A stretch of DNA of 64,000 nucleotides. It comes from Amoebophrya sp. A120. Its lineage: Eukaryota > Protista > Dinoflagellata. The notes beneath the pieces were generated by a model. That model saw only the letters and a program-made list of their open reading frames with translations, searched no databases and was not told the origin of the DNA. The translations under genes were made by a program, and so were the position numbers. This document shows, in pieces, positions 1 through 64,000 of this stretch; position 1 is the first letter of the stretch; every line of letters starts with the position of its first letter. The DNA is taken from the NCBI GenBank assembly GCA_905178155.1, contig CAJINV010000004.1:8066771-8130770 (forward strand), given 5' to 3'.

Positions 1-1429
1 CAAATTTTTCAAGCGGATAGCAATCGCGGATGTTGCAGTGGTAGACACGGAACTATGTACATGCCATGTAAACATTATTTTCGAAATAATCAAGCACGGA
101 TTGCTCGAATCTTACCACGACAAAGCTTCTATTGCAACACTGCTGATAGCCTACTGCTTTTAGAATTTTTTTTTGATTTGAAGCTACCACGAATTTCTTC
201 CCAAAACGCCTAAGAAAAACCACAGCTTCTTACCACACGCCGATAATATTGCTGTACCAAAAAATTTGCAAAAAAAATACAAAAACAAATCTCCGGAAGG
301 GCCACGGCTTTAGATGCGGCCAAATCGTCATATTTCGAGTTCATACAAAGGCTATTTACCTAACACTCTTTTTCGATGTTCCGTAGAAAAATCAGGACAG
401 TGGGAGGCACACTGAAATTTTACAATACTCACTCGAGTGATTTCAGAACAAATCTGAATCTGAGACCACCGCAGATCATAAATGAGAGCGACAGTCTATC
501 GGTTGGGTCGTGAAGAGAGATGGAATGGAAAAGTGTACTCAAGATCCTGCTCCGACATTGCTTAATACGAAATCCATTCCGATTAGCGGAACACGGTCGC
601 AAAATTTCGCAAAGCCAGATCAAAATCATAATCAGCCTACAGTCACTATGAGCTCTGAGTTCAGAATCAAAAAGTAACGCAAATCCTGACACTCTGTGTT
701 TCTTTGAACCAGCCGCGAGACATTCACCCCAACCGAAGCCGCCACAGGAGGAAGTTCATCTGAAATTACCATTTGCGAAGTGACACTTACCAAGAACACA
801 ACAACTTCAAGACATCTTGTAACCGCAAGTGCCTGTTGGACACGACTCTTGTCGACGGAAGTAGGCGTCATAGCTGCTCTATTGTAGACATTGTATACTG
901 ACATAAAGTGCTAAAGTATTTCCTAATTAACCTCTACGTCCGGGTCTGAGTCCTTGTGACAAGATCGCTTAATTAGCCAACTGGTACCTGCACCAATTCA
1001 TTGTTCACTACTTGATTTAGTGTTGCATCCGAAAAAATTCAGGAAGTCTAAGTACATCGTCTTGCAGCCATTAATTCTACGAATTTACGTCAGTCCGTTT
1101 CGATAATTTTTTCATCCAACCGAAGATAGTTCTTGGTAGTTTGTGTTACCGCTACTTTTCACGCTTTTGCGAGGAAAACAGGATTGAAGTGATAGAAGCA
1201 AATAGATTTCTAAAAGAACGCCACTGTGAATACTCAGCACCTAAGTAGTTCAGTACGGAGCCAGCACCAAAATCCTACTGCGTGTATAATTTTGTTTGAA
1301 CAACGAAAGGATCCTGGTAGTGCTCAGTAGAAAGTAACTGTCTGAGCCGTTTTCTTTTTTCGATTTGACCAGTAGAACAAGAGCCGGAAATTTATTTCAG
1401 GTGAACTATCCTGCACAATACAATACACG

Positions 1430-4400
1430 ATGTCAGCTTTCAAGAAGTCATCTCTCCTTCTCGTCGTGGGCGGTTTTTTCAGCGCTCCCAGCTGCATCGA
1501 AGCCGCCTACCTTTCTTCGCGCGAATCCAGTCCGGGTAAGGAAAATTACCACTCGAGGACCTCGGCATATCCTTTGGCCCACAACAAGAATAGCGGGGCG
1601 AGCTCTTCTAGAAGCCGGAGCTCTAGTACTTCTTCGCGAGGAAGTACCCGCCAGGGCGGGGTCGACGTGCCGGGACCGAGCGGAGCTGCAAGCAGCTCAC
1701 AACATTCTTGCGCTGGGGCTGTTCCGCCGCCGTTCGTGTTTGCGCCAGGAATGAACCATGGGGGACAAGAAGAGCAAAATCTTAATCAACAGGGTGGTGC
1801 GGCACCACTACAGCCAGAAGAATTATTGCACACGATCGCTCCAGTCGTATTCGCGGCTGGGTAAATCTTCCATTTTGCTGGTTTTAAGGTCGTCTTGCTT
1901 CTTGTCCCGACCACCCCCAGAGCGGTGGTCGTGAAACAACTTCGTTCTTTTATTTCGTTTTGCTGTCGAGGTGGACCTTTGTGTGAGGTCCACCCAAATC
2001 AAGAATTCGGTCGTGATTAGCAAGACAAATACATGTTAGATTCCGAAAGCCCCAGATTTACCGCAGATCAAAAACAGCATTACAAATTGGCCAAAGGATC
2101 AACCTGAAGATCAAAGCACCAGCACGATCAAAGGTTCCGGAAATCCCTTCGTCATAAATTGTAGTACTGATTTAGCTCGTACAAGAACCGTAGACCACAC
2201 TGCCGCTCACTAAATGGTGAGCGCGATCACAAAAGGGAAAGAGGAGAAGAAGCATCATCACCAAATGGTCGAAATATGCATGACAGATTGCTGTCGGGCA
2301 TTTCCGAGCAGAACGGCCGCCAGCATTACAAATTCATGCTTTGTTTGTCAACCTTCACTGCAGATGCATTAGCTTCTCCACGGGAAACTATTAGGGCTTG
2401 TATGCTTTTCAGCATTACAAATTATTTACGCTTACCTCTAAACACCCTAATACGGGCACAAACGGCATAGCTTATTTTGGAAGGCAAAGGAACACCTAAA
2501 CTACACACGAGAAGCACCGGAGTGCATTACAAACTGAATACTATTCTGATTCCTAGTAGTGTTCAGAATCTTCTTGAGTTTTCTTTTGCGTCTCTCGTCT
2601 TTGGAGTCGTTGGGAAACCTACGCGTGAAAGAAACCAATCGTCAAAATCAGGTGGAGTCACAAGTGGTGGACCCGAGCGGCAACGAAGCCAGAGCGTTTT
2701 TATTTTTATTTGGGTAAATAATAGATACGCACGGCCTTGCTGCATAAAGTTAACTTTTACTACGAGTTTCTATTTTATCTATTTCTTTCTATTTCTTTCC
2801 CGTGGGGAATTTGCATTTCAAATTATCACTTACTACTAATTTTTCTGAGGTTTCTATTTTGTTTTGCAACTGCATCTTGAGAATTTTACGGAAACGGACT
2901 TTACGGGCTACATTTTGGTTTGGTAACAAGCAGAAGTGAATCTAGGTTCAAACAAAAAATGGCGAATAAAATCTTCAATGTCCGCGGCCGGAAATACAAG
3001 CGGCCTAGCAATCTGACGCGGCAAAACCTGGACAGCCTGCATCACTCGGAAACGGATCCGGTGACGGGTGTCGGCGCCTCCCGCATGCATTCGGTTGGAA
3101 CGGCTTCAACCATCTCGCACATGCAATTACACCGCACGCCGGTGCGGGTTCTGGATGAGGATGGCCTCCCGGCAACGTCAAAATACCCGTCCAAGGAGGA
3201 TGCCGGGTCGAGTTGTTTGCCACTGTGTTTTGCGGGTTTGCAGAAGGTCGGCGTTTGCGTCTGGAAAGGACTGCGATTTGCTGTTTTACGGGCGAAAACC
3301 ACTGCCAGCCAGCAGTGGGGCAAGAGCAGTAGTCACACTGGAAGCGCAGACGACATTCCGAAAAAAGGCAGCGTCCACAGCTATGCAACAAGCCGGAAAG
3401 CGTTCGGGGCAGCGGGGTTACGACAGATGGTTACTCGCCCGCGGCGCGGCTCCGGAAGAATGGTTTCAAGCGGTTTGGCGAGGCGCAGCGATGTGGCGTC
3501 TTCTTGTGCGGAAACCGACCGCACGACCAAGACCGGGATCTTCGGCAAGAAAAAAACAGTATCTGGGAAAGGACTGAAAAGCAAGACCACTACTGCAGAG
3601 GCGCCGAAGGATGGAGACGGCGACGGAGCCGCCCCGGCAGTGGCTTCCCCGAGTCTCAGCAGCGTCGTGGGCCGTGTTCTGGCGGTCGGCTCTCATGGTT
3701 TTACCATTGAGACCGCCGCCAGGAATGCAAGCGGAGGCATTACGGTCAAGGGCGTCGACAAGGCGGGCGCTTTGCCGGCCTCCCCTTTCGAAGTGTACAA
3801 GCTGGGCCGAGCGATTCGAAAGGAAGCCGCGAAACACTTCACAACCCCGGCGGGATTTGTGTGCGCCGTCAAACTCTCGAGCGGGTCGATCCGGTTTGAA
3901 TTGGATATCTCCCCACGCGCTCCAGCACGGGCGGACGGCGTTCGAAGCAACTACAAACAAGACGTTTTTCCACCAGTAAAGCGCGAGGACGGACAGATTT
4001 TAGTGCTGGAAGGGTCTTCCGATGCAATAGTTTTCGAGGAGTGCCGCCTGGTTTTGGATTGGATGGAGACTATCGGGGGGGAATTCCACAGAGGGTTCAA
4101 ACAACTCGAACTCCAAGCAAAGGCAAACACCAGTGCGCGGCGCATTTTGCGGACACTTCGAGAACGGGCGCACGGAGAGGCGATGGAGGAAGACGAAGCA
4201 TGGCGGGCTCTTATCCTCGAATTCGGTTACCGGTGCCGCGTGGCCACAAACTTAACGCCAGCGCGGGTCAAGGTTTTCGAGAAGAAGCGCATGCAGGTCG
4301 TGCACAAGTCGAATCTCACCGATTTTGCCGCTACGCTGGAAGAACGTTTTAGCGGGTTTATGGATTTCCGCAGCAGGGAGGGGGACAAGGTTTACAGCCT

Positions 4401-7400
4401 GGACGACAAAGCCGGGACTGAGGATTTCCTAGTTGCGTTCCACCGTCGCCTCACTGCACCTTCGAAACTCGGACCGGAGTTATCAGCTGGCATTCCGGAG
4501 AAGCAGCTGACAAAAATCAAATTTGAGTTGGAAAGAATGCGCGACCCGGAGGCCCCGCATCTCTCTCTCCAACCCCACAACACGACGACGCGGGATTATC
4601 TCAACGCCATGACATCGGTGGCAACAATGGCTCTGAACCAGGCGCAGGATCAAGAAGCTTGGGGTGGGGGTCTAGCTTGCATCGATGTCGACGACCCGGA
4701 GGGCAATGCTTTGATGCCGTTGGGGGGGCCAAGTCTTCAGGGGCGAACGGTCAACATGGCTTGCGGTCTGAAACATTCCGTCAGATACCATGATGAGACG
4801 GACGTGGATACCGCTTATGCGCGAATTTGTTTTGCAAAACAGCTCCAGTTCACCACGTGCAAACTCTGCTCCGACTTGAATGGGAAACAGGTAACGCATG
4901 CGGTTTGCGATCCGTTTCAGAAGCTAACCGGAAAGAGTTTGTGCCCGACAGAACGAGCAGTAGCGAGCGGCCTCACTTTGGAAAAACTGGCACAACTTCC
5001 GGCGGGTTACTGTTCCCGCGCTCTTTGTACTACGCCGGGCGCGACTTCGAGAATTGTGGAAGAACATTTTCTCACCCCGGGATGGGAAGAAAAGCAGCGT
5101 AAGGAGTACGAAGGGCTAACGGTGGAACAGAAGAAAACTTGGCGGCCGAAGTTGAACGACTGGAAGGAACTGAACAAACGCGGAATTTATTCCCACAGTG
5201 CGCCGCAGCGGAACAACAAGAAACAAGGCAAAGGCGGGGGCAAGGGAAGTTTGCACTCGTTGGACGCAAAGGAGCCGGGCAGCACCAGTACGGGCGGCAT
5301 GACCCCGGAAGAACAAGAGTTGATGGAGATGGTGATGGATTGCGACAAACGATTGACGGCGGCCGAAGTCCACCATCCTCCGCCCGAGCCTCGGAACGGT
5401 TTCGCGGGTGTCATCTATATGGATTTTAAAGAGGATGGTCTTCTTAAGGGGTGGCACGAGTCGGATTTTGTCAATTTCTGTGCGAAGACCCGCTATTTTG
5501 AGCTTCGGGAGGACGATTCGGAGTTGTATAACGGAATTGCGATTCGGTTTGTGGATCCGGAAGCAACTGATGATGAATGGATGGGGTTAGGAAAGGTCGA
5601 CGCAGGGCTTGGCCGATCCCCAAACAGAGTCTTCGTCAAGGTGTTCGTCGGAGATGAAACTATTCTGGCGCACTTGGATACCGGAAATACAGTTGACCGA
5701 GCGGGCACCACCTCCAGGGGGGGGGACAATTGCGCCATGAGTTTGGCAGTGGCACAAGAATTGGGTCTCGAAATCCGGAATACTGGGCGCAAACAGTTTA
5801 TCACGGAGGGCACTCGAGAAACAGTTCATGACGCTCGGTATGTTTCTCTCGAGTTCAGGCTCGAGAACAGCAAGGGGGAAAGATCCGGTCTTTTGAAGAA
5901 GGACTTTCTCGTATTGGACAACCTCACCGACGGAGTGAACATTGGATATACTACCCTGCGCGGCCTCGGTGTTTTCGTGTCGGACGAGGAAGAAGGGCTG
6001 GATGCGAATTTGGCGCATTATGTTCTGCTTTCCGACCCGAAAAGGGAGTTGCTGGACCAAGCGACCTCCTACGATGCTGCTACACTTTTCGGGCAAAACT
6101 GGGGTCGGGGGCCGCAGTGGTTCTGCGTGCCGATCGTGAACAGCAAAACGGGATCTGGGTACAGCCTAAAACGGCTCGACGCGGAGTCGGAGATCATCCT
6201 GCAAGCCGGGGATACGGTCCGGGTGGATCTTACCGAGTGGGCTGCAGATCGTATTAAAAATGGAACGTCTGTGCTGGATCTGTCTCCGATGGGCAGGGCG
6301 AAGAAAATAGAAACTACGTTGCCAATCGTGCTGCACAGCTCGCAGTTTGATACCGTGCAGGAAGACGATAGATTGGTGGTGCAAATCACTAATCCCAATG
6401 TTATGGGGAGGGCGCTGGTTCCTAGTGATTTGTTTTGTCTCAAGCATGTCGACCTGAAGTTGGCTCCTGTTCCCGGTCTACCCGCAAATAAGTCGTTTGA
6501 AGTCGGAGAAGGATTTTTTGGCGAAGATGATGACGACGATGTGGAAGGGCGGGCTGAGGATGAAGAGGAATGCGCTTTCGGGACATTGAAGGGTCGAACA
6601 GCGAAGAAGACTGCTAGTGGGCCTCTACAGTCGGTAGGAAGATTTGTTGGAAAATTAGCAGTCGCAGCAGCAGCGGGACTAGCAGTCGGGTGGCAAGGAT
6701 TTTCGGTTCCGCATTTTGCGGCGCCGACAGTGTCAGAACCGGATCTGCATGATGAAAATGCTTTGTCGGCTTCGGAGATGACAAAACTAGTTTCGGACGA
6801 AATCAACACCCGATGCGAAAGGGCAGCCGAAGATCAAGAAGATGAAAGCTGCATGGTGTTGCGCGATTTTTCGGTTACCCCGGCCTGGTGCTGGGACGTC
6901 CCGGCGATGCCTGAAGGAACAGGAGAAAAACGCAACTTCAAGGATTGGAAGGAGTTTATCGAAACAAAAGGACCCGACACTGCGCTCAAGCTACTGAAAA
7001 ACTTGGATTGCGATTGGAGCCAGTGGCATAAGCTTGCGGACTACCTTCGGGCCTGGCGGCAGGAACACGGCGAACACCTGCGGGGACGATTGACAAGGCA
7101 GGTCCGACGAGCCCGATCAGCGGTATTAGGGAAACAAGGTCTTGACAGCCCGGAGGCACAAAGACGGCAGTACCTAAAAACAGTTTTTGGATCGAATTGG
7201 AAAGAGCGGGCGGTGGAGGATGGAAAAGAATCTTTTCCATTTGCGGACCTGGCTACAGCTCTACCGACGGATGGGAGTTTGGACCACCTCCCACCGCTAC
7301 TGCAAATTTTGGAGGCCACTCGGTTGGGTTTGCATTCCGAGTGCGAAAAGGTTCAGGAAGCTGCAGTTCGATTTTTCGATGCGTGGAAAATAACTCGCTC

Positions 7401-10400
7401 CGGCGGAGGAAACGAAGAGGATGCTACTACAGATTTTACTAGAGTTAGCTCGGGGGGCAGTGGTAGTAGCTTTCGCTTGGGCAAAATCGACGAAGACGAA
7501 TACGCAGTACTGATGAAGGAAATTGAGGAAAAGACGAAGAAGCTGGAGAAGGCAGGAGGACTACTAGCTGCGGACTCCGAGGAATGGAAGGAGCAGGTGC
7601 GGAATTACTGGACGGAACATCGAGAACGACTTGCGGGTGGGTTGTCAGATGAGGAGTTTGAAAATTTTCGGGACGAAGTCATCGTTCCTCATGCCGCGCA
7701 GTTTCACGATACCGGGCGCGAGTATCCGGAGCTCGACATCAAAATCCCTATTCCTGACCACAAGTCGGTCGATAATTCCACAGCACCAAGACCATTCCAG
7801 CTGGGGCCGCTCGACAGAATCCGGATGGAGTTTAATCTTCGAGAGGCAGTTGCGGAGGGCAAGTTGATTAAATTCAATCCCGAAGTGCATGACTTCCCGT
7901 TGATGCTCAGTCCTGCGTTTCTTGCAGTGCGCAAGGGACACGCAGCAAAAAGAATTGTTGTTGATTATAGGAAATGCAATTCTTTGGTCACCAACATCTT
8001 CTACGAGATGCCGCAAACGGACCAAATTTTTTCGAAGCTTTTGCGGCGGGGTTCTCGTCTCTTTTCGGCGATCGATTTAGCGCTTGGCTATAATCAGCTT
8101 TCTTTGCCTGAGGAACTACAGAGATGGTTGGCGTGGACGACCGGCGAGGGAATTTATTTCCCACAGAGAATGCCTTTGGGACCCGTTTGGGCACCTTGCG
8201 TGTTTCAAGCTTGGACGCGGTCAACCTTTGAACCCATTCCCTGCCCGGAGACAGGGGAGGAGTTTATCAATGTCTACATCGACGACCTTTGTTACGAGTC
8301 GGCTTCGTATGCAGAGTTGAAGGCGAGGTCGCTGGCATTGTTGGAACAATGTAAGAAGACGGGTTTTGCGTTGAGCCTGCGGAAGAGCTGTTTTGGGTGC
8401 AAGTCTTTGGAGATTCTAGGCTACGAATTTTCGGAAGAAGGACGGAAGCCAACGAAGAAACGCTGCGACCAGTTACGGAACTGGCCAACACCGAAGTCAC
8501 GCGCGGAGCTGTTGTCGGCGGTTGCTTTTGCGAATTTCAGTCGTGAATACATACCGGACTTCACGGAAATCTGTCATCCGCTCCGCCCCTACCTTCGTCA
8601 GAAATCGGACTTCAAGAAATTCCAAGGCGACCCAGCAGCAATGGATGCGTTTAAACGGTTGCGCACCTCCCTCCGGTCGGACGTTCCTTTGAGGGCTTTA
8701 GACCTTGCGGCGGGACAGAATTGGCGCACTACCGGGCGGCCAATTTGTGTTTTGCTCGACGCAAGCATTTATGGAAGGGGTTTTGTCATCGCTCAGCCAG
8801 AGAAGAAGTTCGGGCCCCTGCGTCCGATAATGGCTAAGTCGAGGAGTTTTGCAGCTGGCGATGCGAATTTGGGAACTTTTGAACGCGAGTTGGCGGGGGT
8901 CAAGATGTTCTGTGATTTTGGGTTGAACCTTGTGGAGGGCAGCGAAATTTTCCTACTTTTCGATCACAAGAACTTGGGGGAATCGGAGCTGGAAGAGATT
9001 GCAAGATCACAGGTGAAGTCAGCCAAGGTCCAGCGCTGGGTCGAAGGTATGCTTCCGAAATTGCGATCTCCATTGATTCACCGGGTGCACATTAGTGGCG
9101 AATGCAATATTTTGGCGGATATCGTTTCCAGATTCCCAGCAGAGGGCAAAGACCGCGAAGGAGTGCGGGCCGACCTACAGCGGGTATTAGGTCAGATGCC
9201 GAATGGGGTTCGGGATTGTATCAGATGGCTATTTGGGTCGAAGAAGGACGAAGACCCGAGCGTGGGTCAAGGAGAAATGCAGCCTCTCGGGGTGGCAGAA
9301 CAAAGCCAAGTGCTGCACGTTTCTGCAACTGCCGATGGGAACAAGAAGAAAATAGTAGTGCTTCAGAATGGGAATCGGGTGGAGTACTCTTGGGGGCCGA
9401 GGAAGTTATATCGCAACTTCGACGAGGCAAAAGAAGCTGCGATCAAGGGGCTGCCGGACCGGTTCCGCTCAGATTTATCCCATTCCAACCATCCGAAGGA
9501 ATTTATCGCTCACGATTTGGAAGCAATAGCGAAGCCGCTGCGGGATTTGCAATGCACTGATGGGGTGCAGGAGGTTAAGCTATTCAAAGCGCAGTGGAAT
9601 CCCGGTCGAGAAACAGTTGAGTCGCCACTACTAATTTGTCCGAAACACACCGGGGAAGCACTTCTACGGGCGCCAGGTAGGCGGTGCAAGTGCAATTGTG
9701 GCGTGGCCCCGGTGCGACAGCGGATTATCCAGGATCCGGGTGATGGTTTGCGGTTTTGCCTCCCCATCAAGGACCAAGAGGATTTAATAGTTGCGGAAAC
9801 GGAAGAACTTTTGAAGAAACGGAACACCAGGCAGCGGAGTACTCGCCTGGCCGAATTAGTAGAGCAGTTTGACGCGCTTCAGGAGCAGCGGAATCAGGCT
9901 GGCCTCCTACCGATTTTACAGGAACAAGCGGAGCAGGCCGCTCCCCCTTTGGAAATTTCGCAAAACGGTTTGTCGTCGTCATCTGCTGTTGCACCACTGC
10001 AAATTCACGAAAATGTAGCTGATGTCAACAAGGACGATTTGCATGACAAACAGGATGCTCATGCGAATTGTGATGAAGGGAATAGTGTTAATTTCAGTAA
10101 TTCGGACGTCGAAGAGGAGGATGGGAAGAATTTGCAGGGGGGCAACAGGGATGAAAACGTAGAGCCGTTGCTGGCGATTGCGAATTTTCCTGCAAATCTA
10201 CCTCCGGAACAGGTGGCAGACGAAGACGCAGATTTGGATCCAGCACCGGAAGAAGCCGATCCAGAAGCTATTTGGGTAAATGCTATCTTCAAGAAGGCCC
10301 AGGGAATTTTTCTTCACGATGGACCTACTGTTTTTCGGCTGCAAAGCCTGTACCGGCCGGGGGCGGTTCCGACAAAGGCGACTCCGATTACGGATTTGGA

Positions 10401-13400
10401 GCCGTTAGATGGTGTTTTACTTCTCTGCCAGCACTGCTACGGCGAAACGGTTCCGGAATTTGTGGAAGTAGTGCGACCTCCTCAAGCGTACTACAAGATC
10501 CAGGAGCAGTGGAACTACAAGAAATTCATTTTCTCTGCTCCGTCGAAGGTTTCGGCAGGAACAGGAGCAGGGTTGGGGGCAGTAGGGTCGCAGTTGCCGC
10601 TGCGACGATTTTGGAAAAGCGGATACAAGGGAATGCTGGCTTTTGGCGCACAAGCTCCGCCCCCTGGAGTGGACGAAGAAACGGCAGTTCCGGTGGACGT
10701 TACCAAAGAAAGAATTGCGCAAATGCAGCAAAAGGCCTGGCCAGAACATTTTTGGGTCCTGGACAATGTGGGCCGGTTTTCGTTGGAAGAACTACTTCAA
10801 CGCGCGGCGCGTCGTTGGGGTGTGAAACGGGCAAAGACTGCTATCGACGATGTGAAGCAGAGGCAGTTTTGTCGAGATGCAGACGATGTTCTGATCCGGT
10901 TAGATCGCGACCACGTTTTTAGGGTGGTGGTTCCATCGGGGGAATTTGTGGATGGGGTTGCTGGGTTCGAAGAAGAAGAGCTGACGCACCTGTTTCCCTC
11001 GGGTTCGATTTCGCTTCGCGAATACTTGATCTGGGCCATCCACCGTTCGGCCGTGGGGGCTGCTCACGCGGGTGAGTATGCAACTTTTGTTGAGATTTTG
11101 CGGTGCGGATTCTTGTGGAACAACATGCGGAAAGATGTTGCGGCCTTCATCGCAAGATGCCCGGCGTGCAACACCAACGTGCGGGAACAGCAGTTGATCT
11201 CATCGCGGGCGGAGGTGCTGGAATATGGACAGTTCTTGGATTGCATCATGTTCGATTATGCCGGACCTTACAAAACCACTACTGGCACTGAACAAAAATA
11301 CATCTTCACGGCTTGCGATGTCTTCAGTGGTTATAACTGGATATTCAGCACAGAAAACAAAACCGTCGAGAAAGCGATCGAGTGTTTGGAGAAAATTTTC
11401 AAGCGCTTTGGAGCGCCGAGGAAATTGCGAGCCGACAACGGGTTCGAGCATTTCAAAAACAAGGGCTATGGCAAGCTTCGGGCGTGGATGCGTCGCAACT
11501 TCCCGGCCGTGAAGTTTGTGCCAGGGACCAGCTATCACCCGGCGGGCCATCATGCGGCTGAGTATGTTCACAAATTCTGCACCCACTTCTTCAGAACGTC
11601 CCCAGGCCCGGGCACGCAGTTGGAGTGGTCTGACAGGGTTGAAGATCTCGATCTGGCGCTGAACCGAATGCCGCTCGAAGGAAGGAATGGTCGATCCGCA
11701 TTAGACGTTTTGGGGTTTGAGGTTCGGGGGCAGTTGTTTCCACAATTACGAGCTGCCGTGCCAGAACCCAGTAGGGCTGTTGAGCTATCAATCGGTGATG
11801 CGTTGGACCAGGTCGAACGGAAACGACGGGAACTGGCGGTCGACTGCCTCGAGGATAAGGCTTTGGCGGCGGAACGTACTCGAAAGAAACTGATCGCAAA
11901 GAGGGGTAGCCGGTTTCCTGATGTCATTGTGGGGGATCTAGTTCAGGTGGAGTTGCCACCGGCTCAGGTTCGTGGGAAGCAAGAGCTCGCTGGGGTTTAC
12001 GGAAAGCCGATCTACGAGGTGACTGGAGTTTTAGACCGTGCAGTATACCTGGCTGACCGCAATGGCTCGGCCGATATCCCGATGAAGAATCCAGTCAGCT
12101 TGGACAGAGTGACCGTGATTGGAAATATCGCCGAATACCGAAGGGACGACTACGCTTTCAAAGCTCGGAACGGATGCGGCTGGGTTCGGATTATTTGCGT
12201 TTGGAGGGATTCCGCCACTGTCACACTAGCAGAAGCGGCTCCCATGGAAGTCCGCTACCGGAAGTGGTTTTTAGACAATGAAGTCATACCGATATCCAGC
12301 ATGCCAGCGCAATAGGCGTCCTGGTGTAAAGCGGGGGCATTTGGGTAAATTCAAAAATTGTGCTTTACCCCAGCCCGCCCGACTACATGACACTTGTAAG
12401 ATGAAGACGTTAGATTTAGAACCACCGATGCTGGTACGCACCTACTCACCGCGCTTTCTAAGATTTATTTGGTTTTGGTTTGCACAGCACTGAAAATCGT
12501 ACTTCATATCTCGGGTCTTCGCTATCGTTTACATCGTTGGGAAGACAAGTCGTTTCTAGCATTACAAATTGGGGAAATCGTTTTTGGAAAAAGGTCGTAA
12601 TTACTATCGTGCTACGGACATCGTTTTATCGTGGGGCTAAAGTCGTGAACTAGGGGGGCTGGGCCGAAGAGGATTTTCTTGGCTCAAGTCTCTCTTGCAG
12701 TTTCGACCAGGGTCACTCATAGTTTTGGAAATTTAAAGACGTTCATTTATTTCTGGTTTCGCATGGTAGTTCTATATTGTATGATGATAGTCAGCTAAGG
12801 TTTTGAAAACATTATTTGTTGGTTTGTAATGCGGGTTTCGTCAGGATTCCCGGACTTTCGGCAAAAGTCCTGGGATCTTGATTCCTCAGGACGAGAAACC
12901 GCTTTTCTAGAATAGGAGGAAGGGGGAAAACTTGTTTCTCTTCCCCCCGTTCTCCACTTTCTACATGTATGATGGATTTGTGTACTCTCTCTTCCTGGGA
13001 TTCCAGCTATTTAGGTTTTATTTTATTCTCTTGTATGATTTTCAAACCATGATCTGGGTGAAGTTTCTACTAAGACCGATGGCGCTACAAAGATAGGGAG
13101 GTTATTAGTTTAACGGAGCAGTAGCCGGATACAGAGTGGGACAAAAGCAAGGACAAAGGGTTTTCGATGGGAGTCTTCGTATTCGATTGTGCGCCACTAC
13201 CGGGAGCCAATCGTTTATTTGGGTAAATCTTCCATTTTGCTGGTTTTAAGGTCGTCTTGCTTCTTGTCCCGACCACCCCCAGAGCGGTGGTCGTGAAACA
13301 ACTTCGTTCTTTTATTTCGTTTTGCTGTCGAGGTGGACCTTTGTGTGAGGTCCACCCAAATCAAGAATTCGGTCGTGATTAGCAAGACAAATACATGTTA

Positions 13401-16400
13401 GATTCCGAAAGCCCCAGATTTACCGCAGATCAAAAACAGCATTACAAATTGGCCAAAGGATCAACCTGAAGATCAAAGCACCAGCACGATCAAAGGTTCC
13501 GGAAATCCCTTCGTCATAAATTGTAGTACTGATTTAGCTCGTACAAGAACCGTAGACCACACTGCCGCTCACTAAATGGTGAGCGCGATCACAAAAGGGA
13601 AAGAGGAGAAGAAGCATCGTCACCAAATGGTCGAAATATGCATGACAGATTGCTGTCGGGCATTTCCGAGCAGAACGGCCGCCAGCATTACAAATTCATG
13701 CTTTGTTTGTCAACCTTCACTGCAGATGCATTAGTTTCTCCACGGGAAACTATTAGGGCTTGTATGCTTTTCAGCATTACAAATTATTTACGCTTACCTC
13801 TAAACACCCTAATACGGGCACAAACGGCATAGCTTATTTTGGAAGGCAAAGGAACACCTAAACTACACACGAGAAGCACCGGAGTGCATTACAAACTGGA
13901 TACTATTCTGATTCCTAGTAGTGTTCAGAATCTTCTTGAGTTTTCTTTTGCGTCTCTCGTCTTTGGAGTCGTTGGGAAACCTACGCGTGAAAGAGACCAA
14001 TCGTCAAAATCAGGTGGAATCACACGGCGACCGATCAAAGTCAACAAAGTGGTCCTCTTCAAAATGCCCAACCGATCGGGCAACAATACCAGCAGTGCCA
14101 ATTTTTTTATTGCGCCGTCCCGCTCGCGAACTATCTGCAGGGGCACCAACCGCAGCCCGAGCATTTTTTTCAGCACAACTTTCGGCAAGATGATGAGTTC
14201 ACTGTCTACGTCGATCCGCTAGTCGATATACTTAACAAGGAGTGTGGCGAGGATAATTCGGAGAAAATCCTCGACACGATCGAACAATACCTACACCACC
14301 TCACCGTTATCAACGCCGAGGGGTGCTGCGCGGCTAGGATGGTAAACGACCACCTCAGTCTCTTGCGAAGAGATGGAAACGAAATTTTGCGGCGGTTGGA
14401 CACCGCCAAGAAAGAACTACTTTTCGGTGGGAAGGAAGGTAGATCATCCGGTAGAAGATCATCATCTTCAGATGGTGCGACGAATGATAATTCTACCGGA
14501 GTAGGTCTTGGTGTGCTGTCTGCAAATAAGATCAGCGCGCTTTACTCGCTGTTCCTCCGAACGGTGTTAACCTCCTCAGCGCACTTCCTGTTCGCAACGG
14601 GTTCGGCTGCTAATCTTCCCACGACCACGAGGTTTCGCTTCCCGGAGAAGGCCTGGCTTTCCCTCCTTCGCCGGATCGCGGAGGACAGTCTATGCAATGC
14701 AAAAGCATCCCTGCACTAGTATAAATTGCATTACAAATTAGCACAGCATTACAAATTGAATTTGTAATGCTGATTTACCTTGGGAAAGAGATTTGTAATG
14801 CATAAATGCAATTTGTACGAGTACGATGCTTTTGCACAGGATACAGACCGAGATTCGACGAAATTCTCGCGGAAAAAATCACGGAGAAAACCTTCCCGAC
14901 CGTGTGGTGGCAAGTATGCATTGCAAATATGTCTGGGTCCGGAAAGTTGCAACTTGTCATGCTAATTCTGGATCGTGCAAAAATCTGTGTTGTATGAATG
15001 CCAAAAGCTGTCCGCTTTTGACCAAGTTGGGAGGAAATTTCTCATGCGGGATGGCCACGATAGGGATCTCACAGAATCTGTCATGCTAGATCCTGCATTC
15101 CGGACGAGATCGATCATGGAAAATTTGTATGACAAGCCACGGAATCTTCCAGAGGACCCAGACATATTTGCAGTTCATAGCAAGCACACGATAGCAACGT
15201 TTTCCTCTCGGATTTACTTCTCGACCATGTATCCCACTTGCAAAAATCTCTACTGCGGAAAAGCGCAGACTGGGGAGAAGGATTGTCCGGCGAGAAGTCG
15301 AGCCGATTCTACCGGGAGAACTTATTCGAGTCGAGAAGAATCAAGACGAACGGGCGCGTGCACGAAAATTTCGATTCGGTAGACAAGGAAACACTGGAAG
15401 TGTTGGACAAGATTACCTCTTTGCTCTCTGTCGTGTACCGGAAGGGGAGAAATAATTTCAAGTTGAACCACCAATCCGATTTTTCCTCCACGATCTTCCA
15501 AATCGCCGCAAAAGCCGCGGTGCATTTAAAGCCAGGACCCTTAGCCTTCTGGCGCGACGGGTTTCAGAACGACGACGCCCAATTCCAACAGCCCGACGGC
15601 GTTGGCAACTCGAAGAACCGGGAATACCGGAGGTGCCGGGGGGGCCGGGTCTGCGGGGAAGTTCCGGACCGGGACAGAGCGGTCAGCGAGAGTTCTAGCG
15701 ACGAGGAGCTCCCGGAGGACTACGACAGCGACCGAGATGGGTTGTGCAGCAAAGCGCACCTCGCGTTCAACATGACGAACTACATGCGGCACCGGCTGGA
15801 CAAGCAGCGGTTCATCTACCAGGCCTTGTCGAAAGCGCTGGAACTGATGGTGAGGAGTCTGGTTGGGGCGCCGATTGTAGTGGCTCCCGAGCAGGACGAC
15901 TATCAACATGTTGATCCCCAGAGCAGGATGAATTATCGGCATTTGAGTACCTGGAACGCAAACTACGCTATCGCGGTGGAGATCCACCGAGCTTTTCTCA
16001 AATCCACCCTGCTGGATAGCAAGACCTACGCGAAACCGAATAAGACGCACAAAGTGCCAAGCTTAGTCTTCTTTCGGTACCTGAGTGTTTTTCCGGATTT
16101 CTTCAAGATCGTGAAATACATCCGGCTGAACTTGCAGAAAAACTTGACCTTCTGGCGAACGAATCGCAACTTTGTCTGGGTGCCTCTCTATCAAATGCAA
16201 ATGTGTCTGGGAGGTCTGGAAGGTTGCAACTTTTCGTGATGCTGTGTTTGGATTCTATTTCTAAAAAAGATTTGTCGAGCATGACCAGCAAGAGGAATCC
16301 ACCTTCTACTACGTGGGGAGGGCGTTTCTCATGTGGAACAGGCATGAGGAGGCGCTGTAAAAATTTGTGATGCTAGGTCATGCATTACAGGCATCTTGGG

Positions 16401-18316
16401 TCTTCACGCAAAATATGCATGACAAACCTGTCACTCTTCCAGGCCCAGACATACTTGCAGTTGATACCCTCAGCAGCAAGGCCCAGTGGATCAAGAACGT
16501 GTACTACAAAACCTTCGCGTGGACCTACAAGCCGAGAGGGAGGTCCTCCGCGGATGTTGAAGATGTAGAAAATAACCTTTCCCCTGCTCGCAGCTCTGAT
16601 CCGGCTACTCGGAGGACCAATTCCTTCGGCACCAGTAGAAGTACTAAATTCCTGCATCCCAAACTCAACCCACTCCCGGTGTCCGCGCTGGATTTTTCCG
16701 AGAAGCGAAACGGGCTGCAGGCACTGAACCCGGAAGATTTCTTGCACCTCCTCCCGACCGATAGTGTTCTCGAGCTCCAATCTGCGATCCATATCACCGC
16801 GGGGAAGACGGCGCAAATCAGCGATTATAGTGAAATGGCGCAAAACTTCAACCGGTTTACCACTGCGACCATGCGGTCGTTGTATTCGGGTGAAAAGGAC
16901 TGGAAGCTGCAGGAACTGTTTACGAAGGAATTTCTCGAGAAGGGGCTGCACTGGTTCAACTGGTTTTTGGAGTACAAAGCCGGGCGGAATTTGAACAATT
17001 TACCCTCTTTTGTCCTTCCCCGAAAAGCAGACCAGGTCTCCAACCCCGACCCGACGCGGGTTGCGGAATCCTCCGAAATAACGCTCCGCCAGCGGGAAAT
17101 TAACGGGATTGCATACCACCTGATGCCAGAGGAAAAAGACGCGGAGTTCTCCAGCTACATAGGCGCCTGGGGGCTTTTCGCGAACAAGTTGACGCCCGAC
17201 GCGCTCCAAAAAGACGTGCGGTTTCAGGAATTGCTCCTAAAAGTGTCGGAGAAGTTGGTATCGGCAGTGGAGAAAAATGCAAAGGGAAAAGACAATTTTG
17301 CAAAAGACAGAAATACCCACATTCCCTCCTTCGAAGAAGTTGTAAACCGTCTCCCCTTAGCTGCGCAAGAGAAAGTCGGCGGCTTCTTGGGCGATGTCGC
17401 GACGGAAGGTTTGAAGTCGGTGCCGGTAACGCGGAGAATAACCCGGAACGAGTTAACCGGCAGGTACTTCGTCGCCGTCGGCATCGATGCTCCCGCAGGG
17501 GGGGCAGACGCGAATTGTCTCGACCAGGAGAAAAAACAGCAGTGGACGTTGTTTTTCGACTTGTTTTTGCGCGCGCACACGAAATTGTCCGAAGCGCTCA
17601 AGTACCGGCTCGCGCGGGCGGATCCCAGGCTGCTGGAAGACCACGCCTACCGGGAACAACTACAAGATGAATCTGGTGGGCAGAAACCTGCTCTTCTCGT
17701 GGAAAACAACGAGGCAAATCGGAGGCTTTTCGGCCCGCGGGAGGGGAAGGAGGAGCGAAGGAAAAGGAAAATAAGTGATGCCGCGAAAAGAAAGAACCTC
17801 GTTCTTGCGGGCAGGACAAGTGCCAACGGTGCCAGTTCTTCGTCAACAACAACATTTTCCAGCCCTACAACACCTCCGCAAGAACTACTTCCACCTAATC
17901 GACAACAAGAATCTAGCTTGCCGGAGTCGAAAGCGAGGCTCTGGAAAGAGCTGGGCGACTGGCGGATACCGATTGATGTACCGGCTGAAAATAGCGAGAC
18001 GACGGGACAACCGAATTGTTCAGATGACAATCTAACGTACGTGAGAATGGAGCGCCGCATTCAGTTTTTACTGGACCAGCTCGGGAACTCCCCGCTGTTC
18101 CGACTCTTAGAGCAATCCACTATTGCCTCCAGCTCGGTACGGCAGCCGGTGGCGAAGGTGTTCCGGCCGCCGTTGTTGCCAAGTGGAAAGGAAATGGAGG
18201 AGAACCAGAAATTCTTAACGGAAGAATTAAAGCCGGTGAGAACGATTGGGGAAAAGCTGCAGAAACTGCGAGAAGAGTGGGAAGTTATTGGGAAAGTGCT
18301 AGAACAAGCCGCGTGA
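1430..18316 (+). CDS. Large (~1330 aa) putative secreted protein of unknown function, interrupted by the LTR retrotransposon and three introners (exons ~1430-1857, 14029-14690, 14849-14914, 15185-16188, 16472-18316)
   Basis: N-terminal signal-like MSAFKKSSLLLVVGGFFSAPSCIEAA. Removing the LTR element plus one CGGC gives ...VVFAATDQSQQ..., in frame with ORF 14339. Removing the introners then joins ORFs 15238 and 16367 without stops. Confidence 0.75.
1858..2662 (+). repeat. 5' LTR (805 bp)
   Basis: TGGGTAAATC...GGAGTCACA, repeated at 13220-14024 with about 5 substitutions seen by eye. Confidence 0.97.
2665..2680 (+). promoter_or_regulatory. Primer binding site, probably tRNA-Ala
   Basis: TGGTGGACCCGAGCGG lies 2 nt after the LTR. 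Its complement ...GGGUCCACCA has U70/A73, typical of the tRNA-Ala acceptor end. Confidence 0.7.
2959..12315 (+). CDS. Single gag-pol polyprotein (~3118 aa from first ATG): gag-like region, aspartic protease, RT, RNase H, integrase, C-terminal SH3/GPY-F-like region
   Basis: Protease HLDTG (~5677); RT RIVVDYR, IDLALGYNQ, YIDD (8275); RNase H LDAS, ERE, FDHKNL, NILADIVSR; integrase H-H-CPAC plus D(YAGP), D(NG), E. The ORF is uninterrupted. Confidence 0.95.
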   Translation: MANKIFNVRGRKYKRPSNLTRQNLDSLHHSETDPVTGVGASRMHSVGTASTISHMQLHRTPVRVLDEDGLPATSKYPSKEDAGSSCLPLCFAGLQKVGVCVWKGLRFAVLRAKTTASQQWGKSSSHTGSADDIPKKGSVHSYATSRKAFGAAGLRQMVTRPRRGSGRMVSSGLARRSDVASSCAETDRTTKTGIFGKKKTVSGKGLKSKTTTAEAPKDGDGDGAAPAVASPSLSSVVGRVLAVGSHGFTIETAARNASGGITVKGVDKAGALPASPFEVYKLGRAIRKEAAKHFTTPAGFVCAVKLSSGSIRFELDISPRAPARADGVRSNYKQDVFPPVKREDGQILVLEGSSDAIVFEECRLVLDWMETIGGEFHRGFKQLELQAKANTSARRILRTLRERAHGEAMEEDEAWRALILEFGYRCRVATNLTPARVKVFEKKRMQVVHKSNLTDFAATLEERFSGFMDFRSREGDKVYSLDDKAGTEDFLVAFHRRLTAPSKLGPELSAGIPEKQLTKIKFELERMRDPEAPHLSLQPHNTTTRDYLNAMTSVATMALNQAQDQEAWGGGLACIDVDDPEGNALMPLGGPSLQGRTVNMACGLKHSVRYHDETDVDTAYARICFAKQLQFTTCKLCSDLNGKQVTHAVCDPFQKLTGKSLCPTERAVASGLTLEKLAQLPAGYCSRALCTTPGATSRIVEEHFLTPGWEEKQRKEYEGLTVEQKKTWRPKLNDWKELNKRGIYSHSAPQRNNKKQGKGGGKGSLHSLDAKEPGSTSTGGMTPEEQELMEMVMDCDKRLTAAEVHHPPPEPRNGFAGVIYMDFKEDGLLKGWHESDFVNFCAKTRYFELREDDSELYNGIAIRFVDPEATDDEWMGLGKVDAGLGRSPNRVFVKVFVGDETILAHLDTGNTVDRAGTTSRGGDNCAMSLAVAQELGLEIRNTGRKQFITEGTRETVHDARYVSLEFRLENSKGERSGLLKKDFLVLDNLTDGVNIGYTTLRGLGVFVSDEEEGLDANLAHYVLLSDPKRELLDQATSYDAATLFGQNWGRGPQWFCVPIVNSKTGSGYSLKRLDAESEIILQAGDTVRVDLTEWAADRIKNGTSVLDLSPMGRAKKIETTLPIVLHSSQFDTVQEDDRLVVQITNPNVMGRALVPSDLFCLKHVDLKLAPVPGLPANKSFEVGEGFFGEDDDDDVEGRAEDEEECAFGTLKGRTAKKTASGPLQSVGRFVGKLAVAAAAGLAVGWQGFSVPHFAAPTVSEPDLHDENALSASEMTKLVSDEINTRCERAAEDQEDESCMVLRDFSVTPAWCWDVPAMPEGTGEKRNFKDWKEFIETKGPDTALKLLKNLDCDWSQWHKLADYLRAWRQEHGEHLRGRLTRQVRRARSAVLGKQGLDSPEAQRRQYLKTVFGSNWKERAVEDGKESFPFADLATALPTDGSLDHLPPLLQILEATRLGLHSECEKVQEAAVRFFDAWKITRSGGGNEEDATTDFTRVSSGGSGSSFRLGKIDEDEYAVLMKEIEEKTKKLEKAGGLLAADSEEWKEQVRNYWTEHRERLAGGLSDEEFENFRDEVIVPHAAQFHDTGREYPELDIKIPIPDHKSVDNSTAPRPFQLGPLDRIRMEFNLREAVAEGKLIKFNPEVHDFPLMLSPAFLAVRKGHAAKRIVVDYRKCNSLVTNIFYEMPQTDQIFSKLLRRGSRLFSAIDLALGYNQLSLPEELQRWLAWTTGEGIYFPQRMPLGPVWAPCVFQAWTRSTFEPIPCPETGEEFINVYIDDLCYESASYAELKARSLALLEQCKKTGFALSLRKSCFGCKSLEILGYEFSEEGRKPTKKRCDQLRNWPTPKSRAELLSAVAFANFSREYIPDFTEICHPLRPYLRQKSDFKKFQGDPAAMDAFKRLRTSLRSDVPLRALDLAAGQNWRTTGRPICVLLDASIYGRGFVIAQPEKKFGPLRPIMAKSRSFAAGDANLGTFERELAGVKMFCDFGLNLVEGSEIFLLFDHKNLGESELEEIARSQVKSAKVQRWVEGMLPKLRSPLIHRVHISGECNILADIVSRFPAEGKDREGVRADLQRVLGQMPNGVRDCIRWLFGSKKDEDPSVGQGEMQPLGVAEQSQVLHVSATADGNKKKIVVLQNGNRVEYSWGPRKLYRNFDEAKEAAIKGLPDRFRSDLSHSNHPKEFIAHDLEAIAKPLRDLQCTDGVQEVKLFKAQWNPGRETVESPLLICPKHTGEALLRAPGRRCKCNCGVAPVRQRIIQDPGDGLRFCLPIKDQEDLIVAETEELLKKRNTRQRSTRLAELVEQFDALQEQRNQAGLLPILQEQAEQAAPPLEISQNGLSSSSAVAPLQIHENVADVNKDDLHDKQDAHANCDEGNSVNFSNSDVEEEDGKNLQGGNRDENVEPLLAIANFPANLPPEQVADEDADLDPAPEEADPEAIWVNAIFKKAQGIFLHDGPTVFRLQSLYRPGAVPTKATPITDLEPLDGVLLLCQHCYGETVPEFVEVVRPPQAYYKIQEQWNYKKFIFSAPSKVSAGTGAGLGAVGSQLPLRRFWKSGYKGMLAFGAQAPPPGVDEETAVPVDVTKERIAQMQQKAWPEHFWVLDNVGRFSLEELLQRAARRWGVKRAKTAIDDVKQRQFCRDADDVLIRLDRDHVFRVVVPSGEFVDGVAGFEEEELTHLFPSGSISLREYLIWAIHRSAVGAAHAGEYATFVEILRCGFLWNNMRKDVAAFIARCPACNTNVREQQLISSRAEVLEYGQFLDCIMFDYAGPYKTTTGTEQKYIFTACDVFSGYNWIFSTENKTVEKAIECLEKIFKRFGAPRKLRADNGFEHFKNKGYGKLRAWMRRNFPAVKFVPGTSYHPAGHHAAEYVHKFCTHFFRTSPGPGTQLEWSDRVEDLDLALNRMPLEGRNGRSALDVLGFEVRGQLFPQLRAAVPEPSRAVELSIGDALDQVERKRRELAVDCLEDKALAAERTRKKLIAKRGSRFPDVIVGDLVQVELPPAQVRGKQELAGVYGKPIYEVTGVLDRAVYLADRNGSADIPMKNPVSLDRVTVIGNIAEYRRDDYAFKARNGCGWVRIICVWRDSATVTLAEAAPMEVRYRKWFLDNEVIPISSMPAQ
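13220..14024 (+). repeat. 3' LTR (805 bp)
   Basis: Direct copy of 1858-2662, followed by the TSD CGGC. Confidence 0.97.
14691..14843. mobile_element. Introner family B (short, TATNNNNTGCAAAAG TIR)
   Basis: TIR; direct repeat (DR) CAGTC/CAGAC; removal restores the frame. Confidence 0.85.
14915..15179. mobile_element. Introner family A (TIR ...ATGTCTGGGTCTGGAA)
   Basis: TIR; DR GCAAG/GCAAG. Confidence 0.9.
16189..16466. mobile_element. Introner family A
   Basis: TIR; DR CTCTC/CCCTC; joins ORFs 15238 and 16367. Confidence 0.9.
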
Positions 18317-20464
18317 AGATAGGGAAAGATGGGTAGTTGCTTTCATCGTGCTAAGTATTGGTACTGAAGCAGTTGTGGACAGACTTCCGTTGCGTTAAGC
18401 CTTGCGAGGATGAACACTACGCCAGGTGGTTGAATTCTATAGACAGATTTAAGTAATTTTAAGCATAGAGGAAACCAAATACAAACTCTTATTGTCTTTA
18501 TTGCCGTTAATACTCCGTATTTGCTAAACCAATTAGACAGCTTCATGCCGTCGCACCTGCAACTTTTGCACGATATACAACAGTAAGTACCTATAGGCAT
18601 TTACCACTACCCGCCTAGCTGCACATCACAATACTTAAATATATAGACAAATTCATTGCTCAAGGTACTTCCCGCAAATTCAGAATTGAAAATGGAAAAA
18701 TCCTCTGTGACAAGTTCTTTCGCAGATCAACTCAAGTCTGCAAATCGAAGAAACCTCGACTCATAGATAAAAACGGCCATTCGGGAATAAAGCACAATAT
18801 CGAGCGCTGGAATTAGGTACTGGTTAAATAAGTAGATGATGATCGTTTGTTGCGCTCCTGATCCGCTGTACTAGAGACAAATTATGGACAATCAGCACTA
18901 CAACCATATTATTTCTTTCCTGAGAAATTCACACGCTTTCAAGTTAATTGCAATTCAGTTCGAGAAAAACAATTTGAAAAGACAGAAAGTCATGTAAAAA
19001 AAGAAGCTCTGAAAGGCACGAAAAGTAATGAACTCAATGCCGCGCTCTGCAAACTTTTTGCCCGATTTTGTCTTGAGAAAGACGGCAAGAAAAAAGGAAA
19101 ACAGTGTGGAATCATATAAGAATGAAAACCTCTTCTCCATTACAATCCCAGATTAGGGATGAGGAACAGAAAATCATGAACCAGTGCAGCAGTTCTAGCG
19201 GAGTTGTGTTCATGAGGTGAACTAAGTGCAAGCACAAAAGCAAAAACGCTCGTTATCGAAATAGGTAAAAGGCACACGAAAGTGAACGCGTTTTTCCTTT
19301 TCAAATCAGTTTGGATCGAAGACCGCAAAAAGAAGTTGAAGATGCTGCCTTACGTACTGAAATTTTTACCGCTCTCAGAGAAAACGGATCTTCGCATAGT
19401 ACGTGATTGTACGTAAAGCTTAACGTAGAATTTACGTAAAAGCTTAACCCTAATACTACCCTCCGAAGATCCCCGAGCAGCGGCGCTAGAAATTCTTTTG
19501 CATAGTTCCATTTTGAAATTCCTTCTTTTTTGAAATGCTATGGTCATGCCGCGATTTTTTCACCTTGATAATGACATGCACGAAGCAATAGAAGCGTGAG
19601 GCCGTTGATCCGTCCTCCAGAATACGAACCGGATCTTCAAACCGACACCTTTTCCATAGTACCCATCCATCGAAACCAATAATTTTCTGCCCAACTAATC
19701 CTACTACAATAATTGACGACTCGAAAAATTATGTTATAGTGGCCAAACTATCCCTTCCAAAAAAATTGTTTCTTTACAAAAAACAGGAGACCATCGTGGT
19801 AATTTCAATTTTTTGATTAAGATTACTAGGTCTACTACTTTTTAGGACGGGCTGAATCGGCTTCATGAATTCTTCGAGGTAATTTTCAATTAAGCTTGGA
19901 AGGGAATTTGCGAGAACTTTTGTTGGACTCCAGCTTTCTTCCTATATTGATTCTTATCCCGACTGAGTTCTAGTCGTTCTTCTACTTTTTTCGATCTGCT
20001 ATCCATAATCTGTTCCTGTTGTACCGCAGTCATCAGCTAGGGTCACGACAATTTGTTCTAATTGTGTCGTGTTTTACGAGATTGTAGTTTCACCTCTCTT
20101 CAGAAGTTCTATATCCAGTTTTGCTTCAAAAAAAATTGTACGATATTGTCCTTGCAGTAGAGTAAAGGAAAAAGCATCTACTTCCCGGAAACAATTTCTT
20201 AGTAGACAAAACGAATCTAGGCCGGTGCAATAAAATTTCGAGATTCTTCCTCGAAAAACTGTGTACAACTACCGCCCTGTTTTGTCAACACCATTAAATA
20301 CTTCTACAACTAGGTAGCAGTAAGAGAAGAACACAGTAACACAGTGTTTTTATAGCGTTTTGTTTCTTCGGACTCTTGCTGTGCACTAGAAAATAATCCT
20401 TCTACTCGCTACTGCACCTTCTACGTATATCAGAGACTAAAGCTCTAAACTCACCAAATCAGAA

Positions 20465-23400
20465 ATGTCGGGGAACCAAGGCTTCCACAAGCCGGGCGGC
20501 AAGGGCTACGTGCTATGCAGTGCAAAAGTATCGTACTCGTATAAATGCATTACAAATTTCCTCAGCATGAGAAATAAGATTTGTAATGCTGATTTATCTT
20601 AGGGAAAAGATTTGTAATGCATGATCGCAATACGAGCACGATACTTTTGCAATTCATACGCGCCGCCGCAGTGCAACTACCGCACACAGAGCTCCTTCAT
20701 ATCAAGTGTAAAAATGTCTGGGTCTGGAAGAATGGAAGGTCTGTCATGCTCTGCCAGCATGACCCCAAAGTCTGTCATGCACGTTACCCAAGAGCCCCGT
20801 TTTTTTGTCATGCAGAAACGCAGTTTGTCATGCAGAATAGGCAACACTTCGAAGCTCAGAAACTTGTCATGCTGAGCCAGCACTTGTGGCCGCCTCATGA
20901 TACGCCAACCAGCATCACAAGTTTCCAGACCCAGACATTTTTACATTTGATACTTGACACTCGAGAACAAGTTCCGGGACATCTTCCAACGACTGGAGCC
21001 CTGGCGCACCAGTATCCTGAGTAAAAACGTCCCCAAACCAGAGTCAAGATGGGAAATCTGCTAGACAAACCAACCAGCTCTGGTTGTTTCGCATGACAAG
21101 TTTATTGTCCTCGTAGTGTATTCCTGTTATTAGGTAGGTCAGCAGCGTCACAGATCTAGCGCATGATGCTGATTATAGCATCACAAATTTCAAAACACGA
21201 CTAGAAAATGCCTCTCATGGGGCTCCGCATGAAAAGCATTTTTACCATGCAGATTTGCATGACAACTCTGGGGTGGGGACGTTTTTACATAGGATAACCA
21301 GGAAAGGCGCGGGGGGCCGGGTCGCGGTGTATGGCGGGTCGCATCTCTACGTCGGAGCGCCGTATTTTGCGGCGCAGGCCGCCAAGCTCATGGGGATCGA
21401 TTTGGTGTTCGTCAAAGCAGGTATCAAAATGTGATGAATAACAGGAGCAGAATGTCTGCGGTTTTGTAGGTTTGTTTCTGATAAGAAGTACCTTGCATAT
21501 ATAATGGTATTATTCCAAATAATTTGCAGCAACATTTTGCAAAGTTTGGAAACAGTAATTCTACGTCGTCATAGACCACGACTGTGCATCATAACAAGCT
21601 CCATCCTCCTGGTGTTCCAAGTATTCTTGTAAAACCTACAAAAAAACCACAAAAATCTCCCCAATTTTTCCACTCCATTGCAGGCCACGCTTCGGTTGCG
21701 AAGGGGATCAAGGCAAAATCGTGCGACATCATGTGTGCGGAATACGACGACCCGAACGACTACAAAGCCTTCACCACCGAGGACCGTGAAATTCTCGCCA
21801 AGTGCGACTGTCTGATCATCGGCCCGGGGTTGGGACGCGGCGAGGAGGTGAAGAAGATGTTGCGGGAGCTACTCGCGGACGAAACCATCTGGCCGCCGAC
21901 GAAGCCGCTCGTGATCGACGCCGACGGCCTCTACGCCATGACCGCCCCCGACGCGTCGTTGCCCCCACCACCCTCCGCCCGGGGCGGGAAGCCGGCCGAC
22001 AAGTGGAGCGCGGACAAGGAAACCATGGACCTGTTCTGGAACTTGTTGGAGTCTCGGAAGATTATGCATTGCAAAAGTATCGTACTCGTGTTATTGCGAT
22101 CATGCATTACAAATTTTTTTCTCAAGGTAAATCAGCATTGCAAATTTTATTTCTCATGCTGGGGAAATGCGATTTCTACTAGTACGACATACTTTGGCAA
22201 TGCATAAAGATTTTGCAACAGCAAAACGGGGAAGAGGATCTTCCCGATGGGACGAAGAAGGCCGTGGAGCAGATGACGACCTTTTCCAACCACGCCGCGC
22301 CTACGATTTTAACCCCGAACTTGGGCGTATGGAAGTGTCAGAATCGAAATTGACAAAATCAAAACGATTTGTCATGCATAAAATGGATTCCAGTTCGAAC
22401 TCAGTTTCTAAGTGGCGCATGACAAACTCTGGTGGTGTGCAAATCCAGTTTGTAATGCTGTTTAGGCAAAGAAGGCTGATTCTCTCATGCTGCTTTAGCA
22501 GCGCGAGCTATAACCCCAAACAGGCTTAGAATCGGCCTCACTTGCCTGCTCTGCAACACACGTATTTCGCGTCGTGCATTTGATGCATGACAAATTTTTC
22601 GATTTTGTCAATTTCGATCCTGACAGTTCCATAGGGCGAGTTGAAGTACGTCACGGAGGCGTTGGACAAACACGTGTTGTGGTTCAACGAGAAGCATACG
22701 GACCACATATGGAATGCAAATATGCCTGGGTCTGGGAGATTGCGAGATTTGTCATGCTTGTCTGGCATGAGTCTTAAATCTGTGATGCATGAGCAGGAAA
22801 ATGGCCTCTTGCCTGTCATGCAAATAAAACGGAGTTTGTCATGCGAAAAACGAAACACACAGAAGCGGCAAAACTTGTCATGCTGGGCTGTATATTGTAG
22901 CGCGCCCACAATTCGTAGATTTGCATCACAAGTTTATTCCAGACCCAGACATATTTGCAATCCATATCACACCTTCTACGGCAACTATCCGAACGTCGAC
23001 GAGTTGTGGCCGGTTTTGAAGCAAGTCCACCACGACCACGCTATCCTATGTAAAAACGTCCCCACCCCATAGTCAAGATGGGAAATCGGCTAGACAAATC
23101 CAAAAGTTTTGGCTGTTTCGCATGACAGATTTCAAGAACTCGTGGTGTAGTGCTGTTTGAGCTGGTTCAGCAGCATCACAGATCTAGTATGTCGCGCTGA
23201 TTGGAGCATGACAAATCGCAAAACACGACTACAAAATGCTTCTCATGGGGCTCCGCATGAGAAACATTTTCAGCGTGCAGGTCTGCATCACAACTATGTG
23301 GTGGGGACGTTTTTAAATACGATACACGCGTCCGGGCAGTTGGCCGTGCAGCACTTTGTTCGGGAGCCGACCTTTGGCGTCACGTTCAACGAGGCCAAAC

Positions 23401-25201
23401 CCGTGCAGCGCATGCAGCACACGTTTACGGAAGAACCGAAGACCGCGGCCCAGGAAGCCGCGGCCCACGCAGCGTCGGCCCAGGCGAAGGCAGCAACCCA
23501 GCAGGCGGCGGCAGCGCAAGCACAGAAATTGAAGGAGCAGAGGTACACAAATAGCAGGAGCGTCATGCATAATCAGATATCAAGTGATAATATTTATTAT
23601 CCTGTATGCATTGTTTTGTTTGTAGCTGAATAAAAATACTTATTTTGTAATGCCATGATATGCATAAATTATTTCGGCACTAATGACGTGAATATGAGAC
23701 AGCACCAGCTGGTATTTGTCATGCGAAGTGGCACCGCCTCCACCACCCAAAATAGTATCTTCCAAGAAATATTTTTCTCGCTAACAGTGCTGCCAACGGC
23801 GGCGGCGATGGGAAAATCACGAAGTCTGGCTCCTTCGACATCCCGCCGGAGCAGCTCGGCAAGGAGCACATCAACCCGGAGCTCCAACCCGATAATGTCA
23901 TCGAGCAGCAGTACAAACACAAGCCCAAGAACTTCACCGGTGCCGTCGGGAACGGGTACGGTGGCGTCGAACACCCGTCGACCGCGACCACAGATAACGC
24001 CGGGCAGGACGCCGCTGACAACCAAGTCGCACTGGAAATGGAGGCGAAACAACTGAACTCTGTTGTGGTGGAGAAGCAGCTGCACCACCAACCCGAGTCC
24101 GCGGTGAAGATTGAGGTGAACCCGTTTCAGGCCGAGGGCAAGGGGGAGAAAAAGAAGAAGGTCGCGCACACCATCAAGGAGCTGATGCAGGCGGAGGAGG
24201 AGGCGCAAAACGGCCCGGCGACCAAGAAGCAGAAGAAGAACCAGAAAGGTGGTGGCAAGAACAATAATGGGCAACAACAAACGATCGGACAGCAGTTGGG
24301 TATGCAGAATGCACCAGCTCCCCAACAGCAACCAGGACAGCAGCAGGGGCACACCATCCAGCAGTTACAACAAATGATGAACCCAAACTACAACTACCAG
24401 GTGGACCCCAACGTGCCGCAGGTTGCGTGGAACAACCCGACTAAAATGGCCGACATGCTGAAGATGCAGGAGTACAGGATGCGAATGGACCCGTCTTCTT
24501 TGATATGCATTGCAAAAGTTTCTTACTCGTACTAAAACTAATTGCAGCTATGCATCACAAATCTAGGTTGTTAAGGTAAATCCGCATTACAAATTTGAGT
24601 TGTAATGCTGAGCGAAATTGTATTGCAATTTGTACTAGTACGACACTTTTGCAGGGCATATTTGATCTCGTTTGACAGCAAGTACACCACCAACAGCTAC
24701 CAGAACCCGTTGCGGCTGTCCCTGCACATCGTCGCGAAGGGGAAAAACGACACCATTGTTACCCCCGTTGCCTACACCTGCGAGGAGGGCGTGGATTACG
24801 ACGAGTGGACGGTGACCAACGCGTGTGTCTTCCACTCCGTGTCGAACTCCATCGGGTCTTCCCCAATCCGCGCGGGCGGGCTGGGGGACGTTTTGTCCGG
24901 CGTGATTGGTGCCTTGTTCGCGTGGCACCAGATCTGCCTGCGGAGCGGGGACCCGCGGAAACAGATGAACGCCCCGTTCCCGGAGGAAATCCTGATCCTG
25001 GCTTCCTACATCGTGCGCAAGGCCAGTCAACGGGCCTTCTTGAAGAAGTGTCAGCAGCGCAACTACCGCACCTTCTCTGCGGAGGATGTGTTGGCGGAAA
25101 TCGCGTTCGTCTGCGATAACATCTACTCCTGGTTCGCCCCCGGCGGACACGGCGGAAACCCGGGTGGTGCACCCCACGGACCGCACCAGGGCGGAAAATA
25201 G
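20465..25201 (+). CDS. NAXD: ADP/ATP-dependent NAD(P)H-hydrate dehydratase (YjeF-C/NAXD); 8 introners plus 2 GT-AG introns (21421-21683, 23543-23787)
   Basis: Rebuilt motifs RKGAGGRVAVYGGSHLYVGAPYFAA, IIGPGLGR, LVIDADGL, ILTPNLGE, IVAKGKND, RAGGLGDVLSG. Confidence 0.92.
20514..20658. mobile_element. Introner family B
   Basis: TIR; DR CGTGC/CGCGC. Confidence 0.88.
20700..20952. mobile_element. Introner family A
   Basis: TIR; DR CTTCA/CTTGA. Confidence 0.9.
21013..21296. mobile_element. Introner family C (TATCCTGAGTAAAAACGTCCCC TIR)
   Basis: TIR; DR ACCAG. Confidence 0.9.
22063..22206. mobile_element. Introner family B
   Basis: TIR; DR AAGAT. Confidence 0.88.
22328..22633. mobile_element. 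Introner family F (TATGGAAGTGTCAGAATCGAAATTGAC TIR)
   Basis: ~33-bp TIR; DR GGGCG; splits TPNLG|E. Confidence 0.9.
22708..22966. mobile_element. Introner family A
   Basis: TIR; DR CCACA/TCACA. Confidence 0.9.
23042..23324. mobile_element. Introner family C
   Basis: TIR; DR CACGC. Confidence 0.9.
24504..24660. mobile_element. Introner family B
   Basis: TIR; DR TTTGA. Confidence 0.85.
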
Positions 25202-25263
25202 AACAGGATGTTGTTGTGGGAATAAGTAGAAGATGTTGTAGTGTTTCTTCATGCGAAAGTACT

Positions 25264-25307
25264 ACTATGTACAACTCAAAGAGTGAACTATGTACAACTC
25301 AAAGAGT
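25264..25307 (+). repeat. Short tandem duplication (ACTATGTACAACTCAAAGAGT x2)
   Basis: Two exact 21-mers with a 23-bp period, downstream of the NAXD stop. Confidence 0.8.
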
Positions 25308-27360
25308 TCCCGGTTCTGATACTGTTTCATCGTGGACGAACTACGGCGAAGACACAATTTATTTAGAGGAGGCACTTTCACTTCTTGAAAGAACAACAAC
25401 ATTGACTTCTAAATCGAATATACAGACGACACTTTCAGCAATATATAGGACGACGACAAGCCACGATATTTTCGGAGAAAAAGACAGCTACTTTATCTCA
25501 CCACACAAAATACTTCTTGCCACTCCGAATTCGATTTCGGAGATGCACTTCTTCGAGACTCTTGTAACAACCTTAATTTTCCTTAATCTCCTGGCACACT
25601 AGACAAACTTTTCAACACCTCACTTGATTTTCACTTGATTCTTTTTCACTAACTGTTTTTAAACCTTCTATAGCAAAGACACGAAAAATAGGCGCATCAA
25701 TTGTTGATGCGTCGAAAAATGCGAGCGATGTTTGGATTCACAAGACTTTGGATTATTATTTCACCGGAAGAAGATGATAGTACTTCTCGAGAGGGCTTAC
25801 TATTACTCATTTACAAACTGGGGGAGAGATGAAGAAACACAAATAAACTCATGCTGTCAGGACGAGTCGTGTATCAGCAGGAGACACAACAGATCAGATT
25901 TATAAATGCAGATTGTCAACATGCGGCAACACAACACCACAACAAATTCTAAGAATACAGTAGCCAGGATGGTAGTATCACAACTATTGTGCGACGAGGA
26001 CCAAGTTTCACTGAGCTGCAGGCGGTAACTACCTTTGATCAGTTCTCGCCGAAGATGCACATACGTAGTACCGTGTTTGTAAGACAGTTTTGTACTGTTT
26101 TAAATGTACTAACGAAGACCAGCACACTGAGAAATAAACCTGCTAACAGGTATATAAAATTCGAGGACGGCCACTACTACACGATTGTAATGTATAAAAC
26201 CATGACTTGGTGCATTACGGACGACGAAACAACTGTAATCGAACACCGAAAACCAGCTGCTCGTATTGCGAGGAATACTATAGACTTTTCAATTTTTAAA
26301 GTTTGATTGCAAAAAAATTTGGATTCTGGCTGCAGATTTTCACCAGCCGGTGGATAAAAAGCGACTGTTTTGATGTTTGACGATAGTGCAACCGAAAAAT
26401 CGATAAATCACTAGCGACAGCCGATAGTAATCTGTGTACACAATCGAAGAAATTGAAATCTTCCTGTTCCGCAAATTATACAAATGCTCCGTACTCACTC
26501 TGCGAAAGTATCCGGCTCCGGTTCGAAATTTGTGCTCTGAAATGACAATGAGCGTTGGAGGCTACAAATTCTCCGTTGTGGATCCTGTTTACCTTCAGCA
26601 ACTTCGTCAGTTCAGGAAATCGGAATCGCAAATTTTTGAAATGAGATCTTCATCAAGCGGTGCTTCCAAAAGGTTCTGTCCTTGATAGATCTAGATCTCA
26701 ATTTGCAGAATGTTTTTCCGAATGACATTAAACCGCACCGGCCCTTTGATACTTTCTTTTTGATCAATTTCTGACGACATAACGTCGAACAGGCAACTTT
26801 TTTTCTCTAGAACTTGACGACACCTTATTCTGAACATTTCAATTCTCTTCATTCTAAATCGCAAATTTAGGTTGAGTTTGTGTGTTTCACAGGGATCCTT
26901 TTCTTTGGTCTCCACGTGCTTTTATTTTGCGCAAAAAAACAGATCCAAAGACGGAGTTAGAAAAAAATTAGTAAGAGATTGTTGCTCAGGCACCTTAACG
27001 TCGCTGCACAGTGGTTCGACTACTGGGCTACAAGCGTGTTTTGGTTGCCGCCCACATAGCACCAATCTAACAAAACACAACTACCTCTTGTCAGCACGAC
27101 AAAGCCAGCATATCATGATAGGTGAGAAAAAGTAAAAAATGAAACGACATAGTACACAACGAAATCAACATAGCAATTAGTGTACAAAAAATACATGAAA
27201 ACTGCGGTGGGTAACAACATCATCTCGTCCCGGCGTTGAAAATTTTCCCGCGGCGACGACGACGAGTAGTGCAGACGAGCTTCATCACCTACAACCCCAT
27301 CTCCGGGCCTACTTTACTTCGCAGATTATCCCATATGCCTTCTCTACTGCACAGACACGG

Positions 27361-27577
27361 TATGACGGTGCACAACTCCCCCTCCCCCTCATTTGTATAG
27401 CATGACCGGCAATACAGGCATCAGCAAGAGTGCCGGTTTTGCATGACAAATTTGCACTGGATTGTAGTGCTATTTGGGCGCCCAGAACTTGTCATGCATA
27501 ATAGTGACAGGAGGAAAAGCGTGGATTTGGTATTCTGCATGAGAAATGAGAACGAGGGGGAGTTGTGCACTGTCATA
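27361..27577. mobile_element. Introner family G (TATGACGGTGCACAACTCCCCCTC TIR), probably in a 5' UTR
   Basis: TIR; DR CACGG; lies upstream of ATG 27591. Confidence 0.85.
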
Positions 27578-27590
27578 CACGGAGCCTTGG

Positions 27591-30500
27591 ATGAGGACCA
27601 GCAAGTGGTGGATTTTTCCCCGTTGTTCGTCCGGTCGCCGCAGCTGTGTCGTGAACCGAGCAAGCAGGAGGATTTGTTCTGCCCAGAACAAGAACGACGG
27701 CAGAACTTCTGCTCTCAAGAACAGCAGCACAATTTGTTCCCAATTGCAGCTGCAGTTTGTCTCTACGAGAGCAGTTGTCCGGGTGGTACTCCTGTTTTCA
27801 CTGCTGCTGGCACTGGCCGGAATAGAAACGACGACACAAAAATTCGGAACAATAGTAGAAAACAACGACGGCGACACAGGAATAAAAAACTTCATGACGT
27901 CGTCGGCCCCCCCGACGAAGACAACAACAACCACCGCAGATATTTTTTTCACAACCCCCACCTTTTTTTCCACCCAATTACGCGACAATGTAGGGTTTCA
28001 TTTTCCCAGTTACTACGACGAGCAGAACTACAACCAGCCGGCGTTCTCGAGGAACACAGGCAAAAATACCGCAATTGGCGTCGCGCATGGTAGTGAACTG
28101 TCCGGGAATAGTGGTGACTCAACCACCGCCTCGATCGACGAGGCTTTGCTGCTTGCGGAGGGTGATGACCACGAGGACGTTCTGCTCAACACGAACGACA
28201 ACAACGAAAAAAGCAGCCGGAGTAGCAGCGGTGCCTCATCGACATCTTCGAAGGCCGATGGCGAAAGTGGCTCAGATGCAGTACCACTACCTCCTGCAGG
28301 TGACGGAAGTAGTAAAGCGAAAGAAGGAGCAAAAGAGGACCTGTCAACTACAGGACGAACGACAGCAGCTTCTACCACTATTTCCGATAAAAACAAGAAT
28401 CAGATCGTGCTCGACGACGACATTTTTGACTTAGAGGAGGAGGAGGAGGAGCAGAGCTCCGCGATTGACGACGACTTTATCATTTCGGCAGGAGGAAGTA
28501 GTCGGAGAAATTCCAATTTCCCCTCCTCAGATGTGGAAGCAGTAGAGCCAGGATCTTCTCGCATCAACGGCCAGGAATTAGTCAAGACTGGTCTTCACGG
28601 TGCATCTCATCATCATGGAACTCACCACCATGGTGCTCATGGACACCATCACAGTTCATCTGCGCACCAAGCCCGCGCGCCAATCCCCCCAGGGGACATC
28701 GGCAACGACGTTTTACTCGTGGTTCTCGCGGACCCGGGGGAGGTCCGGGCTGTGCGGAAGGACACCGGGGAGCCGATTTTCAGGTACCAATTAGGGAGGC
28801 CGCTGGTCGGAGGGTCATTGGAACAGGCAAGTAGTGGTGCCAAAACTGGAACTAATGGGGGAAACGGTTTATTCGAGGACCATGGTACGAAAAATACCGG
28901 TGGCGCAACAGGACCAAATGCAGCCGGGCATCAAGGTGCGAGTAGCTCTGGTCGTGCAGGAAATAGTAACCACGCCGGTGCAGCTGCTGGTCCAGACCCC
29001 GTCCCCCGGTTCGCGGTGGATTTCGACGGTAGCGTTTTGTACACGCGTGACAGTGTGCAGTTCTTCGCGCTGCCGCACCTGAAGCTCAAGGACTTGGTGG
29101 AAAAATCCCCGATTACGTCGTTACCGGGGTTCCCAGACCTGTATTTCACGGGGCAGAAGCAAACAAAGTTCCACCAGGTAGAATTGAAGTACGACGCGTC
29201 CACGATTATCGGGCAAACAGCAGCGGATGCTGAAAATGCTGGACCAACATCGTCGGGTACTAGCTCGAGTGGAAGCGACGGGAGTGCTGGTAGCGGTACT
29301 CATAGCACTTCTTCCTCTACTTCGCAATTTAGCGGCTCCTCAGAGGACCAGCTGGGAACTCCGAGCAGTAGCACGCACAGCCCGCATTCCAGCAGCATCG
29401 CAACAACCACCACCACCTCGAACAGCCCGGGTGGAGGTCTTGCGCACCACCATGTCGGCACGTCGAGTGGAGGAGCGACGACCCCTTATAGCGTTGGGCT
29501 GTCCTACCTGGCCCCACAACACACGGTCACCGCACATAGTATGGACGGAAGTACAATAACCGGCGAAGCGTGCAGTAGCGCCAGCGGACCTTCGAATGAA
29601 GATAAAGCGCACAGTCATTTTGGTGGGCTGTTTTCAACAACATCTTCGGACGGAACGGAGGGCGCGGATGATAATTCCGCTGCTGCGGCCTCTGTGTTAG
29701 ACAAAGTCACCACCACGGTGAACACGATTTTGCAGCAATCAACGACAAGCAACGCCGGCTCCTGCGACATTGTGCCGCCAGCACACCTCGCCAAGCAAAA
29801 TGAATTCGCAAGAACTACTACTTCCGGCGCTCAGGGCGGTGACGTCGTGAGCAGTCAAGAAAGTGCGACATCGACGGCGAAAGTGATCGTCTTTGGCGAG
29901 GCGGAGTACATGCTGGAAGCGAGAAACGCGAAGACCCATTCCCGGGTCTGGACGGCGTTTCACACGGAAATCAAGCCCATAGAGCTCGAGCAGGTTCGAG
30001 ATTTGCCGGAGCCGTTGCAGCAACGGGTGCTGAGAACACTATTTCAAGATCGAAAAAACGTATAAAAAATATTTTGCTGTTTTTGTACTATTAGTTGTTG
30101 GAGGTGCCTCTGCATGACAAAATCCTGTTTTTGCAACATGACAAACACCAAGTTCTTCATGTTATTCACACAAAATATAGGTTTTCGTCGACGGCGATTC
30201 TGTAATTCTCGCCCACACCAACCGCCGCTTGCATTTTGAGTCCCGCGTTCATTCCGTTCACGCGTTAATTCCGACCCTGTCCGCGGCGTTGCAGGCCCTC
30301 GCCCCCTTGTTGTCTCCCTCCTTCACCGTCCCGCCACAACATCAGCTCGACCGGGAGGAACAGCAGGAGCGATCCCGGTGGAACCGGTTCACCGTGGCGG
30401 CGGTCCGGCACGGCTCTCTAGTACCTGCAGCCTCTATCAAATGCAAATATGTCTGGGTCTGGAAGAATGCAAGTTTGTCATGCTTGTCTGGCATGTTTCG

Positions 30501-33500
30501 AGAATCTGTGTTGCATAGGCGCGAAAAGGCCCTCTTGCCTGTCATGCAAGAACGCAGTTTGCCATGCGGAATACGTAAGACATGGCAGCCAAAAAATTTG
30601 TCATGCGTAGCTGCGTATTGTAGCGGTGCGTCTACCATTCACTTTTAGCATTACAAGTTTCCAGACCCAGACATTTTTGCATTTGATAGCCTCCCCCTCC
30701 GGGCAAAACCAGATTCACGACCACAGCATCGACTTTCTGCGGAATATGCATTGCAAATATGTCTGGGTCTGGACGAATTGGAACTTGTGATGCTGCATTT
30801 GGATTCCAAAAAAATCTGTATTGCATGAGCAGCAACGGGCATGTAATTTTTGCTAGGCGGAGAAGGCGTTTCTCATGCGAAAGGGGCATCAAGAAGCTCT
30901 GAAAAAATCTGTCATGCTAGGACATGCATCACAGACATCATGGCTCATGCAAAACGTGCATGACAAGTCTCAGAACTTTCCAGAACCAGACACATTTGCA
31001 ATTGATACGGAACGGCAACGTGCAGGTGATCGACGGCGAGGAGTATCACCCGAGCCCCAGTCCCAGCGGGGGCGGGGAGTTGGTGTTGGTCCGCGACATT
31101 CATCTGCAGACGCGGAATAGCGAATTGCTGCAGCGGGATGTTTTGCAGAGGTTAGGGCTACCGTCGGCTGGGATGGTGGAACATCAAGCTGGTGGTCCTC
31201 ATGGGACGCGCAGTAGTACTACTAACGGTCAGCACGACCCCGTCAGCAGGTATCATCAGCAACACCATCCCGGTCAACATCATTTTCACCCCTCCGAATC
31301 AATTCTTAACAACCCGAGGCTGTTAATGCTGCCCGGCCCGGCTGGAAGCACTAACCAAGACCACTACAACAGCGGGCACCATCAGCATGGTTCATCAAAT
31401 CACGACTCACACGACGACATCAACTACCGCTACTTCCGTGGCGGGCATCCACCGGCGCATTTGTCCGCGAGCGTGTGGCAAAAGCTGAAATCTTTACTCG
31501 ACCGGGACCGGTATAGGACGAGCTTTCGAGACGGCGATGCGGACCAGCTGCCACCTTTTTTCGGCGATTACTTTGACGACTTGGAGTACTTCGACTACAC
31601 TCATGGCAGCATTACAGATTCTTCCGGTACAGCTAATTCCATCCTCGAGGGGGAGGAAGATTTGTTACAACAACATAACGCTGGACCACAGCAGCACAAA
31701 TTCTCCTCTTCCAGAGCGGCCATGCGCCACTTGTACGCGCAGCGGTCTAGATTAATCGCGGAGTACCTGCAAGGGGCGAATTACAATCCGTTCATTGACC
31801 AGGAGAAGCTGCCGGTGCAGTCCAAAATTATCGATAAGGACGAGCTGGAAAGGAGTAGTCGAGATAAAAAGGGGTTCCGCAAGTACGTACGGGACTCGAT
31901 TGTTGATTCCAACTTCTGGAAGGCGATTATCGCTGCGATCGTCGTGGGGATGGTTTCCTCTGTTTTCGTTTTCGACATGTACTTTGGCTACGAACTCCGC
32001 CGGCAAGTCCCGCTGATCGCCGGTGCCATGGCGCTCCGCTTGTATCTGAACGCGTTGGAGAGGTCCGGGATGGCGCCGTGGTTCATGATGCTCAGCGTCT
32101 ACGCAAGCATTCTCGCGATCATCCTGGCGCCGCAGGCCGGCGTTATTTCGCCTTTTAGTAATTATGCCACAATAGGAGCATCAAGCGCTGGTCTTCTACC
32201 CGGAGCAGGTGGCTCAACATCTTTGGATTCAACAGGAATAATAAACTATCCAACTTTCTCCGCTTTGCGGTTGTTTTTCACCGCCGTCGCCTTCGCGGTT
32301 CCCTGTTTGTACCTCGGACTGAAGGTTCCGGTGGAAGATGTGGAAAAGTGGAAGGAACAGTGCGAAAAGGAATCGGCAAGGCTGCAGCGAGCGTCGACCG
32401 CTTCGGGGTCGTCGTCGGTCGTGGGAGAAAATGGTAATATAATTGATACGTCGCGGCTGACGACGCAAGACGGTGGAAATAAATCAACAGTGGACGGCGC
32501 CGATGACAACACCACAGCTGCACCCGGGGCGACAACTACGATAGGAGAAAATGAAAAAACCACGAAATTTCATCCGGGTGGAGAAAAGACAGCAACGAAT
32601 GGCTCCCCAGAGCTCAGGACCACCACTATTGCAGCCAGCACTTCGCTTTCGCAGCAACTCGAGGGGAATTTCCTGCTCGGCTACCAGGGGCTGCGCCAGT
32701 GCCAGGTTCCGCCGGACTCGCAACTGGGGTTGTCGTTGAACAACACCTTGATGTTTCGCCAGTACGAGGACGTTACTTATTTGGGGGAAGGCGGTTTCGG
32801 GGTCGTTTACAAGGCGAAAAACAAGCTCGACCAGTCCTACGCAGCGTTTAAAGTGAAAAACTACCGACTCACCTCCACCGAGAACATCGCGCAGATAGAG
32901 CGCTCTTTCAACGAAGTGAAAACTTTCCTCGCGATGAAGCACAAGCACCTAGTGGATTTCCACATGCACTGGTGCGAAGAGAGCCAGTTTTTACCCGATA
33001 AAAGAACCGTGCAGAAGGGCGGGCAAGAGTGGCCGTTAGATGAGGACAACGCGGGTGGAGGTTTGAGTTCGGATGTAGGAGGAGCTGCCTTGGGTGGAAC
33101 GAACAATCCGGAAGACCAACCGGGGATATCAAATGTAAAAATGTCTGGGTCTGGAAGAATGCGAGATTTGTCATGCGCGTTTTGCATGAGCCATGATGTC
33201 TGTGATGCATACCCTAGCAATACAGGTTTTTTGGCGGCTTCTCGATGCCTATTCCGCATGACAAATGCCTTCTCAGCGTAGCAAAAATTGCATTCCCTTT
33301 GGTACTCATGCAATACAGATTTTTTTGGAATCCAAATGCAGCATCACAAGTTGCATTCTTCCAGACCCAGACATTTTTACATTTGATAGGGGAGCGGGAC
33401 GGACGACTTGGCTCTGTTCCCCAACGACCCGGCGGCCCATGCGAGTATATCAAAAGGAAAAACCCCCCCTCCCCATATCAAAACGAAGTTTCTGATGCTG

Positions 33501-36500
33501 GATTTGGGTACACAAATCAGCTTTGTATTGCAGAGAGGCATTGCGGACAGATCTCCAGGCTAGATAGGGGCGGGCGTGTCTAGTTGTTTAGCATGGCAAA
33601 CGGCTCCCCTTTAGGCCCAACAGCATCACAAACCGCTTCCAGAATGGGGCTAAAGCTCCTGCCCTTGTCTTCTTGCAAGACAAAAAGGATTTGTGACCTC
33701 AAATCAGCAACACAAATTTTCGAAGTCGTGCCTTTTCAATGTGGGGAGGGGGGATTTTTCCTTTCAATAGAGTACTAAAAATTACCAGCAGCACAGCTTG
33801 ATGAATCGCACACTGAATACGTCCGAAGGTGGCGTTTTTTCGATGGAACGATCAGCGAACTGGACCCGGAAGCATTCGCCGCCGTTTAAACCAGCAGTGG
33901 GGAAAAATTTAGAGAAGAAAACGTCCGGGTTGCAGCTCGTTGCTAGTACTTCCGGAGACGGTCATGATCATGCGGATGCGGAACAAGCCAAGTTACAATT
34001 ACAACCCGGGTTTGGTGGTACTACTGCGGGAATAATAGCATCATCTCTGGAGAAAACAGGTTCTGGAAAGAAGCCACTGCAAGGAGGTGCCAACAAGGAC
34101 GGTAATGTTGATGTAGTTGAGAATGTAGATCTTTATCCAGAGAACCTCAACGGCATGGCCAGCCACAGCTCGTCTGCCTCCAGCACCTGGCAAACCCACA
34201 ACAGCGACTCCGCCGGCATGGTGTCCGCCACGGCAAGTTTTAATAACAGCGACATAGCACATACCTCTAGAAAGGAGCAAAATAACGACAATTTATCGTC
34301 CAAGAATCTTCAGAACAAATCGCCGACCACACAGGGCGACAGTTCCTCCGGGGGTACTTTTGAACGCGTGAACCAGATCTTGGAGATGAAAACTACGAAC
34401 AAGCAAGAAAAGGATCATAATATCGAGGGCCAACAACAAGAAGCGTTCTTGACAAAAAAGTTCAAAGAGCAGTTTGACAAGACCTCCCAGGACGACACGA
34501 ATTCTATCCAGTTCATAAAATCCTCGGTAAACGAATCCGTCATCGAGTCCGCCGCGGTCCGGTTTGCCGAGGTTGAAAACGAAAACATTAACACCAGCAA
34601 CAGCCTCTACAAGCCGATTGACATCCAGGCCGATTTGATGAACGCCGCGGCGGCGTTGCGAGGAACATCTTCAAGGGGAAAAAAACTACACCATGACAAG
34701 ACATCAAACGGCAGCAGCAACTCGGAAAACTCCGATTCGACTTCGTTGGACGACTTTGTCCGGGCGAAGTCAGCCTACATGGACACGCAAGAGATGCTGA
34801 AGAACAAGTTGATCACCAAAGAGCAGATCGCGCCGTTGTTCGACGTGTGCCTCGTGATGCACATGGAACTCGTGGAGGGGCCAAATTTGAAAGCGTTTTT
34901 GCAGGATAGCCGACGAAGTCTCGACTGGGGGGTGTTCACCTCGATGTACGACTTTTGGCTCCCAACTGCCGTCGCCGCGCTACAACGAAATCAGAGTTCC
35001 AGCCGGAAAACCAGCCGGATTCTCCAGGTCGACATGGAGGCGGTGGAAATCCAGGCCAGGCAACGGTCGATTAGCAGTCTGAAACTGACCTCTGCGCGCC
35101 TGTCCGCCGCAAACGCGGCGTTGGAAAATAATGGCAGTAGTCCGATGGAACGGGGTAGTTCTCCGGGAATATTAAATGAGGTTGAAAAGGACAAGAGCGA
35201 CGGAGGACTATATGCAGCTCCTGCAATTATGGGGAAGGAAGATGAAGACCAAAATGAAAGCGGAATTATGACTCCACAGATGAACAACACTAAGGGTGAG
35301 GTGATCGACCTTCTTTCCCTGAGCCGAAAATCCTCCGCGCAGGAGAATTTGCACAACAAATCGTCTTCCTCCGCTTCGTCTGACTTTGAGCAGCAGCTCG
35401 GGGGGACGAACACACCGCAGAAATTGTCGCACGTGTCTTCCCCGACTTCACATGATCGGGACGCTGTTGATTCACCGCCACTGGCTCTCGGAGAAGTGGG
35501 ACTACAACTAGGGCACCTGCAACATGAAGACCGGCATCAGACCACTCCTGATGAAAATAATATTAAACATGAGCAGCAAGGGGACGAGAAAAACGCCAGC
35601 AACCTCATAAACAACAGTTCCGAGGAAGAAGTCTTGAACAGTGATTCCAAAGCGACGACCCTGAACAATAATATGAACAAGACCACGTCTGATCAGCAGC
35701 ATCAAGACCAGAAAACGTCGACCACGACCACGCATTCCACCCAACCAAATTCCACCCAAAATAACCAGTACTTTTGCTACGAGAAGGTGCAACCCAATCC
35801 CGGGGTGCTCGACGAGTCCCCCTGGTGGAATGCGGGGGTCGAGTTCGAGTGGATGCGGCAACTGACGAAGGGCATGCGCGCCATCCACAAGAAGGGGTTT
35901 GTGCACCGGGATTTAAAGCCGCAGAACTGCTTTCTGGATTTGAGACAGGGGTTGCTGAAGATTGGGGATTTTGGCCTGTCTTCCGTGTCTACGACCGCGA
36001 ATTCACTCTCCATCTACAATGCGGAGAATGGACTGGTGGAGCAGAATGTGAAGAACCCGGTGCAGCCCACTATCAAATGCAAAAATGTCTCCGTCTGGAA
36101 GACTGCAAACTTCTCATGCATATTTTCCATGCCCCATGAGGGTTGAAATGCAGGACCTAGCATAACAGGTTCTGCGACGTCCCTATCCTGCCTGTCCTGC
36201 ATGACAAACTGCCTCTAAACTTGTCCAACACTGGACAGCTTTCGGTAGTCATGCAACACAAATGTTTGTACGATCCAGACTTAGCATGACAAGTTCGCAT
36301 CCTCCCAGACCCAGACATATTTGCAATCCATACCCACCACGCGGGGCCCGCTGAGCCCGTACTGGGGCACGCCGATGTACATGCCGCCAGAAGGAAATTC
36401 GTTGGACGAATCAACCGACGTGTACGCAGTGGGGCTGATTATGCTGCAATTGCTGTCGCCGAGATTCACGACACAGGTAGAGAGCTGGATTCATTCAACA

Positions 36501-36917
36501 CGACGTCATGCATTTTTTCCATTTCTTTGTAGACATCGTGCAGGCGTTTGGTTCTCCTGTCACCAGACAGGCTTCATGCCCGCTTTTTAACACAACGCAC
36601 TAGTACTGTTTTACATTACACAAAAAATCTTCAATAAAAAACCACCAACAAATATTAAACCACAGATGGAGCGGCAACTGTTGATCGAGGCTTTCAAGGG
36701 CCCAACCGCAGAAGTGATTCCGGGCCTGGAGGAAAAGGTCTCCCCCGAGTGCTACAAGGAGTGGTTTGAGCTGCCGCGGGAACTGATCGCCCGCTGCGCC
36801 AAGCATGACCCGGAGGCGAGAATCGGCAGCGAGGAATTGCACCTACACATGAAGCAGATGCGCAACGCACGCTTCCACAAGGATCTAATGGTCAGTGGCG
36901 CGAAGGGCGGGGATTAG
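27591..36917 (+). CDS. PERK/PK4-like ER eIF2alpha kinase (IRE1/PERK-type luminal domain, TM region, split kinase domain); 5 introners plus GT-AG introns 30060-30180 and 36477-36665
   Basis: Hydrophobic leader VLLFSLLLALAG; luminal motifs GEVRAVRKDTGE and LKDLVEKSP..FTGQK; kinase LGEGGFGVVYKAKNKLD, HRDLKPQN, KIGDFGL, GTPMYMPPE, T.MER. Start codon uncertain. Confidence 0.85.
30435..30688. mobile_element. Introner family A
   Basis: TIR; DR GCCTC. Confidence 0.92.
30745..31007. mobile_element. Introner family A
   Basis: TIR; DR CGGAA. Confidence 0.92.
33127..33388. mobile_element. Introner family A (opposite orientation to 30745)
   Basis: TIR; DR GGGGA. Confidence 0.92.
33448..33769. mobile_element. 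Introner family D (GGAAAAA..CCCCCTCCCC TIR)
   Basis: TIR; DR GAGTA. Confidence 0.9.
36071..36332. mobile_element. Introner family A
   Basis: TIR; DR CCCAC; lies in the kinase activation loop. Confidence 0.9.
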
Positions 36918-37699
36918 GTTTAGGGAAGTGGGCTGGGTAGGAACAAGTGGAATATGGATTTTTCGCGCAGGTTATTTACACTTTTGCAACTGTATCAACT
37001 GGCTATTACTGGGGCCGACTAGATTTTTTAGTCCTTCGAGAGAAAGAAGATTTTACGTACGAATGCATCGAAAAAAACAATTCAAATTCAAACATCGAAT
37101 GGTTGCACACTTATAATTTCCTAAAATGCTAATATTGCTCTTGGGATGAATATATTCCTCGGGGTAGTCTATAACTTCTTGGAGTTGCACTGTACTATGA
37201 TCCGTTTACCTTCGAAGAAGCTCCTGGTATTAGTAGTATTTGCACGATGCACTTTATTGCAAACTTGTAGTTACGCTGCAAGAACTGGTGATGACCACTA
37301 ACTTAACTACCTCGCTGTGAAGCAGCGCATCTGAGTGGACAATACTACAACTTGATGTGGACAAAAACTTCTCTCCTTGTACCTGCTAGTATCCAAAACC
37401 GAAAAAACCTCCGCAAAAAAACGTCAAAATCTTGCGAAAACCGACTACAAAAACATCAGAAAATCAGCATAAAAAGCACTTTCATCTCAAAAAAAAACAA
37501 AACTTTCATAGGCACGTACTGTTGCGCGCTAGTAGTACACACACCAGCATTATATATTCATCTCAAAAAAAAACACAAAAACGACAAAGATTCTTATCAC
37601 ACACAAAAAACTACGACAAGGTCTCATTTTCTATCGCGCGCAGAGGTTCTTTGTATTTTGTTGCAGCACCTGTTGGATTTCTATATTCTTCCGAACTAT

Positions 37700-38695
37700 T
37701 ACTGGGACAACGCGCTATTCGCAATTCAAACAGGAAGGAGAGTGGCTGCAACGAATAGCCCCCCACTGTGTTGCACACCTAATGACCTAGTTAGCTTCTT
37801 CGCAGCCCTTCTCAGTGGCTAAAGACGGAGCTATCCGGCGCTGCTGCTCCACGGAGTTGCCTCGGAGTGCCCCTGCAGCTTGGAGGTGCTGCAGCAGGTC
37901 CTCTTGCAGTCCAGCCGCTAGACAATGGGCCTCAATCTGTGCAAGTCGGTCGGAGTCGAGGGCGCAAACGGAACCGGCCGCGGCTGCGCCTTCCCTTGTT
38001 TCTAAGTTGGCGCAACTGTGCGCGCGTGTACCGGCAGGCGCGCGCGCTTTTTGCCTTTGCGGCTTTTTCGTCAAAATGCGAAAAGCCCGAGAGCCTTTCG
38101 GGAAGGGTTCCCAGAGGGGTTCCGGGACCCCTTTTGGGGAGGGGTAGCACCATCGTGATTCGAAGAAAAATCAATAGGCTTTTTTTTAGGGTTCCGGGCA
38201 CCCCTCCGGCCCCCCCTTTTTGGAAGGGCTCCGGAAAGGCCTTCGCGGCCAACATATATGCGTGGTGCCCGCTAGAGACGACGAGGCCAGGGCCTGTGTA
38301 GACATCTCTCGGGGCGCCAGCCTCACACGCTGATCCAGGCCATAGCGGCAAATACCTGCACGGAGAGAGCAATCGGGGAAGCGGAGCAAAATATTGCGCG
38401 CGCCCGGCGTTTTCTAGGTGAAAACATCAGCCACAGAAGAACCCCCAGCGCCCCACCCCCCTTCGCGTCAATACTCACTTACCTACTAGAGCACTGCTGC
38501 TGACAAGCTAGCTAAAACAAACCGCGTTCAAGTCAGCCCCTCACTAGCGTGCACAGGTTTACTAGCTTTGCGCCGCGAAAAAATGCGCGCAGAATTTTTT
38601 TTACGGTCTGAGGCAAATACAACGTTGACGACCCCATATACTGGGACAACGCGCTATTCGCAATTCAAACAGGAAGGAGAGTGGCTGCAACGAAT
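37700..38695 (+). repeat. 57-bp exact direct repeat (37700-37756, 38639-38695) flanking a GC-rich 882-bp segment
   Basis: TACTGGGACAACGCGCTATTCGCAATTCAAACAGGAAGGAGAGTGGCTGCAACGAAT occurs twice. Confidence 0.9.
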
Positions 38696-39292
38696 GAAAA
38701 CACCTATACAGATTTATCGCAGAACCCAAGTAGAGAGGACCACCGCTTGCTCCTCGAGCACTTCATTGCAGTACAACAGTGCCGCTTTAATTCTTTGCTC
38801 GGCATAATAGTGTTCACGTGACCACGTGTGTGTTGCTTTCTCTGTTGCGGTCCACACGTAGAAGAAACACCTGGACAAGTTTTTGTGTCTGTGAACTTGA
38901 ACAAAATCCTGCTGAAAATATACATTTCTCGGTTTTATTCGCACAAACATTCGCTGCTGTTCCGTTCCGGACATAGAAAAACGAAAGTTGGATCCAGGTT
39001 TATTTTTTCTTCCGTCTAGTCGCCCTACAAACTGAGCTGTGCATGGCGACAGAAAAGTTCCAGTCAATTTATTACAAATTTTTTTCAACAACAAACTGCA
39101 CCCATACTGCGTCGAAAAGCAAAGGGCTGTGCGGCGTTTGGGAAAAGAAGTTCCATATTGACATTGTCATTGCAATAGTAAACTACAAGAAAATAAAGGG
39201 ACGTGATTTAGAAGAAGTACACTTTCGTTTGATTACCACGGCGACTGCACGATAGCATCCTGTCGCGCACGAAACACACGACAGCAGACAAA

Positions 39293-40037
39293 ATGGTTCT
39301 GAAGGCTATTGGGATTCCCGAGCACTTGGAGGTGCCCTATCAAATGCAAAAATGTCTGAAGAATGTAACTTGTCATGCTGTTTTTGGACTCTATAAAAAT
39401 TTGTATTGCATGACCAGCAAGGAAGCTACAATTTGTGCTACGCGGGCAGGGCATTTCTCATGCGGAAAGTGCATCAGGAAGGGTTCTAAAAATCTGTGAT
39501 GCTAGGGCTTACATCACAGACTATCATGGGTCATGGGCAATATGCATGACAAATCTTGCATTCCTCCAGACCCAAATATTTTTGCATTTGATATGCCCCT
39601 GTACGTGGTGATTGGGTTTCACGCGCTCGCGTTCTCCACGTGGGCCGTGTTTTTTGTCAAGGATTTGGTGAAACCGCCGTTGCTATGCGATGGAAAGTGT
39701 GTCGTGCCGGGGGCAAGGTTTCTTTGTCATGCGAGATGATGACTTGTTTTTACCATTAATGGACAAAACAGCTTCTTCGATCTCCGAGACAACATACGCA
39801 ATAATGCGAATATCGATTCGATAAGTCTGTGGAAAAGAATTTGTCATGCTGCCACATGTTTTTTTTGCGCACGTGTCATCAACCAGAGGAAGAGCCTGAC
39901 TGAATGTGAGATGAATCAGCTACAGCAAGAACCATCTGTAGCCATATTCTACCAGCCCCTGGCATGTACTAGGTCTTTGCCGTGCATAACCGCACCCGAT
40001 TCAGGCCGAGGCGCTGAAGGAGAAGAAGGGGCTGTAG
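39293..40037 (+). CDS. 57-aa single-TM microprotein with C-terminal KKxx; 2 introners
   Basis: Rebuilt sequence MVLKAIGIPEHLEVPLYVVIGFHALAFSTWAVFFVKDLVKPPLHPIQAEALKEKKGL*. Confidence 0.65.
39338..39593. mobile_element. Introner family A
   Basis: TIR; DR TGCCC. Confidence 0.9.
39684..39988. mobile_element. Degenerate introner
   Basis: TATGC...GCATA ends with a weak TIR; removal restores the frame. Confidence 0.6.
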
Positions 40038-40991
40038 AGCACGTGCAGAGCGGAATCTGCTTACATGGAAACGGTGAAGTAGATGCGAGAGACGTGATCG
40101 GCGTTCGACGCTAAGGGTATTCTTCTTACTAGCCGCAGCTTGATAACCACGACACCCCCTAAAGATAGATGAGCGACGTTCTGCAAGAAGAAATGTTGAG
40201 AAGTCCAGATGCAAAAAATGTTCTTTGAATCATTAGTTTGAAAACCCACCAGAAGTTCCCCGACGAGATTTAATTTCTACTACTGAAGACATGTACGTAA
40301 CTGCATTTTTCTGGTCGAGCTAGAAAGGCAAGTCGTTTTAGCCGGCGAAGACCGAAGCCAGTGTTCCACAAAAGCTGCGTTTTCCACTGTCCAGAGCCAT
40401 CTTTTTGAAGCTCTTTTCGATAAAATTACGACAGAGATGAACTCGGAAAACCAGGAGAATACTCGGGTTTTGAAAAAGAAAATCTCTCTTGATGTGCTTG
40501 TCAAAACTAGATATTGTGATTTGGTTATTATTTCTGTGACGATTTATCCACCAAGGATCGTTCTTATTTTGGCAACAATGCACAAATGCAGCGACGAACA
40601 GCAGTTCCTTCCCATACACGACAAGCACTGTTTTGTACTACCCAGAGCATTTTTATTTTTTGTGTTTTCCCACCTCATGTTGTTGCTGCCCCTCATTAGT
40701 AGATACCCGCGCACCACAACCCCCAAAATGTAGATCTTTTTCTTGCTCGTCGAGGAATCGAAATGAGCTTGTTTTCCCTCATTTCGACCATGGCCACCAC
40801 TCCATGTTACCCATCAAACTACCCATAGGAAAAGCGTGCTAAACAACCCAGAAATTATATTACACAAACGTAAATATTAAAACTCCATACTTACGCCAGC
40901 AACCGAAACAAGTAGACACGACCTGCGGCTCCCTTGACGTCGTCGAGGGGAGATCCTTTCTCTCATCGATTGGAAAACCGACTACACGACC

Positions 40992-43900
40992 ATGTGCATC
41001 TTCTGTGACCGGTTCCGAAGCGGCAACACCGTCCTGGACGAGGTTCTGGATGTCGAGAAATGCGAGGAGATGAAGAAGAAGCGGAAAAAAGTGACGGTCG
41101 TCACCGGCTTATCCTGAGCGAAAGCGCCCTCCGGTCAGAGTTCTTGTCATGCAGATTTGCAATTCCAGGAACATTTGTAATGCACGTCCCCACGACGAGA
41201 GACATTTCCAATCGTGTTTTAGAATTTGTAATGCCGTAAAGAGAATAAGGAGATGGCTTTGTGATGCCCCTGTCCTTGCTGTAAACGGCACATCAGAACA
41301 GAGAGAAACTTGTGATGCGTGCCTTCCAAAACTTCTGGACTTGTGTTGCTAAGTTCCCAATTTGACTCTGCGAGGTGGTGGGCCACGTTTTTGCTCACGA
41401 TACGGGTTTCTCGGATCGGGCAAGACGAGCTTCTTGAACTACGTGCTGACCTCCAATACGCACAACAAGAAAATAGGCGTATCGAATGTAAAAATGTCTG
41501 GGTCTGGAAAATTGCCAGGTTTGTCATGCACACTTTGCATGACGTGTGAGGTCTGTGATGCATGCCCCAGCATCACAGATTTTGTGAGATCTTTGCCATG
41601 CCTTTTCCGCATGAGAAACTGCCTCTCGGCCTTCTCAAAAGTGAACAGCTTTTTGGTAATCATGCAACACAGATTTTTGTATGATTCAGATTTAGCATGA
41701 CAAGTTGTACTCTTCCAGACCCAGACATTTTTGCAATTCATAAGGCGTAGTCGTGAACGAATTCGGTGAGACCACCATAGACGACAAGTTTCTGAAGTCT
41801 GTATCAAGTGCAAGAATGTCTGGGTCTGGAATGTTGCCGGGTTCGTCATGCATATTGTGCATGACCCAGCATGTCTGTAATGCATGACGTAGCATCGCAG
41901 ATTTTTAGAAGGCTTCCTGATGCCTTTTCCGCATGGCAAATGCCCTCCCCGCGTAGCACAAACTAGACTTCTCTTGCTGATCATGCAATACAGATTTTCT
42001 TAGAATCCACCGACAGCATCACAAGTTCCATTCTTTCCAGACCCAGACATATTTGCAATGCATAGTCTGCTGGCAATAACAAACGTGTCGAGACCTGCTC
42101 CGAGTCCGGGATGCAAGTGGTATCGCTCGAGAACGTATCCTGTGCAAAAGTATCGTACTCGTACAAATGCAATTCTTGCATAACAAATATTTTTCTTATA
42201 GGTAAATCAGCATGACAAATTTCATTTATCATGCGGAGAAAATTTGTAATGCATCTATACGACTACGATACTGTTGCAGTTCATAGAGCGGCTGCGTGTG
42301 CTGCACGGTGCGCGGCGATTTGGTCACCGCCATGCTGAAATTCGCCTACACCATGGATGTCGACTACATCCTGCTCGAGTGCTACGAAATCGCGGACGAA
42401 AACAGGGGAACGAGGCACAGAGAACCACACAAGATGAATCTTTGGAGGAGGTTCTTGCGAAAGAAAATTGGTCTTGCAATCTTCCCGGAAGTGGACATGA
42501 ATCAAAACACGACTGCCTCGCGCTCGCGCTGTCGATGCCCCAAAAAAACTTCCCCCGGAAAAAAGATAGAGCTGCTTTCTTGTTCTTGGCGAAAGTGTTT
42601 TAAAGTCCGCACCAGGCCGCGCGCTTCCCTATGCGGAGTTGTGCCCTTTGACAGATCAAGCAAGCAAAACCGAAAGCCGCTAGCCCACGCCGCTCGCTGC
42701 CCCGTCCCCCGCGCCCCCAAGTTGGTTCTGTGCCCCCACGCATGAGGATCATCTCCCAAGCCCGCATGCTGCCAAGCCCGCGCCGCGAGAAAATTATAAT
42801 AATTCTGCAGACCGCAAAAATCATTCTGCAGACCGCACGGTATTTCTTATGATTGATGTTTTTTTCATCAGCAACTACATGATGCAGCAGCAACGATTTC
42901 GGGTGTAGTAATACAACAACGAACAAGAGAACGACTACTACTACTGCTTCTGAGCCTTGAAGATCCTGTTTCTTCTTCTTTTCCATACCCTCTCCGGTCT
43001 CAGTGAGATCGTCCCGGTGTGTCAATGCTTTTTCGAGGCCGATGTGCAGCAGCACTTCCAGCTCGATGGAGTAATATGTGTTGTCGACGGCAAGCGGCTA
43101 TGGGTTGCAAAACTGCGGAATAAGTGTCGTCGTACTGATGCGCTACTGGTACATCAAACTGTGCATGTGACAAGACTGTGATAGCATCTTCACAAGTGTC
43201 AGTTTTGATGTTGTAATGCTGATCACTATTCGAAGAAGAAGAAGACAAACAGGACCCGGCATTTGATGTAAATAGTTGTACGACGCTTGTTTTGCTGTGG
43301 ATATTTTTACTACGAAGAATTCATCCTGGGACACAATTTCGATGACGACATATGCATTGCAAATATGTCTGGGTCTGGAAGGATGCAACTTGTGATGCTG
43401 CATTGGGATTCTACAAAAATCTGTATTGCATAAACAGCAAACCGGCGAGCGCGAGAGGGCATTTCTCATGCGGTATAGGCAACAGGAAGCCCTCAAAAAA
43501 TTAAAATCTATGATGCTAGGGAATGCATCACAGACATCAGGAGTCATGCAAAATGTGCATGACAAACCTTGCATCCTTCCAGACCCAGGCATATTTGCAT
43601 TTGATACGACACCGTCGACGGCAACGAGGTTCGGGAAAAAGCAAATGACAGCGACGACGAGTTTGCCTGCGAACCGATAGAAGACTATCAAATGCAAAAA
43701 TGTCTGGGTCTGGAAGATTTTGAGATTTGTCATGCTTGTCTGGCATGACCAAAAAGTTTGTGATGCGTGTCCAAGAAGAGACCCTTTATTTGCCTGTCAT
43801 GCAAAAACGCAGTTTGTCATGCGAAAAACGCAACACAAAGAAGCGCAGATATTTGTCATGCTTGCCTGTGCATTACAGAGCATTCACTATCCCCAACGCA

Positions 43901-46577
43901 GCCTTACAAGTTTCCAGACCCAGGCATTTTTGCCTTTGATAAAGACTTTTCAACTACAACTCCCCCAAGGACGACGAAAGGACTAGAACCTCCAGCGAGA
44001 ACTACCTCTTCTTGGGACGATCAACATGATGGCAACCTCAATATCGAGGACGTCCAGATGCTGTCCATGTCGGATAATGATATTAACTACGACCAGTACA
44101 TCAAAAATACAACCTCTACTACTTCTAACGAGGACCAAACTATCAAGTGCAAATATGTAGTCCGGGTCTGGAAGATTGGGGGAGTTTGTCATGCAAATTG
44201 TACATGGTTCCCGATGCCTGTGATGCATGCTGTAGCACCGCAGCTTTCGCACAGGTCTGCTCATGCCTATTCTGCATTAGAGATGTCCTGTCCGGTTTGC
44301 AACAACCTGAGTGTGCTTTGCCCCTCTTGCAATACAGATTGTTGTGTGGTCGACAGCTAGCATCACAAATCCCATTCTCTCCAGTTCCAAACGTATTTGC
44401 ATTCGATACAAACGACCGTAATGCAGGACAACTCGGACATGAACCAGCTGGATTTTTTATCCTGAGTAAAAATGTCCCCACCCCAGAGTTCGTTGTCATG
44501 CAAATCTGCATGCCAAAAAAGTTTCTCATGCGGAGGCCCATGAGAGCCATTTTCTAATCCTGTTTTGGAATTTGTGATGCTAGAATCAGCATGATGTGCT
44601 ACATCTGTAATGCTTCCGAACTAGCTAAACAGGCTTACACTACGAGGATAAACTTGTCATGCGAAACAACCAAAGGTGGCCGATTTGTCTAGCGGATTTC
44701 CCATCTTGACTCTGGTGTGGGGACATTTTTACTCAGGATATTTTTTCTACTCCGATGAGCAGCTGGAACAAAGCACCACGAAAAGAGCCAAAAAGGAGCG
44801 CAAGGAGCTGATCATCGAACAGCTGTCGCTCGCGGATGTCGTTTTATTGAACAAAATTGACCTGTTCAAATCCAGACACGACCGAGACACGGTGCTGCAG
44901 CACCTAAAATCCAGAAACCACCTCGTCGATGTGCTGCCCTGCCGGCAAGCGCGAGTTTCGATTCCGCAGGTGCTGGACCGCAATTTGTTCACGCCGACGC
45001 GGGAGTTTCTCACCCAGGAACCGCTTCACATCTTTGGAAAGAAACCGCCAATAATACCGCCAGTGCTTACTTCCTTCCCCGGTAGTACAGCCTCCGCTAC
45101 TGGCGGGGGCGGTGGAGGTGCGAACAGTGTGTCACTGGTCATCACGGGCGAGCCGCTGGACACGGTGAAGGTGCGCGCGTTTTTGGCGGACCTCTACATG
45201 CGGTACGCCTCGGCGCGCATCCTGCGCTGCAAGGGGGTGCTGGTCACGCAAGACTCGCCGCTGCAGAAAAAGCTGACCTGGATCATGGTCCAGGGCGTTG
45301 CAGATCACGTAGAGTGGGAACTGCTGGACCCCCAGCCGGAAGTGGAACTTATTTTGCGTGATGAAAATAATTCGTCTGAAGCAGCTCCCACTGCAAGAAG
45401 AACAACTTCCACGACCTGGGCAGAAAAAACAGCAACTTCATTAGCTACCACTACCCGATCAACAGTACTAGAGACAGCCAACGGCACAGGAACAACAACA
45501 AGCAGGAAAGACTATAGCGATAAAACCACGATGAGCAACACGACCAGCGTCTCCAACAACAGCAACATTATCTCGCGGTTCGTATCAAGTGTAAAAATGT
45601 CTGGGTCTGGAAGAATGCAACTTGTGATGCTGCGTCTGCATTATTCAAAAATCTGTATTGCATGAACAGCAAAAGAGGTCTGGTTTTGGCCACGGCGAGA
45701 GGGCATTTCTCATGCGGTATAGGCATCAGAAAGCCCTCACAAGATCTGTGATGCTAGGGCACGCATCGCAGACATCAGGAGTCATGCAAAATGTGCATGA
45801 CAAACCTTGCATCCTTCCAGACCCAGACATTTTTACATTTGATAAGTCGTGATCATCTACCAGAACCCACAGAGCATCGACACCAGCAAAATTCGTGCCG
45901 CTTTTTATCAAATGCAAAAATATCCCCACCCCAGAGTTGTCATGCAGATTTGCAATGACAAGAACATTTGTGATGCGCATCCCGATGATGGGCATTTCCA
46001 GTCGTGTTTTGGAACTTGTAATGCTGTAAACGGGATAAGCAGATGGATTTGCAATGCGGCTGTCCACACTAACCTGCACTACAGTACGAACTGAAATTTG
46101 TCATGCGTGACCACCAAAACTTCTAGGTTTGTGTTGCAAAATCCCCATCTTGACTCTGTGGTGGGGACGTTTTTACTCAGGATACTTTTCAGAGGTGCGC
46201 GATCTCCTTTGCACGAGCGGAAAGGGCCGGCAAGACCCCACAGCAGCTGCTGCTTGGAGGGTATCAAGTGTAAAAGTGTCTGGGTCTGGAAGAATGGAAG
46301 GCTTGTCATGCTTGTCTGGCATGACCCATGATGCTTGTAATGCATGACCCAGCATCAGTGATGCTGGGGCATTAATCTTCCAAAAATCTGTCATTCACAG
46401 ATTTTTGGAAAGCTTCCTGATGCCATTTCCGCATGACAAATGCCCTCCTCGCGTAGCACAAATGTGGCTGCTCTTGCTGGTCATGCAATACAGATTTTTT
46501 TAGAGTCCAAAGTTAGCATCACAAGTTCCAACTTTCCAGACCCAGACACTTTTACATTTGATAGAAGGGTCGCGTGA
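40992..46577 (+). CDS. COG0523/CobW-family (CBWD/ZNG1-like) G3E P-loop GTPase; 13 non-canonical introns
   Basis: Rebuilt VTGFLGSGKT, VVVNEFGE, LENGCVCCTVRGDL, LLECSGL, CVVDG, EQLSLADVVLLNKID, ILRCKG, VQGV, SRFVII. Confidence 0.92.
41110..41402. mobile_element. Introner family C-like
   Basis: DR CGGCT/CGGGT; splits the Walker A motif. Confidence 0.88.
41480..41742. mobile_element. Introner family A
   Basis: TIR; DR AGGCG. Confidence 0.92.
41802..42064. mobile_element. Introner family A
   Basis: TIR; DR GTCTG. Confidence 0.92.
42136..42285. mobile_element. Introner family B
   Basis: TIR; DR GAACG/GAGCG; splits N|GCVCC. Confidence 0.9.
42383..42987. mobile_element. Degenerate enlarged introner
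   Basis: TACG...CATA ends; removal plus 5 nt yields LEC|SGL. Confidence 0.65.
43099..43303. mobile_element. Degenerate introner
   Basis: TATG...GATA ends; removal restores the frame. Confidence 0.6.
43351..43606. mobile_element. Introner family A
   Basis: TIR; DR CGACA. Confidence 0.92.
43686..43941. mobile_element. Introner family A
   Basis: TIR; DR AAGAC. Confidence 0.92.
44141..44408. mobile_element. Introner family A (diverged)
   Basis: TIR; DR CAAAC. Confidence 0.88.
44458..44740. mobile_element. Introner family C
   Basis: Perfect ~24-bp TIR; DR TTTTT. Confidence 0.92.
45583..45844. mobile_element. Introner family A
   Basis: TIR; DR GTTCG/AGTCG. Confidence 0.9.
45906..46184. mobile_element. 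Introner family C
   Basis: TIR; DR CTTTT. Confidence 0.9.
46262..46563. mobile_element. Introner family A
   Basis: TIR; DR GAGGG/GAAGG. Confidence 0.9.
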
Positions 46578-48051
46578 GACAAAGGCAGTAGACCGCTTGG
46601 AACTACAAGCGCGGTGCGGTTTATTTTTCGCTTGGTCGGTCGATGATAATCTAATGTTGACTCGCCAAAATTTATTTCGCCAGCCAAAATGCTCCAAATG
46701 CTGATGGCTCGTCACATTGTTAGCGCGTTTTATGATTATAGTGGTATACTTGTCGTGTAGTTTCCGCGACGCCCGCGAAGTTGAATGAAGTAGTCAAGCA
46801 AACCTGATCCGGGTTCATTTTTCGCGCGTTTTTTCATAAAGTAGTGGCTTCTAGAAGACTAGTTTGTACAAATAAGTGCACTTCTGCTGCTGGGCCGCGT
46901 CCAAAGGAGTTCGAAGGAATTTGTCTTTTATAATGCCGTCCACATGGTTAGTATTGAAATTGATATTAGTGATTTTTTGGTGTGGTCGACGGTTTTATAT
47001 ACTAGAGAAAGACAATGATTGAAATAGCAGGCGAAGGCACTGCGCCAGGTGTTTTCTGTTAACCGATTCGGTGCCGTCGAAGCAAGTAGCTGGCTGTTGG
47101 AAAGAAAATTTCAAACGACGACGTGACTCTATAATTGAATCGGACGACAACTACTCCAACTGAGTGGCTCCACTGGGTGAGTGGCTCTGTAAAAATGAAG
47201 AACGCAGGTTCCTTCCCAAGAAGAGGTGGCTTCTATGAGTTATATAATATTGAGATACGAACTGCCGCAGGCCGAGAAGGTTCTGGCGCCTCTGCCGGAC
47301 AGCTGCCCGGCGCGACCGAATGACGAGCTTACTGCTGATGTTGTCTGAATGAATTTCAAACGACAAGTTTATTTGGTTTCGATTCAATGAAGTAAAAACG
47401 CTGGCTCTTCTTTGCACTGGCCCGAAGTGCAGAAGGCAATGAGATACTTACTTTACCTTCGCGCACTAGGGGCGGATGATTTGCTGATTGCCTCATCCTC
47501 CCTGTTGACAGAAATCGAAGACAAGATCTCGGTTCAATATCGGTGCTGAAAATCGGAATTCCAAGACTAGGTAACTATCCAGGGTCCCTTGGTCGAAATC
47601 TTTCTGCTGCAAAATTGTACAGATCTGAAAAATCATTTATGTCCCTTATCGATTATGATGTGAATTTCTGTTGAGCTGGAGGAAAACATTATTAAATTGA
47701 CATCTTCGGTTGAGCTGGACCACTTGTCTTTTGAATGCGAATTATTTTGGTCCACGCCATTTCGTCTTTTCGCCGACAAAATTCTCACCGTGACTCCAGG
47801 TTGAAATTGAGTAGTTAGCAGCACGCATTTTGTGTCGTGTTTGCTTGGAAAATATAGCAACCCTAAACCGTTGAACAAGAAGAACGATAAAAGTAGCTGA
47901 GTTCTGCAGTAACAGTAAATTCTTGCCACCCTGGGAACTCTAAAATAAACCTGTCGGCGAAAATACAACAAACTCGTATAGCATTTCTTCGAACAGCCTT
48001 CCTCATCTCTCACAGTATCTTTAACTTGTAAAGAGCCACAGAACCAGGATC

Positions 48052-48729
48052 ATGTTGTTGGCTTTGCTCTGGTATGGTAGTTACTTTGCCGCATCCGCTA
48101 CCAGCGGGGTAACCGTGGTTGAGGCCGCGAAAATGAACCCGCGTGCAGGAACCAGCCTGCGGGAAGGCGTTGAACCTTTGTCGGCCGCGGCGAGAAAACA
48201 GGTCCTGGACCTCGTCGACGAATCTCGGTTCGTTGCGGTTCCTCCTCCCGTTTTACCTGGTTCTTCGCGTCTCGTCAGACATAAAAAGTACCGGGATGCA
48301 GTCCAAGCGGCTTCCTCGTTTCGGGACATCACTCCAGAAGAGCTTCAGCGGGATAAAGACTTCGTGCTGTTCTTGATCAAAAGCGGTATCCGCGAAAAAA
48401 ACCCCAGCTTTTTTTTCAAGTGGGACGACCTTCCGGACGAGCTGCGGCAGGACAAAGAAATTCTACTTGCTGCCCTGCATCACAAGCTGATTCGCGATCT
48501 CTGGTGGGACCATGACAAGAAACCCACTCCACCCCGTCGGAACCCTCGCCTGTATCCGCAACCTGTGTGTTGGCGTGAATTCCGGCCCCACCTGTTCACA
48601 GACATGGAAGTCGTCCTGACGGCTATTGAAGTCGGCGCTGTTGAAAGATGTGGCAACGTGCCTCCAGAAATGCGGAGAGAGGATCAGGTCCTGCGGCTGG
48701 CGTATGCACGGAATCTTTCTTCTAATTAG
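48052..48729 (+). CDS. Intronless signal-peptide protein with DUF4116-like helical repeats
   Basis: N-terminal hydrophobic leader; repeats PEELQRDKDFVL, PDELRQDKEILLAAL, LFTDMEVVLTAI, PPEMRREDQVL. Confidence 0.65.
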   Translation: MLLALLWYGSYFAASATSGVTVVEAAKMNPRAGTSLREGVEPLSAAARKQVLDLVDESRFVAVPPPVLPGSSRLVRHKKYRDAVQAASSFRDITPEELQRDKDFVLFLIKSGIREKNPSFFFKWDDLPDELRQDKEILLAALHHKLIRDLWWDHDKKPTPPRRNPRLYPQPVCWREFRPHLFTDMEVVLTAIEVGAVERCGNVPPEMRREDQVLRLAYARNLSSN

Positions 48730-50106
48730 CTGCCATCAAAACAATTTATCCTGCCCTAGGGGGGGACATGCGGAGGGGTTGGGGTTCGAGTTCGTTTCAA
48801 GCTGCATCTCGGAGCTGTATCGCTGCAGTGTCGCGCATCGCATTTCGTCGCTTACAGCCATGAATTCCGAATATCGAAACTACTCCACTCTCCTCAACAT
48901 CAGTAGAGTCGTTCTCATCTTCACCTTCTTCGTCCTCCAGGAGCTTCACACAAACTAGCAGCAAAATTCATGTTGATGCGGCAAATCCAAAGCCAAACCC
49001 GCCCTACATAAAGAGAAGACGAAGGAAGCACGTGGTGACAATAGATCGATAACGCGACATTTTAGAAACTGGGGAAAACTTATCTTAGCTTGGGAGACTG
49101 TAGTGTGAATTTGAAGAATTGAAGATGTAGTTTTACTTAGATGGTGTTCGATTTGAAGTCGGTATGTCTGCGCTTGAAAAAATAACCTCTCCATTTCGAA
49201 ACTAGATCCTACACTCTTACCTCCGCGCGCTAGGGGCGGATCGATGTTCATCTGCGGATTGTTCAGACAGCTACGGCAACAGCTTCATGGTATAAGTGGC
49301 CACGCTGGAAAAATAGACCATACGTATTTCTTGTGAAGATGCGAGCTCTGTCACGTAGTCAAGCACGGAGCAGTCCGCTTGATGTTGTGTTCGTGCTGTT
49401 TCTGGCTTGCGTCCGCCGTGTGATGTGACAACTGAAAGTGTATGCACAAGAACTTGGTGAGCGAGCGAAGCCAAAACCTTCTACTGTTTTTGGTTCCGTA
49501 TTAGTACTTTAGTTCTGTTGCGGCCCACGCGTTGCAGCTGCGCGGTAAAGAATATATGGCTGCTCGGTGACGAGGAGCTTACTACTATATTTTCCTTATT
49601 TACGAACCAGTAGCGTCCTCGGTGTCCTGGGTTGAAGATAAACCTTGTACATGAAAGATTTTTTGGGAAGAGTATACATTGAAATAATGATGTCCAGACG
49701 CTGATGTCGAAACCATAACCAAGCGTGTATAAAAACTACACCATTGAACCCTACACGCACTGGTCTCCCACCACGCCGCGGTCCTCCCCGCAAAACATCC
49801 AGAACAACTCTCCTCGCCGTCGTAGACTACAGATGGCCGAACGACTCCCGCGTCCGCCGCCAACGTTGCAGTGAGATGAAAAATTACGACGCCGGCGCAG
49901 TAGCGAATGGTACTTACTATCTCGCAGCAGTGGCAGATGGCGGGGCCGCATGGAGATTTCAACCTGTGCTGCGGGGACCATGATGAGGTACCTCTACAGC
50001 TTCGCTGCGACAAGTAGTTGGTAAAAACAGCAGGCCTGGCCGCGGAAGAAGCATCCAGCGACGGTCGTAGCGCTGCTGCTCCTGCTGCGGCCGTGAGAAC
50101 TGAAGA

Positions 50107-58524
<8,418 letters not shown>

Positions 58525-60743
58525 CTGTGGGCACTTCTTGCGCTGCCTCTGTACTTCTTGTATCTCCTCGATGATGGCAATTTCTCTCGGCTGTGATGTG
58601 CTTCTTTTACATACATCAATCGCCTCATCAAAAGCATCAAAATAGATGTAGTGGAATTCGCCCTTAGCTTTCCCTTTTCATACTGCGGAAGAATGGGCTG
58701 GCTGGACGGTGAAGAGCCGAAAGATGTTGTTTTGAACAAGCGGACAATAAGTAATATTGACGAACCCCATTGTTTTAATACTCTTCGCGGCATCAGTTGT
58801 GTAAATGATAATCCCAAAAAAGCACTCAGCTTCTACTTCACATGCGAAGAAGATGGTGCATGCAGCACTTCTAGCAGATTAGATCATTTGTAGATAAATT
58901 CTTCGATTGGTGGACACAACAAACAAAGAATAGAATCTAAAGTAAGCACTAGCCCCTAATCCTAAAACAAAGTAATTATTACAAGAACATTTTTTGTCAC
59001 CGACATCACTCTCTAAGTCGATTTTTTTTTCCGTTGTTACTGTTAGAAGCATGACACTACCATACGACAATAAGTGTCACAAGATCATTATCCGTATTTT
59101 TCTAAAGCCTGCCATAGCCTCCTGGAGTGAACCAAGACAGCACGACCGGCGTTTTTACAGCGACCCGCCTCGTCGTGAAGATCATCCTACACGCAAAAGA
59201 AAACTTGGTCGCGAAAGTCGGCGCCATGGTGTGCATTTTGCTTTTTCAAGTTATGTAGTCCTGTACTGAGTATTTACTACTTCCAAGGTCGAAGTTTAGG
59301 GCTTGGTTGTATAAAAATACTAGCAAGAATCTTCATCTTACTTTTTTCAACAGCCGTCATTTTTCGAAAAATGCGATGAACAAGATCGTACCAATTATCC
59401 GACGGATTGCTACCTAAAACCAGACGAAATTTTGCATACTGAGAATGAGAACAAGCACTATAGGAATAAACATTCAACCACAATTCTTCTTCGAGCTAAA
59501 TCAATCATGTCGCTACGAGGTACTTACTTACTAGAGTTTAAACAGCGTTTCGAGATTAGAATTGTGGGCACGGGCTGTCAGGATCGTGACAGCTGTGCTC
59601 ATTGATAGCTGACGAGCAAGAACATAATTATGCTCGAATGAGGTGGACGTGGTCCAAGTATTATGTTGTTGAAGAGAGCGTACACAGTTATTGTCTTATT
59701 TTCTGTACTGGAAAAAAATTTTGTAATTCAGTTTCTGATTCATCGCCCTCGCGGTCGCGACGTAAAGCGAAAGTCTACCAGCAACATGTAAAGTTTTTTT
59801 TGTCGAATCAAACAACAAACACGCCGGTACAAGTCTCTCAATCTCCGTAATACGAGAAACAAGGCAAGATGAAAAGGGAGCAGCAACGGCGGTTCCTCTG
59901 TCAATCCTGTTGATTCATCGGTAGTTTTTGCTGGCTGTGTTTTTTTTGTATAATACGGTTTCTACCAGACAGCTCTCGCTTTTCTCACACCGTTTTGACA
60001 CAGTACTACAACTAGACCATCGGTTATTTTCATTGGAAGTCAATACATACAGCATTGTAATGGCCAGTGTCGTGGTGGATCATGTACCAGAGATATCGAC
60101 TTCGGTTGCAACTCCTGCTGCTCTTCGCAAAAATGAAAATCTGCTGTTAATATTACGCATGGACAAAGGTCCTCGAGGTGGAGGGCCATTGCTTCTTGAA
60201 GTCGGACCAGCAAAATATATCGGTGACCCGCATTTATTCTCTTGGCCCCGTCGATTGATGGTTGTACTCGGATGTTTTATGACCCGGATCTGAACCAGCG
60301 TTAAAAACGGTGCGACAGCACACCGTGTCAGTCAACTGGTATTTCACTGTTTTAAAGCACGATGAAACTATCTCAACAGCAGCTAAACGACCAGTGGTTT
60401 GTCTCATCTTAGTGAGATGATCCGCGAGCTGTTGGCACCACGACCTGTAGGTTTGTAGAGACGCTTGTAACAAGCGGTGTCGTCGTACCAGTATCCTCGT
60501 AATTTTTAAATTCGACCTGTTGTACTACACCACAAGCTCTGACAAAATTTAACTTTTTCAAGACGCAAATTCGAAAAAGTGCGATAGTCTATTTATTTCA
60601 GATTTGTCACTTTTTGATACCGCTTCGGAAAATCGTCACCGCAAGCAGCTGCAATTAAAATTGCCATTTCGGAAAAAATTATATATGATTTTTCGACTTT
60701 TTCACCTTTTTGTGTAAATTCTTTCCCCACGAGGATTGAAAAA

Positions 60744-63700
60744 ATGCGGCTGCCAGCACTTCACTTCGCAGTGGGGGCTGCAAGAACATTGGTGTCGGCC
60801 AATCTGTTTATTCCCGGGCGTGGTCCTGGGTTGATGCCAACGGATGATGAATCGCCAACAACAACGCCCGAAACCTTCAACGGCGACGACGTGGCGGGGA
60901 AACCTCCAACGATCGAAGTCGGAACCAACAAAAAGCAGCATGGAAATGATCCTTCTGCGATGCAGATTCAGTTCGCTGTTTGTAAGGAGCCGGAAAAAGA
61001 GGACATTCCAGTGGACTTCAAAAGCGTTCCTTCCCCTGAGCATGGATTCCCCGTTGCCGTATCAAAATGAACAAGGATCCCCCCGCCTCCCCATAGTACT
61101 TATTAAAACGGAGATCTGCGCTGTTGTACGAGCATTTTTTAAATCGCCGATTGTCAACATATGCTAGAGGGGAAGTACTAGAGATGCGGACAGTAGTGCT
61201 GGCTGGTGTTGGAATACTTTTAAAAAACAAGCCTTGTGTATTATTCAGCACGACAGGAAGCATCTGGAAGCGGGAAGCAGCATCTTCACAAATTGCCTGC
61301 AAACGAGGCCACAACTGCGTCTCATCTTTGCCTCCTAGCAATACAAGTCGTGGTGCAACTCGTATAGGCACAGCATTGATTCCGATACCTGGGGAGGGGG
61401 GATTTGATTTCCGCACAATACGCCGGGCCCCTAGACTATGCCGCTGCTGAGTACAATGCCACCCTCCTGGAGAGCCAGGAGGCGATGGACTTGCAGTTCG
61501 ATAAGGTATCAAATGCAAATATGTCTGGGTCTGGAACAGTTGAACTTGTGATGCGTGTCTTGCAATCCTGGAAAATCTCTGTTGCATGAGCAGCAACAGA
61601 GGAGCTTCCTTTGTCATGCAAGAACGCAATGTGTGATGCGTGCTAGGCATCAGCAGGCGTCTTAAAAACTTGTCATGCTTGGCTGCCATTGCAAGTGCTT
61701 TAATCATGCTCAATTCAGCATCACAGGTTTCCAGACCCAGACATATTTGCAGTGCATATAAGGACGGGGCCAACAAATGGTCCTCCGACCACACCATGCA
61801 GCTTTTGGAGATATCAAATGCAAAAATGTCTGGGTCTGGAAGGTTGGAACTTGTGATGCTAACTTTGGACTCCAAAAAAATCTGTATTGCGTGACCAGCA
61901 AGAGGAGTCTAGTTTGTGCTACGCGGGGAGGGCGTTTGTCATGCGGGACAGGCATCAGGAAGGCCTCTAAAAATATGTGATGCCAGATCAAACATTACAG
62001 ACATCCTGAGTCATGTAAAATATGCATGACAAACCTGGCAACCTTCCAGACCCAGACATTTTTGCATTTGATAGGAGATCAAGGAAGTCAAAGTCGGAAG
62101 CAACAGCACAACTGGGGAGCAGCAGCTCCACCAGCTCCACACCTCGCTCCGCGGCATGTATTGAGAGGAAAATAAATCCCTCCTCCCCATATCGTCGAAA
62201 AGGTATGTTTCCGAAATAAATTTGTGTTGCTGATTTGAGACCACAAATGATCCCGCCTGTCTTGCTAGAAGACAAGTGCAGAGTGGCTTCCGCACCATTA
62301 TGGAAGCAATTTGGCATGCTGTTGGGCTTAGGGAAAAGCCGTTTGCAATGCGAAGCAACTAGACCCAAACGCTCCTACCTAGGCTGAGGATCTGGCTGCG
62401 AAGATGCCGTGCTGCAAGACAGCGCGCATTTGTGTACTACGGAAATCCAGCATCAGAAACTTTGTCGCGACAGGGGGAGGGGGGATTTTTCCTTACGATA
62501 GCATGACGTGGAACATCATGATGAAACCCGGGCGTATGGTCATCCCGGACAGAACGGATGAGAACAAGAAAATGGCGATCACCTTTTCCCCCTGGTCGAA
62601 CTTTCAACAAACAGACGACATCGAGAAAAACCAGTTTGAGCTTGCGGAGCACTACAAAATGCGGAAGATTTACCAAGTGAAAAAGATCGTGCAAGTGATG
62701 AAAGAGGAGAACCTGCAGTTTGCCATGCTGCAAGAGGTGGACTTCCTGCTCACCGTCCAAGATCGCCATCGGAAAAACAAACTCACGATGATAAGAAAGC
62801 AAATTTTTGCATTTTGGCGGAACTACATCGAGGAGTCTGGGCTACGCTTTGTCACCACGGATCCTAAGATCCCGAATGTTCAGAAGCTGATGATCGTGTA
62901 CGATCCCAAGTGGCTTGTCCCCGAGAAGCGAAGATTCGGGCCCAAGAATTATGTGGCCAACTACTATGACCGAGAGATCGCAAACTTTGGCTCCGATTCG
63001 CACCTCCATCCGCTTTGGGGTCCTTACTCCACGACAGAAACCAAACACGAAAAGGACCGGGCGGCCGGCATGCAGTTTAGCATCCGCGACGGCGCTATGA
63101 AATGCAAATATGTCTGGGGCTGGAAGTGTGGAACTTGTAATGCTGTCTACGGATTCTAAAAGTATCTGTGTTGCATGAGCAGCCAGAGGAGTCCAGTTCT
63201 TGGCACGCGCAGAGGGCATTTCTCATGCGTGATGAAGAGCATCAAGAAGCCCTCAAAGAATCTGTGATGCTAGGACCTGCATCACGCAAAATGTGCATGA
63301 CAAACTCCGACTCGTCCAGACCCAGACATATTTGCATTTGATAGGCGCCGGCGGGATGACTGAAGCGAAAGTGCACCTAGTCAACCTGCACCTCCACCAA
63401 GACGATCCTAAGTATTGCGAGGAAAAATTCCCCCTCCCCATAGCGAAAAGGAAATTTGTGATGCTGGATTTGCGTACAACTCAGGTCGCCTTGTATTGCT
63501 AGAGGCCCAAGAGACGCAGTTGTGGCCTGAATTGCAGGCAGTTTGTCTTGCTGTTTTCCACTTTCAGTTGCCTCCTGTGATGCTGAAGATGCAAGGCCTG
63601 CTTCCCACGCCAGCCAGCACTACAGTCCGCATCTTTATATGCCTTCTAGCATGACAAAACGTGATTTGTGGCATCAAGCTCCGTTTTTTCAGTACACAAA

Positions 63701-64000
63701 TCTCCGTTTTAGTATGGGGATATCGTAACTTTTCATTTTGATACTAAGTACTTTATATCAACTATGAAAATGTCTGGGTCTGGAAAGATCCAAGGTTTGT
63801 CATGCTTGTCGGACATGACTCTCAAGTCTGTCATGCACATTACCCAAAAGTGCCACTTTTCTGTCATGCAGAAGCTCACTTTCTCATGCAGAAAAGCCAA
63901 GACTTTAGCACCTCCAAAACTTGTCATGCTTGCCTGTCAAATGAGGCGTGCTCGTCTTTCGCAACTAGTATTACAAGTTCCCAGACCCAGACATATTTGC
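60744..64000 (+). CDS. Endonuclease/exonuclease/phosphatase (EEP)-fold protein, 3' end beyond the window; at least 7 introners
   Basis: Rebuilt MTWNIM, FAMLQEVD, VHLVNLHL, with an upstream WSSDH. Confidence 0.7.
61060..61420. mobile_element. Introner family D
   Basis: DR TGCCG/CGCCG. Confidence 0.85.
61507..61758. mobile_element. Introner family A forming a GT-AG intron (61506-61762)
   Basis: TIR; DR TAAGG. Confidence 0.92.
61812..62073. mobile_element. Introner family A
   Basis: TIR; DR GGAGA. Confidence 0.92.
62159..62500. mobile_element. Introner family D
   Basis: TIR; DR GCATG. Confidence 0.9.
63096..63343. mobile_element. Introner family A
   Basis: TIR; DR GGCGC. Confidence 0.9.
63413..63743. 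mobile_element. Introner family D
   Basis: DR CTAAG. Confidence 0.85.
63756..64000. mobile_element. Introner family A (right end cut by the window edge)
   Basis: Left TIR TATCAACTATGAAAATGTCTGGGTCTGGAA; the right TIR begins at the window end. Confidence 0.85.

Follow-up and report, generated by a model that had tools for sequence, protein, structure and literature searches.

The transposons known to make introns are mostly short and non-autonomous, and it is still an open question whether their splicing reflects an adaptation on the part of the element (PMC12130899). In the dinoflagellate Amoebophrya, Farhat et al. 2021 (PMC7789003) described introners, i.e. transposon-like sequences that are removed as introns; in that study introns were limited to 10 kb, and those of 40-1000 nt were analysed. 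LTR introners have likewise been reported, dinoflagellates included: in Gozashti et al. 2025 (PMC12130899), some introners of strain A120 are attributed to LTR retrotransposons, Copia families of Panicum virgatum provide full-length and solo-LTR introns, and Dataset S2 gives fam22 of Polarella glacialis as an LTR/Gypsy family that carries both splice sites. The statement in the first-pass annotation that nothing of this kind had been described in dinoflagellates is thus too strong. Among the 58 family rows for A120 in PMC12130899, none has LTR as its final class, and no full-length LTR introner is found among them.

Here we analysed a window of 64,000 nt, the whole stretch of Amoebophrya sp. 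A120 DNA under study, in which a young, intact Gypsy-type retrotransposon lies in sense orientation within a coding exon (all coordinates refer to the window, and all features are on its + strand). The whole element is missing from the host mRNA, which is joined in frame at sites borne by the LTRs.

Sequence comparison shows an LTR pair of 805 nt each, at 1858..2662 (LTR1, the 5' LTR) and 13220..14024 (LTR2, the 3' LTR), which are 99.4% identical with five differences, and whose identity ends exactly at TG at the start and at CA at the end. The pair is flanked by copies of a target-site duplication (TSD), CGGC, at 1854..1857 and 14025..14028. Two nt behind LTR1 a primer-binding site is inferred from LTR-element anatomy (2665..2680), a 16-mer that starts with TGG and is complementary to a tRNA-like 3' end closing with CCA. 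A single intact open reading frame of 3118 aa (2959..12315; from the ORF list, Pfam and motif patterns) follows the Gypsy order, with a protease-like DTG (aa 907, called from the pattern only), a reverse transcriptase (RT) with YIDD (aa 1773), RNase H, an HHCC zinc finger and an integrase core. In Pfam, RVT_1, RT_RNaseH and Integrase_H2C2 scored above the cut-off and rve below it, and no family matched a Gag in the element protein. The best RT relatives are Gypsy-like proteins with 32-44% identity, one of them from Amoebophrya AT5.2. Direct TG...CA LTRs, a short TSD, the order of the pol domains and a primer-binding site agree with Ty3/Gypsy elements. A polypurine tract adjoining LTR2 was not found, the 15 nt before LTR2 being 40% purine and the only run made up wholly of purines in the 3' untranslated part lying about 290 nt upstream of it (12914..12930), and we therefore label the element 'Gypsy-type'. 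The LTR folds more stably than its shuffles (z -3.2, 20 shuffles), with a centroid structure in which the two splice sites are not paired with each other, and an Rfam search of the whole window gave no match.

The first exon of the host gene (721..1860) comprises the 5' UTR and the coding sequence from the ATG at 1430, and extends through a TSD copy to nt 3 of LTR1; RNA contigs match it over 721/750-1862 with zero differences. The further exons were likewise placed by RNA contigs: exon 2 (14014..14689) takes in the final 11 nt of LTR2, runs on through the TSD, and is followed by exon 3 (14848..14909, listed for run X6, while X5 shows a gap of the same 62 nt), exon 4 (15180..16185) and the last exon with the 3' UTR (16469..19173, the stop codon ending at 18316). 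Three non-canonical inverted-repeat introns lie between them, at 14690..14847 (missing from the RNA contigs, with borders uncertain by a few nt), 14910..15179 and 16186..16468. As the X5 and X6 contigs cover the downstream exons without these three introns, they represent RNA. The joined host frame is open for 1340 aa, with no stop in 1340 codons. The one relative found, 81% identical to aa 219-614, covers the C-terminal part only; Pfam found no match in four host pieces, and the lack of a homologue of exon 2 among longer proteins is weak evidence. In an estuary RNA run (X8, a small share), three contigs match introner repeats only, and a raw RNA run under the same species label (X10) contributed 0 reads, which counts neither way.

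The RNA evidence consists of assembled contigs from one study, which give no strand and no level and from which rare forms are dropped; these contigs join 1860 to 14014, exactly at the sites that had been predicted. The junction letters are visible in three of the four RNA-like runs (two samples, one study), and the fourth (X5) agrees by coordinates. Runs X3 and X4, from the two samples, each yield one contig (5535 and 5511 nt; depths of 29 and 94.6) in which a perfect match to the upstream exon, reaching 1862, is followed by the 3' LTR end, then the TSD and then the downstream exon. A contig of X6 has the mirror loose end at 14013, and in a 5480-nt contig of X5 the match begins at 14013, with 1030 nt left over whose letters are not displayed. 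The contigs thus leave the upstream exon at a GT (1861..1862) at LTR position 4 and enter at an AG (14012..14013) 11 nt before the LTR end, the junction carrying the letter variant of the 3' LTR, an A at 14019. The intron so defined (1861..14013) measures 12,153 nt, i.e. the element minus 3 + 11 nt, and its removal is probably performed by the host spliceosome.

The joined form could instead reflect a genomic deletion in the RNA cultures or a template switch across a short repeat. Contigs cannot tell the origin of a join, the DNA contigs come from another sample than the RNA, and the junction does bear a 3-nt repeat (GGT); since four registers fit this repeat, the GT-AG register was chosen as the only canonical one and not read directly. 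Yet the join fits GT-AG, is identical in two samples and differs from the solo-LTR product of recombination, and the RNA runs hold pieces identical to the inner 3' end of the element plus LTR (X5, 13120-13235). Moreover, in the other sample's DNA both insertion borders are spanned unbroken, the left one in run X1 (contig 200-1886, depth 40.4) and the right one in run X2 (13995-14756, depth 30.8, neighbours 26). We consider such an origin highly improbable. No empty (insertion-free) allele occurs in the DNA contigs.

The sequence bears out the arrangement that had been read from the LTRs: their boundaries, the GT at 1861 and 13223, the CAG|G at 2651 and 14013, and a footprint of 3 + 11 + 4 = 18 nt by which the host protein gains six amino acids in frame (VFAA-GWNHTA-TDQSQQ). 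The footprint had also been said to hold no stop in any frame, which is true of the three sense frames with either version of the LTR, a stop being present in one antisense frame. As both splice sites lie within the LTR, and the integrase likely always gives a TSD of 4 nt, any copy inserted in sense into an exon would leave the frame unchanged and add six codons without a stop. The geometry by itself is not far from chance, and it is the RNA that lifts the case above it. In 200,000 draws of random 20-nt ends bounded by TG..CA, the pair of first GT and last AG kept the frame in 16%, and was also free of stops in 8%.

These figures bear on a second explanation, by which splicing is real and its fit is a matter of luck and survival: the LTR happens to own a usable GT and AG, and a harmless copy persists without selection on the family. 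Besides the chance fit of 8-16%, the modest donor score agrees with it, as the LTR-start donor ranks only 165-169 of 674 GT sites in a matrix built from 11 host GT-AG introns chosen by eye, and splice sites in this host can vary widely (PMC7789003). On the other hand, the acceptor ranks 6-7 of the 872 AG sites in 1430-14700 by the same matrix, i.e. in the top 1%, and the 1860-14014 join dominates the contigs as a single precise junction despite an intron about 40 times as long as the host introns observed here. Alternative acceptors in frame close to the 3' end (13968, 13995, 14040 and 14049) score low and are absent from the contigs.

A motif restricted to introns also speaks against mere luck. 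As had been proposed, the LTR shares a motif with host introns: GCATTACAAA occurs four times per LTR, always on the + strand (at 2077, 2323, 2412 and 2524 in LTR1), far above the mean of 0.05 and maximum of 1 in 2000 dinucleotide shuffles. It is absent from 11,982 nt between genes and from eight exon or UTR stretches (11.9 kb), and the three introners within the same host gene have this internal motif in common with the LTR. The motif copies may help the host to read 12 kb as an intron. The idea that the LTR is itself a captured introner was rejected, the matches with introners spanning only 14-19 nt and terminal repeats being absent.

The same product could be reached by another route, either in two steps, with splicing from 1861 to the AG of the 5' LTR (2650..2651), which is directly followed by GT, so that a donor is rebuilt and then joined to 14013, or by a non-canonical, repeat-guided pathway of the host. 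Both LTR ends offer AG|GT, and these sites outscore the LTR-start donor (ranks 25 and 54 of 674, in a small matrix); the element holds four further copies of the donor context, and U1 snRNA is undetected in this host (PMC7789003). The AG at 2650..2651 was never seen as a final junction and is a candidate intermediate site, but the 1860-2652 joint, which would mark the intermediate as well as a 791-nt solo-LTR intron, is absent among the contig joints of runs X3 and X4, from which a rare one would be dropped. A route of this kind seems unlikely to us.

Related copies bear on whether direct splicing at the LTR sites is a trait of the family. The summed depth of DNA contigs roughly fits two full-length copies, with one spliced locus seen, which agrees with luck and survival. 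The proposal that the element neutralises its own exonic insertions holds for the present one, where the RNA junction is in frame; its extension to solo LTRs acting as introners is unsupported, as no solo LTR was seen in the contigs, the copies are about two full-length ones, and a deep RNA contig (X5, 13206-14026, depth 277; no strand, acceptor letters not visible) contains the complete, unspliced LTR of a subfamily about 91% alike. A variant contig of this subfamily begins 30 nt before the first listed difference (13248), so that by contig geometry its first 28 nt, donor included, should match. In X4 a single loose end of 25 letters represents another, diverged LTR end, which runs into the same TCACA and primer site; it keeps CAGG, with the AG again 11 nt from the end, and differs in four of the five following letters. 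An exact search of metagenome contigs with the first 21 nt of the LTR gave one match, to an unrelated, bacterial-looking contig, which we attribute to chance, and viral contigs held no related locus by protein or by the pattern of LTR end and primer site.

The diverged LTR end with its AG at the same distance, the matching subfamily donor and the enriched motif favour selection, and this one diverged end suggests that splicing is likely an adaptation of the LTR. Against this, exonic insertions that are not, by chance, spliced in frame are lost, so that a single locus cannot show adaptation, and the integrase requires conserved LTR ends in any case, which can account for the conserved donor. 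The modest donor score and the unspliced subfamily LTR also count against selection. We treat luck and survival as possible, if doubtful. The reading that we favour, with some reservation, is that the element is spliced from the host mRNA at the GT and AG of its LTRs, leaving 18 nt in frame, probably by the spliceosome and probably as a selected LTR trait. A young element has inserted in sense into a coding exon, and in the host mRNA the GT of the 5' LTR (base 4) is joined to the AG of the 3' LTR. The donor sits where U3 begins and the acceptor where U5 ends, so that the element's own genomic RNA, which runs from R to R, would carry the two sites in reverse order and escape cutting. The chances seem about even that an autonomous Gypsy lineage of Amoebophrya has evolved intron-mimicking LTRs, whose donor (base 4) and acceptor (11 nt before the end) are tuned to a 4-nt TSD and which bear the motif that marks host introns, with an RNA of its own that is never cut. 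If so, this 12-kb retrotransposon, though fully mobile, would be designed as a stealth intron.

A complete young retrotransposon precisely removed from a coding exon via its own LTR ends is an intron gain caught at birth, and the locus offers a direct test of the adaptation idea. Splicing at the LTRs likely lets such insertions escape selection. Furthermore, a GT-AG intron of 12 kb can be removed by a host whose introns measure a few hundred bases and in which U1 snRNA is undetected.

In Drosophila, a 412 insertion in the untranslated first exon of vermilion was reportedly found by Fridell, Pret and Searles in 1990 to be spliced poorly and at several sites. That insertion is antisense according to PMC4691828, whereas the present one is sense, coding, in frame and dominant in the contigs. 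In comparison with the introners of the same host (PMC7789003), which are short, carry inverted repeats and mostly have non-canonical ends, the intron described here is GT-AG and 12 kb long; at 12,153 nt it falls outside the view of a study limited to 10 kb, and annotation with such a limit would miss genes of this kind. The introner of Aureococcus sp. (Gozashti et al. 2022, PMC9860276 Fig. 2F-G) is similar in that each element carries both splice sites and that the remnant and the TSD together keep the frame, with 4 + 8 = 12 nt and four amino acids there, 14 + 4 = 18 nt and six here; by contrast, that paper lists it among short introners of likely DNA-transposon origin, while the Amoebophrya element is a 12-kb protein-coding retrotransposon. 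With the LTR introners of PMC12130899 it shares that an LTR element, autonomous in the Panicum case, is reported as intron-forming. The locus shows what defines an introner, an exonic insertion spliced out of host mRNA by element-borne sites with the frame kept; an introner family in that study takes at least four similar introns in unrelated genes, so that an element of about two copies, with one spliced locus shown, would fall below the threshold. Panicum fam15 is a Copia family classed as 'co-opt both', with conventional donors in three of ten, whereas here a Gypsy element brings its own GT and AG; and while Polarella fam22 measures about 400 nt and has one RT_gypsy match, the Amoebophrya element is full-length and its junction is seen in RNA.

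The host mRNA loses exactly 12,153 nt, in frame, between a GT and an AG that are borne by the LTRs of a Gypsy-type retrotransposon inserted in sense into a coding exon. Twelve sequencing runs were listed and eight were compared against two stretches each containing one LTR, so that the join is visible as loose contig ends and not as a listed joint. Two RNA-like runs, X3 and X4, which come from separate samples of the same study, provided one contig each (5535 and 5511 nt); both match the upstream exon to 1862 without difference and continue into the terminal letters of the 3' LTR, the target-site duplication (TSD) and the downstream exon; their junction letters carry the A at 14019 of the 3' LTR, where the 5' LTR has G. 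In X6, the upstream exon appears as a loose end ahead of 14013, and in X5 the match of a 5480-nt contig starts at 14013, with 1030 nt left over. The junction letters were read in three of these four runs, the fourth (X5) being consistent by coordinates, and the joining of 1860 to 14014 predicted by the first-pass annotation is borne out. The junction contains a 3-nt repeat, and GT-AG is the sole canonical register of the four possible.

Assignment of X3-X6 to RNA follows their records and is a guess, which intron loss in X5 and X6 supports: their contigs cover 14013-14689, 14848-14909, 15180-16185 and 16469-19173 without the three intervening inverted-repeat introns, which DNA would retain. 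In the two DNA-like runs (X1 and X2, from a different sample), the locus is seen neither empty nor joined, since single contigs cross the left (200-1886, depth 40.4) and right (13995-14756, depth 30.8) borders unbroken, contigs demonstrating presence and not absence. Estuary RNA (X8) matched introner repeats only, and the raw RNA run X10 contributed no reads. We regard splicing at this locus as nearly certain. The spliceosome would remove the element independently of the target site, because donor and acceptor both sit in the LTR, and the element's own RNA would be spared from cutting, because under standard LTR architecture it would begin downstream of the donor and terminate upstream of the acceptor. 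Judging from the sequence, a two-step removal using the AG|GT that lies near the 3' terminus of the 5' LTR is possible, but its 1860-2652 intermediate is absent from the listed contig joints.

Excision of the element with one TSD in silico reopens the host frame; excision of 1861-14013 instead leaves 18 nt, which add GWNHTA after VFAA, and the 14 LTR-derived nucleotides are stop-free in every sense frame. The exons as joined comprise 1340 codons without a stop. The host gene (1430-18316) encodes a 1340-aa product whose N-terminus is hydrophobic and, by eye, resembles a signal peptide; the protein has no match in Pfam and one relative (81% identity across the C-terminal 400 aa).

The GT and AG noted in the first-pass annotation are confirmed in two LTRs of 805 nt with TG...CA bounds (1858-2662 and 13220-14024), which have CGGC on either side and differ at five positions. 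A single ORF (2959-12315, 3118 aa) contains RT, RNase H and integrase, arranged as in Gypsy elements, with YIDD and HHCC motifs apparently intact, and a primer-binding site lies 3' of the 5' LTR. The label "Gypsy-type" was chosen because no purine tract was found adjoining the 3' LTR, the sole pure purine run lying ~290 nt upstream of it. The RT region has 19 relatives among 7981 scored candidates (best five 32-44% identical, one of them from Amoebophrya AT5.2). The sequence context of the LTR start, the 12-mer ATTTGGGTAAAT, has four + strand copies in the element, behind the primer site (2708), within pol (10270), behind the ORF stop (12339) and at the 3' LTR start (13217), and no further copy on either strand of the window. 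These could be internal donors or, with no adjoining purine tract, additional plus-strand priming sites.

Summed contig depth, a rough guide and not a copy number, is in X1 ~80 for the inner element versus 40 for the flank, with ~130-205 for the near-identical LTR after subtraction of a diverged subfamily, and in X2 77-90 versus 26-31. These ratios fit about two full-length copies with few or no solo LTRs, so that the proposed role of solo LTRs as introners found no support. The LTR of that subfamily, present in about one copy, is contained whole within a deep RNA contig continuing into its flank (depth 277 in X5, 136 in X4); if this RNA is sense, the LTR alone is not always spliced. RNA of this subfamily (matching 11977-12356 and 13206-14026; X4, X5) reaches depth 136-277 versus ~1-15 for the intact element; in DNA it has about one copy, and its RNA contigs extend into ~5 kb of flank. 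At 1857, two X1 DNA contigs carry other 5' flanks of the LTR, whose mixed 30-letter consensus is GC-rich, stop-free in three sense frames by eye and too short to call exonic.

By itself the splice geometry is weak evidence of selection, survival filtering for such fits: with simulated random ends, 16% keep the frame and 8% keep it stop-free. A matrix built from 11 host introns that were chosen by eye places the acceptor at rank 6-7 among 872 AG sites and the donor at rank 165-169 among 674 GT sites. Judging from the start point of its contig, the subfamily (~91% alike) would share the first 28 nt of the LTR, which integrase alone may explain. In X4, a loose end of 25 letters carries another version of the LTR end, joined to an identical TCACA and primer site. 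This version retains CAGG and has its AG likewise 11 nt from the end, but four of the next five letters differ and one base is added just upstream. In X1, a joint runs from 1879 to 1964 (depth 73), with dissimilar sequence behind 2006 and 2700; joining these pieces, we infer, would suggest a shorter LTR with an identical start as the source of the X4 end. The motif GCAT(T/C/G)A(C/G)AA has four copies per LTR, all sense (shuffles: mean 0.05, maximum 1, n=2000), one in the element's ORF and 98 in a set of 34 inverted-repeat elements that were called by script and are partly mis-paired; it is patchy in canonical introns (7 of 11), and none occurs in 11,982 nt of intergenic sequence or in eight host exon/UTR stretches. 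The shared start, the diverged end with its AG kept and the motif point to selection on the LTR; its adaptation is likely, on thin comparative data, and splicing together with such selection appears somewhat better supported than not.

Of 25 introners examined, 17 have their last sense GCAT(N)ACAA-type motif beginning 40-50 nt upstream of the 3' end, with a mirror copy near the 5' end (e.g. 20700-20952, 33127-33388, 45583-45844); because of its UnAC core and this distance, a candidate branch point available in either orientation is suggested. The last copy in the LTR lies 127 nt from the acceptor. The neighbouring genes (20467-25202, 27200-36916, 40450-46640, 50330-58520) are all on the + strand and introner-rich, and by their motifs we take them to resemble, in order, a carbohydrate-kinase-type dehydratase, a protein kinase, a CobW-type GTPase and a kinesin, the kinesin alone having been checked (one of its exons matches, at 100% identity, a protein labelled Amoebophrya sp. 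A120). The window's short introns begin with a TAT..AAA motif, which PMC7789003 describes for A120. By eye, a ~55-nt repeat (37701-37756 and 38641-38695) flanks a GC-rich intergenic segment and may mark the termini of a further mobile element.

The Drosophila 412 insertion at vermilion is reportedly a related earlier case, and Roy et al. 2023 is said to treat dinoflagellate introners and may affect how new the present case is. The literature searched, which covered few subscription papers, contained no description of this element. According to PMC12130899, LTR introners are known, among them Copia introners of Panicum, both full-length and solo; A120 introners are partly attributed to LTR elements, the final class LTR is absent from all 58 A120 rows of the dataset, and a Polarella LTR/Gypsy family in Dataset S2 carries both splice sites. 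Single introns of retrotransposon origin are mentioned elsewhere (PMC11282704), and an Amoebophrya intron study limited introns to 10 kb (PMC7789003). In PMC9860276, an Aureococcus introner follows the same arithmetic as the element here, with 4 + 8 nt.
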